Source of the DNA: an uncultured Nitrososphaerales archaeon
GTDB lineage: Archaea > Thermoproteota > Nitrososphaeria > Nitrososphaerales > Gagatemarchaeaceae
DNA length: 64,000 bases
Assembly: GCA_963706445.1 (NCBI GenBank)
Contig: OY970160.1
Location: 896,001 to 960,000, forward strand
Direction: 5' to 3'
The translations under genes were made by a program, and so were the position numbers. This document shows, piece by piece, positions 1-64,000 of this stretch (positions are counted from its first letter, which is position 1; every line of letters starts with the position of its first letter). Below the pieces are notes generated by a model, which saw only the letters and a program-made list of their open reading frames with translations, had not been told where the DNA came from and made no database searches.

Positions 1-188
1 TTCATCGCCCCCCGCGCCGCTTCGATAGCCATGGTGACTGTGTCCTCGTCGGCTGCAGCCACTGCCTTTTCCACGTTGGGCCCGGACCCCCCTCCCTTCC
101 AGACCCTGGCTATCTCAGATGTTGGAAGGCGGTAATAGGGGATGTAGGCGCCGTAACCGAGAATGGCGGCATGGTTCTTGCTTTGCAT
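1..188 (-). CDS. Hydroxymethylglutaryl-CoA synthase, N-terminal part (runs off window)
   Basis: Manual translation from ATG at 188: MQSKNHAAILGYGAYIPYYRLPTSEIARVW...VEKAVAAADEDTVTMAIEAA, the typical archaeal HMG-CoA synthase N-terminus (GYGAYIPxYR, EKxV...DED..TM..EAA). Confidence 0.85.
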   Translation of the reverse strand, partial: MQSKNHAAILGYGAYIPYYRLPTSEIARVWKGGGSGPNVEKAVAAADEDTVTMAIEAARGAM

Positions 189-279
189 GAGATACAACGG
201 AAGTCTGACTAGCCGACCGACGGGTCTAAATAAATCATTGGCCGAAATTAGCCAATCGACGAACCTGGGTTAGACGGGC

Positions 280-489
280 TCAGATCGCTTTTATCTGCTT
301 GACAACCGCGGGCCTCGCTTTCTTGAAGACCCTGTATCCGCAGATGCACTTGACTTCTGGCAGCTTGGAGAGTTCTTCCTGGGTCGTCCGGGTCCCGCAC
401 CTGACGCATTCGTATACCGCTCCCGCGAACACCTTCGCCGGCGCTGCGGGCTGCGTGGGCTGCGGTTCCTTTGGAGATTCGATACTCAA
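280..489 (-). CDS. rpoP: DNA-directed RNA polymerase subunit P (Rpo12)
   Basis: YECVRCG...EVKCICGYRVFKKARP zinc ribbon; probable TTG start at 489 inside the longer 280..813 ORF. Confidence 0.85.
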   Translation of the reverse strand: MSIESPKEPQPTQPAAPAKVFAGAVYECVRCGTRTTQEELSKLPEVKCICGYRVFKKARPAVVKQIKAI

Positions 490-1110
490 TTCAAAATTCC
501 GCCGTGGTTGCTCGTATTTCTGTCTTTCCGGCCGGAGGGCGATAGCCGCTGGATTCCATTTCAGAGCAGCCTTCAGCAGCTTCCACTGGTAGTTGCTCGT
601 CCTCTTCGACCCCTCCCTGTCGTTGGCGTCTGACACATACGGGTACTGGACCAGCTTCGCCCCGGAGTCCAAGGCGTACCTCAGGATCTCGATGCGGATC
701 GTCATGTCCTCAGACTTCAGTGGGGGGAGGGACACCACGAATTGATTCGAGAGCCGGCAGAGCCCCCCGGTCGCGTCCTTGACCCGCCTCATCTTGATCA
801 AAGAAAAGAGCACTAAGAACGACTCCGACTAGATCCATATGTTCGCACGATAGGGGAGCACTAAGGCAGGCTCATCTTCGTAGAACGTCCCTGTGGCCAG
901 CTTGAGTATCTCCGCGGGGGGGTGGTATCCGTCAGTATCAGCCGTCACCAGGTCCATCCCTCGCTCGATGGCCATGCCTATCGCGACCTTGTAGGCACCT
1001 GCATAGTTCGGCGGCCGATTGACAAAGACCTCGTACCCTTCCCCGCCCGGAATCTCCACCTTCGGGGCCCACTCCGGGTGGCACATCAGGGAAACGAGGA
1101 CTTTCTTCAT
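490..1110 (-). pseudogene. GT2 (DPM1-like) glycosyltransferase interrupted by an in-frame TAG at 829-831
   Basis: 829..1110 carries ADTDGYHPP (DxD motif); the same frame continues after TAG into VKDATGG and runs without a stop into rpoP. Confidence 0.55.
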
Positions 1111-1154
1111 CTTACTGGCCTCGGACCGGTTCGTTCTATCAAGATGGACATGGG

Positions 1155-2267
1155 CTACAGGTAATCATGCGCTACCTTGGCAAACTCGTCCCCCACCTTG
1201 TGTAGTTCGTCGGCCGTGAGCCCAGGATAGACCGGCAGGGAGATCACGCGGCGGGTCGCTTCCTCGGTGCGTCTGAGTGTTTTCTTCGAGTATCCCAGCT
1301 TGACATAGAGCGGAGTCTTGTGTACGGGGGTAGGCCAGTAGACTGCGGCCCCGACGCCTGCCGCGTTGAGCGCCTTGAGTATCTTCTTCCTGTTCTTCTT
1401 GAGGTAGAGCGTGAAGAGGTAGAATACGTGAGTCCTGTCCCCGGCGTCCTGGGTGAAACTCGCTCCGTCCACCGAAGCGAGACTTTCCATCAGATATTTC
1501 GCGTTCTTCGCCCTCGCCCTGAGAAAGCCCCCGAGTCTGTCCATCTGAATGGAAGCGAGGGCGGCGCTCATCTCGGGGAGCCTGTAGTTGAACCCGAGGT
1601 GGCGCGAGTCATAGCCGTGCACCTGGCCATGGTTCCTGACCAGCCTGAGCAGGTCTGCCAGCTCGTCGTCATCGGTGGATACAGCACCCCCCTCCCCGGA
1701 AGTGACCACTTTCGTAGCGTACAAGCTGAAGCACCCTGCGTCAGAGAGCTTCCCTGTCTGCGTGCCCTTGTAGGTCGCGCCCAGCGATTCTGCCGCATCT
1801 TCTATCACCCTCACCGATTTGGACGCCGCGATCTCTCTGATTTCATCCATGTCCGCCGGGTAGCCGTAGATATGGACTGGGATGACAGCCTTCGTCTTCT
1901 TGGTGATCGCCTTCCTGATCTCGTCAGGGTCCATGTTGTAGTCATCCTTGATGTCGACGAACACAGGCTTGGCCCCGCACGCCAATACGACGTTGGCCGT
2001 CGCAAGGAATGTGAAGGACGGGACGACTACTTCGTCTCCGGGTTTGACCCCGAAGGCCATGAGGACTGTGTGCAGGGCAGCCGTCCCGGAATTTACGGCG
2101 ACCACGTGCTTCGCCCCGATGAGTTTCCTGACCTTCCCCTCAAAGGACCTGACCTGGGCCCCACCCTCGTAGGAGGCGTTGACAAGCATCCCCGAGGACA
2201 CCACATCAAGGACCGCCTTCTTTTCTTCCTCGCCGATGATCGGCTTGTTGATGGGGATGAAGGGCAT
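1155..2267 (-). CDS. DegT/DnrJ/EryC1/StrS family sugar aminotransferase
   Basis: NSGTAALH, VIPVHIYG, IEDAAES, SLYATKVVTSGEGG (PLP Lys) motifs. Confidence 0.93.
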   Translation of the reverse strand: MPFIPINKPIIGEEEKKAVLDVVSSGMLVNASYEGGAQVRSFEGKVRKLIGAKHVVAVNSGTAALHTVLMAFGVKPGDEVVVPSFTFLATANVVLACGAKPVFVDIKDDYNMDPDEIRKAITKKTKAVIPVHIYGYPADMDEIREIAASKSVRVIEDAAESLGATYKGTQTGKLSDAGCFSLYATKVVTSGEGGAVSTDDDELADLLRLVRNHGQVHGYDSRHLGFNYRLPEMSAALASIQMDRLGGFLRARAKNAKYLMESLASVDGASFTQDAGDRTHVFYLFTLYLKKNRKKILKALNAAGVGAAVYWPTPVHKTPLYVKLGYSKKTLRRTEEATRRVISLPVYPGLTADELHKVGDEFAKVAHDYL

Positions 2268-2331
2268 ACGAGCCTATAGCGGCCCCCATGCGGGCTTTAT
2301 TTGAGGGCTCCGAGTCTTTGGAGACTGCTGG

Positions 2332-2709
2332 CTAGTTCTCGGTGGCCTTTGAGCTTCTCGGCTTCGAAACCCCGGCGTAAAGCAATGCTAAGTGGGCGAC
2401 CGCAAGAACCGCGAACCCAGCCAGGGACGCTCCTGCGAGGTTTGAGAAAGCCCCTCCAAGGAACCCTGCCCAGGCGTACACCTGGTAGGCGGCAAGAAGG
2501 AAACCAAGCACGGCCGCGGAGATGGCCCAAGCCCAGGTTAGCCGCGTTGAGGGCCACATCTTGAGTTGGACCCCTGCGGCGATTAAAGCGACAACAGGCC
2601 AGAGTATCAGGGCAGAATCTGCGAGGACCACGACGGCCAGCCAAGCCACGCCCACGACGATGAACGCGTAGGGGGAGTAGGTCGACAGTGAGTCCAGTAT
2701 CTTGGACAA
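2332..2709 (-). CDS. Hypothetical membrane protein (about 4 TM helices)
   Basis: Hydrophobic ORF with host-like codon usage. Confidence 0.65.
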   Translation of the reverse strand: MSKILDSLSTYSPYAFIVVGVAWLAVVVLADSALILWPVVALIAAGVQLKMWPSTRLTWAWAISAAVLGFLLAAYQVYAWAGFLGGAFSNLAGASLAGFAVLAVAHLALLYAGVSKPRSSKATEN

Positions 2710-2797
2710 CTTGGGGGGCCGAGCCGGACACTCGATATAAATCGTCCGAATGTAGTTCTCTTCCCCACGGGTAGCCTTATTTGCCGAAGGGCCGGCC

Positions 2798-5353
2798 GTG
2801 CTCCGACCCCTGTTGTCTCTGCAGTCGTCGGCTCAAACAAGTGGGCTCGCCGCCAAACTGGCGGCGTTGACCCGGCCGGTCAGCGATCTGGAAGAAGGGC
2901 TCCTGGCGTCGGCGGCCTACAACGGGGACACGCGCAAAGCTCTGCTCAAGCTTTACGACCAGAAGGAGGGGAGGTTCTGGATCTGGGAGGACAACACAGG
3001 ACATCGTCCGTATTGTTATACTCGTCTGGAGATGGACGAGCTCAGGGCCATAGGGTCGAGGAAGGATGTCGTCGAGATAGTCGAGACGGAGCGGAGGGAC
3101 CTGCTCAACGACACGCAGGCGAAGCTGAGGAAGATAGTGACCACTGACCCTCTCGCGATAGGAGGGGGGAACGACAGCATACGTGACGTGATCAAAGCAT
3201 GGGAGGCGGACATCAAGTATTACGAGAACTACACCTACGACCTGGGCCTCAGGATGGGGACCTACTACAAGGTCTCCGGTGGGAAGGTCATCCCCGTAAA
3301 GCACGAGGTCCCCGAAAGGGTCACCCATTCCCTGGAGGAGATCACCAAACGGAACCCCCCTGAGTTCCAGCCCTACCTCAGGGAGTGGGCAGAGCTCCTG
3401 GGAGAGCCCCTGGCTGACTTCCGGAGGGTCGCCCTGGATATCGAAGTCGCCAACGAGGCCGGGAGGCTCCCAGACACCGACAACCCAGTCCAGAAGGTCA
3501 TCGCAGTCTCATTCTTCAACGAAGAGGAGAAGCTGGTGTATCTCCTACGCGCGGGCAAGGAGACCCGGGGGCTGAACGGGAGCGCGTTCACCTACGAGGT
3601 ATTCGAGAAGGAGGAGGACCTTATGCGAGCGGTTCTCTCAAAGATGATGGACTACCCAGTGGTGGTGTCCTTCAACGGGGACGACTTCGACCTGCGGTAT
3701 CTCCAGCACAGGGCGGAGAAGCTCGGCATAGGGGAGGAGGAGAACCCCATCCAGCTCGAGAGGGTGGCGGCATCGCTCAAGCATGGAATACACATCGACC
3801 TCTACCAATTCTTCCGCAACAGGTCCATCCAGGTGTACGCTTTCGGCAACAAGTACTCGGAGCACACCCTCAACGGGATATCCGAGGCACTCCTGAACAA
3901 GTCCAAGATCGATTTCGAGGGTGAAATCGCAAACCTCCCCCTGGAGGAGCTAGCGAAGTACTGCCTGAACGATTCGCAGCTCACCTACGAGCTAACCACC
4001 TTGAGCGGCTCGGTGGTGATGAAGCTCCTGCTCGTGATATCCAGGATTGGAAAGATGCCGATGAACGACGTGTCGAGGCTCGGGGTTTCGAACTGGATCA
4101 GGAGCATGCTGTTCTTCGAGCACCGGAAGATCGGAGCCCTGATCCCCCGCCAGGACGAGCTTTCGGAGAAGGGGGGCGCCTCCTCGCAGGCCATAATCAA
4201 GGGGAAGAAGTACAAGGGGGGGTTCGTCATCGAGCCGAAGCCGGGGGTCTACTTCGACGTCTCTGTGCTTGATTTCGCAAGCCTCTACCCCAGCCTGATC
4301 AAGGTGGACAACCTGTCCTACGAGACGGTGAACTGCATCCACCCCGAATGCAGGTCGAACAAAGTCCCCGACACTTCGTCCTGGGTGTGCACCAAGAGGA
4401 AGGGGATCGTCAGCCTAGTTACCGGGTCGCTGCGGGACCTCAGGGTCGCCCATTACAAGCCACTTACAAAAGATATGACTTTGCCTTCTGAGGATAGAGA
4501 ACTTTACAATGTTGTATCGCAAGGTTTGAAAGTTTTCTTAAATGCAAGCTACGGGGTGCTCGGCTTTGAGACGTTCGCGTTCTATTGCCTGCCTGTAGCA
4601 GAGGCCACCGCTGCTCTCGGCAGGGATGCCATAACCAGGACGATTGCAAAATGCGAGGAACATGGTATCGACGTTCTTTATTCAGACACAGACAGCCTCT
4701 TCTTGCACAGCCCGTCAAAGGATCAGATCTCTACCGTCACTCGATGGGCCGACAAGGACCTTGGAGTAGAGCTTGATCTCGACAAGGTCTACCGATATGT
4801 CGCGTTTAGCAGCAGGAAGAAGAACTACTTCGGCGTACTTCCAGACGGGACAGTCGACATCAAGGGCTTGACCGGGAAAAAATCGCAAACGCCCGAATAC
4901 CTCAAAGGTATCTTCTACCAAACCCTAGATACTCTTAGTAGGGTTAGATCAGACGAAGACTTCGAGAAAGCAAGAAAGGACATTCGTAGTCTGCTCACTA
5001 ATATGATCAGCGGCCTGAAGGGGAAGAAGGTCCCTGTCCAGGAACTGGCCTTTACAGTCATGATGGGCAAACCTACTGACAAGTACAATGGGACGACCCC
5101 CCAGCACGTCCGGGCCGCCCAGCAGCTGGAGGAGAGGGGGAGGGAGATCAAGGCCGGAGAGATCATTGCCTACGTCAAGACGAGGAACCCTCCATACGTC
5201 AAACCCGCCGAACTTGCCAGACCCGAGGAGATCGACGCCGACAAGTACATCGAATACGCCCACTCCATGTTCGACCAAATGCTGGATGCCCTAGACTTCA
5301 GCTTCGACGAGATAATGGGCGGGACGACGCTGGACCTCTTCTGGTCAGGCTAG
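2798..5353 (+). CDS. polB: Family B DNA polymerase (PolB1 type), no intein
   Basis: Exonuclease motifs DIEV and FNGDDFD; polymerase motifs DFASLYPS, KVFLNASYG, YSDTDS; exact start uncertain. Confidence 0.97.
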   Translation: MLRPLLSLQSSAQTSGLAAKLAALTRPVSDLEEGLLASAAYNGDTRKALLKLYDQKEGRFWIWEDNTGHRPYCYTRLEMDELRAIGSRKDVVEIVETERRDLLNDTQAKLRKIVTTDPLAIGGGNDSIRDVIKAWEADIKYYENYTYDLGLRMGTYYKVSGGKVIPVKHEVPERVTHSLEEITKRNPPEFQPYLREWAELLGEPLADFRRVALDIEVANEAGRLPDTDNPVQKVIAVSFFNEEEKLVYLLRAGKETRGLNGSAFTYEVFEKEEDLMRAVLSKMMDYPVVVSFNGDDFDLRYLQHRAEKLGIGEEENPIQLERVAASLKHGIHIDLYQFFRNRSIQVYAFGNKYSEHTLNGISEALLNKSKIDFEGEIANLPLEELAKYCLNDSQLTYELTTLSGSVVMKLLLVISRIGKMPMNDVSRLGVSNWIRSMLFFEHRKIGALIPRQDELSEKGGASSQAIIKGKKYKGGFVIEPKPGVYFDVSVLDFASLYPSLIKVDNLSYETVNCIHPECRSNKVPDTSSWVCTKRKGIVSLVTGSLRDLRVAHYKPLTKDMTLPSEDRELYNVVSQGLKVFLNASYGVLGFETFAFYCLPVAEATAALGRDAITRTIAKCEEHGIDVLYSDTDSLFLHSPSKDQISTVTRWADKDLGVELDLDKVYRYVAFSSRKKNYFGVLPDGTVDIKGLTGKKSQTPEYLKGIFYQTLDTLSRVRSDEDFEKARKDIRSLLTNMISGLKGKKVPVQELAFTVMMGKPTDKYNGTTPQHVRAAQQLEERGREIKAGEIIAYVKTRNPPYVKPAELARPEEIDADKYIEYAHSMFDQMLDALDFSFDEIMGGTTLDLFWSG

Positions 5354-5976
5354 GCCCCAAGCTTCCTTCCGAGCCTTGCCTCGGCAGAGTAATTCAATAT
5401 GGGTCCCGCCGACAGGTTGCTGTTCCCGATTATCGTTATGACCCCCTCGGGGGTCCTGATCCATGTGGTTCTCAGGGAGAGCTTCACAACCCTCCCCCGG
5501 ACCCCGCTGGGTCCCCCATACTGAATGTCGTCCCCAAGGCGGATAATCCCGTCGTTGAATAGAAGCACACCGGAAATCACGTTGGATATGGTCGTCTGGA
5601 GCGCCAAGGAGATGGTGAGCCCAGCGATTCCAGTTATTGTCAGGGTCGTGATCTCGGACGAGATGCCGGTGATGTACGCCACTATGGAAACGACTCCTAT
5701 GGCCATTAGGACCCAGATCCACTGGCGGACCGTGTTGGCGAGACCCTTGGACGCTCCGGCCTTCAGCGCTATGGTGGTAACGAGCCTTGAAAGGAGGGTC
5801 CCAACTACCAGAGCACCTGCGACCGTCCCCATGATTTCAACTACGACGACCCACAGAGGCATCGAGGTGGCGCCGGACACCGCGGTCGATGTCGAATTTG
5901 TGCTGCTGGTGGTCGCAATCTGCAGAAGCAAAGCAATGGGAGTTTGGAGCAAGCCCTCATGCAGCCTCCGTACCAT
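5350..5976 (-). CDS. mscS: Small-conductance mechanosensitive channel family protein
   Basis: GIAGLTISLALQTTISNVISG...IRLGDDI...GRVVKLSLRTTWIRT. Confidence 0.88.
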   Translation of the reverse strand: MVRRLHEGLLQTPIALLLQIATTSSTNSTSTAVSGATSMPLWVVVVEIMGTVAGALVVGTLLSRLVTTIALKAGASKGLANTVRQWIWVLMAIGVVSIVAYITGISSEITTLTITGIAGLTISLALQTTISNVISGVLLFNDGIIRLGDDIQYGGPSGVRGRVVKLSLRTTWIRTPEGVITIIGNSNLSAGPILNYSAEARLGRKLGA

Positions 5977-6138
5977 TCAGGGAAAAACGTTTTCGATGGC
6001 TCAGGGGGTTTGGACCCCCAGGGAGAAGCATTCCATAAAATTGGCGAGGTCCTCTGAAATAGAACCCGTCAATCCGCCGGCGCTGTCGAAAGTCAGTCGG
6101 TCATAGAGAAATAGCACTCCATTTACGGGGCGACGCAG

Positions 6139-6981
6139 TTGCCTGCACAACAAGTGAAGCTGGGCCTTGTTCAGATGCGGATGTCGGAAAGCTCTGATAA
6201 CAACCTCGAGAGGGCGCTTTCAGGAGTCAAGGAGGCAGCTCGGCAGGGAGCCGATATCGTCTGCCTCCCTGAGCTGTTCGCTTGGCGGTACTTTCCTTCG
6301 ACGAGAGGTTCCCGGCAGTCCCCCGAGACAATCCCCGGTCGGATGAGCAGGGCTCTCTCAGGTTCGGCGAAGAAGAACGAGGTCGTCGTCGTAGGCGGGA
6401 CGATTTACGAGGAGTCAGGGAGTTCGAGGTTCAACACGTGTCTGGTCTTCGACCGCCGAGGGAGGACAGTATCGAAGTACAGGAAGGTGCACATCCCACA
6501 GGACGACCACTATTACGAGCAGGACTACTTCGCCTCAGGGGAGAAATATGCGGTAGCCCGGACCAGCCACGGCACCCTGGGGACCCTCATCTGCTTCGAC
6601 CAGTGGTACCCCGAAGCGGCCCGCATCGAAAGGCTGATGGGGGCGGACATCCTGTTCTATCCAACGGCCATCGGGTGGGTCAAGGGCATAGAGCCCGTCG
6701 AGGGAGACTGGAAGCAGGCCTGGGAGTCCGTCCAGGTGGGCCACGCCGTAGCGAACAGCGTCGTCGTCTGCACGGTCAACAGGGTCGGGAGGGAGGGGGA
6801 CACGACCTTCTGGGGAGGCTCCTTTGTCAGCGACCAGTTCGGAAAAGTCCTCTTCAGGGCAGGGGATGAAGAGGGGGTCTTCACGGTCGATTGCGACCTT
6901 CAACTGGGCAGGGTGGTGGAAGAAGGGTGGGGTTTCATGAGGAACAGGAAGCCTGGGTCCTACTCGCGGATAGGCAGGTAG
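6139..6981 (+). CDS. aguB: N-carbamoylputrescine amidohydrolase (carbon-nitrogen hydrolase)
   Basis: CLPELF, YRKVHIP, LICFDQWYPE, FYPTAIGW; adjacent to agmatine deiminase. Confidence 0.88.
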   Translation: MPAQQVKLGLVQMRMSESSDNNLERALSGVKEAARQGADIVCLPELFAWRYFPSTRGSRQSPETIPGRMSRALSGSAKKNEVVVVGGTIYEESGSSRFNTCLVFDRRGRTVSKYRKVHIPQDDHYYEQDYFASGEKYAVARTSHGTLGTLICFDQWYPEAARIERLMGADILFYPTAIGWVKGIEPVEGDWKQAWESVQVGHAVANSVVVCTVNRVGREGDTTFWGGSFVSDQFGKVLFRAGDEEGVFTVDCDLQLGRVVEEGWGFMRNRKPGSYSRIGR

Positions 6982-6987
6982 CCCAGG

Positions 6988-8013
6988 TTGAGCGACGACA
7001 CCCCGTTTTCGATGGGGTACAAGATGCCCGCCGAATGGGAGCCTCACAGGGGGACCTGGCTCTCGTGGCCGAAGGACCCCAACACCTTCCCGTCTGGCAT
7101 CCTCCCAAAGGTCGAAGCCGCCTATGCGAAGATGGCGGGAGCCCTCGGGAAGGGAGAGGAAGTGAACATACTCGTCGATGACGAGAAGGCTGAGACCAGA
7201 GCGAAGTCCATGGTCAAAGGGGGAGGGCGGGTCGCATTCCGAAGGATCAGAACTTTGGATGTGTGGGTCAGGGACTACGGCCCGATCTACGTCAAGGGGA
7301 AAGACCTGGCGCTCACCAAGTGGGTCTTCAACGCCTGGGGGAACAAGTACGACGACCTGAAGCCAGACAACGAGTCGGGAGAAGCGATCGCAAGGTCTAC
7401 CCGGCTCAGGACCTTCAGGCCCGGGCTGGTCCTGGAGGGGGGGTCGGTGGACGTAAACGGAAGGGGGACCCTTCTCACCACCGAGCAGTGCCTGCTCAAC
7501 CGGAACAGGAACCCGACCCTCGATAGTGCTGGACTTTCGAAAGCTGTCAGGGACTACCTAGGGGCGTCCCACATCCTCTGGCTGGGCCGTGGGATAGAAG
7601 GGGACGACACAGACGGGCATGTGGACGACATCGCAAGGTTCGTGGGCCCGCGCAGGGTGGTCGCGGCCGTGGAGCCGAAGGAATCGGACCCCAACCATAC
7701 CCCTCTAGAAGAAAACCTGAGGGTGCTGAGGGAATCTAAGGACCAAGACGGGAAATCCCTCGACGTCGTTGAGATCCCGATGCCAAGGACGCTCAGGGCG
7801 GAGGACGGGCGCCTTCCCGCGAGCCACTTGAATTTCTACATAGGGAACAGGGTCGTGCTCGTCCCTACTTTCGGGGGAGACAGTGGCAGGGTGGCGCTGA
7901 GGGCACTAGAGTCTGAGTTCCCCAAGAGGGAGGTTTTGGGGGTCGACTGCCGGGCTCTGGTTTACGGCCTTGGGACCATCCACTGCGTCACGCAGCAGAT
8001 TCCAGAAGGGTAG
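6988..8013 (+). CDS. aguA: Agmatine deiminase
   Basis: MPAEWEPH, WVRDYGP, LEGGS, DDTDGHVD, GTIHCVTQQ. Confidence 0.95.
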   Translation: MSDDTPFSMGYKMPAEWEPHRGTWLSWPKDPNTFPSGILPKVEAAYAKMAGALGKGEEVNILVDDEKAETRAKSMVKGGGRVAFRRIRTLDVWVRDYGPIYVKGKDLALTKWVFNAWGNKYDDLKPDNESGEAIARSTRLRTFRPGLVLEGGSVDVNGRGTLLTTEQCLLNRNRNPTLDSAGLSKAVRDYLGASHILWLGRGIEGDDTDGHVDDIARFVGPRRVVAAVEPKESDPNHTPLEENLRVLRESKDQDGKSLDVVEIPMPRTLRAEDGRLPASHLNFYIGNRVVLVPTFGGDSGRVALRALESEFPKREVLGVDCRALVYGLGTIHCVTQQIPEG

Positions 8014-8016
8014 CGT

Positions 8017-9711
8017 CTACCTGTAGGCGGAGACATCGCCATTGACCCGGGCGATGAAGTCGCCTGTCTTGACACCGAAGGTCTGCTCTCCGGTCCGGGT
8101 CCGGACCGCGACCGTACCTGAATCCTCCTCCTTCTTCCCGACCACGAGCATGTAGGGTATCTTCTGGAGCTGGGCCTCCCTGATCTTGGCGCCCATGGTC
8201 CCGCTCGCAAAGTCTCCTTCCGCCCGGACTCCCCCCGCGGTGAGGGAGGTGAGCACCCCTCTCCCATATTCAACGTGCTCGTCGGATAGGGGGATCACCC
8301 GAGCCTGCACGGGAGACAACCACACCGGGAGCATCCCCTTGTAGTGCTCGAGCATCACCCCCATGAACCTCTCCAGCGACCCCAGTATGGTCCTATGGAG
8401 GACTATCGGGGTGTGCTCCTTGCCGTCGGAGCCCGTGTAGACGAGCTTGAAGCGCTTCGGCATCTGAAGGTCTAGCTGGAAGGTACCGCACTGCCATTCG
8501 CGGCCCAGGGAGTCTCTGATGTCGACGTCTATCTTGGGAGAGTAGAAGTTCCCCTCCTTGTCCTTGATTTCGTAGGTCCAACCCCGCAACTTCACAGTGC
8601 GGACCAGGGTGTCGGTGGCCCTCTTCCACTCCTCGTCGCTCCCCATTGAGTCGTCGGGCCTGGTGGAGATCTTCACCTTGTACTCTAGACCGAAGACCTT
8701 GTACACCCTATCCATGAGGTCGAGCATCTTGGAGAGCTCTGCCTCTGCCTGATCTTCGGTGGCTATGATGTGGGCGTCGTCCTGGGTGAGGACTTTGACC
8801 CTGAACAACCCGCTCGCCACGCCGCTGAGTTCGTTCCTGTAAAGCGGGTCGAAGGTGGCATACCTGACAGGGAGATCGCGAAAACTCCATTTTCGGGACT
8901 TGTAAACAAGGAAGGTCGAGGGACAGTTCATGGGTTTCAGCCCCATCTCCTCGTCCCCGAGGGCCGTGAGGAACATGTTGTTCTTGTAGTGCTCGTTGTG
9001 GCCGCTCACCTGCCAGAGGGCGGTGTTAGCCAGGGTCGGGGTGCTCACTTCCTGGTACTCTCCCTTGTTGAGCTCGGACCTGAGGAACCCGATGAGGAGG
9101 TTCCTCACCCGGAGGCCTTTATCGTGCCAGTAGACCATCCCTGGCGAGACTTCCTGGAAGCTGAACAAGTCCAGCCTCTCTCCGATGACCCTGTGGTCCG
9201 TGTCCGGAAGGTTCACGAAATCGCTCCGCCTGAGACGGGCCATGGCGGCCTCTGCTGTCAGCTCCCTCTTCGGCTTGGGCGGGGGGACGGGTTCGGCCCC
9301 TCCCTTCGAATAGCTCCTCGACATCTCAGCGAGCGGGTGCCCCTTCACCTTGATCTGCAGTGCCTTGGTCCATCCGAATGGCGCCCTCTTGACCTCCAGG
9401 CCTGCCAACGAAGCGCTCTTCTCCATCTCAAGTAGGAGGGCGAGGGCCTCCGAGGGCGGCGCGAGGTTCTGGCTCAAGTGAGCGAACGGATATAGCATCA
9501 CCCGGTTCGTCCCCAGCTTCCCTAGGAACTCTTTGGACTCGGCCACTGCTTTTTCGATGAGGGATTTGTCGTCCCCCTGCTCGAAGGCAGTAAAGAGGAC
9601 CACGATGTCGTCCTCCCGGACGGTCTTGGGCTCGATCTCCTCGGCCCCTCTGATTTCCTTTTTCACCGGGGTATACTCGACGAAGTCGGCGTGCATCTGA
9701 AGTATCTTCAT
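8017..9711 (-). CDS. thrS: Threonine--tRNA ligase with archaeal N-terminal editing domain
   Basis: YPFAHLS and APFGWTK editing domain; KPMNCP, YRNELSG, TQDDAH, WQCGTFQLD, HRTILGSLER. Confidence 0.96.
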   Translation of the reverse strand: MKILQMHADFVEYTPVKKEIRGAEEIEPKTVREDDIVVLFTAFEQGDDKSLIEKAVAESKEFLGKLGTNRVMLYPFAHLSQNLAPPSEALALLLEMEKSASLAGLEVKRAPFGWTKALQIKVKGHPLAEMSRSYSKGGAEPVPPPKPKRELTAEAAMARLRRSDFVNLPDTDHRVIGERLDLFSFQEVSPGMVYWHDKGLRVRNLLIGFLRSELNKGEYQEVSTPTLANTALWQVSGHNEHYKNNMFLTALGDEEMGLKPMNCPSTFLVYKSRKWSFRDLPVRYATFDPLYRNELSGVASGLFRVKVLTQDDAHIIATEDQAEAELSKMLDLMDRVYKVFGLEYKVKISTRPDDSMGSDEEWKRATDTLVRTVKLRGWTYEIKDKEGNFYSPKIDVDIRDSLGREWQCGTFQLDLQMPKRFKLVYTGSDGKEHTPIVLHRTILGSLERFMGVMLEHYKGMLPVWLSPVQARVIPLSDEHVEYGRGVLTSLTAGGVRAEGDFASGTMGAKIREAQLQKIPYMLVVGKKEEDSGTVAVRTRTGEQTFGVKTGDFIARVNGDVSAYR

Positions 9712-9723
9712 CCTAGGTCCACC

Positions 9724-9927
9724 CTACCAACGGGACCTTTCCAGGGACCTCGACTTCTTGGTCGCCTTCTTCCACGCCTTGTAATGATCTCTACAGAGAT
9801 AGACGCGCCTTCCATCCCCGCCCAGGCTGAGCCCGCTGCCACTGGTCTCAGACCGGCTGATCGACCTCTCGGCCGGGTTGCGGCACCCGGTGACGGTGCA
9901 CCCTACCCCCTTGTTCACCTTCCCCAA
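9724..9927 (-). CDS. Small basic putative Zn-binding protein
   Basis: TTG start; CTVTGC...YLCRDHYK (C-x4-C...C-x2-H); co-oriented directly upstream of thrS. Confidence 0.7.
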   Translation of the reverse strand: MGKVNKGVGCTVTGCRNPAERSISRSETSGSGLSLGGDGRRVYLCRDHYKAWKKATKKSRSLERSRW

Positions 9928-9982
9928 AGTATCCGCACGTCTCCCTCTCACTGTATATAAAAACGGCCGAGCATGGGTTCGC

Positions 9983-10552
9983 GTGCTCGACAGGCTCAGA
10001 GGGCGGCTTGAGTCGAACCTAGTGTCAGTGGGGAACCTGTTCGCCCACCTGGAGGTGTCCCCGACAACTTGGACGATTGTCGGGCTTGTGATATCCTTCC
10101 TCGCCGCGGCTGCTTACTCCACTTCGGGGTACCGGGGAGAGGCGCTTGGCGGGGTTCTCGTCCTCGTCGCGGGGTGGTTCGACATTGTGGACGGTGCCGT
10201 GGCGCGCGTCACCGGGAGGACCTCCAAGAGGGGCGCATTCATCGACTCGACCCTGGACAGGGTGGCTGAGGTGGCTGTCTTCGGCGGGATACTTGTTGGT
10301 GGCTATTCGGCCCCGCTGCTGGTACTATTGGCGATGGCCATGAGCCTCCTCGTAAGCTACACGAGGGCGAAGGGGGACGCCTTGGGGGTGAAGCTGTCAG
10401 GGGTCGGCATAGGCGAGAGGAGCGAGCGCCTCCTAATCCTCTCCGTGCTTTCAATTGCAGGGCTGGCTTACTGGGGAGTGGTGTTGGTGCTTGTCGTTGC
10501 AACATACACCTTCCTAGAAAGGACCTACAAGGCGGTAACGACGCTAGAATAA
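9983..10552 (+). CDS. CDP-alcohol phosphatidyltransferase (archaetidylinositol-phosphate synthase-like)
   Basis: DIVDGAVAR...SKRGAFIDSTLDR signature, SYTRAK, GIGERSER; GTG start about 25 nt after TATATAAAAA. Confidence 0.9.
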   Translation: MLDRLRGRLESNLVSVGNLFAHLEVSPTTWTIVGLVISFLAAAAYSTSGYRGEALGGVLVLVAGWFDIVDGAVARVTGRTSKRGAFIDSTLDRVAEVAVFGGILVGGYSAPLLVLLAMAMSLLVSYTRAKGDALGVKLSGVGIGERSERLLILSVLSIAGLAYWGVVLVLVVATYTFLERTYKAVTTLE

Positions 10553-10572
10553 CAGAGGGCCCTAGGGAACTT

Positions 10573-12174
10573 TCAGCGCATCGTAGCGCGTACTGTAGCG
10601 GGGGCGGTCCTCATGCGCTCAAAGAGCGCTGACGATATCGCCCAAGGTGCCTGTGTCATCTGAACAAACGCCGGGGACGCGAACTGACGCCCGCTAGGCC
10701 TCTTCCATCTGCTCGTGTAGTATCTTGTCAGGTTCATTGACTTCAGCGTGAAGAGACCGAATCCGAACATCGAGAGCGCAAGGAACCAGACGCCATGTAT
10801 GAAGACGAACCAGGCGAAGATGATACCCGCGAGCCCCAGAACCGCCTCGACGATCGAGTTGCGGTCGTTCCTGAGGTGCTTGAAGTAGGTCGTCTTCGTC
10901 ATCTCCTTGATGGCGCCGGACTTCGGGGTCCTATAGAGGAAGAATCCCATACGGTCGAAGACCCCATAGAAGAAGCCGATGGACCCCAGGACCAGCATGC
11001 CTCCGGAGGCGTAGCCGAGCCACGGTATCAGCGCGACGTTCTTCCAGGTCATGAGGCCCTGGACTTTGAGCGCCCACGCTCCGGACGCGAGCGAGACGGC
11101 GAACGGGACAGCAACGATGCCGACGTAGACCGGGTTGTTGAATATCGAAGTGGCGGGTGGGATGAGGTTGAAAACGACCGCAATTGTGGATAGGAAGGTG
11201 ACAAGGATCCAGCTGAGGCTTGAGAACGGGGACATCAACATGAGCAAGAGGCCCGCCTTCGTCCTCAACGAGACGCCCCGGGCTGTGATTATCGCAGTCC
11301 AGTAGTTCGCGATGCACCTCCACCACCCCTGAGAGGTCCTCCCGACCTGCTTCTTCCAGGCCTCCAGGGTGGACGGGTCTTCGCTCATTATCTTCACGTT
11401 GCTGAGGTAGATACCCCTCTTCCCGCCAAGGTACAGCTTGATCGAAATGTCCGTGTCGTCCGCAATCCTCTGGTTCGTCCATCCGCCGACCTCGAGGAGG
11501 TCCTTTGTCCTCACAAGCGTCTGACCCCCCTGGGCGGAGAAGGGGGCGTCGATTTGGTAGGACCCCATCTTCGAGATGGTGTCTCCGATGTCCTGGGTCA
11601 TGGCAAAAAGCTTGGTCACCATATTGTAGTCCCTGTTGTAATGCCCATAGCGGTAGGAGACGAAAGCGGCTCTCGGGTGGCTCTCGATGGTGTCAATCCC
11701 TTTCGTCAGGACGTCGGGGGAGACCATCGAGTCAGCGTCGAGGAGGAGCACATACTCTCCGTCGGCCAGCTGAAGGGCCTTGTTGAGGGCTCCGCACTTG
11801 AAGAACTCTCTCGAGGGCCTTCTTGAAACAAGCGTCCGTATTCCCGACCGGTTCAGGTCCTGGACCTTCGCATCTATGATTGTGGTCGTCTGATCGTTGG
11901 AGTCGTCGGCGACGACGACCTGTATCCTGTCTTTCGGGTAGTCGAGGTTCCTTACTGCGTCTAGAGACCTTTCAATGACGAATTTCTCATTGAACGTCGC
12001 GATTAGGATCGAGACGAGCGGATAGGTCTTCAGCTTGACCTCCTGCTTGGCGAGGTTCCTGGGGTACTTCATCGACGACACCAGAAGGATCACCCAGTAG
12101 TATTCGAGGGCGAGGACCGGGATTCCAATCCCCAGCGTGACAACTTCGAGAAGGAGCCAGATCGGGATAACCAT
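10573..12174 (-). CDS. Membrane GT2 glycosyltransferase (cellulose-synthase-like D,D,D,QxxRW type)
   Basis: ADDSND, KCGALN, LDADS, ADDTD, KQVGRTSQG; multiple TM helices. Confidence 0.88.
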   Translation of the reverse strand: MVIPIWLLLEVVTLGIGIPVLALEYYWVILLVSSMKYPRNLAKQEVKLKTYPLVSILIATFNEKFVIERSLDAVRNLDYPKDRIQVVVADDSNDQTTTIIDAKVQDLNRSGIRTLVSRRPSREFFKCGALNKALQLADGEYVLLLDADSMVSPDVLTKGIDTIESHPRAAFVSYRYGHYNRDYNMVTKLFAMTQDIGDTISKMGSYQIDAPFSAQGGQTLVRTKDLLEVGGWTNQRIADDTDISIKLYLGGKRGIYLSNVKIMSEDPSTLEAWKKQVGRTSQGWWRCIANYWTAIITARGVSLRTKAGLLLMLMSPFSSLSWILVTFLSTIAVVFNLIPPATSIFNNPVYVGIVAVPFAVSLASGAWALKVQGLMTWKNVALIPWLGYASGGMLVLGSIGFFYGVFDRMGFFLYRTPKSGAIKEMTKTTYFKHLRNDRNSIVEAVLGLAGIIFAWFVFIHGVWFLALSMFGFGLFTLKSMNLTRYYTSRWKRPSGRQFASPAFVQMTQAPWAISSALFERMRTAPATVRATMR

Positions 12175-12354
12175 TACGACCTACCCTCTCCCCTAGGGAC
12201 CCCTGAAAGGCACCTCGATATGTATATTTCGAAGTCAAACCCCCTCCACCCCGGTGCGACGGCGCGACTGTTTCCCAGCCAGGCCAAGACACTAATAGTG
12301 TTGAGAAGGGCTGCCGATGTCCCGCCTGATGAAAGGGGAGGGACAGGCACAAAT

Positions 12355-13530
12355 TTGGCTTCGAAAGGGGTATACTTCGCAGTCTTCGGATCGGGACTGG
12401 GGCACGTCACCAGGATCCTGGAGGTCTCGAAAAGGTTCCCGGAGGCCGATTACAAGTTCAGGTATTCCTCGTCTGGACAGGGGTACTCGTTCCTTGAGGC
12501 CATGGGGATGAAAGGGCTCACAGAACGATGCCCCGCCCTCGACGTGGAATGGGCGGTGGGCGGGGGGTTCTCCTCCCACAAGATCCTCCCCAGCTTCCCG
12601 TTCATGCTCAACAAGTTCATGCAGCAGGTAGCCTTCGAGAGGGAGGCAATCAGAAGGTTCAATCCGGAGGTCGTGGTGAGCGACTCGAGGCTGTCCGCCA
12701 TCCTCGCAGGGAAGTCGGAGTCATACCCGGTGGTGACCATGTTGAACCAGTTCAAAGTGCTGTTTCCCCCTAGGTTCCGCAACTCGATGGGGAAGTATTA
12801 CGAGAGGATTGCGGCGGACTCCCTCGGGCTGATGTGGTCCCTGAGCGATCGGGTACTGGTCACCGACCTCCCTCCTCCGTATACGATCGCCGAGGAAAAC
12901 GTCGTGGACTCGGAGGTCTCCAGAGTAGTCGAGTTCGTGGGTTTCACCGCACCAAAGATCAGGACCAGCCAAGAAGGCCTTCAGAAAGTCAAGCGTACCC
13001 TTGCACTGGACGACAGGCCCCTGGTCTTCTGTCAGGTCAGTGGGCCCGAGGCCACAAAGGGGAGGTTCGTGGAGACTGTCCTCGCATCGGCGGAAGAGAT
13101 CTGCAAGGCGTACAACCTGGTCGTCTCACTGGGACGTTCGGGAGGCTCCGCCACGCCGAGAAGGCTAGCCAGCGGGGGGTGGCTCTTCGATTGGTGCCCT
13201 GTCAAGGACGAGCTTTTCGAACTATCCTCGGTCCTCGTCGCCAGGGCGGGCCACAGCACCATAGGCCAGTGCATCGACAATGCGAAGCCGGCTGTGCTCG
13301 TGCCGATCCACAACCACCCCGAGCAGATAAGCAACGCCGAGAAGTTCAGCCGACTCGGGCTGGGGGTCGACATCAGGTCAGAGAAGCTCACCCCTCAGAA
13401 TCTTTTCCAAGCGATAGAATCATGCTTCACCGACTCGTCATACAAGATGAAGGTCGAGGCTGTCCGGACGATTTCGAACCGCTTCGATGGTGTGGCTAGG
13501 TGCGCCGAAGTCATAAACTCCTACGCCTGA
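12355..13530 (+). CDS. GT-B glycosyltransferase (GT28/MurG-like)
   Basis: GSGLGHVTR, VVSDS, ARAGHSTI, HPEQISNA; TTG start at 12355. Confidence 0.85.
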   Translation: MASKGVYFAVFGSGLGHVTRILEVSKRFPEADYKFRYSSSGQGYSFLEAMGMKGLTERCPALDVEWAVGGGFSSHKILPSFPFMLNKFMQQVAFEREAIRRFNPEVVVSDSRLSAILAGKSESYPVVTMLNQFKVLFPPRFRNSMGKYYERIAADSLGLMWSLSDRVLVTDLPPPYTIAEENVVDSEVSRVVEFVGFTAPKIRTSQEGLQKVKRTLALDDRPLVFCQVSGPEATKGRFVETVLASAEEICKAYNLVVSLGRSGGSATPRRLASGGWLFDWCPVKDELFELSSVLVARAGHSTIGQCIDNAKPAVLVPIHNHPEQISNAEKFSRLGLGVDIRSEKLTPQNLFQAIESCFTDSSYKMKVEAVRTISNRFDGVARCAEVINSYA

Positions 13531-13539
13531 AGCGCAAAC

Positions 13540-14229
13540 CTACTCTGAGATGAAACGTTCGAACTCGGCCAAAGAGCCGGGGGTCCCAATCTCGTAGAAG
13601 CGGTCGTACACAGGGAAGGCTTTCAGCTGCCTGTCTTTGATCAGGGCACCATAGAACTCCTCCTCGCCGCAGACCTTGCGTTCAGGGATTGCCCCGAGAG
13701 CCTCTTTCCGAAGGGCCGACACCCCGAAGTTGATCCAATGCATGCCGCTTAGGCTCCTCTTCTTGTCGTAACGGACAACCATCCCCGACTCGACGGTCAG
13801 GTCGCTCCTCCCATACCTTCCGTCGTTCCTGAACGCGACCATGAGCCCGAGCCTATCCGACTTCAGGAGTGTCTCCATAATCCGGCCATATGGCGCTCTG
13901 AGGTAGGCGTCTCCGTAGGTGACGAAAAAGGAGCCCCCAAGCAGTTTCTCGGCTCGCTTCAGGGCCCCGGCCGGGCCCAGGAGTTCTGGACCGTCTCGGC
14001 TGTATTCGACCTTGACCCCGAATCTGCTGCCGTCTCCGAGGTGATCCTCTATCTTCTCCCCGCGGTACCCGATGCACAGCACTAAGTCTCTGACCCCTGA
14101 CTTTTTCAGGAGTTCCACCTGATAGTCTATGAACGGCTTTCCAAGGACGGGGGTGAGGGCCTTCGGGAGCGAGTCAGTTATCGGTTTGAGCCTGGTGCCG
14201 AGCCCGCCGGCGAGGATTACCGCTTGCAA
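13540..14229 (-). CDS. hddC: Sugar-1-phosphate nucleotidyltransferase, HddC-like
   Basis: ILAGGLGTRL...PKAL, EIGTP; follows hddA. Confidence 0.75.
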   Translation of the reverse strand: MQAVILAGGLGTRLKPITDSLPKALTPVLGKPFIDYQVELLKKSGVRDLVLCIGYRGEKIEDHLGDGSRFGVKVEYSRDGPELLGPAGALKRAEKLLGGSFFVTYGDAYLRAPYGRIMETLLKSDRLGLMVAFRNDGRYGRSDLTVESGMVVRYDKKRSLSGMHWINFGVSALRKEALGAIPERKVCGEEEFYGALIKDRQLKAFPVYDRFYEIGTPGSLAEFERFISE

Positions 14230-14249
14230 CTAGAACCATTCCGACATGC

Positions 14250-15233
14250 CTAGATGTTGTAGATTACCTTGCTCCCTTCGAAGTCGAACCTGAACTTCAT
14301 TTCGACGAGGCCTTCCTTGGCCAGGACCGACCTTAGTTGGCTCCTCCCCTCCTCACAGTAGAGCATGAGGAAGCCCCCGCCCCCGGCGCCCACCAGCTTG
14401 CCCCCAAGCGCCCCGCTCTTCTTGGCGAGCGAGTACAATCGATCTACGCCTTCGGTAGTCATGGATTCTGTCACCCCTCGCTTCACATTCCAGTGCTCAT
14501 CCAGCAGCTCCCCGAACTTTCTCAGGTCTCCCGATTCAAGGGCCCTGCTGCTCTCCATGCCGATGGACTTTATGGCATGCATTTTCTCGGCCGCCCCGTC
14601 GGTCCCCGAAACGAGCTTTTCCTGCTGGCTGCCGAGGATTTCGTTGGCGCTGCGTTTTATCCCGGTGTAGAACATCATTATCCCGTGCTCCAGTTCGTCG
14701 AGGACCTCCGGGCTTATGCTCAGCTCTCTGGGGGTGACCTTCCCGCTCCGGTCTACCTCGTAGGACCTTATCCCCCCAAGGCTCGCCGCGTACTCGTCCT
14801 GCTTCCCCGACGGCTCGTGTAGCCGCGTCATGGCGATATGGCATGCCTCTTCTGCTATCTGCTCGGGGGTCTTGAACACCTTCTGGTGAGCATATAGAAC
14901 GTTAAGCAGCCCCACGCAGAAGCTCCCAGACGAACCTAGGCCCGTCGCTGCCGGGACATCCGCCAGTGAAACGATCTCAATCTTGTCCTTCCATCCGAGT
15001 TGCTTCAAGGTCTCCCTGACTATCGGGTGGCGGACAGAGTCTGCCGAATCGACAATCTCAGTCTGCGAATAGCTGACCCTGATTCCCGGCTCGAACCTGT
15101 CGTTAACGACGATGTGCATGTACTTGTCCACTGCCCCAGAGACGAAGTAGCCGCCGTGCTTTGAGTAGTAAGCCGGCAGGTCGGTCCCCCCTCCTCCGAG
15201 GGAGAGCCTGAAGGGGGTCCTCGAGACTATCAA
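14250..15233 (-). CDS. hddA: D-glycero-alpha-D-manno-heptose-7-phosphate kinase (GHMP family)
   Basis: SRTPFRLSLGGGGTD, GLGSSGS, GKQDEY, GKLVGAGGGGF. Confidence 0.88.
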   Translation of the reverse strand: MIVSRTPFRLSLGGGGTDLPAYYSKHGGYFVSGAVDKYMHIVVNDRFEPGIRVSYSQTEIVDSADSVRHPIVRETLKQLGWKDKIEIVSLADVPAATGLGSSGSFCVGLLNVLYAHQKVFKTPEQIAEEACHIAMTRLHEPSGKQDEYAASLGGIRSYEVDRSGKVTPRELSISPEVLDELEHGIMMFYTGIKRSANEILGSQQEKLVSGTDGAAEKMHAIKSIGMESSRALESGDLRKFGELLDEHWNVKRGVTESMTTEGVDRLYSLAKKSGALGGKLVGAGGGGFLMLYCEEGRSQLRSVLAKEGLVEMKFRFDFEGSKVIYNI

Positions 15234-15341
15234 TGAAGAGTTGGTCGCCCGTTTCCTGCCCGATTCTGCCAGGATATAACCCCGAGGCGCTGCTATGTAA
15301 CGACAAGGATAATAGTCGAAATCTGGCCACGCCTTGACGGA

Positions 15342-15959
15342 TTGGGCCGCACCGACGAGTATCTAGGCGAAGTGGCGAAGATCGCGGACGGGTTAGACAG
15401 GTCGGCGATAGACCGGGCCATCGGGATCCTGTACTCCGCGTGGAAAGAGGACAAGCAGGTCTTTGTCATAGGTAACGGAGGGAGCGCGTCGACGAGCACT
15501 CACTTCGCCTGCGACCTGAACAAATGGGTTTCGGACAAGGCGGACAGGAAGTTCAGGGCCTTCGCCCTGGTGGACAACATCCCGTTCGTGAGCGCCCTCA
15601 CGAACGACAACGGGTGGGGGGACGTCTACGTCGAGCAGCTCCGGAACTTCTTTAGGAAAGGGGACGTGCTTGTCGCCATAAGCGTCCACGGTGGCTCAGG
15701 GAGCGACAAGGCAGGTCCCTGGTCGCAGAATCTCCTTAGGGCAGTGAAGTACGTCAAGGACAACGGAGGGAAGGTGGTCGGTCTTTCGGGATTCGATGGT
15801 GGGGTGTTGAAGACGGCGGCGGACGCGTGCGTGGTGGTACCGGCGGAGTCAACCCCGCACGTCGAGGGGATGCATCTGGTGCTCACTCACCTTATGAGCG
15901 AGCAGCTCCGCGGGATGATTTCCGCCGGGGGGCCCCGGAAGGCTGCCGAGAAGTACTGA
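15342..15959 (+). CDS. gmhA: Phosphoheptose (sedoheptulose-7-P) isomerase, SIS domain
   Basis: GNGGSASTSTHFACD, SALTND, GLSGFDGG, HVEGMH. Confidence 0.88.
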   Translation: MGRTDEYLGEVAKIADGLDRSAIDRAIGILYSAWKEDKQVFVIGNGGSASTSTHFACDLNKWVSDKADRKFRAFALVDNIPFVSALTNDNGWGDVYVEQLRNFFRKGDVLVAISVHGGSGSDKAGPWSQNLLRAVKYVKDNGGKVVGLSGFDGGVLKTAADACVVVPAESTPHVEGMHLVLTHLMSEQLRGMISAGGPRKAAEKY

Positions 15960-16560
15960 TCGTCTCCTTCGAAACCTTCTCCACGAGCGCCGGGACTTCC
16001 TTCAGGGAGGGCACTAGGTAGTCCGGTCTGCCGTCCTGCTTTTCCATCATCTTCGTCAGCAGGGTAGTCATGTGGGCGACGAGGACCGTCATGCACCCCG
16101 CACTTCTCCCGGCCTTTACATCGACGAAGCCGTCCCCGACCATGAACGAATCTGCAAGGTCAAGATTGAAGTCCTCGGCGGCCCTGAAGAGCAGGCCCGG
16201 CTTCGGTTTCCGGCAGTCGCAGACGACCCTGTACCGCTTGACAAGGGCCTCCGGGTGGTGCAGGCAGTAGTATTCCCCGTCGAAATTGACCCCGCGGTCG
16301 GACAAAGCCTTTCGAAGCTTGGCGTTCATCCGGTTAAGCTCAGCGAGGCTGAACTGCCTCTTGGCCACTCCGGGCTGGTTTGAAATCACAATCACCTTGT
16401 AACCCAACCCCTGGAGTGCCTTCACAGATTCAGCGACGAAAGGGAAGACTCTCATCTGGCGTGCCGACGACGGGCTCGAGATCTGGCCCTCTTCATCGTT
16501 GTAGACGAGGTCGTTCAGGACCCCGTCCCGGTCCAGGAAGACGGCCTTGGCTGCTCCCAT
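15892..16560 (-). CDS. gmhB: Heptose-1,7-bisphosphate phosphatase (HAD-IIIA)
   Basis: FLDRDGVLN, ISNQPG, CLHHP...CDCRKPKPG, MVGD. Confidence 0.92.
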   Translation of the reverse strand: MGAAKAVFLDRDGVLNDLVYNDEEGQISSPSSARQMRVFPFVAESVKALQGLGYKVIVISNQPGVAKRQFSLAELNRMNAKLRKALSDRGVNFDGEYYCLHHPEALVKRYRVVCDCRKPKPGLLFRAAEDFNLDLADSFMVGDGFVDVKAGRSAGCMTVLVAHMTTLLTKMMEKQDGRPDYLVPSLKEVPALVEKVSKETISTSRQPSGAPRRKSSRGAARS

Positions 16561-16672
16561 TAGATCGTTCGAGGAACCGCGACGGGGGCGACCCTTAACT
16601 CCTTCCCCACAGGCGGTGGCTTTCCTTATATCCGCCCCGGCCTAAGGTTCCGCCGTAAAGTTCCCCGGAGAT

Positions 16673-17395
16673 ATGAGAATGCCAGACATATTCCTTGACA
16701 CTGCGTCCCTCGACGAATGCGTGGAGCTTACGAAGTGGGGAATTGCGGACGGAGTGACGACGAACCAGAAGATCTTTTTGTCAGAGGGAGGGGTCGACTT
16801 CAAGAAGCGGGTCATCGACATCTGCAGGGTCGTCAACGGCCCTGTAAGCGTGGAGACCACCACGAACACGGAGGCTGAGTTACTGTCCGAGGCCAGGGAG
16901 TACGCATCCTGGCACAAGAGGGTGGTCGTGAAGGTGGCCATGACGGCCGACGGAAGGGGGCTTAAGGTCGTCCATCAGCTCGCCAAGGAAGGCATCCGGA
17001 CGAACATGACCCTCATGATGACCTTCAACCAGCTGATCATGGCGGCGAAGGCGGGCGCAACCTATGTTTCGCTGTTCTACAACAGGTCGAAGGAGGCGGG
17101 GGAGGACCCTGTGCATATCATCAAGGACTACGTTTCCACCGCCAAGGAGTCGAAGCTGAAGGCTCGCCTGATAGTAGGGAGCATCCGGACTCCAGAGGAC
17201 GTCGCCACGGCGTTCGCTGCGGGAGCACACATTGTGACCATCCCGACGAAGATCATCAGGCAGATGCCATTCAATCAGAGGACCGAGGAGACCCGTGAAG
17301 AATTCGACAAGGCCTGGCAGGAGTTCCTCGCGATTCATGGCGGTGGGGCGTCCGTGAAGGTAGCTCCACGGCAGAGAAGAAGCGGTCGAAAGTAG
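16673..17395 (+). CDS. tal: Transaldolase family protein (divergent)
   Basis: FLDTA, GVTTNQ, GPVSVE, VVVK (Schiff-base Lys), TNMTL, AGATYVSLF. Confidence 0.85.
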   Translation: MRMPDIFLDTASLDECVELTKWGIADGVTTNQKIFLSEGGVDFKKRVIDICRVVNGPVSVETTTNTEAELLSEAREYASWHKRVVVKVAMTADGRGLKVVHQLAKEGIRTNMTLMMTFNQLIMAAKAGATYVSLFYNRSKEAGEDPVHIIKDYVSTAKESKLKARLIVGSIRTPEDVATAFAAGAHIVTIPTKIIRQMPFNQRTEETREEFDKAWQEFLAIHGGGASVKVAPRQRRSGRK

Positions 17396-17467
17396 GCACT
17401 CCCGATCTGCGGCAATCCGTCTGCCTTGGGAGACGCTTTTAATCACACCCGGGCGGCGCTTGATTGA

Positions 17468-18424
17468 ATGAAGAAAGCCCTGGTCACCGGAGGCCTGGGG
17501 TTCATCGGGAGCCACCTCACTGATAGGCTGCTAGACGACGGGTGGAAGGTATTAGTCCTCGACAACCTTTTGACCGGTCGGCGCTCGAATTTGGCCCACC
17601 GCAAGGTAGACAAGGCCTTGGAGGTGGTTGAGGGGGACATCAGAGACACGAAGACCCTGGTGAAGGAATCAAAGGGTTGCGACGCAGTCTTCCACTTCGC
17701 GGCCCACGCCCTCATGCGCGTGAGCCAGGATGACCCTGCGGCCGACCTTGAATACAACCTCGGCGGAACGGTCAACGTCCTGGAAGCCGTCGCAAAAAAC
17801 GAGGTACCCGATCTTGTGTTCGCTTCAACGTCGGCGCTCTACGGCGAGGCAAAGGTCACTCCGACCCCCGAGTCATATTCGGGCACACAGACGTCGTTTT
17901 ACGGCGCGGCGAAGCTTGCCGGGGAGGCGTTCGCATCAGCCTTCGTCCAGTTCCATCCCACCAAGTTCTGGGCATTCAGGTTCGGGACCGTCCTGGGGGA
18001 GAGGTGCAGGAGGGGAGCCATCTGGGATTTTGAGCACAAGCTGGAGAAGAACCCAAGGAAGCTGGAGATCCTAGGAGATGGGAAGCAGATCAAAGACTAC
18101 CTATATGTGAAGGACTGCGTGGACGGCGTGATGTTAGGATACCGGAAGAGCTCCAGGCCCGTGAACACATTCAACCTCGGGCTCACGGAGAAGACGACCG
18201 TGGACGACGTAGCCGACATAGTAATTGACTCCCTGGGTCTGAAGAACGTCAGAAGGAAGTACACCGGAGGGCCTAGGGGGTGGAAGGGAGACAACCCTGT
18301 CGTCCAGCTCTCTTCGGAGAAGCTCACACGACTCGGATGGGAGCCGAAAGTGTCTCCGCGGGACGCCATCAAGACCACGGCCCTGTGGACGGCCAAGGAG
18401 ATCGGCTGGAAGGCGCAAGATTAG
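17468..18424 (+). CDS. NAD-dependent epimerase/dehydratase
   Basis: TGGLGFIG, ASTSALYG, YGAAK. Confidence 0.92.
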   Translation: MKKALVTGGLGFIGSHLTDRLLDDGWKVLVLDNLLTGRRSNLAHRKVDKALEVVEGDIRDTKTLVKESKGCDAVFHFAAHALMRVSQDDPAADLEYNLGGTVNVLEAVAKNEVPDLVFASTSALYGEAKVTPTPESYSGTQTSFYGAAKLAGEAFASAFVQFHPTKFWAFRFGTVLGERCRRGAIWDFEHKLEKNPRKLEILGDGKQIKDYLYVKDCVDGVMLGYRKSSRPVNTFNLGLTEKTTVDDVADIVIDSLGLKNVRRKYTGGPRGWKGDNPVVQLSSEKLTRLGWEPKVSPRDAIKTTALWTAKEIGWKAQD

Positions 18425-18425
18425 C

Positions 18426-19394
18426 ATGGCGAAGTTCGCTGTGACGGGGGGAGCGGGGTTCCTGGGGAGCCACATCGCAGCCAGGCTGATCGGGGAGGGG
18501 AACGAGGTGGCGATTATCGACGACTTTTCGGCTGGGACCCTTCAGAACCTGAAGGACGTGGGCGTCACCCAGAAAGCGGTCACGGGTGACCTGAAGGAAT
18601 ACGACTTCGCGAAGCGATCCATGAAAGGCGCAGACACAGTATTCCACTTCGCCGCCGAGGTGGGGAGCGTCGACTATCTTCACAGGACGAAGGGGAGGGA
18701 GCTCGCGGCCATGCAGGCGAACGTGGTCATAGACGCCAACGTGTTCAGGGCCTGCCTGGAGGCAGGGGTCAGCACCCTGATTTACGCTTCGAGTGTTTCG
18801 GTGTACCCATTCGACAGGCAGCAGGGAGGTCAAACGAAGTTCAGGGAGGAGGACTCGGAGGTGAAGGTGAACCCCGACGGCGGCTATGGGTGGTCCAAGC
18901 TACTGGCCGAGAAGCAGCTCTCGTACATGCCCGACGTCGCATCTGGGGTGGCTAGGATTTTCCACGCCTATGGGAAGAACATCTACCTCCGGCCAGAAAG
19001 GAGCCAGGTGATAGCCTCCCTGATGCGAAAGGCCATCCGCTACCCGAGGGAGGACTTCGTGGTGTGGGGGGACGGGAACCAGAGGCGCTGCTTCGTCTAC
19101 ATCGACGACGTACTCGACGCGTTGTGGGCCCTCATGGGGCATGTCCGGAAGAAGGGGAATCTCACGGTGAACATAGGCTCGACTGAGGAGTACACCGTCC
19201 TCGAGCTGGCGAAGAGCATCATAGAATTGACCGGGAAGAAGATACCGATGAAGTTCGACGTGTCGAAGCCTTCGGGGGCCTTGAACAGGATGCCCGACCT
19301 GACGTTCGTAGGGGAGACCTTGGGGTGGGGGCCGAAGACGCCTTTCTCAGAAGGGCTCCCAAAGACATTCGACTGGGTTTCGAGCAGAGTCTGA
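18426..19394 (+). CDS. NAD-dependent epimerase/dehydratase, GDP-mannose 3,5-epimerase-like
   Basis: TGGAGFLG, ASSVSVYP, PDGGYGWSK, VWGDGNQRRCF. Confidence 0.85.
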   Translation: MAKFAVTGGAGFLGSHIAARLIGEGNEVAIIDDFSAGTLQNLKDVGVTQKAVTGDLKEYDFAKRSMKGADTVFHFAAEVGSVDYLHRTKGRELAAMQANVVIDANVFRACLEAGVSTLIYASSVSVYPFDRQQGGQTKFREEDSEVKVNPDGGYGWSKLLAEKQLSYMPDVASGVARIFHAYGKNIYLRPERSQVIASLMRKAIRYPREDFVVWGDGNQRRCFVYIDDVLDALWALMGHVRKKGNLTVNIGSTEEYTVLELAKSIIELTGKKIPMKFDVSKPSGALNRMPDLTFVGETLGWGPKTPFSEGLPKTFDWVSSRV

Positions 19395-19473
19395 GGCGCG
19401 CCTGCCCCCGGCTCGGCGTCGCCCCTGAACCGAAGCATATTTCTACGGAACTCAAAGAGCATGGAAGCTCAAA

Positions 19474-20211
19474 GTGGTGGACAAGCCGGGCCGAAGGAAG
19501 AGGAGGACCATCCCATGGAAGAAGATCGCTTCATGGGCCGTGGTGGCTATACTGGTTGTAGCAGCTGGGTGGTACATCTATTCCAACTACATCTACAAGG
19601 CGCCGCCCAAATATGCCCGGATAGATACTAGCGACGGGACAATCTACGTCGTCCTCTACCCTCAGTGCGCCCCTCAGACCGTTGCCAATTTCGTAAACCT
19701 CGCGAATTCGGGGTTTTACAACGACCTCGCCTGGCACCGAATCGTTCAGGGATTCGTAATACAGACGGGCGACCCCCACTCTAGGGGAGGGCTCAACAGC
19801 ACGAGATCGAGCTGGGGGGAGGGGTTCACGAACGCGACGGGTTTGGCTACATCTGACCTTGCCGCCAACATGACCGTCCCCCTTGAGGTGAGTCGATGCC
19901 CGAATCTCGGGACCTACGAGGGTTATCTGGGGGTGGCCAGGGAGGGTAACTTCACGACCGGTCTGAACACGGGTAGCACCCAGTTCTTCATCAACCTGTC
20001 CAACAGCACGACAAACCTCCAGATAAGCGGACACTACACCGTCTTCGGGAAGGTCATATCAGGTTGGAGCGTCGTCCAGGCGCTTGCCAAAGCCCCCATC
20101 TGCCAGGCCCCGACGTGCCCGAAAAGCTGGCCTGCGGACGAACCTCTCCCGGCGGTATTCATCAGTGATGTCGTGATACTGAACGGACCGCCTAACGTCA
20201 CGACAGCTTAG
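19474..20211 (+). CDS. Membrane-anchored cyclophilin-type peptidyl-prolyl isomerase
   Basis: N-terminal TM helix; APQTVANF, WHRIVQGFVIQTGDP, GSTQFFIN, YTVFGKV. Confidence 0.9.
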   Translation: MVDKPGRRKRRTIPWKKIASWAVVAILVVAAGWYIYSNYIYKAPPKYARIDTSDGTIYVVLYPQCAPQTVANFVNLANSGFYNDLAWHRIVQGFVIQTGDPHSRGGLNSTRSSWGEGFTNATGLATSDLAANMTVPLEVSRCPNLGTYEGYLGVAREGNFTTGLNTGSTQFFINLSNSTTNLQISGHYTVFGKVISGWSVVQALAKAPICQAPTCPKSWPADEPLPAVFISDVVILNGPPNVTTA

Positions 20212-20215
20212 CAAT

Positions 20216-20491
20216 CTACCACATGCGTCTTTCGTTCTTGGCTCGGACCTTGACTATGCCGTAGTGGACGCTGCAACTAATGCAATAGTAGCGAACCTGG
20301 GTGGGAGCCGCGATATACGCTCCCGCTGCCCTAAGCTCTCGTGCGAGGGTCGGTTCCACGAGGCTCAGGCGCGTGGTGACTTTCTTCGCCTTGTCTCTCG
20401 GCACGCTTGCCCCGCAGTTGCTACAGTAGATGGTGTCGCTCCGTCCCTTCCCTCCCTTGGAACGACCGCGACTCTTTCTCTTCTTAGTCAA
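20216..20491 (-). CDS. rps26e: 30S ribosomal protein S26e
   Basis: KKRKSRGRSKG, CSNCG..VPRDKA, YCISCSVH..VKVR. Confidence 0.95.
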   Translation of the reverse strand: MTKKRKSRGRSKGGKGRSDTIYCSNCGASVPRDKAKKVTTRLSLVEPTLARELRAAGAYIAAPTQVRYYCISCSVHYGIVKVRAKNERRMW

Positions 20492-20543
20492 ACTTTGAAA
20501 CTGTCATTTTCTCTTCCCCTTTAAACCTATACGAGGTCCAGGG

Positions 20544-21479
20544 TCATTCTTTCTTGTAAGGTACTGCGAGGGCGGCAGGAGGCCTGAGACGCTTCGAAGC
20601 TATCCCAAGGGTCGCCACCGTCGCAAGGTATGGAAGCATCAGGACGAGAAATATGTACGACGTCGCTAGGTGCCCTTGGACGACATATTGGACCCCCACG
20701 GTCATGCCGAAGAGTATGCTCATGCCAAGTACATAGGCCGGTTTCCACCCGCCTGCGATTACAGCCGCCAGCGCGATGAAAGCTGGAATCACGGATCCCG
20801 TTGGGTCGGGGACGAAACTCGAGTTGAAATCTACCGTGAAATAGGCGCCTCCGAGCCCAAGGAAGGCTCCTCCAATGGCCGTGGCGATAATCCTCGTCCT
20901 TGCCACGTCGAGGCCTGCGGCTTCTGCAGCCTTCGGGTTCTCACCTACGGCTCTTATATGAAGACCAAGCTTCGTCCTCCCGAGGAAGATGAATACGAGG
21001 ATGGGGAGAATGAACATCACTGCCATCAGGGGGCTGACTGTGAGCGTCAGTCCGTTGGACAGGCCGCTGATGGTGGCGATGGGGAGAACGGTGAACCTGG
21101 GAAGAGGCGTTCCGTCGATTTGGAAGTATTTTTGGAGGAGGACGTAGGTGAAACCCACCGCGAAAATGTTGATTCCTATCCCGGCGATGACCTGATCGAC
21201 ATGGACCTTTGTCGCAAAGACCGCCAGTATCAGGTTCAACAGCACTCCTACGGCCATTGCCGCGACAAGCGCGATGTACGGAGAGCTCTGGCCTGCAGAC
21301 GGGCCCAGGGTGTAGTTCACCGCCGCTGCGGTGAAGGCGCCGATGAGCATCACCCCGTATATTCCGATGTTCAGGATGCCGGACTTCTCTGTAATGAGCT
21401 CCCCGTCGGCGGCTATCGCTATGGGGATCGCTTTCTGCAGCCCGAAGACGACCAGGAGCACAACGAATGTTAGATCCAT
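20544..21479 (-). CDS. Nucleoside/simple sugar ABC transporter permease
   Basis: EKSGILNIG, GLHIRAVGENPKAAEAAG, LPYLAT, PAALAVPY. Confidence 0.9.
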   Translation of the reverse strand: MDLTFVVLLVVFGLQKAIPIAIAADGELITEKSGILNIGIYGVMLIGAFTAAAVNYTLGPSAGQSSPYIALVAAMAVGVLLNLILAVFATKVHVDQVIAGIGINIFAVGFTYVLLQKYFQIDGTPLPRFTVLPIATISGLSNGLTLTVSPLMAVMFILPILVFIFLGRTKLGLHIRAVGENPKAAEAAGLDVARTRIIATAIGGAFLGLGGAYFTVDFNSSFVPDPTGSVIPAFIALAAVIAGGWKPAYVLGMSILFGMTVGVQYVVQGHLATSYIFLVLMLPYLATVATLGIASKRLRPPAALAVPYKKE

Positions 21480-22549
21480 TTCTTCCTCCCCAGAAGCCTA
21501 AGGATGCGCCTGCTGAGGTAGGGCGCTGACATGAAGAGAACGATGATTCCTTGCATGGCCCAGACTATGTAGATGTTCTGAAAGACAGCGGCGGTCCCGG
21601 CGGCAAGAATCGACACGAATATTCCCGTGAAGATCGACCCTACCGGATTGTTCGCGGCCATCAGAGCGACTGCTATGCCTGCGAACCCCTCCCCACCGAA
21701 CCAGCCGAAAATGAAACCGTCTTGGTAGCATGCAGTCAGGTAGCACCCCCTCCCCACGCTGAGGATGTCCCCCGCACCGGCGAGGCCAGCCAGCGCCCCG
21801 CCTATCACCATTGCGATGACCTTCGTTTTTCTCGGGTTGATGCCCTTGGATTCGGCCTGTGTCGCACCCAGCCCTGTGGCTCTTATGCTATAGCCCAAGG
21901 TCGTCCTCCTCAGGAAGAAGGCGATCCCGATTGCAAGAGCGATGGCGACGACTACCATGATAGACGTCGTGAAGTAAGGGAGCGTAGGCAGAGTGGCAGC
22001 AGCGCTGATGTCCACCCTGTCGTAGATGGCAACATCTGGCACCCTGGGTACGATGGCGACGAGGAGGAGAAAGGTGGCAAAGGACGCGGCGACGAAGTTC
22101 ATCATGATTGTCGAGACTATGGCCGACGCGTTCCTGTATGCTTCGAGGAGTCCTGAAATCGACGCCCAGAGCCCTCCCACCGCGCATGCGGCGATTACGG
22201 CCACCAACGCCCAAAGGCCCGGAGGAAGGGGCACGAAGACTACGATGAGCGCGACTACGATCCCCCCGAGGGTCGCCTGTCCCTGCCCTCCCACGTTCCA
22301 GATGCCCGCCTTCCCGGGTATCAGGAAAGCCAGTGCGAGTAGTATGTAGGAGCTCATGTAGCTCAATACGGTGGACTGGCCATACTGGGTCCCGAGAGCG
22401 CCTGTGAAGATCTCCTGGAATATGGTCAGAGGATTGAGCCCGAAGATTAACATCAAGACCGAGCCGGCTACTAATCCGAGCCCAAGGGCGATGAGAGACG
22501 GGAGCGCCGACTTGAAGGCTCCAGTAATGGCCGCGCTTCTACCGCTCAC
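21470..22549 (-). CDS. Nucleoside/simple sugar ABC transporter permease
   Basis: WNVGGQGQ, STIMMN, GFAGIAVALMAANNP. Confidence 0.9.
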   Translation of the reverse strand: MSGRSAAITGAFKSALPSLIALGLGLVAGSVLMLIFGLNPLTIFQEIFTGALGTQYGQSTVLSYMSSYILLALAFLIPGKAGIWNVGGQGQATLGGIVVALIVVFVPLPPGLWALVAVIAACAVGGLWASISGLLEAYRNASAIVSTIMMNFVAASFATFLLLVAIVPRVPDVAIYDRVDISAAATLPTLPYFTTSIMVVVAIALAIGIAFFLRRTTLGYSIRATGLGATQAESKGINPRKTKVIAMVIGGALAGLAGAGDILSVGRGCYLTACYQDGFIFGWFGGEGFAGIAVALMAANNPVGSIFTGIFVSILAAGTAAVFQNIYIVWAMQGIIVLFMSAPYLSRRILRLLGRKKWI

Positions 22550-24063
22550 GAAGTCGCTACGCCTCCGAGCAGTTTCCCAAGCTCTCCGATTCCCACCCCC
22601 CGTTTCAATTCACCTATTATCTTGCCCTCGTAGAGGACCATGATCCTATCACTGAGGTCCAGGATCTCGTCGAAGTCTGCGCTCACCAACAGGACACCCC
22701 GCCCGGCGTTCCTGGCCTGGACCAGGAGGGTCTGGATGTATTCCGTACTTGAGACATCCAACCCACGGGTAGGCTGATGCGCTATGAGCAGATGCGGTTC
22801 CCCTGCAAGTTCCCTTCCTACGATCACCTTCTGCTGGTTCCCGCCGGATAAGTTGCGTGCCTTGACGTCGATGCTCGAAGTCGAGACACTGAAGGCTTGG
22901 ACAATCTTCCGTGCGAAGTCCTTGATGCTCCTTGGGGCTATGAGTCCGTGGCTGGAGAATTCGGCCCTTTCGGTGGACCCCAGGACCACGTTCTCGGCGA
23001 TCGAGAAATCGAGGATTAGCCCGTTCAAGGCCCTGTCCTCGGGGACGTGCCCGACTGAGAGCTTCAGGATCTCGGAAGTCGACAGTTCGTTCGTCAGCTT
23101 CCCGCTCAGTCGTATCGTTCCACCTGTAGGCTTGTTGAGCCCCATTATGCATTCGACGAGCTCCGTCTGGCCGTTCCCCTCTACCCCTGCGACCCCGACT
23201 ATCTCTCCGGTCTTCACGTAGAGAGAACATCCGTCTAGGACCTTCGCCTTGTGCTTTGACGGGGCCACAAGATTGGTGATCTCAAGGAGGGTATCCCCCG
23301 GTTCGTAGGGATTGAAGGCGAACTTCCTCTCAATCTGCCTCCCCACCATGGCGTTGGCCAGTATGTCGAAATTGGCGTCTTTTGTGGTCAATGTCGCTGT
23401 CACCTTCCCATGGCGCATTATCGTTATCCGGTTGGTGATTGCCATTACCTCCTTCAGTTTGTGGGTGATGAATATCACCGTCGACCCCCCATCGGTCAGC
23501 CGCCTGATCGACCTGAAGAGCTCCTCAGCCTCCAGGGGGGTGAGCACCGCCGTGGGCTCGTCGAGGATGAGCACCTTGGCGCCTCTGAACAACGCCTTCA
23601 GGATCTCCACCCTCTGCTTGAAGCCGGTGGGAAGGTCTTCGGCCAACGAGTTGAGGTCCACCTCGAGGCCGACCTGCTTAACCATCTCCTCTACCTGGCT
23701 CCTAGCCATGGCCCTGTCGATTATCCCGGTCTTGGACGGCTCTGACCCCAGTATGATGTTCTCCATGACGCTCAGGTTTGGCACCAACGTGAACGCCTGA
23801 TGGACCATCCCCAGGCCGTGGGAGATGGCGTCCGCGGAGCTTCTAATGTTCAACTTCTTCCCTTCTATCTCAATGGTCCCCGCGTCCATGGAATACATCC
23901 CGTAGAGTATGTTCATCAGAGTGCTCTTTCCGGCCCCATTTTCACCAAGAACCCCCATGACCTCGCCCGGCTCGGCCGAGAAGTCGACACCGTCAACCGC
24001 CATAACGCCTGGGAATGATTTCCTGATCCCAGACATCTTAACCATAGAAGCCGTTTTGCTCAT
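22546..24063 (-). CDS. ABC transporter ATP-binding protein (two NBDs, CUT2 family)
   Basis: GENGAGKST, LDEPT, LSGGNQQK; ATG start at 24063. Confidence 0.93.
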   Translation of the reverse strand: MSKTASMVKMSGIRKSFPGVMAVDGVDFSAEPGEVMGVLGENGAGKSTLMNILYGMYSMDAGTIEIEGKKLNIRSSADAISHGLGMVHQAFTLVPNLSVMENIILGSEPSKTGIIDRAMARSQVEEMVKQVGLEVDLNSLAEDLPTGFKQRVEILKALFRGAKVLILDEPTAVLTPLEAEELFRSIRRLTDGGSTVIFITHKLKEVMAITNRITIMRHGKVTATLTTKDANFDILANAMVGRQIERKFAFNPYEPGDTLLEITNLVAPSKHKAKVLDGCSLYVKTGEIVGVAGVEGNGQTELVECIMGLNKPTGGTIRLSGKLTNELSTSEILKLSVGHVPEDRALNGLILDFSIAENVVLGSTERAEFSSHGLIAPRSIKDFARKIVQAFSVSTSSIDVKARNLSGGNQQKVIVGRELAGEPHLLIAHQPTRGLDVSSTEYIQTLLVQARNAGRGVLLVSADFDEILDLSDRIMVLYEGKIIGELKRGVGIGELGKLLGGVATS

Positions 24064-24070
24064 ACTCCCC

Positions 24071-24084
24071 ACAAAAAGAAAGGG
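24071..24084 (-). terminator. Putative U-rich terminator between the binding-protein gene and the ATPase
   Basis: Minus strand CCCTTTCTTTTTGT just after the BMP stop codon. Confidence 0.35.
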
Positions 24085-24108
24085 TAGGTGAGGAGCCCTC
24101 ACCTATCG

Positions 24109-25446
24109 CTAGATGCCAGTGTCCGTGTAGACTTCAGGTACTGTGATGGAGCCGTTGAGGATGCCGTTCGTAATCTGCTTCATCACGTTGATCGCTGTGG
24201 GAGTAAGGAACTGCATTGTGTATTGGAAGTTGGTCGGACCGACTGCCCCTTGCTTGAGCCCAAGCAGGTAGACACCCCTCACGTTGCATGGGGCGTCCCC
24301 GTTGGGACCGCAGAGCTGGGTCTGTCCGTTGAAGAATGATGGAGCGAATGTGTTCGGGTTGTTCCAGAGGCTGCTGTAGTTGCCGTCCACCACCCAGCTC
24401 ATCACCTTGAACACTCCGAAATCGACTTTCTTGATCTCGGAGGTGAGGATGAAGGAAGGCGGCGTTATGGTGGTTGCCGACTGGTTGTTCTGGGCTGCCG
24501 TGAAGAACTGCTGTGTTCCATAGTAGTCCTGGTTGGCGTCGACCCCTATCGCCCATACCGGTGGCGCGGTCGAGTTGGACCAGTTCCAGCCCTGTTGCTG
24601 GTCATACTTGCCTATGGCATTGAAGGTCCCGATGCCGGTCCCACCTGCGGCCGTGAAGATGATCTTATCCCCTGCTGCGATCATTGCCTGGCCGTTGGTG
24701 TAACCCCCGCTTGGGTCAGCGAACCCGTTGAACCCGGTCGAGTCGTAGCGCTCGTCGAGCGTGTTGTTGTAGGTAGTACCTGTAGTCTTGGTGAGATACT
24801 GGTCGGCCCACTGTATCCCGAACTTCCACCCGTTCCAGAACTTGTAGATGATGCCTACGGTAACTCCCCCAAGGAAGCCCAGCTTCGCACCGTTGCCGGC
24901 CTCTGCGGCTGCAAGGGCGCCGACGACCGCGCTTCCAATGTGTTCCTGGAACTTGATTGCGACTACGTTGGTGAAGTTGTATTCATCACCGTCCACCTGG
25001 GCGAACTTCTGGTTCGGGTATTGTGCCGCGTACTGTGCGATGGCTGAGTCGTCGTCGAAGCCGACGCCGACTATGAGTGAAAGGTGGTCATTGATTAGTT
25101 GGTTGAAGAGCGCCGGGATCCCGTTGACCGAAGTGGCGACTTCGTATTGATAGTCGACACCCAGCGTCTGGTTGGCCTGGATCATGCCGGAGTGGGCCAG
25201 GTCGTTGAAGCCTCTGTCTCCGAGACCGCCGACGTCGAACACGACACCGATCGACAGGCCCTTGCCGGGCAGCGGCCCGGTGGTCGTCGTGGATATCGTG
25301 CTGCTCGTTGACGAGGTGGAGGTGGTCGATGATGTAGATGGCGCGTAGGCGATGAAGTAGTAGGCCGCCGCGGCCACCACGATTATGATGATGACGATGG
25401 CTGCATATGCACCTGTGCTGATGCCTTTTCTAGACTGTACGTTCAA
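24109..25446 (-). CDS. BMP/PnrA family nucleoside-binding protein with class III-like signal peptide
   Basis: GGLGDRGFND, IFTAAGGTGIG, WAIGVDANQ; leader KG|ISTG plus TM helix and S/T linker. Confidence 0.9.
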   Translation of the reverse strand: MNVQSRKGISTGAYAAIVIIIIVVAAAAYYFIAYAPSTSSTTSTSSTSSTISTTTTGPLPGKGLSIGVVFDVGGLGDRGFNDLAHSGMIQANQTLGVDYQYEVATSVNGIPALFNQLINDHLSLIVGVGFDDDSAIAQYAAQYPNQKFAQVDGDEYNFTNVVAIKFQEHIGSAVVGALAAAEAGNGAKLGFLGGVTVGIIYKFWNGWKFGIQWADQYLTKTTGTTYNNTLDERYDSTGFNGFADPSGGYTNGQAMIAAGDKIIFTAAGGTGIGTFNAIGKYDQQQGWNWSNSTAPPVWAIGVDANQDYYGTQQFFTAAQNNQSATTITPPSFILTSEIKKVDFGVFKVMSWVVDGNYSSLWNNPNTFAPSFFNGQTQLCGPNGDAPCNVRGVYLLGLKQGAVGPTNFQYTMQFLTPTAINVMKQITNGILNGSITVPEVYTDTGI

Positions 25447-25574
25447 AATGCTTTCTCGCGCCGTCGTTTGGCCATTGGTTATTTAAACGCCAACCGAACA
25501 AAATCTTGGAATTCTCACGTCCGCAAAAAAACCGGGGAAGCCTTCTTAAGACCTCGAAGTTTTCTGCCGGGTGC

Positions 25575-26480
25575 TTGAAGGTTCTGGTGGCCGGGTTCCT
25601 CACAATCGACTCGATCCAGCTCCAGATGCGCCAGATCACTTCGGTGGGAGGGCCGCCGGCCTACGCAGGTCTTGTCTGCTCGAGGTTCGGCCATGAGGTT
25701 CAGCCTCTGACGAAGGTAGGAAATGACTTTCCCGACGAGCAGGCCGTCTGGCTGGCTAGGAACGGCATCATGCTCCGGTCGGCGGACAGGAGCCTGTCGA
25801 AGCCGACTACGAGGTTCACCATCTCGAACACTTCTGGGAGCAGGACCCTCACCCTGGCCAGCAGGTGCGAAGACCTCTCGGCGTCACAGATCCCCCCTGA
25901 CACGAGGTTCTCAGCGTCCCTCGTCAGCCCCCTGGCCGGAGAGGTGTCGACTTCGTTGCTTACCGAGATATCCGCCCGTTCAGATTTCACCTTCCTTGAC
26001 CCGCAGGGGTTCGTCAGGTCCTTCGACTCCAAGGGGCGGGTGTCATTCGGCCCCCTCAGGGACAAGAGCATTCTGTCAAAGGTGGACGCCGTCAAAATGG
26101 ACAGGACTGAGGCCGAGATGATGACGGGCAAGAGCGACCCCCGTGAGGCGCTCGAGAAGGTGGCTTCCATCGGGCTGAGGAAGGCGATAGTGACTCAGGG
26201 GGCGGAGGCGTGTCATGTGCTGGACGGGGCGAGGATCTACCAGGTGGAGGTGCCGCAGGTCCCCGTGGTCGACTCCACTGGGGCAGGGGATATCTTGAGC
26301 GGAGCCACAGTCTCCTGGTATCTGAAGACGAGGGACTTCCTGAGGAGCGCCTGCTTCGGGATAGCGGCGTCCTCCCTTTCTCTCCACATGATTGCCCTCG
26401 CCAAGATAGACCTGCCAATGAGTGTAGACGACAGCGCCATGAGACTCTATTCGATGGCTAACCCTGTGGCCGCAGTCTGA
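25575..26480 (+). CDS. PfkB family carbohydrate kinase
   Basis: GGPPAYAG, DPQGFVR, VDSTGAGD; TTG start at 25575. Confidence 0.88.
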   Translation: MKVLVAGFLTIDSIQLQMRQITSVGGPPAYAGLVCSRFGHEVQPLTKVGNDFPDEQAVWLARNGIMLRSADRSLSKPTTRFTISNTSGSRTLTLASRCEDLSASQIPPDTRFSASLVSPLAGEVSTSLLTEISARSDFTFLDPQGFVRSFDSKGRVSFGPLRDKSILSKVDAVKMDRTEAEMMTGKSDPREALEKVASIGLRKAIVTQGAEACHVLDGARIYQVEVPQVPVVDSTGAGDILSGATVSWYLKTRDFLRSACFGIAASSLSLHMIALAKIDLPMSVDDSAMRLYSMANPVAAV

Positions 26481-27483
26481 CCTTGAGCCAGGCTTTCATT
26501 TTCGATTCGAGCTGGGCCCTAGTAGGGCTCCCCCTGGTCTGGGTGCTTGAAGCCTTTAGCGCGCCAGCAAGATTCCCCCAAAGAGCCGACTCCTCCGGAG
26601 AATCCCCTTCGACAAGACGGCAAACATAGGCGGCGAGGAAGGCGTCTCCCGAGCCGGTGCTGTTCAGAGCCCTCGACCCGAGGGCAGAAAGATCCACGGG
26701 CGGGACCAGAGTATAAGAATTGCCATGAGCGACCACACATCCTTCCGAGCCCAGAGTGACCACTGCGGTCAAGCGAGGGAACCGTTCGAGGACCTTCCGG
26801 AGGCCATCTGTAGGTGAATCGGAGCCGGTGAGTTTGGCTAGCTCGCTCCTGTTGACGACCAAGTAGTCGGCGAGGGCGAGGACCCTGGCAAGTCGGTCGA
26901 AGCTTTCGGTGGCCCTCACGCCTGGGCTGTAGACGATTAGGGCGCCGGCAGCCTTTGCGGCCTTCGCCGCGGCAATAGCGACGGTCGTAGGGGTGTCCAT
27001 CAACACTTCTGCTGACGAGCTACCTAGTACGAGCGCAGATCCTTCAAGCTTGAGATGACGAGGGAGGATTCCATCATTCGCACCGAACCTAGTGTGGATG
27101 ATCTTTGCTCCTGACGAGTCGACCACTACGAACGCCCTGCCAGTGGGGTAGCCATTCAATGTCAGCAGACCACCGGACAGGACCCCCTCCTTGAGGAGGC
27201 TCCGTCGTAGGAGTGGTTCGAGTTTGTCTTCGCCGATTCCGCCTACGAAAGCCACCCTCCCTTTCCCCAATATCCTGCCGGCGGCGACTGCAGCATTGGC
27301 CCCCTTTCCCCCTGGGCCTTCTTCAACTGAAAGGAGGGGAACCTCCTCACCCGGGTGGGCAAAAGACCTCACGAAGACAGTGGTGTCCAAGTTAATCGCT
27401 CCCAGGAACGTGACAAGGCCCCCACGACCTGTCGGGGTTCGGGATGGACCTGACCTAGTACGACTTCCCAAAGTTGACGACAA
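26458..27483 (-). CDS. Ribokinase-like PfkB kinase
   Basis: GAINLD, PGGKGANAAVAA, VNRSE, NSTGSGDAF; start uncertain. Confidence 0.88.
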   Translation of the reverse strand: MSSTLGSRTRSGPSRTPTGRGGLVTFLGAINLDTTVFVRSFAHPGEEVPLLSVEEGPGGKGANAAVAAGRILGKGRVAFVGGIGEDKLEPLLRRSLLKEGVLSGGLLTLNGYPTGRAFVVVDSSGAKIIHTRFGANDGILPRHLKLEGSALVLGSSSAEVLMDTPTTVAIAAAKAAKAAGALIVYSPGVRATESFDRLARVLALADYLVVNRSELAKLTGSDSPTDGLRKVLERFPRLTAVVTLGSEGCVVAHGNSYTLVPPVDLSALGSRALNSTGSGDAFLAAYVCRLVEGDSPEESALWGNLAGALKASSTQTRGSPTRAQLESKMKAWLKVRLRPQG

Positions 27484-28915
27484 ACTCGGCGCCTAGACCG
27501 CAGGCCGGGCACTTGGCCTTGGGAGGCTCCTGGTCGATGGGGATGTTGAGGATCTTCCCTCCCGTGGCCTCCTTCATCTTGGCCTCGCACTCCGGCTTCC
27601 CGCACCAGGGCACCCTGACGATACCCCTCTTTTCTTCGAGGGTCTTCTTCAGCTCGGCCAGAGTAATCGCCTCATGTGTGTTCTTGGCGAGAGCGTCCTT
27701 GGCCTTTTGGAACAGATTAGCTTGGATGGCGCCCAATTCTACCGATACCTCCTTGGACAGGTCGGCAACGCCCACCACTCTTTTCGCTCCAGTGTCGCGC
27801 CTGACGAGCACGGCATGCTTTTCTTTCATGTCCCTGGGCCCGAATTCGACCCTCAGCGGCACACCTTTGAGCTCCCATTCGTTGAACTTCTTCCCAGGGG
27901 TCAGATGGTCCCTGTCGTCAAGGACTGCCCTGAACTCCTTCAGCTCGGCCATGAGCTTGCGCACCTCAGCCAAGATGGCCGCCTTGCTTTCGTCGTTCAC
28001 TATGGGGACCACGACGACCTGCGTCCCAGCCAAGCGTGGTGGAATCACCGCCCCCTTGTCGTCGCCGTGCACCGCGAGCATGGTGCCAATCTCTCTCGTG
28101 CTTATGGCCCAGGTGTTCTGCCAGGCGTACTGCCTTTCCCCGTTCTGATCGATGAACCCGATGTCGAAGGCTTTGGCGAAGTTCTGGCCGTCAGAGTGCC
28201 AGTCTGGCCCTTGGATGGCCTTCCCGTCGGGGAGAAGATGCTCTACGCTGTATGTCGCTTCGGCCCCTGCGAATGTCTCCGTCCTCGTCTTCCTCCCATA
28301 GTATCCCGGGAGCGCTAGGAACTCCTCGGTGATCTTCCTATAGATGCCCATGATCTCGTCCCGCTCGGCGTCGGCCTCCTTCCTGGTCGCGTACAGGGTG
28401 TGGCCCTCGTTCCAGAGGAACTCGCGCGTCCTGAGAAAGGGCGTAGGATGCTTGAATTCCCAGCGGACCACGTTGTTCCACTGGTTGAGCCGCATGGGGA
28501 GGTCCCGCCAGGACCTTATCCACTTCGACACCACCTCGTAAATGAGGGTCTCGGAAGTAGGGCGGATTGCAAGCCTTTCTTCGAGGTCCGAGTTCCCTGC
28601 CTGGGTCACCCAGGCGACCTCGGGGGCGAACCCCTTAACGTGCTCAGCCTCCTTCTTCAGGAGCCTTTCAGGTATGAAAAGAGGGAAGTAAGTGTTCATG
28701 ATACCAACCCGCTTGAATTCCGCGTCGGTGTACCTCTGGATGTTCTCCCAGATCGCGTAGCTGGACGGCCTCAGGACCATGCAGCCGGACACAGGGCTGT
28801 AATCGGCCAACTCTGCCTTCAGAATCATCTGGGTGTACCATTCGTCGAAGTTGGAATCCTTCTTCGCCGTGATGCCCTCCTGGTTGGCCTTCGACATCGG
28901 GAGTTTGGGCACCAT
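27455..28915 (-). CDS. proS: Proline--tRNA ligase (archaeal/eukaryotic type)
   Basis: EAEHVKGFAPE, RPTSET, VRWEFK, RTREFLWNEGH, C-terminal Zn domain. Confidence 0.97.
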   Translation of the reverse strand: MVPKLPMSKANQEGITAKKDSNFDEWYTQMILKAELADYSPVSGCMVLRPSSYAIWENIQRYTDAEFKRVGIMNTYFPLFIPERLLKKEAEHVKGFAPEVAWVTQAGNSDLEERLAIRPTSETLIYEVVSKWIRSWRDLPMRLNQWNNVVRWEFKHPTPFLRTREFLWNEGHTLYATRKEADAERDEIMGIYRKITEEFLALPGYYGRKTRTETFAGAEATYSVEHLLPDGKAIQGPDWHSDGQNFAKAFDIGFIDQNGERQYAWQNTWAISTREIGTMLAVHGDDKGAVIPPRLAGTQVVVVPIVNDESKAAILAEVRKLMAELKEFRAVLDDRDHLTPGKKFNEWELKGVPLRVEFGPRDMKEKHAVLVRRDTGAKRVVGVADLSKEVSVELGAIQANLFQKAKDALAKNTHEAITLAELKKTLEEKRGIVRVPWCGKPECEAKMKEATGGKILNIPIDQEPPKAKCPACGLGAEFVVNFGKSY

Positions 28916-28952
28916 GAGCTGCGCTTAATGAACGTGCCCCTGAAAAAGGATA

Positions 28953-29555
28953 CTACAAGTAGCCGAAGAAAACGATCAAGGACCCCAAGCCAACGAAGAC
29001 CACCGCCGAACCGATTCTCAGACGCCTCGGGGTCAGGAGCCTTCCCAGCCTCGAACCGAGGGTCGTCTCGACGGCCGTGGCGGCCAGCAAACCCGTGCAA
29101 ACGCTGGAAAACACGAAGATCGGGTCCCTGTAGTTCGCGACCATGACTATTGTCAAAACCTCTGTGGCGTCCCCGGCAAGGTCGAGGACTGCGAGCGTCA
29201 CTACGAGGGCCACGAACACCCTGACGAGTGAACCCGCCTTTGGGATCTTCGATTCCTCTTCATTCACGGCCCTCTGACTGACCAGACCTCTTGCTTGCCA
29301 CAGGCCGTACCCGATCATTACGAGACCACCCCCTACCCGGACCCAATCGACCGGGACTGCGGCGATCAGGACGGCACCCAGGGTGATGATGATTGTAGTC
29401 GTGATTACGAACGCGGTGGCACCCGCCAGGAATGTGATCCATACCCTGACCTTCGTCGAAACAGCAATCAGAAGTAGCGAGTCCTTGTCGGTGAGCTCGG
29501 TCACGAAGAGCGCAGCGGCCACGGCGACGAAGGAGGCTGCGGTTGTCTCGTACAA
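28953..29555 (-). CDS. TMEM165/GDT1 (UPF0016) family membrane protein
   Basis: ELTDKD and DLAGDATE variants of the repeated ExGDKT motif. Confidence 0.75.
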   Translation of the reverse strand: MYETTAASFVAVAAALFVTELTDKDSLLLIAVSTKVRVWITFLAGATAFVITTTIIITLGAVLIAAVPVDWVRVGGGLVMIGYGLWQARGLVSQRAVNEEESKIPKAGSLVRVFVALVVTLAVLDLAGDATEVLTIVMVANYRDPIFVFSSVCTGLLAATAVETTLGSRLGRLLTPRRLRIGSAVVFVGLGSLIVFFGYL

Positions 29556-29585
29556 CGGCCCACCCGAGGGTGGTCGGTGCCCCTA

Positions 29586-30206
29586 CTATTCCGCCTTTGC
29601 AGGCGCCGGCTTCCTTTCAGGGAACAGGTACAGAGCGAACCCCGCTACTAGGAAAACGAATGCTACGGCCAGCCCGAGTCCGGTGGAACGCTTCCCTATC
29701 TCGTAGAGAGAGGCTGGGACCAGGAGCAACATGACTATGGCCAAGAGCTTGCGATTGCCTCCGAATGCTGAGATTCTGAACTGTGCAGTTATCAGATAGC
29801 TTAGAAGGACGAGCATCGCCGGGAACACGAGCCCGTACCTCCCGATGATGAAGTCAGTCGCCGCCCCTCCCACGTCTGTGAAGCCGTTGGCATAGAGCGC
29901 GCAGATGAAGACCAGAATAAGACTCGCTGTTGCAATGGACTGCAAGGTGCTCCCAAGGGAAACCAGCTTCGCGGGTCGGACTTTCGGATCCGTGCTGTTC
30001 ACCTCGAGCATCAGCCCGAGCATTACCGCCAGGGATCCTATGATGAAGACGTAGGGGTCTCTTGTCACTGTCAGGTACACTGAAGCCGGGAGAAGCGCGG
30101 AGATTCCGTTCTGAATCCAGAGTGCTAGCCCGTAGATTCCGCTCACAAGGAAGGGGACCAGGTAGAGGAGGGTCGAGTAGTCTTCGTAACGTCCCCTAGA
30201 ACTCAT
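29586..30206 (-). CDS. Hypothetical membrane protein
   Basis: About 6 TM segments; ATG at 30206 behind a TTTTAA box. Confidence 0.65.
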   Translation of the reverse strand: MSSRGRYEDYSTLLYLVPFLVSGIYGLALWIQNGISALLPASVYLTVTRDPYVFIIGSLAVMLGLMLEVNSTDPKVRPAKLVSLGSTLQSIATASLILVFICALYANGFTDVGGAATDFIIGRYGLVFPAMLVLLSYLITAQFRISAFGGNRKLLAIVMLLLVPASLYEIGKRSTGLGLAVAFVFLVAGFALYLFPERKPAPAKAE

Positions 30207-30812
30207 TATTCGACTGCACGACCGACTTGGGCTTAAAACCGTTATGGGCGCGGGATATGTCGTCGTTCCACAGGCCCACCCGCTGCTGAGCAGCGACGCT
30301 CGTCCATGACGTGGCCCTCCAAGTCCACTGAGCACTCCACTTTCTAACCTTTTAGTTCTCGTGAAACCCTTGGGGCCAGGCGGCCAGCCGGTTCCTGACG
30401 AAGTGCTAGACGACCAACCTGTCCAAACTCAGAACGCGGAGGAACACTATAGCCGGCAGACGAAGCTTGATTCGCCCCCCGTCAAAGAAGTGAAGTCTCC
30501 CCTCCCTAAGTCTCAAGGTATAGGAACAACCTCAATCGTATCCAAGCCCAAGAAGTCGAAGCGAAGCGGGGGGGTTACCTAGAGTTTGGGCATGGTTGAA
30601 CCAAGAACGGGGAAGGTCAACTCACGGTGCGTGGAACGCACGCTAGAAGTTATCGGGGACGATACAGGGTCTGACGGAAGTACTCTACGGAGCAAGGACG
30701 GCGAAAGAGGTGAAGCGCGCCTCGGATATCTGGGACGCCTGCGAAATCGAAGTCACCCAGGGCCTAGTCTCAGTTGCTAACCCCGAAAAGCTTCTGTTCT
30801 GCCAGCTGCATC

Positions 30813-32030
30813 CTAGCGAATCGTATACAGCACCAACGCGGCCAACGCGAATGGGATTATCGATATCAGGAACGGCACCACAGGAGAGGTGGCGCTGTAG
30901 AGAAAACCGGCGAGCACCTGGGAAGGCAAAGACACCAAGGTCGGGAGGATGCTGAACATGGCAAGGACCTTTCCCCTGTTCCTCTGTTCGATGGCCTCCG
31001 CCTGCAACGTGGAGAGGGATGGCGACTGGAGGGCGGTGGACACCGCACCGGTCACGCCCCACTCGAAGAGCTCATCCATGGTCTTGGCCTGTGTGAACAT
31101 GATGTTGCTCACGGGGGCGGCCACGGACGCCAGGAGTATGCTCTTCTTCGACCCTAGCCTTCTGATCAGGAAGACGACCATCAAGAGGAGGATCACCGTG
31201 GTGGCCCCTGCAAGATCTACCACGACGCTGTAGCCGAGGGCGTCTATCCCGAGATAGTTGACGACGTAGATCGAGATGAATGGGGAGGTGAGCCCGGTCC
31301 CTATCCCCGCCAGGGTGACATAGAGCAGCAGCCGCTTCACCACTGGGCTGGACTCTCTGATGGCCCCTATCCCGTTGACGAACGAGTCTCTGAAGTGGGA
31401 GGAGAGCGACTTCTTTGTCACCAGGGTGTCTCCCGTGTAGGTCTCCTTGAGCTTGAGCGAACGTATGGCCACGCCCAGAATCCCAAATAGGCCGCTCCCC
31501 AGATAGCAGAGCCTCAGACCTGGGGTCACGCCGAACTGGCTGACTAGCAGCCCCCCGATAGTGGGGGCGAAGATGGACGGAATGGTGTTGATGGCGCTGA
31601 AAACTGCGAAGCCCCTGATCCTGTCGTCCGGTGCGATGGAGTCCATCATAATCGAGTTGAAGGCAGGCGTGTAGAAACTGGCGACCGACGCGAGGCTCAG
31701 TGGAAGCAAGATCAGGACCGGGGAGCCGATTACACAGTAGACGAAGGCGCTGGCGACCGAGACCCAGCTGAACAGGATGACGACCTTCCTCCTCCCCCAG
31801 ACGTCGGCTATGTACCCGCCCATGAGTAGGGCAACGACGGTCACCCCGGTCCCGTAGGCGACCAGGAGCCCTATCACGAACGGGGGAGCCCCAAGTGACG
31901 CCCAGTATACCGACTGGTACGGGCTCGCCATGGCAGAGCCGATGGACCACAGGGCCGAGGTCGAGGTGAGTATCCATGCGTTCTGGGGTAGGAAGAAAAA
32001 CCTCCTCAACCCAAAGTTCTGGCTGCCCAC
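30813..32030 (-). CDS. MFS transporter
   Basis: GGYIADVWGRRK motif A; about 12 TM helices. Confidence 0.92.
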   Translation of the reverse strand: MGSQNFGLRRFFFLPQNAWILTSTSALWSIGSAMASPYQSVYWASLGAPPFVIGLLVAYGTGVTVVALLMGGYIADVWGRRKVVILFSWVSVASAFVYCVIGSPVLILLPLSLASVASFYTPAFNSIMMDSIAPDDRIRGFAVFSAINTIPSIFAPTIGGLLVSQFGVTPGLRLCYLGSGLFGILGVAIRSLKLKETYTGDTLVTKKSLSSHFRDSFVNGIGAIRESSPVVKRLLLYVTLAGIGTGLTSPFISIYVVNYLGIDALGYSVVVDLAGATTVILLLMVVFLIRRLGSKKSILLASVAAPVSNIMFTQAKTMDELFEWGVTGAVSTALQSPSLSTLQAEAIEQRNRGKVLAMFSILPTLVSLPSQVLAGFLYSATSPVVPFLISIIPFALAALVLYTIR

Positions 32031-32258
32031 GGCCCGGTCTGCGCAGAGGTCGTGCCTTATGCTTTGGCGGTGTAGTGGAATTCAGTTCCCTGCCTAGGGG
32101 AGTCCGCATCCCACAGAGAATCTCTATTTGACATGTCGGCGCTTAAACATACAAAGCAGTCGACTATGATAATTGCAAACTAGGGAAAGGAGGGGCCTGG
32201 CCACTCCCATCCCTTCGCGATTTCCATTTTAACGAAGGTCTATATCGCAATAATACCG

Positions 32259-33047
32259 TTACGATGACTCGGCTCGGGCGATGGTCTTTCGGCCGAAGGT
32301 GAGGTAAGCCGTGTGCCCCACCATGATGTTGGAGGGCCGCGTCATCCCGACCCTGGCTTCGAGGTGGCGGAGGAGTATCTCCACCGTCTCCAAGGCGACG
32401 AACCCTTCTTCTTTCATCTTGGCCACGAGCCTTTCGGCCTGATTGGTCGTCGGGGTGATGGCAGCCATGGGCGCCGAAGGCTTGAGGCTCGCCTTCATGC
32501 TTGGTATGACCTCCCAAGGGTCTCCGACGTCGAGGATCCCCGCGTCCATGTCAGCCTCCGCAAAGCCCAGCTTGGAGTCCCCCTCTTTGAACGTGACATA
32601 ATTCGACAGCCCCAGCCTTTCGATGTTCTTCTTCGCGACGGCCTGGAATTCGGGGTTCAGATCGTAGGTGAAGACCATGCCTTCGGGCTGGACAAGATGG
32701 GCCAATAGTGCGGTGGTGGCTCCGCTCCCGGTCCCCGTCTCGATTACTCGCGATCCGGAGTGGAAACCGAGCTTCACAACGATCAGGCCCAGGTCCTTGG
32801 GGTAGATGACCTGGGTCTTGCGGGCGAACTTCATCACAAGGTCCTCGATGGTGGGCTTCAGGATCGTCAGCTCGTCCCCCAGGGTGGTGGTCGCGGTTAC
32901 CCCGTACTCGCCCCCGACTAGTGCAGATACGTCAAGGATTCCTAGGTGGGTGTGCAACTTGGGAGTCTCTCGGGGCCTGACGAGCCAACGTCGCCTCCTG
33001 TCGCGATATACCAGGACGAATGAGTCTGCCTCTATCCTTTCTGCCAA
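32259..33047 (-). CDS. trmI: tRNA (adenine-N1)-methyltransferase
   Basis: RKTQVIYPKD, ETGTGSG, LDVGDPW, RPSNIMVGHTAY. Confidence 0.93.
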   Translation of the reverse strand: MAERIEADSFVLVYRDRRRRWLVRPRETPKLHTHLGILDVSALVGGEYGVTATTTLGDELTILKPTIEDLVMKFARKTQVIYPKDLGLIVVKLGFHSGSRVIETGTGSGATTALLAHLVQPEGMVFTYDLNPEFQAVAKKNIERLGLSNYVTFKEGDSKLGFAEADMDAGILDVGDPWEVIPSMKASLKPSAPMAAITPTTNQAERLVAKMKEEGFVALETVEILLRHLEARVGMTRPSNIMVGHTAYLTFGRKTIARAESS

Positions 33048-33050
33048 CGG

Positions 33051-33875
33051 CTAGGCCTCCGTCCAGGTAACATCACCGCCGCTGAGCTTGACCCTGCCAG
33101 CCGGCATGTGGCCCGAGAAGATCAGGGCCGACTCCATCGAAGCACGTTCAAGGAACTCCTTCCGTACCCTCAACAGTTGCGGCGCGTCGGTCCAAACAGC
33201 GGCCATCTCTGGTCTTACGACTTCCTCCCTCATGTGAAACAGGTCTCCGACGATGTACCCCCTGTCGTCCTTGGGGCCGATGGAGACGATCTGATGCCCG
33301 GGACTCTCACCGGGGGCAGGCTCCACGACGACGTCCCTCGCGACATCGACTCTGCCATCCACAAGTTCCATCAGACCTGCCTTGTAAACGAGACCGAGTG
33401 TCTCCGCGAAGTCTTTGTCCCCTTTCGCCCTCGCCTCCGCGATGTCAGCCATTTCCCAATCCTTTGCTGGGATTAGGTGTCTAGCGTTCGGGAAGGTGGG
33501 GACCATTTTGCCTCCGTCGGAAAGGGTCACCCCGATGAAGTGGTCGTAGTGGAGGTGGGTCACCACCACATGCGTCACCTCTTCGCGCTTGATCCCAGCC
33601 TCCGCCAGCTGTGTGGGCAGGGGCACCGGATTCGGCATGGCACCCTTCTCTTCCCCGGAGGAGGCTGTCAGCCTCGCATGGTCCCCGGGGTCTACTAGGA
33701 TCTTTGCCTTCCCCGAAGTCACGAAGAACGAATTGCTTGCGTAATAGACTGGCGCCGCAAGCGCGTCCTGCTTGAAATAGTCAGAGGTCTTGTCTCCGAA
33801 GATCTCAATCAGCTTGATGGGGAAGTCCCCGTTGTTGAAGACTGAGACTTCGGCGCTTCCGAACCTGAGGGTCAG
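33051..33875 (-). CDS. MBL-fold metallo-hydrolase; reading frame opens at CTG 33875
   Basis: THLHYDH, PGESPGH, VGDL, SGH; upstream in-frame LTLRFGSAEVSVFNNGD resembles the usual N-terminus of this family. Confidence 0.8.
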   Translation of the reverse strand: MTLRFGSAEVSVFNNGDFPIKLIEIFGDKTSDYFKQDALAAPVYYASNSFFVTSGKAKILVDPGDHARLTASSGEEKGAMPNPVPLPTQLAEAGIKREEVTHVVVTHLHYDHFIGVTLSDGGKMVPTFPNARHLIPAKDWEMADIAEARAKGDKDFAETLGLVYKAGLMELVDGRVDVARDVVVEPAPGESPGHQIVSIGPKDDRGYIVGDLFHMREEVVRPEMAAVWTDAPQLLRVRKEFLERASMESALIFSGHMPAGRVKLSGGDVTWTEA

Positions 33876-34433
33876 CTAGGCCCGCCACCAGTCGTACCTG
33901 AGGAAGTCTATGGACCTGTTCTCTTTGTCTGATATCGCAATAATGAACTGCTTCCTCACGGTGGTGGCCAGGCGCCCCGACCTTACCATTGAAGTGGCGG
34001 TCATCTTGGACTCCGGGGAGACCACCTGGACGATGTAGGGGGCGTGGTCGATCCCCGGCCCATGCTCGTATACCGCGAAGTCCGAGCCGAACTTTATCCC
34101 AGGCGTGACCACAAAGCCGTCCTCCCTGAGCTTCCTATAGACGAGGAACTTCTCCTCGAAGTCGTTGTAGGAAGACTTGCATATCTCGTGTAACTGCTTC
34201 AGGGAAAGTTCCCTGCCATCCTGGTCCTCAACGTCCACCACCTTCTTGGTGACCAGGTAGTACCCCTCCATCAGGTCAAGGATCAGGGGGGCGTCGAACT
34301 CGAAATCTCTCGGCTTCGGGATGCCGAGGGGCTTGCCGTAGTACCCCTCCTTGAAAAGCCGCCGGGAGGCTTCCTTGTCCCAGACAACTATTCGGTTCTC
34401 GAAGAGCTTTCCCTTGGCCTTGTGCTTCGGCAT
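33876..34433 (-). CDS. endA: tRNA-intron lyase (splicing endonuclease), catalytic subunit
   Basis: GIKFGSDFAVY..GPGIDHAPY...RLATTVRK (Tyr/His/Lys triad). Confidence 0.93.
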   Translation of the reverse strand: MPKHKAKGKLFENRIVVWDKEASRRLFKEGYYGKPLGIPKPRDFEFDAPLILDLMEGYYLVTKKVVDVEDQDGRELSLKQLHEICKSSYNDFEEKFLVYRKLREDGFVVTPGIKFGSDFAVYEHGPGIDHAPYIVQVVSPESKMTATSMVRSGRLATTVRKQFIIAISDKENRSIDFLRYDWWRA

Positions 34434-34435
34434 GA

Positions 34436-35107
34436 CTACATGCCCAGGGCGAGGATGGTACCTGCATCGGACGCGTCGAGCATCGCATCTGCGCAGTCTT
34501 CGATGGACTCGACTACTTCCTTAACGGTGATGAGCTCCTTCACGTTGGTCGCCGTCTTCATCACCATGGCCACGGCCTCGCGATAATTATTGTCAATGGA
34601 ACTTTCGATACGCTGAACCTGGGCCGCCATCTGGATCGACTGGTCGGGGTTGATGGAAAGGGCGCGGATGCTTTCGTTCAGCTTCGAGATCCCGTCAATG
34701 AGCAGACCCAGTAGCGATGTGATGGCGTCCTTGTACTTCCTATTCCTGACTGAAGACTTTGTCAGCTGAGACATCTTGAAGGCGACCCCGTTGATGTGCC
34801 CGAAGATGTCCTCGACGGCGAACGCCGCCCTTAGAAGGTCTTCCCTGTTGACCAGTAGCGTCCCGACCTGACCTAATTCGCGTATGAGCGCGGTCCTTAG
34901 GGTCATGACGTCCTCCTCGGCACGCTTGACCCTCTCGAGGGCAGCCCCCACCTCGTTCTTATCTCCCTTGTTGAGCCCATTGAACTCGTCGAGCAGGACC
35001 CTCGTAGCATCTAGGACCCTCCGCATTTCGTCCTGGAGGACTACAATCGTACGCCTTCTTGCCTGCGTTTCCCCTTCTTGTCCCGACACTCTGAGCGCTC
35101 GCTCCAA
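34436..35107 (-). CDS. DUF47/PhoU-like phosphate transport regulator
   Basis: Helical protein with NREDLLR and IEDCAD motifs. Confidence 0.75.
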   Translation of the reverse strand: MERALRVSGQEGETQARRRTIVVLQDEMRRVLDATRVLLDEFNGLNKGDKNEVGAALERVKRAEEDVMTLRTALIRELGQVGTLLVNREDLLRAAFAVEDIFGHINGVAFKMSQLTKSSVRNRKYKDAITSLLGLLIDGISKLNESIRALSINPDQSIQMAAQVQRIESSIDNNYREAVAMVMKTATNVKELITVKEVVESIEDCADAMLDASDAGTILALGM

Positions 35108-35189
35108 CCCATGAAATGGATTGGATTTAAAACAGTGGGACTAATCGGCGAAGTTCATGGAAGAAGTGGGGGCTTTCGACCCCGTTCTT

Positions 35190-36095
35190 CTATTTCTTCT
35201 CGCTTTCCTTGGCGTAGTCTCTCAGTGGGGCGAGGAGGTTGGTGAACTCCATCGGGAAGATGTACTTCGTCGATGGGGAAGCGCCCAGCGCCTTCAGGGT
35301 GTCCAGATACTGGAGCGTCATGGTCTTGGAGTCGATCCCCTTGGCCGCGGAGAATATCTGGTTGAGCGCGCCCGCATATCCTTCAGCCCTGAGCACCGCT
35401 GCCTGCTTGTCTCCTTCGGCTCTCAGGATGTTGGACTTCTTCTCTCCTTCAGCCACGAGAATCGAGGCCTCTCTCTTGCCGTCCGCCTCGGTGACCGTCG
35501 CCCTTCTGGTCCTCTCCGCCGACATCTGGCGGACCATCGCCTCCTGAACGTCCTGAGGCGGCCTGATCTCCCTGATCTCGACGTTCGTCACCTTGATGCC
35601 CCACCGCTCCGTAACTTCGTCGAGCTTCGTCCTGAGCACCTGGTTGATCTGTTCCCTCTTCGCGAGAAGTTCGTCGAGGGGGATGTCACCCACGACTGCC
35701 CTGAGGGTCGTTGTGGCGATTCCTATGGACGCACCCTCGAAGTTCTGTACCTGGACGATGCTCTGCGTCGCTTCGGTCACCTTGTAATAGATCAAGAAGT
35801 CGATGTCGGTCGGAGCGTTGTCCTTTGTGATGCAGGTCTGGTGAGGGACCTCAAGGTACCGCTCTCTGAGGTCGACCTTGTTGATACGGTTGACGAGGGG
35901 TATGATGAATACGACGCCTGGACCGGCGGCTCCCTTCAGGCGTCCGAGTCTGAATACCACGAGCCTTTCGTATTCCCTGATTATCTTGATCGTCGCCGCG
36001 ATGAAGCCGATGACGATGATCGCCACAATCCCGTATATGGCATAGCTGATTAGATCTGCCGTGGTTTGGAGGGCGATCGGACCTAGGAGGCTCAT
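35190..36095 (-). CDS. SPFH/stomatin-like protein
   Basis: EYERLVVFRLG, ITKDN, TTLRAVVG, WGIKVTNVEI. Confidence 0.95.
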   Translation of the reverse strand: MSLLGPIALQTTADLISYAIYGIVAIIVIGFIAATIKIIREYERLVVFRLGRLKGAAGPGVVFIIPLVNRINKVDLRERYLEVPHQTCITKDNAPTDIDFLIYYKVTEATQSIVQVQNFEGASIGIATTTLRAVVGDIPLDELLAKREQINQVLRTKLDEVTERWGIKVTNVEIREIRPPQDVQEAMVRQMSAERTRRATVTEADGKREASILVAEGEKKSNILRAEGDKQAAVLRAEGYAGALNQIFSAAKGIDSKTMTLQYLDTLKALGASPSTKYIFPMEFTNLLAPLRDYAKESEKK

Positions 36096-37438
36096 TTCTC
36101 TAGCTTCTCTACCGCGAGTGTCTGCCCGTGTACTTCTTTAACTATTACCGGGTCCCCGCGCTGAAGATTTTGGGAAGAAGTCACGGTCCATTCCTCCGAG
36201 GATATCATGGCTACGCCTTTGCCCCCTGGGGTAAGGTCGGATTCCATGCGGCCTTCTCGGCCGATTAGCACCGCAGGGTCGTTGACCTTCGGTATCTTCT
36301 TCAGGGCCTCGCGGATGGACCTGAGGTACACGCTGCCTATGATAATGGTGGCGCCTAGCGCGACGAGGAGGGCGTAGGTGATGTCGGGGATGCCCGAGAA
36401 GCTCGCGGGCTGCTGCGGGATGGGGTTGGTCGGGGAGGGAGCAGATGAGGTGGCTGGCGGGAACTGGAAGATTAGCAGGAACCCCACCACAAAGATGACC
36501 ACGCCGACTGTGGCGCTTATGCCGTGGGCTGTTTTCACCTCCAGGAAGATGAAAGCGACTCCTATGATCATGAGTATCACCGCGAGAGGAGAAGCGCCGA
36601 AGGCCCCGAGGCCGAAGAGAGCCGCCGCGATTACGGCCACCCCTACCACCGACAGGATGATTGTGGGGTGGAATATGTCAGCAAAGACGAAGAAAATCCC
36701 CAAAAGGAACAGGAGGCTGGAGACGTTGGGGTTGCTCAGGATCGAGATAAGTGAAGACCCAATGCCCGGGGCGTTGATCGGAGTGTTCGCCGGGACCCCC
36801 AGATAGATCAACGCGCCCTGAACGGATGACGAATTGATGATTCCGTTGATGACGTGATACTTCAACGCAACGTCAGAAGTATAGGATACTCCGCCGGTCA
36901 CCATGAGTCCGGTGGCAGTGAAGTTCCTACCGTTCGACTGGGTCAAGGACATCATGTACTGCGAGAAGGCGTTGATGTCCTTCGTCATCGTGGAATTCTC
37001 CTCTCCGGTGGGGATGCCTGACACTATGGGGGTGGCGGACCCTATGGTCGTGCCGGGCTCCATGTAGATCTGGTTGGACGACTCGGCGATGTATGACCCT
37101 GCGGAGAATGCGTAGGACCCCGTCGGCGCCACGACCGTCGAGAAGTTCCCTCCCCACTGCTGGTAGCTCGTGATGGAGGAGATCATCGACTCCATGCTCG
37201 CGCCATCTCCGCCGTTTGTTACGAGGATGAATACGATGTTGGTGGCACAGACTGACTCTGCGTTGCTGACTGTGGTAGCCATGAAGTCGGCGGTGCCCGG
37301 GTCGATGTCGGCGTTCAGCGAAGCCACATAGAAGCCCCCTTTCGTCGCACAGCTTGTAGACTGGGCATGGGCGGGGGCGAGCTGGGCAGCGAAGACGAGC
37401 AGCAGGGCAACTGCGAGGACCAGCCTGAGACTCTTCAA
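36092..37438 (-). CDS. nfeD: NfeD family membrane-bound serine protease
   Basis: AFSAGSYI...PGTTIGSATP ClpP-like domain, TM region and C-terminal OB fold; paired with the SPFH gene. Confidence 0.9.
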   Translation of the reverse strand: MKSLRLVLAVALLLVFAAQLAPAHAQSTSCATKGGFYVASLNADIDPGTADFMATTVSNAESVCATNIVFILVTNGGDGASMESMISSITSYQQWGGNFSTVVAPTGSYAFSAGSYIAESSNQIYMEPGTTIGSATPIVSGIPTGEENSTMTKDINAFSQYMMSLTQSNGRNFTATGLMVTGGVSYTSDVALKYHVINGIINSSSVQGALIYLGVPANTPINAPGIGSSLISILSNPNVSSLLFLLGIFFVFADIFHPTIILSVVGVAVIAAALFGLGAFGASPLAVILMIIGVAFIFLEVKTAHGISATVGVVIFVVGFLLIFQFPPATSSAPSPTNPIPQQPASFSGIPDITYALLVALGATIIIGSVYLRSIREALKKIPKVNDPAVLIGREGRMESDLTPGGKGVAMISSEEWTVTSSQNLQRGDPVIVKEVHGQTLAVEKLEK

Positions 37439-37584
37439 GAGGTTGCTGAGAACCTACCACCGTATCATAAATACTATCTCCCTGACCAATGGAACCGTAA
37501 TCTCAAACCGTCGCCAGTTCGTTTTTCATGACTGCCTAATACCCTTACATACTTACCGAGAGCGCCCCAATCCAAGCAGGCAAG

Positions 37585-38229
37585 ATGAAGCCCAAGGTCC
37601 TTGTGATGAACCATCCGATGGTGATGGAACAGCTCGCTCTGGTCAGAGACAAGCGCACCAACCAGGTGGCTTTCAGGAAGGCGATCTACAGGCTCGGGAG
37701 GTTCATGGCATACGAATTCCTTAGGACCATGGACACCCAGATGTTCGAGGTTGAGACCCCGCTAGGCCCCTCCAAGGGGTGGCGCATAAAGGGGAACGAC
37801 AAGATAGTGATAATCCTCGTCCTAAGGGCTGCGATACCATTTGTCGAGGGGATGTACAAGAACTTCCCCATGGCCAGGACAGGGGTCATCAGCGCCTGGC
37901 GGGGGAAGGCGCCAGACTTCCCAATAGAGGTAAACTACACGAAGATACCCAAGATTGGCAGCGACGACGTGGTCGTAATAGCTGATCCCATGCTTGCGAC
38001 GGGTCACACGCTCCGCGAGGTCGCCAAGAAGGTGGTCAAGGAAGGCAGGCCCAAACGCCTAGCCTTTTTCTCGGTCATCTCGACGAAGCAGGGGATTGAG
38101 TACGTGGCTAAGAGCTTCCCCCGTGCCGAATTCTATACCTGCGCCATAGACCCGATTCTCAATGACCATGGGTACATCGTGCCTGGGCTCGGAGACGCGG
38201 GAGACAGGTCTTTCGGCGCCCCTAACTGA
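37585..38229 (+). CDS. upp: Uracil phosphoribosyltransferase
   Basis: VLRAA, ADPMLATG, GYIVPGLGDAGDR. Confidence 0.96.
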   Translation: MKPKVLVMNHPMVMEQLALVRDKRTNQVAFRKAIYRLGRFMAYEFLRTMDTQMFEVETPLGPSKGWRIKGNDKIVIILVLRAAIPFVEGMYKNFPMARTGVISAWRGKAPDFPIEVNYTKIPKIGSDDVVVIADPMLATGHTLREVAKKVVKEGRPKRLAFFSVISTKQGIEYVAKSFPRAEFYTCAIDPILNDHGYIVPGLGDAGDRSFGAPN

Positions 38230-38326
38230 GAGAGCCCCGACATCTTCGTCTTTCGGCGCAGTCCGCTTCGAGAGGATAAACCCTGTCTATTGTGGTTACA
38301 CGGACAGTAAGGAAGTTTTGAAGCGG

Positions 38327-39286
38327 TTAGGCGACGGTCATCGACACGAGCTGGAAGGTGTCTTCGAAACTGCCCGAGCTGTCTGTGCCCGCGATGTGCA
38401 GATACGTAATGAATTGGAGGGTGGTGCCCGGAGGAGTCCCGACTCCAAGTGTGTACGCATTGAGGGTGGTACTCACGCCACATTCGTTGATTGTCTCAGG
38501 AATGGTGTTCGCTTCGTATGTCGTGACTGAGAAGGTGGTCGTCCCAAACGTCGCGGGGGCAGTCCCCGTAGCGTGGAAGAAGCTTGAGCTTGTGTACAGA
38601 TTGAGTGCGCCCCCGTACGTGTATTCTAGTCCGAACAACGCGAAGATGTCGTCGAATTCAGTTTTTGCCTGGCTTCCGGTGATTGTGTATCCAGTGATGG
38701 TGGCGGACAGGACAGTGTCGTTGTTGGTGTCAACCTGGAAGGAAAAGCTGACGCTCTGACTTGCCGACCCACTGGTGATGCTGACATTGTATATTCCGCC
38801 GGCCGTGCTTGTAACCATATAACTAAACGACTCGCTGGAAGCGGTTCCGTTATATGATCCAGTGATATTGAAATTCATCGCACTGAACTGCTGGATTGTC
38901 GCGATGTACTGAGGAGTGTAATCTACAGCGACCCCGGTGGTCGTTGTGGAGGTCGAGGAGCACGAAAAGGTCGTCTGTGTTGTTCCAGTGCTTGATTGAC
39001 TGCTCGTTGTAGTACCGGTCGGAGAACTCGTGGTCGTTGGAATCGAGCTGGTTGTCTGTTCAGTTGTGGGCGTGGTAGTCGGCGTGGTGGTCGAACTGGA
39101 TAGTGTTGAAGTTTGCGAAGATGTAGGGGACGACTGCTGCGTTGAAGTCGAAGTCTGGCTCGAGGCTGACGAGCCTGAGGAGCCGCTGGTAGCGACGTAA
39201 TAGACCCCGACGCCGGCCACTACGATTATGATAACAATTACGGCGAGAATGACAGGAGCTACTGCGGTCCTGCTCTGAAGCTTCAT
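38327..39286 (-). CDS. Secreted/membrane-anchored S/T-rich hypothetical protein
   Basis: N-terminal basic plus hydrophobic leader, long Ser/Thr linker, beta-rich C-terminal domain. Confidence 0.75.
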   Translation of the reverse strand: MKLQSRTAVAPVILAVIVIIIVVAGVGVYYVATSGSSGSSASSQTSTSTQQSSPTSSQTSTLSSSTTTPTTTPTTEQTTSSIPTTTSSPTGTTTSSQSSTGTTQTTFSCSSTSTTTTGVAVDYTPQYIATIQQFSAMNFNITGSYNGTASSESFSYMVTSTAGGIYNVSITSGSASQSVSFSFQVDTNNDTVLSATITGYTITGSQAKTEFDDIFALFGLEYTYGGALNLYTSSSFFHATGTAPATFGTTTFSVTTYEANTIPETINECGVSTTLNAYTLGVGTPPGTTLQFITYLHIAGTDSSGSFEDTFQLVSMTVA

Positions 39287-39367
39287 AAGAAACCCAACCT
39301 GTTAGGCTACTTAAGCGTTGAAGGAGACAGGCCCGTTGCCCTTACCGTCTGGGTGATCATGTGGCCG

Positions 39368-41131
39368 TCAGCTGGTGGCTTCGACCTTCTTCAGCTGCCT
39401 GTTGTACATGCTCACAATCTCCTCGACAGCGGTTGAGTCCTCGGGCCCTTTGTCGTCCCTTATCTTGCCCGTGAACTTTGGGAACCTAAGCGAGATCCCT
39501 GCGCCAGGTCTGATTATCCCCATGGCTGCGGTGTGGATGGGGGAAAGGGTAAGCTCCGCCGCTATGGTCTCGATCACCATGTGCGGCCTAAACCAGACGT
39601 CGGGGACCATGTTCGACTCGACCCCTGGCGGCTTGACGTGGCTCTCGAAGGGTTTCAGGAGCCTAGGGATCTTCTGGAGGTCCTCGTCTGAGAAGCCCGT
39701 CCCTATCTTTGCGATGCTCGTGAAGACGTTCCTCTTGTTGTCGTAGGTCGCAAGGAGATACGTCCCATAGGTCCCGGCCCTGCGGCCCTTGCCGTGGAAG
39801 GCACCGATGATGACGAAGTCTATGGTGTCGGTCAGCTCGCTCCTGTATTCGCGCTTGAGCTTGATCCAAGCGAACTCCCTCGCGCCTGCGCGGTATGTCG
39901 AGGCCGGGTCCTTGACGACGAGCCCTTCGCACCCGTTCCCTATCGCCTCTTCCATGAACTTCTCGATCTCGCCGGGGTCAGAGGTGGAGAGCGCAGGGAC
40001 GAGCTTGGTCCTCTCCGTCGCCTCGACCGTATCAATGAGTTTTTTCCGCCTAGCGGTGTACGGCTTCTCCGTCAGGTCTGTGGTCCCCGTCCGAAGGATT
40101 TCGAAGAAGTTCAGTGCCACGGGATAGTCGACCATGGCCTGCTCGACACCGTGCTTCCTCCTCCGATGCATCAGCTCCTGGAAGGGGAGATACTCCCCGG
40201 TGTCCTCGTTGATGGCGACAACCTCAGCTTCCAGGATGGCCACCTTTGTCTTGACATTTTTCCTGACCAGGTCAAGCACATCCGGATAGTGGCCGGTGAT
40301 GACCTCGAGCCTCCTCGAAAACAGCTTGACGTCGTTTCCGTTCTTATGGATCTGCAGGCGCTCCCCGTCGAGCTTGTACTCCGCCGTGACTACCTTGTCC
40401 CCCATCTTCTTCACGATGGCCTCTGCCGAGTTCAACCGCTCAGCGAGCATAGGGCGGATCGGCACGCCCACTTCCGCCCCGACCTTCTCAATCCCCTTCA
40501 TACCCTTTGCCGCAACACTGCTTACGATGAAGCCAAGGTCTGGGTGGACGTTGTACGCCCTTTCTATTGTGGACCTGGCCTCCTTCCCGCCGAGGAACGC
40601 CGTCGCCGCGGCATCGAGGACGGTATAATCGGCCACACCAAGGCGCAGCTCTCCTGTCACGCTCCGCATGATGAACTTGGCCTCCAGAGGGGTCGCGTCG
40701 TTGAGTAGCGACGCCAGCTCCTTCAGCTTCAATTCGATGGACCCCGACCCGCTCTGCCGTGCGATCTTGAGGAGCGTGTCGTACACCCTCTTGACCGTGA
40801 GACCCTCGCTGAACAAGGCCCCCTGGCTTTTCGTCTTCAGCAGCTCTTCAGCCACTGTCCCGATGTCGCCCAACTTGACGTAGGTCGAGTAGACCTTGTC
40901 CGCGTTGGCGCCCGTCGCCGTCGAGACGGCTCGCAGGGCGAGCTTCTCGGCGAGGCCCAACTCCACCCCTTCATAGTCGGGCCTGAGCTTGCCCTGGGTC
41001 ATGTAGACGAGGAGAGGAAGGTCAGCCTTCGGAGTGTCCCTAAGGAGTTCCGCCAGGACCTTCGTAATTTCGTTGCGCCCTGAGATGCGCTCGAGTTGGG
41101 CATATTTCTCGGCGACCACCGAATAATCCAA
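39368..41131 (-). CDS. lig: ATP-dependent DNA ligase
   Basis: EYKLDGER, EGLVVK, WIKLKREY, SLRFP; TTG start at 41131. Confidence 0.97.
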   Translation of the reverse strand: MDYSVVAEKYAQLERISGRNEITKVLAELLRDTPKADLPLLVYMTQGKLRPDYEGVELGLAEKLALRAVSTATGANADKVYSTYVKLGDIGTVAEELLKTKSQGALFSEGLTVKRVYDTLLKIARQSGSGSIELKLKELASLLNDATPLEAKFIMRSVTGELRLGVADYTVLDAAATAFLGGKEARSTIERAYNVHPDLGFIVSSVAAKGMKGIEKVGAEVGVPIRPMLAERLNSAEAIVKKMGDKVVTAEYKLDGERLQIHKNGNDVKLFSRRLEVITGHYPDVLDLVRKNVKTKVAILEAEVVAINEDTGEYLPFQELMHRRRKHGVEQAMVDYPVALNFFEILRTGTTDLTEKPYTARRKKLIDTVEATERTKLVPALSTSDPGEIEKFMEEAIGNGCEGLVVKDPASTYRAGAREFAWIKLKREYRSELTDTIDFVIIGAFHGKGRRAGTYGTYLLATYDNKRNVFTSIAKIGTGFSDEDLQKIPRLLKPFESHVKPPGVESNMVPDVWFRPHMVIETIAAELTLSPIHTAAMGIIRPGAGISLRFPKFTGKIRDDKGPEDSTAVEEIVSMYNRQLKKVEATS

Positions 41132-41230
41132 CGGCCGAAGGTCGAGCCTCCAGTTAATCTCCTTTTGCGGGAGTGGGTCCCTACGCCCCAAGATTTTTTA
41201 GCTTAGGGCGCCCCACGCAGGCCAGAGTTC

Positions 41231-41923
41231 TTGTCCGAACGGCATCCAAGTTATTCCGTTTGCATGACCACGAAGAATGACCGGTCTACGGTGAGGGCCG
41301 CCCTAGATGCGCTCCTGGCCAATACTAGCAGGAGCGACACCGAAATCGTTATCGTCGACGCTGAGAGCACGGACGGACAGCTTCCAATCCTAAAGGAGTA
41401 CGCGGACAATGGTCTCGTGAAGCTGATTGTCAAGCAGTGCAACAGGGGGGAAGGGAGGCAAATCGCTTTTCTCGAGTCATCGGGGGACTACGTCATCTCC
41501 GGGGTCGACACGGACGACGTCATAGGTCCGGAGCTTGGGAAGCTCCTTGAACTATACCATAGGGAATATGAAGGCTCGGTCCTCAAAGCCGCTGGAGTCA
41601 CAATCGCTCCAAGGAAGGCGGTCGATTCTCTTGGAGGTTGGAGACCCCTTTGGGGTGGAGAGGACTTCGACTTCTGGAAGAGGGCAGAAGCAGCGGGGCT
41701 ACTTCGCGAGTCGTCCATTAACCCGTATTCGTCCAGAGTGAGGCGCCGCCACAGCGTCACGCATACTCTGCGGCTGCTTTGGAGATACGCCGACCAGGGG
41801 AGGGCCCCCAAACTCTCCTGGAAGTGGGAGCCGGCCTGGGCCCTTATCCGAGCCGCGCACTTCGTCGCCGCTCTTGGGAGGCAGAAACGGAGCACAACCA
41901 GAGAATCCCCGAGAAACCCTTAA
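41231..41923 (+). CDS. GT2 family glycosyltransferase
   Basis: SVCMTTKN, VDAESTDG, RGEGRQ, VDTDD, GEDFDF. Confidence 0.8.
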   Translation: MSERHPSYSVCMTTKNDRSTVRAALDALLANTSRSDTEIVIVDAESTDGQLPILKEYADNGLVKLIVKQCNRGEGRQIAFLESSGDYVISGVDTDDVIGPELGKLLELYHREYEGSVLKAAGVTIAPRKAVDSLGGWRPLWGGEDFDFWKRAEAAGLLRESSINPYSSRVRRRHSVTHTLRLLWRYADQGRAPKLSWKWEPAWALIRAAHFVAALGRQKRSTTRESPRNP

Positions 41924-41955
41924 TTGCGCCGCCCGATGGGACAAGTTGGAAACGC

Positions 41956-42297
41956 ATGGGCGGAGTCAAGAAGAAATCGATGGCGTCGATGGAGAAGTCA
42001 CAGGATTCTCAGGATACAGCTCAGGAGCAGGCGGGACCTACAAAGGGCAAGAAGACGAAAGAGAAGGCGGCTCCTCAGCAGAAGAGGCAGCTGGCCTTTC
42101 TACTACCGAAGCTGAGCGACGCCGACCTCCTGAAGAGCCTCGCCCCATTGAAGGCGATAACAGTCACCGCCGCTTCCAGGGCTCTCGGCGTGAATGCTTC
42201 CATCGCTTCGGGGGTTTTGAATGACCTCGAAGGAAAATCCATGCTGGTTCGCGCTGGGGGCTTCAGCGGCCACGGCGTCTGGACAGTAAGGTCGTAG
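41956..42297 (+). CDS. rps25e: 30S ribosomal protein S25e
   Basis: MGGVKKK start; winged-helix KAIT...ALGVNASIA...L. Confidence 0.8.
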   Translation: MGGVKKKSMASMEKSQDSQDTAQEQAGPTKGKKTKEKAAPQQKRQLAFLLPKLSDADLLKSLAPLKAITVTAASRALGVNASIASGVLNDLEGKSMLVRAGGFSGHGVWTVRS

Positions 42298-42299
42298 TC

Positions 42300-42710
42300 C
42301 TAGACAGACGGCATCTCGTTAGCTGTCAACTTTACGACGTCTCCTCTGGTTATCGAGTCGAACGCATCCATCCCCGACTCCACCTTGCCTACCGGGTTGA
42401 GCGGGCGGTCGCTTTTCGCATCTCCAAGGAACACACACAACAGACTCCCCGACGGGAGGAAAGCGACGTCCCCCCTTGCGAACAGGGTCCTGGGTTTTTC
42501 CACACCCACCCTGAGTTCAGTGAGGAGGCAGACCATGGCCGGCTGGAGGTTCACACGGCTGTTGAACGGGAGGCTCCTGAGGATCGCGCTTACCGTCAGA
42601 GGTGCGAGATGGCGGTAGAGGGAGACGACTCCTTGGCCTTTGCCGCCCACCGTTGCCGTGCAGTCCACCTTGGAGACTGAGCCTGCCGAAGGGGCGGCCT
42701 GGGTTGACAT
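42300..42710 (-). CDS. Cyclophilin-like fold protein
   Basis: LAPLTV..I.RSLP, GDVAFLPSG.LCVFLG, NPVGKV. Confidence 0.75.
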   Translation of the reverse strand: MSTQAAPSAGSVSKVDCTATVGGKGQGVVSLYRHLAPLTVSAILRSLPFNSRVNLQPAMVCLLTELRVGVEKPRTLFARGDVAFLPSGSLLCVFLGDAKSDRPLNPVGKVESGMDAFDSITRGDVVKLTANEMPSV

Positions 42711-42903
42711 CTGCGTCCCCTCCGACGGCGACCCTTAATCTGCTTTGGGGCTTGGAATCCGACGGAGAGGCCCCTCCGGGCGACGCGAGGCTGAAAAAAT
42801 CCCGTCCTAGACAAAATCACCCTCCGGCGGTTCCTAAAATGGCCTGATTCGAGGAAAAAGACTTAACTCCCGAGACCCGTGGGCGAAGCATCTCCGAGGC
42901 CCT

Positions 42904-43197
42904 TTGATGTCCCCTGCAAAGACAGTGAGAAAAGCGAAGCTTCCGTCCCTGTCCGACTTCGTGATCAAGATAGGTCCTCCGAAGCTCACCCGCTTCGAAA
43001 GGGCGCGCATCGTAGGCGCGAGGTCGCTTCAGATTGCCATGGGCGCACCTGCCTTCATCCCCATGGAAGGGCCGTACCGGGGACCCATTGAGACAGCAAT
43101 GCTCGAGATGGAGGCCGACGCGCTTCCCATATCCATCAGAAGGTCCCTCCCGAACGGGATAACCCAGGACATCCCCATCAAGGCACTCTCAAAATAG
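42904..43197 (+). CDS. rpoK: DNA-directed RNA polymerase subunit K (Rpo6)
   Basis: LTRFERARIVGARSLQIAMGAP...LPISIRR. Confidence 0.95.
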   Translation: MMSPAKTVRKAKLPSLSDFVIKIGPPKLTRFERARIVGARSLQIAMGAPAFIPMEGPYRGPIETAMLEMEADALPISIRRSLPNGITQDIPIKALSK

Positions 43198-43210
43198 CAG
43201 CGTCTAGGTC

Positions 43211-44125
43211 TTGGCCCGCGTCAGGGTGTTTGTGACAGATTCCCTCCCCCCGGAGGCGACGTCCGTCTTGGCCGGCTACGATGTAATCGAGAAAGAAGCG
43301 GACGATGCTACCCTCTCCGCTTGCGACGCTCTGATCTGTTGGCCGAGAAGGGCTGACGCCTACCTGCTCAAGAAAATGAAAGGGCTCCGTATGGTGCAGA
43401 CTATGTCAGCCGGGGTGGACGCCCTCGATTTCAGAGTGGTTCCTCCAGGGGTGCCGGTCTTCTCGAACGCGGGAGCGTATACCCCCGCGGTGGCAGAGCA
43501 CGCCTGGGGGTTGCTCCTCGGAGCGGCGAAGGGCATCCATCTCAGGAACCAAAAGTCGACCCCGCGGGCCTTTAGGGGAAAGACGCTCTTGATCGTCGGA
43601 GGAGGGTCAATCGGCTCCGAAGTGGCGAGGCTGTCGAAGTCCCTCGAGATGAAGACCATCGGGCTGTCGAGGACATTCAGATCCCCGGAGTTCTACGACG
43701 AGATGCACCCGCTGTCAGCGTTGCCGGGATACATGGCGAGGGCTGACGCGGTCGTGATTGCGCTCCCCTTGACAAAGGCCACGAATGGCATCGTCGCCTA
43801 TGATGCGCTGTCGAAAGCAAGAGAGAAGGTGGTTATTGCCAACGTCGGGAGGGGAGAGACAGTGAACGAAGAGGACCTGATCAGGTGGCTGAAGGAAAGG
43901 CCCGAGAGCCGCTTCGCCACCGATGTCTTCTGGAAAGTGGACGGGAAGGAGTCGTTTTCGACGAAGGCATGGGATCTCCCGAACTTCACAGGGACCCTTC
44001 ACATCTCCGGGGTCCCGGTCGGGGAAGAGCTTGTGGGAGCCAAGGTGGCCGCGGCCTGGAATGTCAAGAGGTACTTCGAGTCGGGCGCTGCACTCAACAG
44101 GGTCGACGTCGCAGAGTACGTCTGA
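43211..44125 (+). CDS. D-2-hydroxyacid dehydrogenase family protein
   Basis: SAGVD, NAGAY..AVAEH, GGGSIG, NVGRG, TLHISG. Confidence 0.9.
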   Translation: MARVRVFVTDSLPPEATSVLAGYDVIEKEADDATLSACDALICWPRRADAYLLKKMKGLRMVQTMSAGVDALDFRVVPPGVPVFSNAGAYTPAVAEHAWGLLLGAAKGIHLRNQKSTPRAFRGKTLLIVGGGSIGSEVARLSKSLEMKTIGLSRTFRSPEFYDEMHPLSALPGYMARADAVVIALPLTKATNGIVAYDALSKAREKVVIANVGRGETVNEEDLIRWLKERPESRFATDVFWKVDGKESFSTKAWDLPNFTGTLHISGVPVGEELVGAKVAAAWNVKRYFESGAALNRVDVAEYV

Positions 44126-44208
44126 GACACCTGCCTCGATAGAACTCGCATCTCCCCCACAGCGGTTAAATACGCGTCTAAGCGGCGATGCCGAATAAGG
44201 TCAGACAT

Positions 44209-44577
44209 ATGCCAAGAACAAAGAAATCCGACACAAACGCATCAGAGGAGCCAAAGGCTGCAGAACAGGCCACAGCACCAGCACCACAGAGCCAGCCTCA
44301 GCAGAGGTCAGCGCCTTACAACCACATCTTCGTCGGCCAGAAGCCAGTGATGAACTACGCGATGAGCGCACTCATCCAGCTTACCCAGGCCGGTGAAGTG
44401 ACCGTGAAGGCGAGAGGGATGGCAATCAGCAGAGCTGTCGACGTCGCAGAAATCGTCACAAAGCGGCTGGGCAACGGCGTGTTCAAGGTCAAGGACATCG
44501 GCATAAGCACCGAGGTCGTTGGCGAAGGCTCAGAGCAAAGGAACATCTCCTCGATCGAAATAGTCGTCGGGAAATAG
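44209..44577 (+). CDS. albA: DNA/RNA-binding protein Alba with low-complexity N-terminal extension
   Basis: IFVGQKPVMNY, KARGMAISRAVDVAEI, ISSIEI; start at 44209 or 44188. Confidence 0.93.
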   Translation: MPRTKKSDTNASEEPKAAEQATAPAPQSQPQQRSAPYNHIFVGQKPVMNYAMSALIQLTQAGEVTVKARGMAISRAVDVAEIVTKRLGNGVFKVKDIGISTEVVGEGSEQRNISSIEIVVGK

Positions 44578-44615
44578 AACAAACCCACCTATAGAAATCA
44601 GTTGGTTGCACGAGG

Positions 44616-44891
44616 CTAGCGAGAGCTGAGCCTCGCTCTCAGCGGAGAGGCCGAGCAGAGAAGGAGCTTCTGGCTCCTGCTCATCTTTTTGATCTCCCAC
44701 TCGCGTCGCAGGGCGCTCCCTCGGTCATGCGCCTTTTCGGCGAATTTCAGTTCGACAGGAAGCCTCGAACGTGTGTATTTCGATCCCTTCCCTGCGTTAT
44801 GTTCGGACAGCCTGCGGATCAGATTGTCGGTCGCGCCCGTGTACAGGGAACCGTCGGAACATTTCAGGATGTATACCAGGTAGCCGCCCAC
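44616..44891 (-). CDS. GIY-YIG nuclease (UPF0213-like)
   Basis: VYILKCSDGSLYTG.TDNL.RRL.EHNAG.GSKYTRSR.PV; GTG start at 44891. Confidence 0.9.
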   Translation of the reverse strand: MGGYLVYILKCSDGSLYTGATDNLIRRLSEHNAGKGSKYTRSRLPVELKFAEKAHDRGSALRREWEIKKMSRSQKLLLCSASPLRARLSSR

Positions 44892-45050
44892 GTCGGACCA
44901 TCGGTCGTCGCTGCTTAGAATGATTCCGCAAGAAGGCGACAGACTCTTGATGATCGATGGGGCGGACACATTCACATTTTTGTCCAAGAATTTTTTTCTC
45001 TCGGGGATAATCTTATAAGAGAAATTCCTCGGCGTTCAATTAACAAAAAG

Positions 45051-46370
45051 TTGGTCGACACTCGCACACAGCCCGCATCAAGAGCGGGTGTTGTGGCGCC
45101 GAGGTTTTCAGAAGCAGATCTATACAGCCTAGCAGAAAAGTACGGCACGCCGTACTTCCTGGTAGATGAAGCGACGCTGAGGAGGAAGGTCACGGACATG
45201 GAGCAGGCCTTCTCCGAATTCAAGGGCGTCTACAGGGTTGCATATTCAGTCAAAGCGAATTTCAACCCGTCTGTCATCAGGACCTTCGCCACCGAAGGGA
45301 TACTGTTCGACCTTACCGCTCCGAGCGAGCTCTACTTCATACTGAAATCGGGGGGCTCGGCCGAGAACGTGATGTACACCAGCATCACAGAGACGACCTC
45401 CGAATACGAAGAGATCCTGAAGATGGGGGTCCGGAAGGTAGTGGTGGCAAGTTACAACGGGCTCCTCAACCTGGCAGAAGCAGCGGGACGAGCCAACGTC
45501 ATGGTGGAGACGATGATCAGGGTGAACCCCGAGGTCCATGTACACGCGGAGCTGCGTGGGTCCATGGGGCACGGCAAGTTCGGGCTTCAGTTCAATGGTG
45601 GAAGCCAGGACAGCGCCTTCTACGTGCTCAAGAAGCTCCTCGGCACCCCCGGCCTGAAGTTCGAAGGGTTCCACTTCCATCTGGGGAGCCAGATCGAGGA
45701 CCCATCCTGCTACGGCGAGGCGATCGAGAAGTTGGAAGCATTCATCCTAGACGCCAGGAGGCAGCTCGGGGACTTCCCTGTCAGGACCCTTGACATGGGG
45801 GGCGGACTGCCGGCACCCTATGGCCGGAAGGTGCCGACGCCCAAGGACCTGGCATCGAAGATCGTCGGGCAGCTGAACAGCCTGGTAGAAAGCATCGGAG
45901 AGAAGTTCACACTGGTTTCCGAGAGCGGGAGGTATCTTACGGCGGAGTCGACTGTCCTGGTCTGCAGGGTGGTGAACACGAAGAGCTTCGGGGAGAGCAA
46001 GTATGTCTACGTGGACGCGGGGTATCACGTGCTCCTCGACTCGGCTCTTCTGCGTCACGAGTACCCGGTAGAAGTTGTCCCCGGAGGGAAGCAGTCTCCC
46101 CAGAAGGTGGTCCTCGTCGGGAGGCTCTGCGACCCCTTGGACGTCTTTCCCACCTCAAGCAGGTCGAAGCTCGGAGGCGCGGAGTCCGGCAAGCTGGTCA
46201 TGTTCAGAGATGTGGGCGCTTACTCGATCGTCATGAACATGCCATTCCACAGCCAGCCCAAGCCGTACGTTATCATGAGGAACGGCCAAGGGAACTACTC
46301 GGTGGCCCGCAAGGGGCAGACAGTCGACCGCCTATTCATGGATGAGGGCGGGGACTCGCTGGCAGCCTAG
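45051..46370 (+). CDS. Fold-type III PLP decarboxylase (LysA/ornithine-arginine decarboxylase family)
   Basis: YSVKAN, KFG, HFHLGSQ, DMGGG, ESGRY, GRLCDPLD, GAYS. Confidence 0.85.
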   Translation: MVDTRTQPASRAGVVAPRFSEADLYSLAEKYGTPYFLVDEATLRRKVTDMEQAFSEFKGVYRVAYSVKANFNPSVIRTFATEGILFDLTAPSELYFILKSGGSAENVMYTSITETTSEYEEILKMGVRKVVVASYNGLLNLAEAAGRANVMVETMIRVNPEVHVHAELRGSMGHGKFGLQFNGGSQDSAFYVLKKLLGTPGLKFEGFHFHLGSQIEDPSCYGEAIEKLEAFILDARRQLGDFPVRTLDMGGGLPAPYGRKVPTPKDLASKIVGQLNSLVESIGEKFTLVSESGRYLTAESTVLVCRVVNTKSFGESKYVYVDAGYHVLLDSALLRHEYPVEVVPGGKQSPQKVVLVGRLCDPLDVFPTSSRSKLGGAESGKLVMFRDVGAYSIVMNMPFHSQPKPYVIMRNGQGNYSVARKGQTVDRLFMDEGGDSLAA

Positions 46371-46407
46371 AAAACGTTCAAAGGAGGTTTAGCCATGGGA
46401 ACGACCG

Positions 46408-47016
46408 TTGAAGCCTGGTGCTACGATGGGCGAGTTCAGGGCCAAAGACGGTAGGCGCTTTACTCTACGGTCGATGAGGACATCCGACCTGGACCCGATG
46501 CTGTCATTCGCCAACACCCTAGTCAAGGAGAAAAGGCACAACCGGGAGCTGGGGGTGTCGTCATTCGACAAGAGAATTTCCCGGCAGTTCGAACAGGACT
46601 TCGTCCGAAAGATGATCCATGCAATGCGGAAAAGGGAGTCGATGGCTCTGCTGGTATGGTCCGACGGAGATCTAATCGGGCTCTGCTCGATTTCCAGGGG
46701 CAAGCAGTCTGATCTTCATCACACGGGCACTTTGGGGATAGTCATCAGCGAGGGGTTTAGGGGAGTCGGCGTGGGCGAGCGACTCATGTCCGAGGTCCTT
46801 CGGGAAGCAAAACGCATGGGGATCTGGCTTGTGGAGCTGGAGGTGCTCGCCATCAACGATAGGGCGAAGCGGCTCTACGAAAAGGTCGGCTTCAAGACGG
46901 TCGGGGTTGTGCCCAACAAGATACTGAGGGATGGGAAGAGCATTGACATCGTCGCGATGTACGCTGACCTCAGGGGAACCGATAAATCCGGCCCGCCACG
47001 GCGCCGGCGAAGTTGA
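46408..47016 (+). CDS. GNAT family N-acetyltransferase
   Basis: FRGVGVG, NDRAKRLYEKVGF. Confidence 0.9.
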   Translation: MKPGATMGEFRAKDGRRFTLRSMRTSDLDPMLSFANTLVKEKRHNRELGVSSFDKRISRQFEQDFVRKMIHAMRKRESMALLVWSDGDLIGLCSISRGKQSDLHHTGTLGIVISEGFRGVGVGERLMSEVLREAKRMGIWLVELEVLAINDRAKRLYEKVGFKTVGVVPNKILRDGKSIDIVAMYADLRGTDKSGPPRRRRS

Positions 47017-47579
47017 CCCTCGAAGTCATCATCGGACCGATGTTCTCCGGCAAGACTTCTGAGCTTATCCGCCTCGTGGAGAGGGAAGTATATGCGAAGA
47101 GGAAGGGCGCCATCTTCAAGATAGCGTTCGACAAGCGGTACAGCGCACGTCAGGTGGTGACGCACAACGGTCTGCATTACGACGCATACACAGTCGCATC
47201 GTCAGCGGAAGGCCTCAGGAAGATCGAGGAACTGGCTTCGAAGGGAGGACTGGACGCCATTGGGATCGACGAAGTCAATTTCTTCCCGGATGAACTGGTG
47301 GGCGTGCTCGACAGGCTCGCCGACACGAAGAAGGTGATCGCTTGCGGGCTCAATCTCAACTTCAGAGCGGAGCCCTTCAAGACGACAATGGAACTGGCTG
47401 CCCGGGCGGACCGAGTCCAGTACCTCAGTGCCGTCTGTGTCGTCTGCGGCCGGGAGGCGACGAGGACCCAGCGTCTCATCGGAGGGAAGCCTGCGCCGAA
47501 GGACTCCCCGACCATCGTTGTCGGTGGCAAGGAAATGTACGAGCCGAGGTGCAGAAACTGCTATGCTCCCCCCGAATAG
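47013..47579 (+). CDS. tdk: Thymidine kinase
   Basis: GPMFSGKT, IGIDE, CVVCG..ATRTQR, YEPRCRNC. Confidence 0.95.
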   Translation: MTLEVIIGPMFSGKTSELIRLVEREVYAKRKGAIFKIAFDKRYSARQVVTHNGLHYDAYTVASSAEGLRKIEELASKGGLDAIGIDEVNFFPDELVGVLDRLADTKKVIACGLNLNFRAEPFKTTMELAARADRVQYLSAVCVVCGREATRTQRLIGGKPAPKDSPTIVVGGKEMYEPRCRNCYAPPE

Positions 47580-47640
47580 CGGGCCATGGGAATTATTGAT
47601 ATCCGCCAGAGTAGGGCGTGGGTGGAGGGGAGTCATCAAG

Positions 47641-48411
47641 TTGGCCCTTGAACCGAAGGACGAGTCAGGCAGGCCGTATCATATCCGGCTTTCGAAGAGA
47701 GACGTGGGCAGGGTAGCGTTCCTACCTGGAGACCCGGGGAGGGTCCCCAGGATTGCCGAGAGGTTCCAGGGAGCGAAGGACTTGGGTTCGCACCGGGAGT
47801 ACAGGGCGTTCGGAGGTAGGATAGGGTCTGAGAAGGTGGTCGCTGTCAGCACGGGGATTGGGGGCCCTGCGGCTGCCATCGCCATCGAAGAGCTGGCGAG
47901 GCTGGGCGTGGAGGTGATGATCCGGGTCGGGACATGCGGGGCCATAACCCCCTCAGTAGGGGTGGGCTCGATAATAATCGCCGACGCAGCGGTTAGGATG
48001 GATGGGACGAGCACCCAGTACGTGCCTTTGGGGTACCCGGCGGCGGCAACCCCCGGAGTTGTCATGGCCCTCAGCGAGTCGGCGAAGTCTCTTCGCGTGA
48101 AGTCCGCCATCGGGATCACCGCGTCCACGGACGCGTTCTACGTCGGCCAGGGGCGGAAGTCTTTCGGCGGGTTCCTCCCTTCCGACAAGGCGCACCTTGT
48201 GGACGAGATGCTCGCGGCGAAGGTCCTATGCTTCGAGATGGAGTCTGCGACACTCTTTACCCTCGGCAGGGTCTTCGGGCTGAAGACGGGAGCAGTCTTC
48301 GCAGTCGTGGGGAACAGGGCGACGGACAAGTTCAAGCTCGAGGCGGGAGTGGACGACGCCATTGACGTCGCAGTGGAAGCCGTCAGGCGCCTGAAGAAGC
48401 ATTCCGTCTGA
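47641..48411 (+). CDS. udp: Uridine/nucleoside phosphorylase
   Basis: PYHI, LPGDPGR, STGIGGP, RVGTCG, FYVGQGR, FEMESA; TTG start at 47641. Confidence 0.9.
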   Translation: MALEPKDESGRPYHIRLSKRDVGRVAFLPGDPGRVPRIAERFQGAKDLGSHREYRAFGGRIGSEKVVAVSTGIGGPAAAIAIEELARLGVEVMIRVGTCGAITPSVGVGSIIIADAAVRMDGTSTQYVPLGYPAAATPGVVMALSESAKSLRVKSAIGITASTDAFYVGQGRKSFGGFLPSDKAHLVDEMLAAKVLCFEMESATLFTLGRVFGLKTGAVFAVVGNRATDKFKLEAGVDDAIDVAVEAVRRLKKHSV

Positions 48412-49639
48412 GAGGGCCCCGGATGACCGTTCCGAGGACGTCCCTTCCCTTGAGATGCCCAAGCGATCCTCGCAGGGAGTTCGCCTCGCTAAACCTCATC
48501 CCATCCCCCTTCGATTCAGATGATATCAACAGCGGCACCGGGTCGGCCGAGTGCCTCTTCAAAGTGCAGGGTGTGGCATGGTCGCACGAGACCCCGAGCC
48601 GAACCTCCCCTATCCTAGGGGCCACGGTCGAGAAGAACTCCTTGTCGATTGCCTCGATGTTCTTCCTCTTTCCCTTCGCGTCCCCGTCGTGCCCGAACTC
48701 GTCGGGACCTTTGATGTGCACATAGACCACCGTCCCCTCCTTGAGTTCGGATGAAAAGAGGGACGCCTTCTCTCTGTTGTCCTTCCTGTCCTTGATCTTG
48801 ACCATCTTCATCTTCAGAAGCTTCGCGATTCCCACCTCCGCGGGCATCTCCACAAGGGCAGTCCCCGGCATCCCGTACTTCTCCTCGAAAGACGGGAGCT
48901 TTGGCAGGTGGTCCCCGGCGTCCCGGAGGAGGACGAGGTTGGCGGGGAGCTTCCCAGCCCTCACACGCTCCTCGTTGACCTCGCTCGAACTCAGTGCCCT
49001 CTGCGCCTTGGCCGTGAATTCGTTCACCAACCTGGCGGCTCTTTTGGCGGATTCTTCCTGCGATTCTGGCACAGATTTCATCACCTTCTCTGGGCCCTCG
49101 GATTCCTTGGCTGCACCGAATCCTCCGACGCGGGCATAGGCTGGGTCGGTGTTGGTGATGGCGGCAGAAAGAGGGGAATCGGCCCTGATGAGGAGGACCC
49201 CCCTGTAGGAAATCGTTGCCTTGAATTCGAACTCGGCGCCGGTCAACTCTACCTTGTTCAGATCCTCGGCTAGCTCTTCTGCCTCCTCCTGGGTGAGGTT
49301 CCTCCCTGCGCGTCTATCGACTATCCTGTCCCCCGCCCCGGAAGCCAGGTTCGCCCTCAGTGCAAGGTCCCCGTCGCGGACCTGGAACCCGGCGCCCACA
49401 GCCTCGACAACCCCTCTACCGGGGTAGCCCTTCTCGAAGGCGTACCCCAGCATGTTAAAGACGGCGATGTCGGATTCGGGCGCGACTCCCTCTCCCACCG
49501 TCGTGACGTTCCCTAGGACCGACTTTGCGGCTATCCTGTCAAGACACGGGGTGTAAGCTGACTCGAGAGGGGTGGTGTAGTTCAGAGAAGGGACAGGCCT
49601 GTCCCCGCACCCGTCAAGCAGAACGTACCCGATCTTCAT
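48383..49639 (-). CDS. apgM: 2,3-BPG-independent phosphoglycerate mutase (archaeal type)
   Basis: LDGCGDRP, PESD, HIKGPDEFGHDG, DHATP, HSADPVP. Confidence 0.93.
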   Translation of the reverse strand: MKIGYVLLDGCGDRPVPSLNYTTPLESAYTPCLDRIAAKSVLGNVTTVGEGVAPESDIAVFNMLGYAFEKGYPGRGVVEAVGAGFQVRDGDLALRANLASGAGDRIVDRRAGRNLTQEEAEELAEDLNKVELTGAEFEFKATISYRGVLLIRADSPLSAAITNTDPAYARVGGFGAAKESEGPEKVMKSVPESQEESAKRAARLVNEFTAKAQRALSSSEVNEERVRAGKLPANLVLLRDAGDHLPKLPSFEEKYGMPGTALVEMPAEVGIAKLLKMKMVKIKDRKDNREKASLFSSELKEGTVVYVHIKGPDEFGHDGDAKGKRKNIEAIDKEFFSTVAPRIGEVRLGVSCDHATPCTLKRHSADPVPLLISSESKGDGMRFSEANSLRGSLGHLKGRDVLGTVIRGPLRRNASSGA

Positions 49640-49734
49640 TTTCCGCGCAGGTGTCGAAGGACGACTGCATTTCTCCCTTTCGCGGCCTCCAAGTTGCAAA
49701 GCTAATATCCTGACCCAGTCTCGATGGCGCGCCC

Positions 49735-50769
49735 ATGGTCGAGATGCGGAAGGACTACTTCACCGAGAAGATCTCGATCATATTACCGGACCGAGGCCTG
49801 AAGCCGGGCCAGGTGCTACCGCAAAAGCAGGAGAAGTGCAACTACTGCGCTGGGAACGAAGAGCTCACACCCCCCGCCGACCTTGTGCTCGTAAAGCGCG
49901 GAGACACATTGCTGAAGCAGACCGACTCGGAGGGGGACATCGTCAAGAACTGGTCTGTGAGGATATTCCCTGCCAAGAACCCGGTGGTCACCCCGAACGC
50001 CCCTCCATCATACGGGGATTCCCCCCACTTCAGCGAGCCTGCGGTCGGCTATCATTACGTCCTCGTCGCCACCCCCAAGCACGACCAGCCTTTCTCGAAG
50101 ATAGATGTGGAGCAGTGGACGAACATCCTCGCCTCGCTCCAGGACAAGGTGAGGTGGCTCTACTCACAGAAAGGAGTGAGCTACGTTCTGGTCTATGTGA
50201 ACAGCGAAAGGGAAGGGACCCCGACGGCCGTCCACCCCAACATCCAGATGGTGACCACCCCCAGGGTCCCCCCCGCCGTCGAGGAAGAGGCGGATACAGT
50301 GCAGACCTCGCTCAACGACCTGGGGGTCTGTCCGATGTGCCAGGTCGTCGGGACGGAGACTGGGGGACCGAGGCAGATTCTTGCTACGGACTTCTTCCTT
50401 GCCTTCGCGCCCTGGGTGTCGACGCACCCGTTCGAGTTCTGGGTCTACCCGAAGAGGCACATGACCAGCATACTCAAGCTCTCGCAGAAGGAGATGATGG
50501 ACCTAGCTCTCATGCTGAGGTCGACCCTAGGTGGGATGGCCAAGGCCCTCGACTCCCCCAGCTTCACATTGGTCTTCCACAGCTCTTCGGAGAAGAAGAC
50601 GACGAAGCAGATACACTGGCACATCGAGGTGTACCCGAAGCGGAAACAGTGGACCGGGCTGGAGCTAGGTGGAGGGATCTATGTCAGCGAGGTTTCCCCG
50701 GAGGGTGCCGCCCAAGTATTGGGCGCGAGCTCGAGGAAGGAGCTGGCCCAGCTCGTGGGCATACGATAG
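49735..50769 (+). CDS. GalT-like HIT-fold protein with degenerate active site
   Basis: EMRKD, CNYCAGNE, CPMC, FEFWVYPKRH, HWHIEVYP; HPH motif reads HPN. Confidence 0.8.
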   Translation: MVEMRKDYFTEKISIILPDRGLKPGQVLPQKQEKCNYCAGNEELTPPADLVLVKRGDTLLKQTDSEGDIVKNWSVRIFPAKNPVVTPNAPPSYGDSPHFSEPAVGYHYVLVATPKHDQPFSKIDVEQWTNILASLQDKVRWLYSQKGVSYVLVYVNSEREGTPTAVHPNIQMVTTPRVPPAVEEEADTVQTSLNDLGVCPMCQVVGTETGGPRQILATDFFLAFAPWVSTHPFEFWVYPKRHMTSILKLSQKEMMDLALMLRSTLGGMAKALDSPSFTLVFHSSSEKKTTKQIHWHIEVYPKRKQWTGLELGGGIYVSEVSPEGAAQVLGASSRKELAQLVGIR

Positions 50770-51795
50770 TCAGCTTCCTTTCTTCAGGGTGTCTATCAGC
50801 TTGGTCGGGAAGGGGTCCCTTCCCAGGCCGATTGCTGTGTAGTATGACGTGACGTCCAGGCGGTAGGCCATCGTAGCGAGCCTGGCTAGACTCGTGCCTC
50901 CCCGGCCGCTCACCTGAATGGGTCTCTTTCCTCCCTTACGCAGTATGCTGACCATCTTGTCAGCTCGAGTCCTGTCCCGGTCGCTCTCCGAGGGGTGCCT
51001 GAGGAAAATCGGGAGGAACGCGACGCTCGGGTCCTCCCACGATTCTATTTCGTTGTGGAAGGCGTCGGGTATCCCGTCGAAGTGCGCGTGCTTCTTGGAA
51101 TTCTCGTTAAGGACATTCTTGAACCTGATACCGACCCCCCGGGTCACCCTGGCCCCATAGATGCTCGGCGTCTTGTGCAGGAGCGCGAGGGCGAGGCGCT
51201 TGGAGCCGTTCCTCGAGAGCGGGACGGACCTTACTATCTTCTTCCTCTCGACCTCCATGGCGGAGAAAGCGTCCTCTGCCTCATCCTCGCACCCCAGCCC
51301 GAGCCCCCTGTTGATCACAGCGAGAGTCGAGAAGGCAATGAACGGGAGCATGTACCTTGGGGCGACGACCTTCGGCATGTCGATGTGGGGGACCCCCAGT
51401 TTCGCCGCCTCCTCCTTCACCATCCCCCCTCCGGAGATTGCGAGTACCCTGGCCCCGCGCTGGACCGCCGCCCTGAGCATTTCGATGGTCTCCATGGTCT
51501 GCCCGGAAGCGCTACAAGCGACGGCCACGGAATCGTGCATGTCAGCAACGAGTATCTTTCCCTTGAACACGGCGATCTCAATCCCTGACCTGTCCGAGGC
51601 CCACCCGGCGATGATATCCCCACCCGACGCCGACCCGCCCATGCCGAGGACGAACGCTTTCTTCGCCGCGCCCGCTGGGAGCTCTACTTTTGCCTCGAAG
51701 CCTTCCCTCGCTAGTGATGGCCACCCATCGTAGATCTCATAGACACTGGAACGGTCAATCCTATCAACTCGGGAGTCTGAGAATGGGTCATTCAA
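50770..51795 (-). CDS. Bifunctional phosphoglucose/phosphomannose isomerase (SIS)
   Basis: GMGGSASGG, SASGQTMET, APR, LNENSK, FHNEIE. Confidence 0.88.
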   Translation of the reverse strand: MNDPFSDSRVDRIDRSSVYEIYDGWPSLAREGFEAKVELPAGAAKKAFVLGMGGSASGGDIIAGWASDRSGIEIAVFKGKILVADMHDSVAVACSASGQTMETIEMLRAAVQRGARVLAISGGGMVKEEAAKLGVPHIDMPKVVAPRYMLPFIAFSTLAVINRGLGLGCEDEAEDAFSAMEVERKKIVRSVPLSRNGSKRLALALLHKTPSIYGARVTRGVGIRFKNVLNENSKKHAHFDGIPDAFHNEIESWEDPSVAFLPIFLRHPSESDRDRTRADKMVSILRKGGKRPIQVSGRGGTSLARLATMAYRLDVTSYYTAIGLGRDPFPTKLIDTLKKGS

Positions 51796-51882
51796 TTGAT
51801 GCTACGGCCGCGTTATGGATCCCCTCAGCCGTTCTGCTTTAAGTTCGACGCTAGGGACGCGCCAGGCTGCACCACCGGAACT

Positions 51883-53127
51883 TCACTGGATGCGGCCCTT
51901 CTTGACCCCGGCCTTCCGCCGCTCCTTCGAGGTCGATGCGAAGGTCCGCCTTATGAGCCCTTCCTCGTTGCGTCCTAGGGTCATCCCCCGCCTCTCCATC
52001 ATTCTACGCTGGGTCTCGATCACAGATTCCAGCAGGAGCTCGACCGATTTTCTTCGACCGGTGTCAATGAACGCGTAGCTGGGGACGTCGGCTACCGCGA
52101 GACCTGAGAGATGAGACCCTGCGCCAACCGTCTTCCCCGCGTAGACCATCGAGCCGATGGATAGCTTGGCCATGTCCCCCACTGCCGGGCCGAGCTTCAG
52201 CATCCCAGTGTCGACCTTCTTGTCCCCTGCTTTCACCCTGACGTTCCCGTAGGTGTTCTTGAGGTTGCTGAAGGTGCACCCGGCGCCAAGATTCACCCAC
52301 GACCCGACGTACGAGTCCCCCACGTACCCGTGGTGGGCCTTGTTGGCGTATGGGAGAATGACCGAGTTCTCGACCTGCCCTCCTATCTTGCAACCTTCGA
52401 AGATCGACGTCCCTCCCCCGATAAGGGCGGAGTAGACCTTCGTCTTTGAACCGATATAGCATGGCCCCATGATCCTGCTGAAGCTCTCGACCGAGGCACC
52501 TCTGCCGATGATTATCGGTCCTAGCCTCGCGTCCAGCGTTACGTGCCCCTCCACCTCGGCCCCACCCTCGACCATGATGTTCGAGGCGGGCCCTCTTACT
52601 TCGACCGACCCAAGCATCGGGAGAGAGTCTTCGAAGTGCCTGGCCTGCTCCGCAATTGCCAGGCCATTTGTTGCCACCAGGTCCCAGTATCCCCTGAACA
52701 GGGAGTCCGGCGGGGGGTTGACCCTCTTCACCTTCTTTGCGATACCGGCTGCCTCCCGCCTGGTGATGACCCCTGGCTTCAACTGCACGGACTCAATCCG
52801 TGCCGCCACCAATTCGCCGTCGGAGACTGCGGCGAACGGCTCAGAGCGAGACGCTGGCAAGAGGAGGCTTTCGTTCGGCCGTGCCCTGGCGTTGACGAGG
52901 AAGGCCGGGCCGTAGACCTTCTGGTTGTAGCCACACTGGGTCTGTTCATTCGTCACCCCCAACAGCTCTGGGCGCCCCCAGAGTTCCACGTCTGTCGCGT
53001 CTGGGATGGCTTCGACCAGCGAATCGAGGAGCCGCTTGGTCCCCCATCGTAGGAGGCTGGTGTGCCTGAGGAGGGTGAGGGGGCCGAACCCAGCCAATCC
53101 ATCGTCTTCGAATACGATGATTTTCAT
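51883..53127 (-). CDS. GlmU-like putative sugar nucleotidyltransferase with hexapeptide repeats
   Basis: FED...FGPLT, KIGGQVENS, NKAHHGYVGDSYVGSWVNLGAG...SNLKNTYG. Confidence 0.85.
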   Translation of the reverse strand: MKIIVFEDDGLAGFGPLTLLRHTSLLRWGTKRLLDSLVEAIPDATDVELWGRPELLGVTNEQTQCGYNQKVYGPAFLVNARARPNESLLLPASRSEPFAAVSDGELVAARIESVQLKPGVITRREAAGIAKKVKRVNPPPDSLFRGYWDLVATNGLAIAEQARHFEDSLPMLGSVEVRGPASNIMVEGGAEVEGHVTLDARLGPIIIGRGASVESFSRIMGPCYIGSKTKVYSALIGGGTSIFEGCKIGGQVENSVILPYANKAHHGYVGDSYVGSWVNLGAGCTFSNLKNTYGNVRVKAGDKKVDTGMLKLGPAVGDMAKLSIGSMVYAGKTVGAGSHLSGLAVADVPSYAFIDTGRRKSVELLLESVIETQRRMMERRGMTLGRNEEGLIRRTFASTSKERRKAGVKKGRIQ

Positions 53128-53207
53128 CCCGGCCGCGTCATCTCCTTCCGTGGTTCACTTGCTGCTGGCCTGAGCCTACCACCAGGCTTGGATAGAAACC
53201 TGCCAAC

Positions 53208-53927
53208 CTAGAGCAGCCTGCCCATCTTCTTGGTGAATTCCTCGTTTGCCTCCCGGTAGGACTTCGTGTCTCCGATGTCGGTGAAGTGTCCTGCCATCCG
53301 CACGCCATAGACCCTGCCGCACTTGATGGCTTTATCGAACGCCTCTCTCATTCCATACATCTGATTCCCAGGGATATTGCGGAGGAACTCCTTCTCCATC
53401 ACGTAACATCCCACATTGATGTATCCGGAGATGGGGGGTTTTTCCTTCCATGCGGTGATGACCCCGGCCTTGTCAGTCTCCAGAAAGCCGTACTTCAGGT
53501 TGGTGCTGTATTTCATGAGGGCGATGGTCGCGAGCGCCTCATGGCTGTCGTGGAACTTGATCAGCTTCTTCAGGTCCATCTCCAAAATGGCGTCTCCGTA
53601 GACGCAGACGAAACTCCCCCTTAGCTTGCTTTCGGCTGTTTTCAGCTGCCCGGCGATGCCCAGCGGATGAGGGGACTTCGCATACTGTATCTTCACTCCC
53701 CAGTCCTTCCCAACCCCGAAGTATTCCTGAATCGTCTTGCCGAGGTACCCCGTCGATATTATGATGTCGGTGACTCCGTTCTCCTTCAGCCAGTCGATGA
53801 TGTGCTCGAGTATGGGCCTTGGACCGACAGGGAGCATGGGCTTCGGGAGGAGGAGCGTGTAGGGGCGGAGACGGGTGCCGAGGCCCCCCGCGAGAATGAC
53901 GGCCTGTATCCTATGATTCTTCTTCAA
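53208..53927 (-). CDS. NDP-sugar synthase (mannose/glucose-1-P nucleotidyltransferase family)
   Basis: ILAGGLGTRLRP...PKPM, EKP, INVGCY, DIG. Confidence 0.9.
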   Translation of the reverse strand: MKKNHRIQAVILAGGLGTRLRPYTLLLPKPMLPVGPRPILEHIIDWLKENGVTDIIISTGYLGKTIQEYFGVGKDWGVKIQYAKSPHPLGIAGQLKTAESKLRGSFVCVYGDAILEMDLKKLIKFHDSHEALATIALMKYSTNLKYGFLETDKAGVITAWKEKPPISGYINVGCYVMEKEFLRNIPGNQMYGMREAFDKAIKCGRVYGVRMAGHFTDIGDTKSYREANEEFTKKMGRLL

Positions 53928-54630
53928 GCCCCGCCAGCGGGCTAAAGGATGTTATTTCTTCTTTATACGCCTCATCTGTTCCGGATAGTACGCACGGGTC
54001 GACGATCAGGCCCTTTACCCCGAGCTGGAGGATGCTGGCTATGTCCCCCCTTGTGAGCTTCTTTTGGGTCCTGAGGAGCACCGGCTTTGCGGAAAGCTTG
54101 GCGATCACCCCTAGCGTGGCGTAATCCAGGACGCTGAAGGGCGCCCCCCTGTGCTGGTGCGGGACTGTCGCGACGTCTACGGCCTCGACACCATCCATCT
54201 CTGAAAGCTGCTTGACCTGCTCAAGGATGTACCCCGAGGCTATGGCGGACACCTTCTTGATGCGCCTGTCGGAGAGGATGAACGTGGGCATCTGGTGGGC
54301 GTACATCTCGACGAAGCTGAAGGCGCTTGACATTATCCGCTCCCAATAGTCTTCGGTCACGAGCCTTGCCCCGCCGATGAACAGCCCGCAGGGGATCGAC
54401 ACCGTGGATATGACGTCGTTGATGTAGGCGTCGTGGAGGTCGTAGCTCCCGAAGTGGCTCGGGGAAGAGCTCTCGTCTCCGTCTACGTTGAGCATTACCG
54501 CGTCGGCGCCCCCCTCGACTGCCTGGACCGCCAGAGAGGTGCTGTTCTTCGGCAAGCTCGCTATGACTGTGTATTTCCTCCCGTCCGACATGACTTCCAG
54601 TGGCCGTCGCAGCTGACTTGCGGACTCCAT
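53911..54630 (-). CDS. Hypothetical protein, possible beta/alpha barrel
   Basis: IASLPKN..SLA..A.EGGADAV; alternating beta/alpha pattern; host-like codons. Confidence 0.6.
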   Translation of the reverse strand: MESASQLRRPLEVMSDGRKYTVIASLPKNSTSLAVQAVEGGADAVMLNVDGDESSSPSHFGSYDLHDAYINDVISTVSIPCGLFIGGARLVTEDYWERIMSSAFSFVEMYAHQMPTFILSDRRIKKVSAIASGYILEQVKQLSEMDGVEAVDVATVPHQHRGAPFSVLDYATLGVIAKLSAKPVLLRTQKKLTRGDIASILQLGVKGLIVDPCVLSGTDEAYKEEITSFSPLAGLEEES

Positions 54631-54720
54631 TCTCCCTTTTTTGATAGAGCCTCGAAGACCTTAGAAAAGAACGGCTCAATTGTGGTTAATGATGTGATAA
54701 ACTCGTTTACATCTTTGGTG

Positions 54721-55608
54721 TCAGGCAGTGACCCAGACGGTCAGGCCCAGTACCAAGAAGATGATCGTTAGGTAGGGGCTGGTCAGCTTGAAGAGGGTCC
54801 AGGCGGTCTTGTTGCTCTGGGTCAGGGCGAGCTTTGCGCTGTAGGCGAGGACGATGCCTCCGAGGACTACGGCCGTCAGCACGTAGAAGATGCTGACCAC
54901 CGGGGTGAAGAGGAAGATGGCGACCGAGAAAACTGTAAGGAGTGCGCTGGTCCCTGCCACACATATTGATGCGACCCTATCACCGAAAACTATCGGGAGC
55001 ATGGGGACCTTGGCCGCTTCGTAGTCGCTCCTGTTGAATATGGCTAGGCTCCAGATATGGGTGGGTATCCATACTATGACGAGTGCAGACATGTAGATCG
55101 CGATGGGAGTTACAGTGTCGGCGACGGCCGTGTATCCCACCAGGACAGGCATGCCGCCGGAGATTCCTCCAAGGATAATGTTGAGCCAGCTCCTGCGCTT
55201 CAGGAGGAGCGAATAGATCACGATGTTGTCGATGAGGCCAATGATCATGAATGACGCGGAAATCGCGTTAATCAGGAAGAGCGGGACGAGGATGGAGAGG
55301 GCCGCCATGGCTAGGCCGAAGGCGAGGGCTGATCGGGGGTTGACCCTCCCCGAAGGGAGCGCGCGCTTCATTGTGCGCTTCATCATTCCGTCGATGTCCC
55401 TGTCGTGGTAGTTCGTCAACACCTCAGCCGAGGCGCTCCCGATGATCAGTGCGATGACACCGGTTGCGAACAGCCCCAGAGACAGAGACGCACCAGGCGT
55501 CTCTTTGAAAGCGACGAGCATGGCGATGGCCCCAGTGAAGACCAGGAGGCCCCAGATCCTCGGCTTGGTGAGACGCCAATAATCCTCGATGGTCTGTCTC
55601 ATAGGCAT
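54721..55608 (-). CDS. cyoE: Protoheme IX farnesyltransferase (heme O synthase)
   Basis: LTKPRI, DRDID.MM.RT..R.LPSG, LKRR, WIPTH.W.LA, DY..A.VPMLP. Confidence 0.95.
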   Translation of the reverse strand: MPMRQTIEDYWRLTKPRIWGLLVFTGAIAMLVAFKETPGASLSLGLFATGVIALIIGSASAEVLTNYHDRDIDGMMKRTMKRALPSGRVNPRSALAFGLAMAALSILVPLFLINAISASFMIIGLIDNIVIYSLLLKRRSWLNIILGGISGGMPVLVGYTAVADTVTPIAIYMSALVIVWIPTHIWSLAIFNRSDYEAAKVPMLPIVFGDRVASICVAGTSALLTVFSVAIFLFTPVVSIFYVLTAVVLGGIVLAYSAKLALTQSNKTAWTLFKLTSPYLTIIFLVLGLTVWVTA

Positions 55609-55659
55609 TTGATTCGACGCCTCCTCTCCGCAGTTAAAACGTTAGCGGACTCTGGAGGA

Positions 55660-56616
55660 CTAGGGCCCTACCACTTCGAGCGGATGGTCCTCCGCCATCT
55701 CTTCTTCTGACACGACTCCAGTGAACAGGGTCAGATCGGCGGGAAACTGGCGCGGGGTGAAGTGCACCTGATAGAAGTGGAAGACCCCGAGGAACAGAAC
55801 GGCCAGGAGAGCCTCCTTGACATGGAAAATGAATGCCAGTCCTCCCTCAGCGTTGAGGCCTCCGGACCAGATGAGAAGCCCCGGGAGCCCGAGGATGACC
55901 ATCCCCCAGTAAATCCCCCAGTAGTCGAACTTCTGGGCGTAGGAGTATTTCCCGAACTTCGGCTTCGGACCCCTTCCCAAATAGAACTTTAGGCTCGCGA
56001 AGAGGTCTGAGATGTCCTTCCTGTGGAAGTTGATGTCGAACCTAGCCGGCTGCTTGAGGAGCCTGTTCGTGAGGTACTTCGCAGAGTAATAGCCGAAATG
56101 ATAGGCGACGAGGACCCCCATGACTATGGCGGACCCGTAGTGTATGTCCAACGTCTGGGAAAGGCCGCCGAGGTAGCCCGCCACAGAGCTCCCCCATGAC
56201 AAATAGAACATCAGCGTGAAGCCCGTAAGGGCGGATATCCCTGTCGAAGCGATAAGGGTCAGGTGCTGGAAGGTCTCGTTCAGAGAGAACCTCTTCACCT
56301 TTGGGACCGACTTGTCCATCTTCGGTTTCTTGACTCTGTAGGCCGCGGTGGTCATCAAGTCGAGGGAATTGTGGACCAAGGCTATGAGGATCAGGATGGT
56401 GATGAGCAGGTCGAAGCCGAAACCTATGACTCCGTTCGCAGTGAACTGCACTGTGGTCGTGACCATGGGCTCGATGACCAGCGTCACAAGCCAGATTAGG
56501 CAGATCGAGGAAATCAGAGAAAATGTCACGATGCTTCCAATGACGCGGCCGGTGAACAGCCTGTCCCCTGGGGAGACGGAGGAGTTGGGACCCGAGTTAA
56601 CTTGGCCTGATTTCAT
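55660..56616 (-). CDS. Di-haem cytochrome b, FdnI/HyaC (formate dehydrogenase gamma) family, with extra N-terminal TM helices
   Basis: RFS...QH, LDIH, KFGKYSYAQKFDYW, IFH...VFH (four His ligands), G.VSEEEM.EDHP. Confidence 0.85.
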   Translation of the reverse strand: MKSGQVNSGPNSSVSPGDRLFTGRVIGSIVTFSLISSICLIWLVTLVIEPMVTTTVQFTANGVIGFGFDLLITILILIALVHNSLDLMTTAAYRVKKPKMDKSVPKVKRFSLNETFQHLTLIASTGISALTGFTLMFYLSWGSSVAGYLGGLSQTLDIHYGSAIVMGVLVAYHFGYYSAKYLTNRLLKQPARFDINFHRKDISDLFASLKFYLGRGPKPKFGKYSYAQKFDYWGIYWGMVILGLPGLLIWSGGLNAEGGLAFIFHVKEALLAVLFLGVFHFYQVHFTPRQFPADLTLFTGVVSEEEMAEDHPLEVVGP

Positions 56617-57527
56617 TTGCGAACGACCAGCTTCCTTGCCCTCAGGGCGACGCCGATGCCGAGCAGGATTCCGATCGCGAGCGCCACCCCCGCGAATATG
56701 TAGAGGGTGACCAGATTCAGCCCTGGGAATCCGGCCAGCAGGTCACTCCCGCTTCCGCTCTGAGTGTTGGTGTTGCTGGGTTGCGACGTTGTGGTCACCC
56801 CTGTAGTGGGATTGCTGGACTGTGTGGTCGTGGTGGTGCTTGAAGCCCCCGAGTAAGTCTGGTTCGACAGAATGAGGCTGTACGTGGCCATGTCGGTCGC
56901 CAGATGTTGACCAGGCGAAGAGAACTCCCCCACGGCAAATGCGATTTCCAGTGGTGTCCCGGAGGCAAAGGCTGTGAACGGGTCGTTCGCCGATGCGTTC
57001 GTCAGGTGGAACGGCCGGTAGCATTCCCCGGTGTAGGTCCCGTTGGAGACCACCAAGGAGCAGACCGATTGGGTGGCGTATCCGCTCTGTTCAACTGATG
57101 CGGGGGTGGTGTCCCCCGTCGAGATGAACTCGTCGTAGCCGCTCTGGAACGCAGTACTTAGGAGGATCATGATCGTCGGGGTGGAGGCGCTTCCCATCTC
57201 GCCGTAGTTGCTCGAATTCGCTATCTCGATCCCTCCGAAGCACCACTTGTCGTAGCAGTAGGACGAGGATTGCTGCCACTCCAGCAGGAAGAGCAGACCC
57301 GTACCGTTCTGTTTGAAGGCTACGTTCATCCCTGAAGTGCTTTCGGCTATCAGAGGTGTGTCGCTCCATTCGCCTTGCGACACGACTCCGTCAATGGAAA
57401 CAGGCGTCTGTGCTTTGTAGGCGGTGATGGTGGTCAAAGCGCTGACGGGTTGTGCCGCTCCTAGCGACACCGCGAGCAGGCCTGACAGAAGAGCCGCGAG
57501 CAGGATCAGACGCCGCTTCTGAGACAT
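56613..57527 (-). CDS. Secreted, C-terminally anchored DOMON-like domain protein (putative haem b binding)
   Basis: Signal peptide; PVSIDG....GEW, GLLFLLEW, ECYRP, IAFAVG DOMON-like pattern; candidate ligands Met (GEMG) and His (GQH); S/T linker and C-terminal TM helix. Confidence 0.6.
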   Translation of the reverse strand: MSQKRRLILLAALLSGLLAVSLGAAQPVSALTTITAYKAQTPVSIDGVVSQGEWSDTPLIAESTSGMNVAFKQNGTGLLFLLEWQQSSSYCYDKWCFGGIEIANSSNYGEMGSASTPTIMILLSTAFQSGYDEFISTGDTTPASVEQSGYATQSVCSLVVSNGTYTGECYRPFHLTNASANDPFTAFASGTPLEIAFAVGEFSSPGQHLATDMATYSLILSNQTYSGASSTTTTTQSSNPTTGVTTTSQPSNTNTQSGSGSDLLAGFPGLNLVTLYIFAGVALAIGILLGIGVALRARKLVVRK

Positions 57528-57581
57528 GTTAATTTCGTTCCTCTAGGCGTTTCGGAAGGGCGGGATTATACAGCCATCCGG

Positions 57582-57649
57582 GCAAATGTGAGCAAATGCA
57601 CGGATTGGCCTTTAACCGACATGTGCCCTCTTTCACACCCGAAGAAGAT
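57582..57649 (+). promoter_or_regulatory. Conserved promoter/operator of flavoprotein gene 1
   Basis: GCAAATGnnnGCAnnTnCAnGGATnnnnnTTTAAC; TATA-like TTTAAC 39 nt before ATG; aligns without gaps to 61849..61916 (minus strand). Confidence 0.6.
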
Positions 57650-59332
57650 ATGTCGAAAGAAAAGGAAGAAAAAAAGACACAACCAACAAAAGGCATCTCT
57701 AGACGTCAATTCCTCATAGGCACAGTAGGCGGCCTTGCGATTGGTGCGGCAGCGGGAGCTGCGGCCGGTTCGCTTGGGTTCCCGAAAACTCTCACTGCAC
57801 AGCCCTGGATACCCGCGAGTTGGGACGAGACCGCTGACGTCGTGGTCGTCGGGTTCGGATTCGCCGGTCAGGCGGCAGCCATCACGGCCCACGACGCGGG
57901 CGCAAAGGTCATCGTTCTGGAGAAAACGAGCGAAGCACTCTCCGGTGGGAACAGCAGGGTCTGCGGCCAGTGCACCTGGGTGCCTGGTACGAAGAACGAT
58001 GGGTCCGTGGACACCTCTCTAGTGGGCGGGCAGCTCGACTACTTCAAGGCAATGAGCGACGGCCAAGGCTTCCCAGTCCCAGACGACTATCTCGAGATGG
58101 CGGTGAACGAAAGCTCCAAGAACAAGACGTGGCTCGAAGGACTCGGCGCCACGACCACCTGGAGCATGTTCCCTCAACCATTCTACCCACAGCTCAATGG
58201 AGCGGCGGCAGTCAACGGCCCCAATGGAGGGTCATGGAGCGTCAAGGGGACCGAACCCTACGGGAACAACTGGTTCTTCCTCAAGCAACAGGTCGTGAAC
58301 AGGGGAATCAACGTGATGTACGGGACCCCGGCAAAGCAACTCATTCAGAACCCCCAAACCAAGGAAATACTCGGAGTAGTGGCGACAACGAATGGCGGAG
58401 ACATCAACGTGAAGGCAAGCAAGGGAGTGATTCTTGCCACAGGAGGCTACGAATATGCGCCTCAAATGGTAAGGGACTTCCTCAACATCCCCGAAATACA
58501 TTCGCTTGGCTCTCCTTCAAACACGGGAGACGGTCAGATGATGGCCATAGGCGCTGGAGCCGATCTCTGGCACATGGACGTGTTCGCCGCTCCGACGGGA
58601 TGGGCAATCAACCCACCCAACTACCAGTCAGCAATCAACGTATCCACCCCGACAAAGGGAGGCTTCATCTTCGTGGGCGCCGACAGCATGAGGTTCGATG
58701 ACGAGCTATACCCCGTAAGCCCCAATGCGACCCCCGGACTATCCCTGGTGGCCGGCAAGTATTACAAACATGGAGTCTACGTCACTCCACCATACCCGCT
58801 CCCGGTCCACATGGTATTCGACCAAACCGCCATGTCAAGTACGGCCCTGTTCGCTGGAATGGCAGGCCTCGGTTGGGCCCTGAACGTGGAAGGCTTCAAG
58901 GCAAGCCAGGACAACAGCACAGAGCTGGCCAACGGATGGATCGTCAAGGCGGACACAATTCAAGAATTAGCAACATCAATAGGCAAAGACCCCACCATCA
59001 TGTCCAACGAAGTGACCAACTGGAACGCTATGGTTGCGGCGGGCAAAGACAACGAATATGGAAGGACAGCTCAACTCGTCCCAATCTCCACACCTCCGTA
59101 CTACGCCATCGAAATCAAGCCGATGATCCTCAATACCCAAGGCGGTCCAGTCCGCAACTCCAAGGGTCAGATTCTAGACACCAACGGGAATGTCATCCCC
59201 AGGCTCTACGCGGCGGGTGAGAACGGGGAGATATTCAGCTACCTCTACCAGTGTTGCAGGAACGTCTCCCTGTGCTACTCCGTAGGTCGCCTAGCGGCTA
59301 CTGACGCTGCTGGGCTCACTGCTTGGCAGTAG
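57650..59332 (+). CDS. Tat-exported FAD-binding_2 flavoprotein (fumarate reductase/KstD superfamily)
   Basis: ISRRQFL twin-Arg; DVVVVGFGFAG, GVILATGGYE, NTGDG, NTQGGP, LYAAGE; ATG at 57650. Confidence 0.9.
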   Translation: MSKEKEEKKTQPTKGISRRQFLIGTVGGLAIGAAAGAAAGSLGFPKTLTAQPWIPASWDETADVVVVGFGFAGQAAAITAHDAGAKVIVLEKTSEALSGGNSRVCGQCTWVPGTKNDGSVDTSLVGGQLDYFKAMSDGQGFPVPDDYLEMAVNESSKNKTWLEGLGATTTWSMFPQPFYPQLNGAAAVNGPNGGSWSVKGTEPYGNNWFFLKQQVVNRGINVMYGTPAKQLIQNPQTKEILGVVATTNGGDINVKASKGVILATGGYEYAPQMVRDFLNIPEIHSLGSPSNTGDGQMMAIGAGADLWHMDVFAAPTGWAINPPNYQSAINVSTPTKGGFIFVGADSMRFDDELYPVSPNATPGLSLVAGKYYKHGVYVTPPYPLPVHMVFDQTAMSSTALFAGMAGLGWALNVEGFKASQDNSTELANGWIVKADTIQELATSIGKDPTIMSNEVTNWNAMVAAGKDNEYGRTAQLVPISTPPYYAIEIKPMILNTQGGPVRNSKGQILDTNGNVIPRLYAAGENGEIFSYLYQCCRNVSLCYSVGRLAATDAAGLTAWQ

Positions 59333-59346
59333 GCCACAGGAAGACT

Positions 59347-59357
59347 CCCCCTTTTTT
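59347..59357 (+). terminator. Oligo-U terminator
   Basis: CCCCCTTTTTT about 15 nt after the stop of flavoprotein 1. Confidence 0.5.
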
Positions 59358-59429
59358 AATCTGAACCAGTGGAATTCCTAGAAGAGCGCTCTGCGGCGTC
59401 GCACTCTCTTGGTCGTTTGTCGGCCGCCG

Positions 59430-60065
59430 CTAGGTGGAATCTGGGCAATACTTGCACGGGGAAGGGACAAGCTCGACGCTCTGCTCTACATCATTATCCA
59501 CATTCACTGTCGTTCGAAACATCTTGTGGTCCCGCTTCCACACCACCAGCTCTTGGCTGCCCTTCGGCACAGATACGACCGACCTGCCTGAGCCATCGGT
59601 GAACTGGGTCTTGCCTCCGATCCTGACGTAGGCGTTCGGGAGCAAGGCCTTGGTCGCACCCTCGGCGACTGCCACTGAGAACCGGCAAGAGGTCTTGATT
59701 ATGACCTGAGTTCCGAACTTGTACCTGGCTTCTAGGTGAGCGTGCTGGCCAGCAAGCTCGGGAAAGTGTGCTGTCCATTCGTGATATCCGAGGCTTTCGA
59801 GGATTCTAAGCTCGAGTTGAGCCCAGTATAGCGCCTTCGTGCCTTCGGCCGGAATCTCGCCGACTACTCCACTAGAGACTTGCCTCCCATCAGAGTCCAG
59901 GACCTCGATAAGAGCACCCGCGAGATTGCAATCCTCTTTGCACTTGACCCCGACCTTGACATGGACACCGGCGCCTTCCTCGATGGGGGTGGGCACATCC
60001 CAGACAGCTAAGCTGGTCTGGTGGAACTTGGCAACCGCGGTAGCTGTCGGCTCATGGTCCATCAT
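59430..60065 (-). CDS. Hypothetical beta-rich protein with C-terminal carboxypeptidase-regulatory-like domain and terminal CxxC
   Basis: NAYVRIG...TDGSG...VPKG pattern; KCKEDC; ends CKYCPDST; no signal peptide seen. Confidence 0.7.
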   Translation of the reverse strand: MMDHEPTATAVAKFHQTSLAVWDVPTPIEEGAGVHVKVGVKCKEDCNLAGALIEVLDSDGRQVSSGVVGEIPAEGTKALYWAQLELRILESLGYHEWTAHFPELAGQHAHLEARYKFGTQVIIKTSCRFSVAVAEGATKALLPNAYVRIGGKTQFTDGSGRSVVSVPKGSQELVVWKRDHKMFRTTVNVDNDVEQSVELVPSPCKYCPDST

Positions 60066-60198
60066 TTTCGCCTGTCCTCCCCTTGAAAGCAAGATGCCTC
60101 AACTGTACTGCCTACCTCGGAGATTCTTTAATCGCATCTTCGATTCTCTGTTTTGAGAACGAGTTTGTCGAAGGCCCTTACTGTGCTTCTGCCGATTG

Positions 60199-60212
60199 AA
60201 AAAAGGGAAAAG
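60199..60212 (-). terminator. Oligo-U terminator
   Basis: Minus strand CTTTTCCCTTTTTT about 25 nt after the stop of flavoprotein 2. Confidence 0.5.
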
Positions 60213-60234
60213 AGCGGATAGATTCAGTATCCGC

Positions 60235-61848
60235 TCACGAGCTTGCTGCTGCTTTGCCGGCTATCCAACCGAAGACGGTTCCTTGACCTACCGTAGCGCC
60301 GCCGCCGGGGTAGGCGGCACCGGATGGCGCCGCAATGTCGTTCCCTGCCCCGTATAGCCCTGGGATGGGATTGCCGCTCTGGTCGAGAACCTGGCCCGAG
60401 GTGTTTATCCTCGGCCCGCCAGATGTTCCGCAGGTTCCCGGAGAAATAGCCGCTGCGTAGAATGGTGGACTGGTCAAAGGTGCGAGGCAGTCGTTCTTCA
60501 AGTCTTTGCGTGTAGGATCTCCGGCTGTGACCGTGTCGAAGCTGAAAACCCCGCGGTTGAAGTCCGGGTCGACTCCGTTGATGGCATTGGCGTTGAACGC
60601 GGTTATGGTTGCCTGCAGCGCGACTGGGTCTATGTTAAGAGCAGACGCGAGGTCTTGAATCGAGTTCGCCTTGGTGACGTACGACGGTAATGCCGTAGCA
60701 GCCGCGGCTCCCGCCAAGCCGTACTTGTTGAAGGCCGTCGAATCCATGATGGTGTATGCCGGAATGTTCGGGTATCCGTAAATCTTTGTGTCCCACGACA
60801 AGAATGCCCTATTGGAGACTGGGTAGGACGAAGACTCGTTGACGAATCTCTTGCCGGCGGAGTTCACTATGATTGCGCCTGGCTTCGTCCTCCATATGGC
60901 CCAGTCGAGGACCGGACCGTTAGGAGTCACGTACAGGGGGACACCCCAATTGTTGTTCATGTTTCCGAGGCTGGCTCCGACTGCCATTGCCATCTTGATC
61001 CCGTCGCCGGTGTTGGTTTTTGCTGCGCCTGACCCGCCCAACGGGCCTCTCGGGTAGTTCAAGAACATGTCTGGGTCAAAGTCATATCCACCGGCGGCTA
61101 GGATGACTCCTTTGTTTGCGCCTATGTTGACGTTGGTCCCGTTGGATGTCGCCAGAAGTCCCACAATTTTCTTCGTCGAATCTTGGTACAGACTAACCGC
61201 CGCCGTGCTGAGCATCGTCGTGCCTCCCAGCTTGTCGACGTAGGCTTTCATTGCCTTAATGAGGCCTGGACCCGCCTCCTTGTACTCGACGAGGTGCCCG
61301 AAGCTCCTAGTAGCCCCGAGGTTGTAGTAGTCGTTGTACTGTGGGGAAAGATATGGCGTGAGGGCTCCGTTTGTCACATTGACGAGATGGTCAATCCATG
61401 TCGGCCCCACGGTCAAGTATGTGTTGAGGAGGTCAGTGTCCTCCTGGCCGCCGCCCACCGCATGCAGATAAGTCATGAGCGTGTCTGTCGAGTCGGTCAG
61501 TCCCTGTGCGACTGCCAGGCTGCTGTTTGGAACCCACATTCCGCCTCCGGATACCCCCGTGGTGCCTCCGACGCTCGCCGCCTTCTCGAGCACTATCACG
61601 GATGCCCCCGATTCGAGGGCTCCCATGGCCGCAGCTAGGCCGGATCCTCCGGACCCAACGACGACTACGTCCGCCTGATGGTCCCATGATGAAGGTATGT
61701 TGATGATGTCTGACTGCGAAGTCTTGGGGGACAGCAGATATCCTCCCGCAACGCCAGCCGCAGCCCCAACGGCAAGGCCTCCGACTGTCCCAATGAGGAA
61801 TTGTCTTCGAGAGATGCCTTTCTTAGTTTCTTTCTTTTCTTCAGCCAT
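60235..61848 (-). CDS. Tat-exported FAD-binding_2 flavoprotein, 3-ketosteroid-delta1-dehydrogenase-like
   Basis: ISRRQFL; VVGSGGSG, GGTTGVSGGGMWVP, NDYY, RFVNESSSY, GLYGAGN, YPGGGATVG; ATG at 61848. Confidence 0.88.
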   Translation of the reverse strand: MAEEKKETKKGISRRQFLIGTVGGLAVGAAAGVAGGYLLSPKTSQSDIINIPSSWDHQADVVVVGSGGSGLAAAMGALESGASVIVLEKAASVGGTTGVSGGGMWVPNSSLAVAQGLTDSTDTLMTYLHAVGGGQEDTDLLNTYLTVGPTWIDHLVNVTNGALTPYLSPQYNDYYNLGATRSFGHLVEYKEAGPGLIKAMKAYVDKLGGTTMLSTAAVSLYQDSTKKIVGLLATSNGTNVNIGANKGVILAAGGYDFDPDMFLNYPRGPLGGSGAAKTNTGDGIKMAMAVGASLGNMNNNWGVPLYVTPNGPVLDWAIWRTKPGAIIVNSAGKRFVNESSSYPVSNRAFLSWDTKIYGYPNIPAYTIMDSTAFNKYGLAGAAAATALPSYVTKANSIQDLASALNIDPVALQATITAFNANAINGVDPDFNRGVFSFDTVTAGDPTRKDLKNDCLAPLTSPPFYAAAISPGTCGTSGGPRINTSGQVLDQSGNPIPGLYGAGNDIAAPSGAAYPGGGATVGQGTVFGWIAGKAAASS

Positions 61849-61916
61849 TTGCTTCTTCGTTATGAGATGTTGCCTACAGGCGTTAAAACGGCATCCATGG
61901 AAGTGCATGCATTTGC
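61849..61916 (-). promoter_or_regulatory. Conserved promoter/operator of flavoprotein gene 2
   Basis: Same motif and identical spacing to ATG as 57582..57649. Confidence 0.6.
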
Positions 61917-61981
61917 GAACATCCCTCCGCAAGCTGTCATCGCGTTGCGGAGCCGGTTTGACACGATTCCCCTAAGTTTGA

Positions 61982-62371
61982 ATGGTATCGCCGGCTAGAC
62001 CTTATATACACACCCAGACGTTTCTCAGATTCGAGAATAACTCGAAGGGCTCACTCTCTTCCATAAGCTTCCTCGTCTGTTCGGCGCTGTGGATTTCCGA
62101 TGGGCTGACTTCGATAATCGGTCTTTCCGAGGGCTTGCAGGAAACAGAAGCGTTCGCAGGATTCCTGCTTGCCAACTTCGGGGAGCCGGGGTTCCTCGTC
62201 TTCAAGTTCTCGATTGCCCTGCTGATTACAGCGACGGCGATCCTATATGGCGAGAGGCTTGAGAAGCACAGCGAGTTCTCTCGCCTGTTCTACTTCTGCG
62301 TATCGGTGTCCCTGCTTTTTGCCGCCGCGCTTCCTGTTATCAACAACATGATACTGCTAGGTTGGTTGTAG
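61982..62371 (+). CDS. Small membrane protein (DUF5658-like)
   Basis: DGLTS..GL..G..E, VFK, VINN pattern; 3 TM helices; start uncertain. Confidence 0.5.
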   Translation: MVSPARPYIHTQTFLRFENNSKGSLSSISFLVCSALWISDGLTSIIGLSEGLQETEAFAGFLLANFGEPGFLVFKFSIALLITATAILYGERLEKHSEFSRLFYFCVSVSLLFAAALPVINNMILLGWL

Positions 62372-62459
62372 TCCTCAAAACGGCCTGACTCTCATTGCCG
62401 ATAATGAGAATTGTCCCAAGTCTTAAATAAAGTGCGGTGAGCGCTGGCTTCGAGGAAAA

Positions 62460-62816
62460 ATGGCATTCGGAGACCCACTCCAGTGGATAATCATCGGCGT
62501 AATCGTCGTCGTGATATTCCTATGGGGTCCGCAGAAGATTCCTGAACTAGCGAGGGGCCTCGGAAGGGCCAAGGGTGAATTCGAGAAAGCGTCGAAGGAA
62601 TTCGACGCGGCGTCGAAGCAGGTCACCGCCGGCGTCCTTACCGCGGGCACCACTGCTGCCACAGGGACTGCTCCCCAGGCGGCACCGGCGTTCGTGGAAA
62701 AGTCGGGTGACCAGATTCTCGTGGAGACTGCAAAGGCCCTTGGTGTGACTACCGAAGGCAAGTCCAGGGAGCAGATCTCACAGGAAATCATCGCGAGAAC
62801 GAAGTCTCAACCGTAG
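62460..62816 (+). CDS. tatA: Twin-arginine translocase TatA/TatE
   Basis: TM helix then WGPQKIPELARGLG.A..EF.KA. Confidence 0.93.
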   Translation: MAFGDPLQWIIIGVIVVVIFLWGPQKIPELARGLGRAKGEFEKASKEFDAASKQVTAGVLTAGTTAATGTAPQAAPAFVEKSGDQILVETAKALGVTTEGKSREQISQEIIARTKSQP

Positions 62817-62843
62817 CCTCGGCAAGGGGCCTGACGAAGACGG

Positions 62844-63752
62844 TTGTCTGAGCTACTCGCCTCCATATATGTTCACCTGAACGAGCTGAGGTCCCGGCTC
62901 AAGGTCGTCTTCCTCAGCTTCCTTATCATACTGATAATCCTCGTCTTCTTCCCCTCAAACCCTGTCTACTCCTTCCAGCACCTCGATCAGTACTTTACTC
63001 TCGCGTTCCTGGAGCATACGGTAATTTCGACTTTCCTCCAGAACATTGTTGCCTACATTCTGCCCTCGAACTGGACCCTCATCGGAGCCACAGGCATCGG
63101 GGAGGGAATGGAGATCTACTTCGTAGCCGCTCTGCTTCTCGCCGTTGTCCTTGACATGCCTGTAATTGCCTACGAGACATACAAGTTTGTCGACCCGGCC
63201 CTGAAAGAAAACGAAAGGGGAATGATTTACCCCTTCATTGCCGCGACGTCGATTCTGTTCGCGGTCGGAATCCTATTCGGATTCTTCATCCTTGCCAAAT
63301 TCCTCGTAATCGCCCTGTCTCCGTTCTACGTAGCCACTGGTATCTCGTTCCAAGTCGATGCAGCCGCATTCTACTATGTAGTACTTCTAATCATTGGTGC
63401 CACGGGGGTGTCATTCACGGCGCCAGTTTTCATCTACTCGTTGATTCGGCTGAGAGTGATCAACGCAGACTTCTTCTCGAAGAACAGGGTCATGGTTTGG
63501 TTCGTCCTTTGGATTATCACCGGGCTGTTTCTGACTCCTGACGGCGGGCCACTGCTTGACATGGTGCTTTTCGTCCCCATAGTCACCATGGTGGAAATCG
63601 CAGTGTGGCTTGGCAGGAGAAGCGTCAGAGGAAAGGGACCGCCATCCCCTCCTCCTGAGAAACCGAAATGGGACGTGAAGTGCCCATCATGCGGAAGGCA
63701 ACAGAAGAGGCCGACTCTGTTCTGCGAGTACTGCGGCAAAGGGATAGCTTGA
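62844..63752 (+). CDS. tatC: Twin-arginine translocase TatC with C-terminal zinc ribbon
   Basis: HLNELRSRL, YE.YKFV.PAL...E, FLTPDG; tail CPSC...CEYC. Confidence 0.92.
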   Translation: MSELLASIYVHLNELRSRLKVVFLSFLIILIILVFFPSNPVYSFQHLDQYFTLAFLEHTVISTFLQNIVAYILPSNWTLIGATGIGEGMEIYFVAALLLAVVLDMPVIAYETYKFVDPALKENERGMIYPFIAATSILFAVGILFGFFILAKFLVIALSPFYVATGISFQVDAAAFYYVVLLIIGATGVSFTAPVFIYSLIRLRVINADFFSKNRVMVWFVLWIITGLFLTPDGGPLLDMVLFVPIVTMVEIAVWLGRRSVRGKGPPSPPPEKPKWDVKCPSCGRQQKRPTLFCEYCGKGIA

Positions 63753-63758
63753 CGGAGT

Positions 63759-63932
63759 CTAGCCCTTGGACATCTTGTCTTTGGCTTTCCTGATCGTCAC
63801 TTCGCCCTCCGACACGTAGAGGATTATTTCGTCCCCCTCCTTCCACTCGAAACCTTCGACTATGGGCCGCGGGAGAGTTATCCTGAGGCTGTTTCCCGTC
63901 TTCCCGAGGATCACGCGGAAGACTACTGGCAC
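63759..63932 (-). CDS. AbrB/MazE/SpoVT family DNA-binding protein (57 aa, absent from ORF track)
   Basis: Manual translation MPVVFRVILGKTGNSLRITLPRPIVEGFEWKEGDEIILYVSEGEVTIRKAKDKMSKG; GNS..ITLP...EGD signature. Confidence 0.88.
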   Translation of the reverse strand: MPVVFRVILGKTGNSLRITLPRPIVEGFEWKEGDEIILYVSEGEVTIRKAKDKMSKG

Positions 63933-64000
63933 TGGGCCGGCCAGTTATTACGCAGATTTAAGCCTAGGTTTGTCAACTTTCGAGACAGCCCAAGTCAACT

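Follow-up and report, generated by a model that had tools for sequence, protein, structure and literature searches.

A transaldolase-linked gene cassette for a higher-carbon sugar nucleotide, possibly GDP-octose, in a Nitrososphaerales archaeon

Results

Gene content of the locus

The window, a 64,000-nucleotide stretch of contig OY970160.1 from an uncultured Nitrososphaerales archaeon, carries eight contiguous open reading frames between positions 12355 and 19394, where the earlier note had placed them. Pfam and NCBIfam matches bear out its description of a contiguous set containing a complete Gmh/Hdd-like activation route and a dedicated transaldolase. The archaeal host it proposed agrees with the neighbouring genes, which encode an archaeal ThrRS editing domain and an archaetidylinositol-phosphate synthase, and composition analysis confirms host-like composition. 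The features are as follows.

10573..12174, minus strand: GT2 glycosyltransferase, 533 aa, divergent from the GT-B gene (PF00535, 80.9 bits; PF13632, 79.7 bits)
12355..13530 (longest ORF from 12220), plus strand: GT-B glycosyltransferase, MJ1255/GT28-C/GT1-like (PF04101, 53.6 bits; TIGR00661 MJ1255 family, 74.5 bits)
13540..14229, minus strand: sugar-1-phosphate nucleotidyltransferase, HddC/MurU/ManC-like (PF00483, 80.2 bits)
14250..15233, minus strand: GHMP anomeric kinase, HddA/WcbL-like (HddA NF049969, 154.4 bits; cut-off 600)
15234..15341, no strand: divergent kinase/isomerase intergenic region, with candidate A/T-rich TATA-like words found by eye
15342..15959, plus strand: SIS-fold ketose-phosphate isomerase, GmhA-like (TIGR00441 gmhA, 90.3 bits; cut-off 209)
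15892..16560, minus strand: HAD-IIIA sugar-bisphosphate phosphatase, GmhB-like (NF006506, 147.2 bits; cut-off 178)
16561..16672, no strand: divergent phosphatase/transaldolase intergenic region, with a candidate TTATAT found by eye
16673-17395, plus strand: cassette-type transaldolase (PF00923, 136.2 bits)
17468..18424, plus strand: SDR1, extended SDR, archaeal GDP-sugar (GDP-Gal4E) subgroup of NDP-sugar 4-epimerases, one of the six conserved core genes
18426..19394, plus strand: SDR2, extended SDR, putative tailoring enzyme, only in Nitrososphaerales versions

All cassette genes score under the curated cut-offs of the NCBIfam equivalog models and are therefore divergent relatives rather than certified equivalogs. 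Because orientations are mixed, the eight genes do not form one transcript; the phosphatase and isomerase genes overlap by 68 bp at their 3' ends. The TTATAT word begins 47 bp upstream of the transaldolase ATG in the sequence as read, and the TATA-like words of both intergenic regions are putative promoter elements. Pfam matches in the cluster include no aminotransferase and no dehydratase partner, nor any genes for amide formation.

The GT-B enzyme, presumably the transferase for the activated sugar, is syntenic in nine of 13 related loci, and in the PDB it distantly matches small-molecule glycosyltransferases of family GT1 (OleD, 34.8 bits). Its start is more likely the TTG at 12355, as previously assigned, than the ATG at 12220, since the former sets the GxGxGH motif N-terminal and six of the nine syntenic relatives align over 387-392 residues (the others over 362, 403 and 406); a tenth relative, in L008, aligns over 437 residues. 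The GT2 gene adjoins the GT-B gene in only three of the nine syntenic loci (L003, L004, L007) and is possibly accessory to the cassette.

Conservation and distribution

The 13 related loci were found via the cassette transaldolase, and nine of them (L003-L009, L011, L012) keep all eight genes in order, so the grouping exceeds chance. The six-gene core is also a tight operon in 'Micrarchaeota' and in two further families of Thermoproteota; in the latter (L048, L049) the genes run colinearly as kinase-isomerase-phosphatase-transaldolase-nucleotidyltransferase-SDR1. The long residence suggested in the earlier note holds only in part: synteny across relatives is consistent with it, but of 401 genomes sampled from the phylum, only 3 were found to carry the cassette, and its transaldolase is 70% identical to a 'Micrarchaeota' copy versus 57% to a Nitrosopumilaceae copy. 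This spread and these identities imply that lateral transfer took place at some stage.

A second, divergent transaldolase

A housekeeping transaldolase, whose existence the earlier note had left to be checked, lies elsewhere in the genome (G000:C1:432026-432661, 201.7 bits), with a transketolase about 1.7 kb upstream of it (429568-430332). The cluster transaldolase, presumably the first committed enzyme of the pathway, is thus a second copy, and in this host it would not be needed for the supply of sedoheptulose-7-P. The two copies share 36% identity. Cassette transaldolases form their own clade (34 of 134 tree rows, SH-like support 99) with motif shifts near the phosphate-binding arginines, from SPF[VI]GR to S[LIF]F[YFW][NRG]R and from ASIR to GSIR; in the window's enzyme, TTNP[ST]L has become TTNQKI and SPF[VI]GR has become SLFYNR. 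The small (subfamily 4) transaldolases 1VPX (Thermotoga maritima, 145.7 bits) and 3S0C (Thermoplasma acidophilum, 128.6 bits) have the same length and fold family, but the cassette type differs from them in its separate clade and three altered motifs, and its relatives fuse to sugar-activation enzymes rather than to transketolase. The fusions emerged from 26 longer transaldolase-matching proteins (E <= 1e-20). All 19 with at least 50% identity to the cassette transaldolase, from other lineages, are fused to a pathway enzyme (GHMP kinase in 13, HAD phosphatase in five, nucleotidyltransferase in one), whereas the seven with at most 41% identity carry transketolase domains (two), HPPK (one) or no other Pfam family (four).

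It is very improbable that an unrelated transaldolase gene of central metabolism merely happens to lie beside a heptose cluster here: the mixed orientation would allow it, but the linkage persists from Nitrososphaerales through two further Thermoproteota families to 'Micrarchaeota', and a separate housekeeping copy exists. Fusions and conserved linkage contradict this reading.

The alignment with T. maritima 1vpx shows a match at all the positions that we take to be catalytic (Asp, Glu, the Schiff-base Lys, Asn, Thr, Ser, Phe and Arg). Phe presumably marks a classical transaldolase, as opposed to the Tyr that we assume for FSA aldolases, and both enzymes have Phe. This identity with 1vpx favours a conventional supply role, in which the transaldolase merely makes sedoheptulose-7-P from fructose-6-P and erythrose-4-P and the product is GDP-D-glycero-alpha-D-manno-heptose, later epimerised by SDR1/SDR2. 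We consider this quite possible, if somewhat short of probable. Its own transaldolase would free a mobile cassette from host pentose-phosphate flux, and such an enzyme would benefit cassettes that pass between lineages of limited central metabolism. Moreover, 5 of the 401 sampled genomes of the phylum have transaldolase-less heptose clusters, so related archaea use heptoses. Against a heptose product, the supply is redundant here, because the genome has a transketolase-transaldolase pair, and one would not expect a mere supply enzyme to have split off early as a clade of its own, with altered phosphate-site motifs, or to be fused to kinase, phosphatase or nucleotidyltransferase.

One 99%-complete carrier of the cassette (G323) also speaks for an octose and against a heptose: it has RpiA, but profile searches matched no transketolase and no other transaldolase, so it has no evident source of erythrose-4-P. 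The argument is weak, because a genome with a canonical transaldolase-less heptose cluster (G179) likewise matched neither transketolase nor any transaldolase, and the two 'Micrarchaeota' genomes matched no RpiA either.

An isomerase with a lengthened phosphate loop

The AF2 model of the isomerase (pLDDT 89.3) has GmhA 2x3y as its top fold match (TM 0.81/0.85). In alignments its phosphate loop, ISVHGGSGSDKAGPWSQN, is nine residues longer than the canonical one. The same lengthening is present in 15 of 15 aligned transaldolase-linked isomerases; no such extension is seen in a Rhizobium plasmid cluster, in four Thermoproteota clusters that lack a transaldolase, or in the SIS gene that neighbours the hygromycin B phosphotransferase gene of a Streptomyces plasmid. 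In a sample drawn by isomerase instead (the 30 best loci, from 76 of 301 genomes), a transaldolase accompanies nine of nine evaluable long-loop isomerases versus one of 19 short-loop ones. The exceptions are L109, with a transaldolase and a short-loop canonical isomerase, and L099, with a different kind of long loop and no transaldolase. Such a rebuilt loop as the transaldolase's travelling companion is again unexpected if the latter only supplies a heptose precursor. The association may, however, reflect shared descent of one cassette rather than function, as related genomes are not independent. The two exceptions and this possible shared descent count against an octose product. At the metal site, Asp and Glu replace the Glu and Gln ligands of GmhA, changes that are uninformative on substrate because they also occur in transaldolase-less clusters.

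Activation and tailoring enzymes

The best named relatives of the activation enzymes are all heptose enzymes (HddA 154.4, gmhA 90.3, GmhB 147.2 and HddC 99.5 bits), and PDB heptose kinases (4usk 137.7, 3k85 130.9 and 4n3o 126.9 bits) and GmhA are among the structure matches, which again favours a heptose. The phosphatase reaches 128 bits on TIGR00213 (cut-off 149.6), and its translation contains the motifs DRDGV, CxH...CxC and RKPxPG. Best scores on heptose-pathway models and structures for all four activation enzymes count against an octose.

SDR1 matches the archaeal promiscuous GDP-sugar 4-epimerases over its full length at 196-247 bits (A. fulgidus 3ehe 247.3; PhGal4E_1 8rdg, also 8RDH, 246.4; P. 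calidifontis 3aw9 196), as well as 3icp (211.5), and shares their YxxxK motif. The subgroup as described in PMC12171764 includes 8RDG/H/I, 3EHE, 3AW9 and the P. calidifontis enzyme, and the substrates treated there are GDP-hexoses and GDP-L-fucose, whereas action of SDR1 on a C7/C8 sugar is putative. SDR2 best matches GDP-mannose 3,5-epimerase (GME, 120.3 bits), then UDP-glucuronate decarboxylase (107.9 bits), but a manual count on the alignment places Ser at GME C145 and Gln at K217, the acid/base pair according to PMC8787198. Of the two epimerases claimed earlier, SDR1 is thus close to known 4-epimerases; SDR2 shares only the GME fold, without the Cys/Lys couple.

Since the nearest structures of SDR1 are GDP-sugar 4-epimerases and that of SDR2 is a GDP-mannose epimerase, the activated nucleotide is probably GDP, and GTP would be the substrate. 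The nucleotidyltransferase scores below cut-off on every NCBIfam model, with the uridylyltransferase model MurU (111.9 bits) ahead of archaeal GlmU (109), HddC (99.5) and Rv ManC (91.2); its PDB matches are 4y7t (96.7) and 6jq8/5xhw, annotated '6-deoxy-D-mannoheptose pathway protein' (83.6/83.5). The MurU and 4y7t scores would suit a nucleotide other than GDP, or, with arabinose-5-P or hexose-6-P as acceptor, a stereoisomeric octose or a nonose might be made. Acceptor and nucleotide are both deduced, and related loci vary strongly in tailoring; L013, for example, carries FkbM methyltransferases, a B12-radical SAM enzyme and a second kinase. We nonetheless regard such another sugar as unlikely: both SDRs indicate GDP-sugars, and by Pfam the cluster encodes no enzyme supplying an unusual acceptor.

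Discussion

Based on the above data, we infer that the eight genes act together in a single pathway, in which a higher-carbon sugar is built, activated and passed to a glycosyltransferase. The second transaldolase, its distinct clade and fusions, the conserved core and the isomerase loop lead us to prefer, tentatively and at somewhat less than even confidence, ribose-5-P as acceptor and a GDP-octose as product, made for a surface glycoconjugate and not an antibiotic. The transaldolase would shift a C3 dihydroxyacetone unit from fructose-6-P (or sedoheptulose-7-P) to ribose-5-P, giving the pathway ketose phosphate, which the GmhA-like isomerase would convert into the aldose phosphate. Phosphorylation at C1 by the HddA-like kinase, removal of the terminal phosphate by the GmhB-like phosphatase and formation of the GDP-sugar by the nucleotidyltransferase would follow. 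SDR1 would then epimerise C4, SDR2 may tailor the sugar further, and the GT-B enzyme would transfer it to a membrane-bound acceptor.

All four families of the GDP-D-glycero-alpha-D-manno-heptose pathway (GmhA, HddA/WcbL, GmhB, HddC) are present in the cassette as best named matches. That pathway operates in Aneurinibacillus thermoaerophilus, Campylobacter jejuni, Burkholderia pseudomallei and Yersinia pseudotuberculosis, and the logic of downstream SDR tailoring followed by glycosyltransfer is the same. The cassette differs in its scores under equivalog cut-offs, in its isomerase loop and metal ligands, and in having a dedicated transaldolase as a fixed member; we know of no characterised GDP-heptose cluster with a transaldolase, which counts against a heptose. 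No transaldolase is listed for L064, a SIS-kinase-HAD cluster beside a hygromycin B phosphotransferase gene, which we take to be the hygromycin heptose route. To our knowledge, and from PMC12945683 Table 1 and PMC5854111, the lincosamide GDP-octose route is the only characterised pathway with these four enzyme types that includes a transaldolase.

The preferred octose would be made as in lincomycin biosynthesis. Compared by enzyme type, the cassette shares six types with the lincosamide pathway of Streptomyces lincolnensis and S. caelestis, listed in PMC12945683 Table 1 as LmbR/CcbR transaldolase, LmbN isomerase domain, LmbP kinase, LmbK phosphatase, LmbO nucleotidyltransferase and LmbM epimerase; the LmbR reaction is given in PMC5854111, citing Sasaki 2012. 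Both systems own a transaldolase and a GalE-type SDR epimerase. Unlike the lincosamide pathway, the cassette lies in an archaeal host, lacks antibiotic genes, has a GT-B gene attached and encodes a free-standing isomerase.

In the literature we found no transaldolase-containing Gmh/Hdd-type cassette described outside lincosamide biosynthesis and no octose reported from an archaeal glycan, nor do we know of such a report; the latter point counts against an octose here. If the octose reading is true, the enzyme logic of lincomycin-type octose synthesis would serve an archaeal surface glycoconjugate.

The cassette and its surroundings

Eight ORFs with nearly gapless packing occupy positions 12355-19394 of the window, and their families were assigned by Pfam and NCBIfam matches.

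12355-13530, + strand: GT-B glycosyltransferase (PF04101, 53.6 bits; MJ1255 family, 74.5 bits)
13540-14229, - strand: sugar-1-phosphate nucleotidyltransferase (MurU, 111.9 bits; HddC, 99.5 bits)
14250-15233, - strand: GHMP kinase (HddA, 154.4 bits)
15342-15959, + strand: SIS isomerase (gmhA, 90.3 bits)
15892-16560, - strand: HAD-IIIA phosphatase (GmhB, 147.2 bits)
16673-17395, + strand: transaldolase (PF00923, 136.2 bits)
17468-18424, + strand: SDR1, an extended SDR
18426-19394, + strand: SDR2, an extended SDR

The GT-B gene most likely starts at the TTG codon at 12355, as the earlier note placed it. Its syntenic relatives align over 387-392 residues in six of nine cases and over 362, 403 and 406 residues in the other three; a tenth (locus L008) aligns over 437. 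The phosphatase (222 residues), whose C-terminal ~25 residues form a basic low-complexity tail, aligns over 199-206 residues with six of nine syntenic relatives and over 193, 211 and 220 with the others. The isomerase and phosphatase genes are convergent, with 3′ ends that overlap by 68 bp (15892-15959).

The cassette is flanked on its 5′ side by genes for a GT2 glycosyltransferase, an archaetidylinositol-phosphate synthase and an archaeal-type threonyl-tRNA synthetase, and on its 3′ side by cyclophilin and ABC transporter genes. The synthase scores 155.4 bits, under its cut-off of 180; it and the GT2 (533 aa, cellulose-synthase/PgaC type) lie within 9878-12174, just 5′ of the cassette. This pair is kept only in the closest relatives (loci L003 and L004), the GT2 being also present in L007; since the synthase is syntenic in these two relatives only, we left it out of the system. 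GC content is level along the whole window, and the four cluster ORFs that reach 250 aa have a GC3 of 0.76-0.83, versus 0.72 ± 0.10 for 38 other long ORFs. Peat and soil metagenome runs from four studies, one of which is possibly the source, contain near-identical cluster DNA. Three peat RNA-library runs from one study contain short near-identical contigs (157-313 nt; such contigs are no proof of transcription) that touch parts of the GT2, GT-B, kinase, isomerase, phosphatase, SDR2 and neighbouring PPIase genes. The transaldolase, SDR1 and nucleotidyltransferase genes have no contig in these three runs, and such gaps are uninformative.

Comparison with the heptose and octose pathways

GmhA, HddA, GmhB and HddC convert sedoheptulose-7-phosphate into GDP-D-glycero-α-D-manno-heptose. 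The cassette resembles this pathway in that SIS, GHMP kinase, HAD-IIIA and NTP-transferase genes are all encoded together (13540-16560). It differs from the GDP-heptose equivalogs in score (score/cut-off: HddA 154.4/600, HddC 99.5/300, gmhA 90.3/209.45, GmhB 147.2/178); since all NCBIfam equivalog scores of the cassette proteins lie below the curated cut-offs, these proteins are divergent relatives. It is possible that the cassette makes a heptose, with the transaldolase as supplier of sedoheptulose-7-phosphate, and we rank this reading second; in its favor, the activation enzymes are all most like heptose enzymes.

Our tentative first choice is that the cassette makes GDP-octose from fructose-6-phosphate and ribose-5-phosphate. 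Passages of one paper on lincomycin and celesticetin biosynthesis list a transaldolase (R), an isomerase (the C-terminal domain of N), a phosphatase (K), a nucleotidyltransferase (O) and an epimerase (M) (PMC12945683); according to passages of another, LmbR transfers the C3 unit of fructose-6-phosphate or sedoheptulose-7-phosphate to ribose-5-phosphate, giving octulose-8-phosphate (PMC5854111). Likened by enzyme types, the cassette matches this GDP-octose pathway, with its own transaldolase together with isomerase, kinase, phosphatase, nucleotidyltransferase and SDR epimerase; these six types are conserved as its core, and the housekeeping transaldolase is separate. Unlike the lincosamide clusters, which also encode dehydration (LmbL/Z), transamination (LmbS) and condensation, the cassette is without an aminotransferase or condensation enzyme, none being found by Pfam among the 15 ORFs scanned (8017-24102).

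Related gene sets occur on bacterial plasmids. In the cultured, animal-associated bacterium Lawsonia intracellularis, a plasmid (L063; NZ_CP107055.1, 130348-147319) encodes SIS-HAD-transaldolase...kinase-nucleotidyltransferase; here the transaldolase belongs to another type, and the isomerase again has a long loop. A transaldolase-less relative with a short isomerase loop is found on a Rhizobium phaseoli plasmid (L062; NZ_CP013528.1, 25999-42970), where a single 649-aa protein combines nucleotidyltransferase and HAD phosphatase parts with a P-loop kinase-like tail. Rhizobium plasmids with the transaldolase-less relative account for 58 of the 86 plasmid records matched by the kinase.

The cassette transaldolase is a second, specialised copy

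The genome, a single contig of 1.82 Mb, contains two TAL_FSA genes. The earlier note had asked for a check for a separate housekeeping transaldolase, and one is indeed present at C1:432026-432661 (201.7 bits), ~1.7 kb downstream of a transketolase (174.3 bits). The cluster transaldolase scores 134.7 bits, shares 36% identity with the housekeeping protein (77/212 residues) and is a second, specialised copy. It would thus be redundant as a sedoheptulose-7-phosphate supplier in this genome, which argues for the octose.

Aligned with the Thermotoga maritima enzyme (1vpx, 145.7 bits), the cluster transaldolase is identical at the Asp, Glu, Lys, Asn, Thr, Ser, Phe and Arg positions. We take the Asp, Glu, Schiff-base Lys, Asn, Thr, Ser and Arg to be catalytic in transaldolases, and the Phe to mark a transaldolase, Tyr being presumably found there in fructose-6-phosphate aldolases (FSA). 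The protein thus carries the residue set of the small TAL_FSA subfamily, with Phe and not Tyr; it scores 170.2 bits against TIGR00875, below the cut-off of 245.95. In the alignment of cassette-type transaldolases (A1), D9, T29, N31, K87, N111, T113, S133, F135, R138, S170 and R172 are invariant or nearly so. The motifs beside the phosphate-binding arginines are changed, SPF[VI]GR to SLFYNR, ASIR to GSIR and TTNP[ST]L to TTNQKI. A FastTree phylogeny of 134 rows (both window-genome transaldolases and 132 of the 150 best 50%-identity representatives, those of at least 195 aa) places the cluster transaldolase in a 34-row clade with these altered motifs and the housekeeping copy in a 60-row clade with classical motifs, each with SH-like support of 99. 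This separate clade with changed phosphate-site motifs also points to the octose. A plasmid search with the cluster transaldolase returned ordinary Firmicutes-type genes.

A conserved six-gene core and transaldolase fusions

A transaldolase search of species-representative genomes yielded 13 loci, whose record titles name Nitrososphaerales, Nitrosopumilales, Nitrosopumilaceae or Thaumarchaeota (nine), Candidatus Micrarchaeota (two) and 'uncultured archaeon' (two). The full eight genes are present in unchanged order in nine (L003-L009, L011, L012), with 54-91% protein identity; L010 and L014 are truncated at contig ends, and L013 and L015 are rearranged subsets. In an even sample of the phylum, 3 of 401 genomes encode a cassette-type transaldolase (>300 bits against A1): the window's own, G029 and G323, the latter two from other families. 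The remaining 59 matching genomes score ~185-210 bits against A1, the housekeeping copy of the window's genome scoring 200.4 bits. G029 has a tight kinase-isomerase-phosphatase-transaldolase-nucleotidyltransferase-SDR1 operon, and tblastn gives the same gene order in G323. These six genes make up the conserved core, to which the Nitrososphaerales lineage has added SDR2 and the GT-B.

In other lineages, relatives of the transaldolase are also fused to its pathway partners. Among 26 proteins of 421-2000 aa matching it at E ≤ 1e-20, the 19 with 50% identity or more are without exception fusions with a GHMP kinase (13), HAD phosphatase (5) or nucleotidyltransferase (1); the seven that are at most 41% identical carry transketolase domains (two), HPPK (one) or no second listed family (four). 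Such fusions in other lineages favor the octose, and a merely coincidental linkage of the transaldolase is highly improbable. In the 'Micrarchaeota' locus L013, a 548-aa transaldolase-kinase fusion is followed by isomerase, phosphatase and a SIS-nucleotidyltransferase fusion; a gene for a class V fructose-1,6-bisphosphatase adjoins them. The cassette there (genome G001, 8836-20273) lies inside a larger sugar-tailoring island with three FkbM-type methyltransferases, a B12-binding radical SAM protein, a radical SAM/SPASM enzyme and a second GHMP kinase.

A long-loop isomerase accompanies the transaldolase

The AlphaFold model of the isomerase (pLDDT 89.3) matches the GmhA fold, for example 2x3y (TM 0.81/0.85). 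In GmhA, the metal and catalytic residues are presumably His/Glu/Gln/His, and the phosphate loop is a short S-T-S-G-x-S; titles of GmhA PDB entries name H64Q, Q175E and D61A mutants. The isomerase retains both His, with Asp in place of Glu and Glu in place of Gln. We considered this Asp/Glu variant as a transaldolase-specific trait and rejected it, since it is also carried by transaldolase-less clusters (L058, L061, L013b, the Rhizobium plasmid and a Streptomyces-plasmid SIS gene that adjoins a hygromycin B phosphotransferase gene) and is thus uninformative on the substrate. Phosphatase insertions also fail as a transaldolase marker, L013 being without them; the E. coli phosphatase (GmhB) has the longer zinc loop.

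The phosphate loop of the isomerase, ISVHGGSGSDKAGPWSQN, is nine residues longer than the canonical GmhA IS-TSGNS, at a position that we take to hold the terminal phosphate of the substrate; the model is less certain there (mean pLDDT 62 over residues 121-130). All 15 transaldolase-linked isomerases aligned have the long loop (including those of the window, L003-L009, L011-L013, L015 and, from two other Thermoproteota families, L048 and L049), as opposed to none of the four from transaldolase-less Thermoproteota clusters (L058-L061). Because loci found via the transaldolase are biased, we also searched with the isomerase as query in 301 genomes of the phylum of the 'Micrarchaeota' genome; 76 matched, and the 30 best loci were examined.

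Isomerase loop type and transaldolase presence in the isomerase-led sample
Window-type long loop: 4 loci; transaldolase in 3 of 3 evaluable, the fourth ending at a contig edge
Related long loop, SV[GN]GG...IS.N: 6 loci; transaldolase in 6 of 6
Different insert (L099): 1 locus; transaldolase in 0 of 1
Short loop: 19 loci; transaldolase in 1 of 19 (L109), with 8 viewed over about ±8-10 kb and 11 over ±1.5 kb only

The association between loop type and transaldolase is strong, and the joint travel of the two argues for the octose. However, L109 and L099 break the rule, and the link may reflect mere inheritance of one cassette, related genomes not being independent.

SDRs, nucleotide and sugar acceptor

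The best PDB relatives of SDR1 are 3EHE (247.3 bits), 8RDG/H/I (246.4), 3ICP (211.5) and 3AW9 (196), and its catalytic YxxxK is present as YGAAK. In passages of PMC12171764, 3EHE, 8RDG/H/I and 3AW9 belong to the GDP-sugar 4-epimerase (GDP-Gal4E) subgroup. SDR1 falls with this subgroup, its closest kin being PhGal4E_1 and the Archaeoglobus fulgidus and Pyrobaculum calidifontis enzymes and YxxxK being retained. SDR2 best matches GDP-mannose 3,5-epimerase (120.3 bits), followed by UDP-glucuronate decarboxylase. The former activity is defined by a Cys145/Lys217 acid-base couple, according to passages of PMC8787198. Alignment with plant GME (8sg0) places Ser of SDR2 opposite the SAC Cys and, by count, Gln opposite K217; SDR2 lacks the couple and is therefore not a GDP-mannose 3,5-epimerase.

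Scores do not separate the base preference of the nucleotidyltransferase, which MurU, archaeal GlmU, HddC and ManC models all match. Our best guess, from the two SDRs, is that the nucleotide would be GDP; another nucleotide, or another higher sugar, is unlikely. The solved relatives of the GT-B are distant and all GT1 enzymes, which (OleD, CalG2, YjiC) presumably act on lipophilic small molecules, and the bacterial plasmid clusters include a gene annotated as a lysylphosphatidylglycerol-synthase transmembrane domain protein. It is reasonable to infer that the sugar acceptor would be membrane-bound, a lipid or a lipid-linked glycan.

Heptose or octose

Characterised heptose routes are not known to include a transaldolase, which further favors the octose. 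The SIS-kinase-HAD cluster that adjoins a hygromycin B phosphotransferase gene on a Streptomyces plasmid (L064), and that we take to be the hygromycin heptose route, likewise has no annotated transaldolase. The gene content of G323 (99% complete) points the same way, with the cassette and RpiA present and no match to a transketolase or another transaldolase. Against this, G179 (L059; 99% complete), with a canonical GmhA-HddA-GmhB-HddC cluster, shows neither transketolase nor transaldolase, so that missing genes of this kind are a poor guide to sedoheptulose-7-phosphate supply.

Neither transketolase nor RpiA was found in G001 and G002, where a weak PF00456 match is a 2-oxoacid dehydrogenase E1 (PF00676, 293 bits) and was rejected as transketolase. 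G005, the genome of L003, contains an archaeal split transketolase and a small transaldolase. At C1:14436-17510 it also contains a full-length bacterial-type transketolase (444.8 bits, 683-aa frame), adjoined by a 271.6-bit transaldolase in a 949-aa frame; contamination or transfer of an operon could account for this pair.

Significance

Full-text searches, with subscription journals mostly outside their reach, returned neither a transaldolase-linked Gmh/Hdd cassette outside lincosamide biosynthesis nor a heptose or octose in Thaumarchaeota. New here are the housekeeping-copy check, the definition of the transaldolase clade, the fusion census, the long-loop isomerase signature with its counter-examples and the placement of SDR1 in the GDP-sugar 4-epimerase subgroup.

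Even if the product is a heptose, these data define a transaldolase subfamily of its own that is hard-wired to sugar activation, as well as a variant isomerase. They also give a first set of candidate genes for an unusual glycan or glycolipid of group I.1c-like soil Thaumarchaeota, a group with uncharacterised envelopes. If it is an octose, automated 'GDP-manno-heptose' annotations of such cassettes would be wrong, and the long-loop isomerase and SLFYNR-type transaldolase would be signatures telling C8 from C7 pathways. To our knowledge, eight-carbon aldoses have so far been known only as the lincosamide antibiotic precursor; they would then be ordinary surface-glycan or glycolipid units in soil Thaumarchaeota and DPANN archaea, and a sugar class thought confined to one antibiotic family would become a widespread surface component of uncultured archaea and bacteria.

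Follow-up and report, generated by a model that had tools for sequence, protein, structure and literature searches.

The locus considered here raises the question of how flavin enzymes exported across the membrane of an archaeon might be connected to that membrane where no cytochrome c gene is at hand, and in which direction electrons would then flow. It occupies positions 54721-63752 of the window, by which we mean the whole 64,000-nucleotide stretch of DNA that was analysed; the source is the 1.82 Mb, single-contig, 95%-complete genome of a soil archaeon. The original prediction had read the locus as a flavin-reductase module composed of two Tat flavoproteins, a DOMON-like protein, a cytochrome b and an unknown CxxC protein, with cyoE and tatA/tatC at the flanks. 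All of these genes are real and their coordinates hold:

54721-55608, minus strand: cyoE, haem o synthase (NF003349, 267 bits, cut-off 246); left flank, outside the module
55660-56616, minus strand: FdnI/HyaC-type cytochrome b, P0002, 318 aa (PF01292, 31.8 bits, cut-off 30.1)
56613-57527, minus strand: secreted protein of DOMON/EB_dh fold, P0001, 304 aa (fold match by AF2 model)
57528-57649: divergent intergenic region of 122 bp, between the start of the DOMON-like gene and the ATG of flavoprotein 1
57650-59332, plus strand: flavoprotein 1, Tat-signal FAD_binding_2 (PF00890, E 8.6e-39)
59430-60065, minus strand: P0005, CxxC protein, conserved partner of flavoprotein 1 (neighbour survey in relatives)
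60235-61848, minus strand: flavoprotein 2, Tat-signal KstD-type (PF00890, E 1.9e-64)
61982-62371, plus strand: P0006, putative small hydrophobic ORF, 129 aa; right end of the insert
62460-62816, plus strand: tatA (PF02416, E 1.9e-13); right flank
62844-63752, plus strand: tatC (PF00902, E 2.4e-33); right flank

No gene of the locus contains a CxxCH motif, in keeping with the lack of a cytochrome c gene noted in the original prediction, and the divergent layout of the DOMON-like gene and flavoprotein 1, whose gap again measured 122 bp, recurs in two metagenome contigs (L042, L046). What has to be amended is the extent of the module. The genes cyoE and tatA-tatC, which had been listed with it, are direct neighbours in three congeners (G006, G011 and G016; cyoE-tatA gap 140-180 bp), where synteny to the left of cyoE is also complete; they are therefore old neighbours, between which a module of 6.7 kb (55660-62371) has been inserted. 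P0006 is uncertain as a real gene, finding no Pfam or NCBIfam match in profile searches and being absent from the related loci examined.

Both flavoproteins carry the Tat motif GISRRQFL, and an RR motif was matched in 18 of 22 flavoprotein ORFs, and so in nearly all complete ones, the other four being one with PRRQFL, two cut at contig ends and one mis-called ORF. The best solved relatives of flavoprotein 2 are AcmB (7p18, 2.1e-59) and cyclohexanone dehydrogenase (8am3); its residues Y202, Y370, Y541 and G545 align with Y118, Y363, Y536 and G540 of AcmB, which we take to be catalytic, and at 336 against 789 bits it falls under every NCBIfam equivalog cut-off. In flavoprotein 1 a catalytic signature could not be recognised, and the positions of His504 and Arg545 of Fcc3 are not conserved in its HMMER alignment. 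The label of flavin reductases is premature for this pair: with the KstD catalytic residues retained in flavoprotein 2, reduction is no more likely than oxidation. The CxxC protein is present as described, but belongs with flavoprotein 1 as a conserved partner and is no stray gene: orthologues of flavoprotein 1 (54-59% identity) occur in five relatives, and in the four of these with resolved DNA (G227, G339, G345, G327) a P0005 homologue, one copy per genome, lies directly beside them. P0005 homologues also share metagenome contigs with DOMON-like/cytochrome b pairs, the contigs being equated by size (14337 and 18891). Members of the family are 211-220 aa long, beta-sandwich-like in sequence and without a signal peptide, with an Atlas lead to CarboxypepD_reg-like proteins, and contain five invariant cysteines (CxxxC, C128, CKxC), owing to which the earlier claim that the locus lacks an Fe-S subunit stays provisional.

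P0001 consists of a signal peptide, a beta-sandwich (residues ~31-228), a Ser/Thr-rich stalk (229-268) and a C-terminus in which a GFPGLN motif precedes a membrane helix and a basic tail. Profile search gave it no Pfam match, haem domains and PF09459 included. When its AF2 model (pLDDT 81) was compared with solved folds, haem-b subunits came out on top, with EbdC at Z 17.0, a match of folds onto which the predicted haem ligands M111 and H208 could not be placed residue by residue, and NxrC at Z 16.5; CBM9 modules (Z 14.1 and 12.2), the DOMON domain of dopamine beta-hydroxylase (Z 12.2) and the cytochrome domains of cellobiose dehydrogenase, CDH (Z about 10), followed. In the Atlas, its nearest clusters consist of EB_dh gamma subunits. 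All close family members have M111 and H208, as do most of the distant ones; in P0157 the two are lost together. They stand 97 residues apart, close to the 98 residues between Met65 and His163, the haem ligands of CDH, whose M65H mutant (1pl3) is among the structural matches of P0001. The haem-b folds, the conservation and joint loss of the two residues and their CDH-like spacing support a haem b in P0001, predicted to be held by Met111 and His208.

The cytochrome b model (AF2, pLDDT 81.6) has two extra N-terminal membrane helices before a four-helix FdnI-like core (residues 103-318), and matches FdnI best (1kqf/1kqg chain C; Foldseek E 4.7e-4; VIA Z 13.3 over 193 aligned residues), with CybB second (Z 9.2) and HyaC at Z 8.6. 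The overlap of the DOMON-like stop with the cytochrome b start in ATGA had been predicted and is real, being kept in 12/12 related loci across 54-85% identity. Natural fusions in distant relatives (P0174, P0175, P0177) join a DOMON-like domain and a membrane helix to a full PF01292, the Ni_hydr_CYTB domain (E 9e-12 to 2e-15). The DOMON-linked cytochromes b, P0002 included, form one clade (support 99/97), and a paralogous clade is always found inside [NiFe]-hydrogenase operons, between the small and large subunit genes; eight histidines, among them H159/H173 and H265/H280, each pair on one helix, are invariant in both. The module cytochrome b seems to have been borrowed from a hydrogenase anchor. 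The concern that it might serve a formate dehydrogenase or hydrogenase encoded elsewhere applies, as regards a hydrogenase, to relatives, by way of the paralogous clade, but not to this genome: across its whole 1.82 Mb neither a PF00384 molybdoenzyme nor the group-1 [NiFe]-hydrogenase subunits HyaA/HyaB were found, and the single PF00374 match covers only 70 N-terminal profile positions, which leaves the cytochrome no rival partner.

The expected co-occurrence in related genomes is borne out. The DOMON-like gene has a Tat flavoprotein as its neighbour in 16/18 other genomic loci, usually on the same strand and with short gaps, and both genes are present in 11 of the 13 family genomes having either. 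In most relatives the partner of the DOMON-like gene is 'c2', an unrelated membrane protein of 215 aa, in place of the cytochrome b.

We propose, at a probability of roughly 40%, that the insert encodes a cytochrome-c-free, membrane-linked extracytoplasmic flavoenzyme system that oxidises organic compounds and passes the electrons to quinone. The two FAD enzymes would fold in the cytoplasm before Tat export, flavoprotein 1 probably travelling or working with P0005, and would oxidise organic substrates outside the membrane, flavoprotein 2 perhaps desaturating cyclic ketones at the alpha,beta position in the manner of KstD. Electrons would then pass to the haem b of stalk-tethered P0001, from there to the di-haem cytochrome b, whose gene is translationally coupled to that of P0001 and whose outer haem would receive them, and on to quinone at the cytoplasmic side in a redox loop, the quinol being reoxidised by the cell's two haem-copper oxidases. 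The ATGA coupling, the single cytochrome b clade, the fusions, the flavoprotein adjacency and the RR motifs support this wiring. We infer its direction from the KstD tetrad of flavoprotein 2, the origin of the cytochrome b in a hydrogenase anchor, which carries electrons from outside to quinone, the two COX1 genes of this genome, and the Tat-like N-terminus (SRRGFL) of the solved KstD-like dehydrogenase 8am3.

Each part of the proposed chain resembles a known system in a different setting. EbdC (2ivf_C), NxrC (7b04_C) and the steroid C25 dehydrogenase gamma subunit, which belong to type II DMSO-reductase-family enzymes, are likewise extracytoplasmic beta-sandwiches, whose single haem b, a cofactor predicted for P0001 as well, acts as electron port for a catalytic unit exported by Tat; however, they serve Mo-bisMGD alpha and Fe-S beta subunits instead of an FAD enzyme, lack the stalk and membrane anchor of P0001, which for its part has no PF09459 match, and bind haem by Met/Lys (PMC8840923) where P0001 is predicted to use Met/His. 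The cytochrome b shares its fold and conserved His pairs with FdnI of formate dehydrogenase-N and HyaC of hydrogenase-1 of E. coli, but differs in its extra helices, its distinct clade and its coupling to a predicted DOMON-like haem protein instead of an Fe-S subunit. The logic of a flavoenzyme feeding a tethered haem-b beta-sandwich with Met/His ligands, attached by a flexible linker, is that of fungal CDH, although CDH is a soluble, single eukaryotic polypeptide with a GMC flavodomain and LPMO as acceptor, whereas FAD_binding_2 enzymes and a membrane cytochrome b would take these places here. Flavoprotein 2 aligns with KstD, AcmB and cyclohexanone dehydrogenase (4c3x, 7p18, 8am3; E 2e-59, Tyr/Tyr/Tyr/Gly kept) but is archaeal, Tat-exported and set beside predicted haem-b carriers. 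In bacterial gluconate and fructose dehydrogenases, too, an FAD dehydrogenase exported by Tat works with a quinone-reducing haem subunit in the membrane; that subunit is a tri-haem cytochrome c, of which this locus has no counterpart. Eukaryotic CYBDOM proteins join a DOMON haem domain to a transmembrane di-haem cytochrome b of the unrelated b561 fold (PF03188).

The same wiring may run in reverse, which we regard as possible but doubtful: quinol would reduce the cytochrome b and, through the DOMON-like haem b, the Tat flavoproteins, which would serve interchangeably as terminal reductases for organic acceptors such as enoates, cinnamates or humic-derived compounds in anaerobic respiration, with H2 as donor in relatives. 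Relatives carry 8 to 15 or more flavoprotein paralogues per genome, the MAGs that contain the homologues derive from peat, bog and acid soil, and a HyaA-cytb-HyaB-DOMON-c2-DOMON-flavoprotein cluster in relatives, by its uptake hydrogenase, hints at reduction. Characterised secreted PF00890 enzymes, moreover, are mostly respiratory reductases, namely Shewanella Fcc3 and UrdA, Eggerthella Cgr2 and the gut 'reductase arsenals' (bioRxiv 10.1101/2022.12.26.521950), which share superfamily, signal-peptide export and paralogue expansion with the proteins considered here; yet they are fed by haem c or FMN domains, and the locus has neither CxxCH nor FMN_bind. Flavoprotein 1 lacks the Fcc3 His/Arg pair, flavoprotein 2 is KstD-like, and the genome is that of an aerobe with two COX1 genes and no hydrogenase. 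FdnI/HyaC-type cytochromes, too, normally reduce quinone. Against the oxidative module itself stand the missing catalytic signature of flavoprotein 1, the lack of a Pfam match for P0001 and of a residue-level placement of its ligands on EbdC, the use of 'c2' by most relatives, the nearly as close sugar-binding fold of CBM9 (Z 14.1), and the potential near +256 mV that an EB_dh-type haem can have (PMC8840923), from which transfer to a low-potential quinone would be uphill.

Two further readings loosen the connection between the proteins. The DOMON-like protein and cytochrome b might be a self-standing transmembrane conduit, comparable to CYBDOM ferric reductases or the superoxide oxidase CybB and directed at Fe(III), humics or oxygen radicals, with the flavoproteins as independent exported enzymes of the same island. 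After FdnI, CybB has the fold closest to that of the cytochrome, the fusions need no flavoprotein, the pair in G160 lies ~230 kb from the flavoprotein cluster, and flavoprotein 1 orthologues stand with P0005 alone among housekeeping genes in relatives; but we consider this unlikely in view of the adjacency in 16/18 loci, the joint presence in 11/13 genomes and the divergent layout kept in L042 and L046. More improbable still is a haem-free P0001, a CBM9-like sugar-binding or structural anchor for the flavoproteins with the cytochrome b in a separate role. The CBM9 fold, the lack of a Pfam haem domain, the loss of H208 in two family members and the Sec-type leader, with which any haem would need to be loaded outside the cell, are in its favour; it is opposed by the haem-b subunits and EB_dh clusters heading the comparisons, the Met and His conserved at CDH-like spacing, and the translational coupling to, and fusion elsewhere with, a di-haem cytochrome b.

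We found no described precedent in the literature for an arrangement of flavoprotein, tethered haem-b protein and cytochrome b. In this archaeon, a haem-b protein on a tether, followed by a cytochrome b, seems to wire exported flavin enzymes to the membrane.

The region at 54721-63752 had been described as a candidate extracytoplasmic respiratory module, and the description of its genes proved accurate. There are nine open reading frames in the region, the stop codon of the DOMON-like gene overlaps the cytochrome b start codon as ATGA, and no gene of the locus carries a CxxCH motif.

Genes of the region (window coordinates, strand, description)
54721-55608, minus strand, cyoE (flank)
55660-56616, minus strand, FdnI-like cytochrome b (P0002), by PF01292 and fold
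56613-57527, minus strand, secreted DOMON-like protein (P0001), by fold, without Pfam match; a divergent gap of 122 bp separates its gene from flavoprotein 1
57650-59332, plus strand, flavoprotein 1, Tat-signal FAD_binding_2
59430-60065, minus strand, P0005, Cys-containing protein, 211-220 aa
60235-61848, minus strand, flavoprotein 2, the second Tat flavoprotein
61982-62371, plus strand, small hydrophobic ORF
62460-62816, tatA
62844-63752, tatC

The genome that holds the window, G000, is a single contig of 1.82 Mb. Because cyoE directly adjoins tatA-tatC, at 140-180 bp and with a fully syntenic left side, in three congeners (G006, G011 and G016; loci L077, L078 and L080, compared with window 55609-62459), 55660-62371 is a 6.7-kb insert relative to these genomes, which may reflect gain in G000 or loss in the others. 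The inserted state is common to close metagenomic relatives, in which the cytochrome b gene is likewise followed by cyoE (82-88% identity). cyoE and tatAC are bystanders outside the module; we rejected tatAC as a module-specific translocase, since tatA-tatC adjoin cyoE in congeners that have no insert. The tatC of G016 is apparently broken, with split frames and one TAG, and the C-terminal extension of the window's TatC (63680-63752) contains two CxxC pairs, CPSC and CEYC, with a weak double-zinc-ribbon match (E 0.007).

The DOMON-like family is small, with 40 matches among 1.84 billion representative proteins, and its homologous loci belong to Nitrososphaerota MAGs, including that of Candidatus Gagatemarchaeum, a genome of the same GTDB family as G000. 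Within the order, the gene is found in 12 of the 23 genomes of one sister genus and in two other genera; in the 54 same-genus genomes neither the DOMON-like gene nor the Tat flavoproteins were found. The sister-genus genomes carry 8 to 15 or more Tat FAD_binding_2 paralogues each (G327, G227, G345, G339, G210), which makes them the archaeal equivalent of the 'reductase arsenals' known in bacteria. Co-occurrence of flavoprotein and DOMON-like genes in related genomes was borne out: a flavoprotein gene lies beside the DOMON-like gene, mostly just upstream on the same strand, in 16 of 18 genomic loci, and four further loci are alike. Among the genomes of the family (kin genomes), 13 have the DOMON-like gene, 13 the flavoprotein and 11 both; in G160, among the exceptions, a more divergent flavoprotein adjoins the DOMON-like gene.

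The cytochrome b homologues fall into two clear groups. For cytochromes b at least 54% identical to that of the window, a DOMON-like gene stands directly before in all 12 loci with upstream DNA, and the ATGA overlap is kept in 12/12 DOMON-linked loci. Those with 43-50% identity are nearly always found between the genes for the small and large subunits of a [NiFe]-hydrogenase (about 20 loci), the sole exception being an orphan copy of hydrogenase type in G227, convergent with a flavoprotein gene. In a maximum-likelihood tree the DOMON-linked cytochromes b form one clade (support 99/97), with all hydrogenase-linked ones outside. Three distant members of the family, metagenome proteins of 494-520 aa (P0174, P0175 and P0177), are single chains in which a DOMON/EB_dh-like domain is followed by a membrane helix and then by PF01292 in full (Ni_hydr_CYTB, E 9e-12 to 2e-15); judged by their sequences, they are natural fusions of counterparts of the window's DOMON-like protein and cytochrome b. 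For one of the three, a source gives the annotation 'thiosulfate reductase cytochrome b subunit.' Weak A1 matches in a sister family (G037, G051, G105) were also checked as fusion proteins and are not fusions. Within a subclade of 54-56% identity (L005:9140-10738, L050), the gene that precedes the cytochrome b encodes a 532-aa protein with a tandem pair of DOMON-like domains.

The AF2 model of P0001, built from 26 homologues (pLDDT 81), consists of a signal peptide, a beta-sandwich, a disordered Ser/Thr-rich stalk (residues 229-268) and a C-terminal helix. When it was compared with 48,161 chains by VIA-align, with Foldseek in agreement, the best matches were as follows.

Structural matches of the P0001 model (chain or domain, Z score)
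EbdC (2ivf_C), haem-b gamma subunit of ethylbenzene dehydrogenase, 17.0 (rmsd 2.7 over 175 aa)
NxrC (7b04_C), 16.5
CBM9, 14.1
DOMON domain of dopamine beta-hydroxylase (4zel), 12.2
cytochrome domains of cellobiose dehydrogenase (CDH), about 10

P0001 thus has the beta-sandwich fold of the EB_dh/DOMON superfamily in its AF2 model, and the protein Atlas likewise points it to the gamma subunits of steroid C25 dehydrogenase, in the EB_dh family. By sequence the relationship is faint: neither PF09459 nor PF03351 was found in P0001, which has no Pfam match at E <= 0.01; hhalign relates its family to P0182, a true EB_dh protein, at 94% probability over only 69 N-terminal residues; the EB_dh match of P0174 is weak (E 0.005); P0182 itself gives no match to 2ivf, and sequence searches of the PDB with P0001, P0002 and the A1 profile returned nothing useful. 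The predicted haem ligands are M111 and H208. All 26 close members have both residues, most distant members, down to 21% identity, retain them, and in one distant member the two are lost together. Their spacing of 97 residues is CDH-like, the ligands of the CDH cytochrome, Met65 and His163, being 98 apart. The EbdC/NxrC-like fold and the conserved M111/H208 pair at this spacing make haem binding by P0001 plausible. In EbdC the haem ligands are Met/Lys, at +256 mV (PMC8840923). The C-terminus of P0001 (window 56613-56730), with its Ser/Thr stalk, GFPGLN, membrane helix and basic tail, is laid out like an archaeosortase sorting signal; G000 encodes two members of the exosortase family, and five of its proteins end in a PEF-type C-terminal signal, one of which adjoins an archaeosortase gene (G000:C1:157609-159163).

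The cytochrome b scores 31.8 bits against PF01292 (cut-off 30.1) and has the four-helix fold of the FdnI/HyaC type. Its AF2 model (pLDDT 81.6) aligns with FdnI over 193 of 216 residues (Z 13.3, Foldseek E 4.7e-4), and with CybB and HyaC at Z 9.2 and 8.6, respectively; the core has two additional helices in front of it. Eight invariant His residues are candidate ligands, among them the same-helix pairs H159/H173 and H265/H280, 14-15 residues apart. The original prediction would have failed had this subunit served a formate dehydrogenase or hydrogenase encoded elsewhere. Searches of G000 for such partners found none: there is no PF00384 protein and no HyaA or HyaB, and the neighbour is the DOMON-like gene. 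That possibility is accordingly rejected, and since G000 lacks both a molybdopterin enzyme and HyaA/HyaB, the cytochrome b is without a classical partner. No HyaB was found either in G160, the other complete genome with a DOMON-like gene followed by cytochrome b.

In most relatives the DOMON-like gene is followed instead by 'c2,' an unrelated membrane protein of 215 aa with one invariant His. This protein is not a relative of the cytochrome b (hhalign probability 0.5%) and has no Pfam family, with only faint DUF2231 hints (E 0.084). Its position directly downstream of DOMON-like genes makes c2 a candidate alternative membrane partner, and because c2 in locus L002 lies between the DOMON-like gene and cyoE, exactly where the window has its cytochrome b, the arrangement suggests that one membrane partner has replaced another. 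The c2 proteins (L003:10998-11666, L015:10801-11436 and six others) are polytopic, 211-222 aa long, with an invariant N-terminal WH...E motif. Loci L013, L015, L062 and L070 (for example L062:8726-19104) have the order HyaA, cytochrome b, HyaB, DOMON-like, c2, long DOMON-like, Tat flavoprotein and 'c5,' so that a [NiFe]-hydrogenase with the cytochrome b gene between its subunit genes runs straight into the DOMON and flavoprotein genes. Same-genus hydrogenase operons (L025-L027) have no cytochrome b. The c5 protein (L013:14254-15705, L002:2989-4509), of about 480-510 aa and without Pfam match, recurs beside flavoproteins; on visual inspection, its C-terminal sequence (SGFRSPQRN...H..GRALD...H.H) looks like that of LAS/M15-type zinc peptidases.

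The N-termini of both flavoproteins carry GISRRQFLIGTVGG, a twin-arginine Tat motif with a hydrophobic region after it; S/T-R-R-x-F-L occurs in 18 of 22 homologous ORFs and PRRQFL in one more. Among solved structures, flavoprotein 2 matches AcmB (7p18, 2.1e-59) and 8am3 best. Its Y202, Y370, Y541 and G545 align with Y118, Y363, Y536 and G540 of 7p18, the catalytic residues of KstD-type 3-ketosteroid/cyclic-ketone delta1-dehydrogenases, and flavoprotein 2 keeps all four positions in this alignment. It falls below the NCBIfam equivalog NF009478 (336 bits versus a cut-off of 789), and the KstD motif positions gave no reliable alignment in the more divergent flavoproteins encoded next to DOMON-like genes. 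The 8am3 protein is a cyclohexanone dehydrogenase (PMC10966990), and its sequence also opens with a Tat-like SRRGFL. For flavoprotein 1 the nearest relatives are Fcc3 and UrdA, soluble fumarate and urocanate reductases. Their catalytic and substrate-binding His and Arg were not found in it: in the HMMER alignment to 1qo8, the positions of the 'gihhtmgg' His and the 'nrlgg' Arg hold L/N and Y. It scores 158 against the TIGR01813 cut-off of 285, has no CxxCH motif and no haem c or FMN domain for electron entry, and the neighbours of its orthologues are housekeeping genes that give no clue to the substrate. Although the two flavoprotein genes are otherwise divergent, a 136-nt inverted repeat (window 57655-57790 and 61720-61855, 72% complementary) spans their starts and the segments that encode the Tat signals. 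The similarity extends upstream, where both genes have TTTAAC about 40 nt before the ATG; this suggests a duplicated or converted leader cassette.

The original prediction had listed P0005 as an unknown CxxC protein; comparison with relatives links it to flavoprotein 1. Its homologues (41-44% identity) have five invariant Cys, no signal peptide and one copy per genome; they directly adjoin the flavoprotein-1 orthologue (54-59% identity) in 4/4 genomes with resolved DNA, and, to judge from contigs of equal length, apparently share metagenome contigs with DOMON-like/cytochrome b pairs. Searches found no plasmid homologue and no Pfam or NCBIfam family. By this conserved adjacency P0005 is the predicted specific partner of flavoprotein 1, and its role may lie in maturation or export of the enzyme, or it may leave the cell with it as a small subunit that binds a metal.

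As to the direction of electron flow, we lean towards oxidation, at a probability of roughly 40%, considering that the cytochrome b descends from a hydrogenase anchor, that flavoprotein 2 has a KstD signature, and that G000 has two haem-copper oxidases and no hydrogenase. Reduction we think somewhat less likely; it draws on the precedent of secreted PF00890 reductase arsenals, on the expansion of flavoprotein paralogues, and on the clustering of these genes with an uptake hydrogenase in relatives. Still harder to credit is a DOMON/cytochrome b conduit that works independently of the flavoproteins, and least probable of all, to our mind, is that P0001 is a non-haem anchor.

Each part of the module is a member of a known superfamily. 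The combination joins a Tat flavoenzyme, a tethered EB_dh-like protein predicted to hold haem b, and an FdnI-type cytochrome b, without Mo, a classical Fe-S subunit or haem c; we found no description of such a combination of Tat flavoenzyme, DOMON-like protein and FdnI-type cytochrome b in the open-access papers searched. The closest working likeness is cellobiose dehydrogenase, in which a flavin passes electrons to a mobile cytochrome b, together with the membrane half of Fdh-N/Hyd-1, and the bacterial flavoprotein-cytochrome c dehydrogenases offer a parallel arrangement. One wider scenario, which we put forward tentatively and as a doubtful whole, is that in cytochrome-c-poor archaea the stalk-tethered EB_dh/DOMON haem-b domain would take the place of periplasmic cytochrome c as a shared mobile shuttle, linking varying Tat-exported flavoenzymes, and in relatives also an uptake hydrogenase, to a membrane partner. 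Here that partner would have been replaced by a cytochrome b recruited from a hydrogenase operon, creating a new flavoenzyme:quinone redox loop without an Fe-S/haem-c subunit, or else one in which the five-Cys protein P0005 is a new metal-bearing small subunit.

Acid soils and peat harbour the Gagatemarchaeaceae (thaumarchaeal Group I.1c) in abundance; these archaea are uncultured and do not oxidise ammonia, and to our knowledge their energy metabolism is known from genome inference only. The genomic description of the family mentions neither hydrogenase nor flavoprotein nor DOMON (PMC10640624). The DOMON-like family is very small, and its parts are short enough for direct expression and testing. 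If the scheme is true, archaea would have extracytoplasmic electron chains built from b-type haems alone, and a hydrogenase anchor subunit would have been re-used for a different enzyme. If the surface flavoenzymes feed the respiratory chain, the cells would draw energy from organic compounds that they need not take up; if the flow is reversed, they would respire organic compounds, and either direction bears on the turnover of peat carbon.
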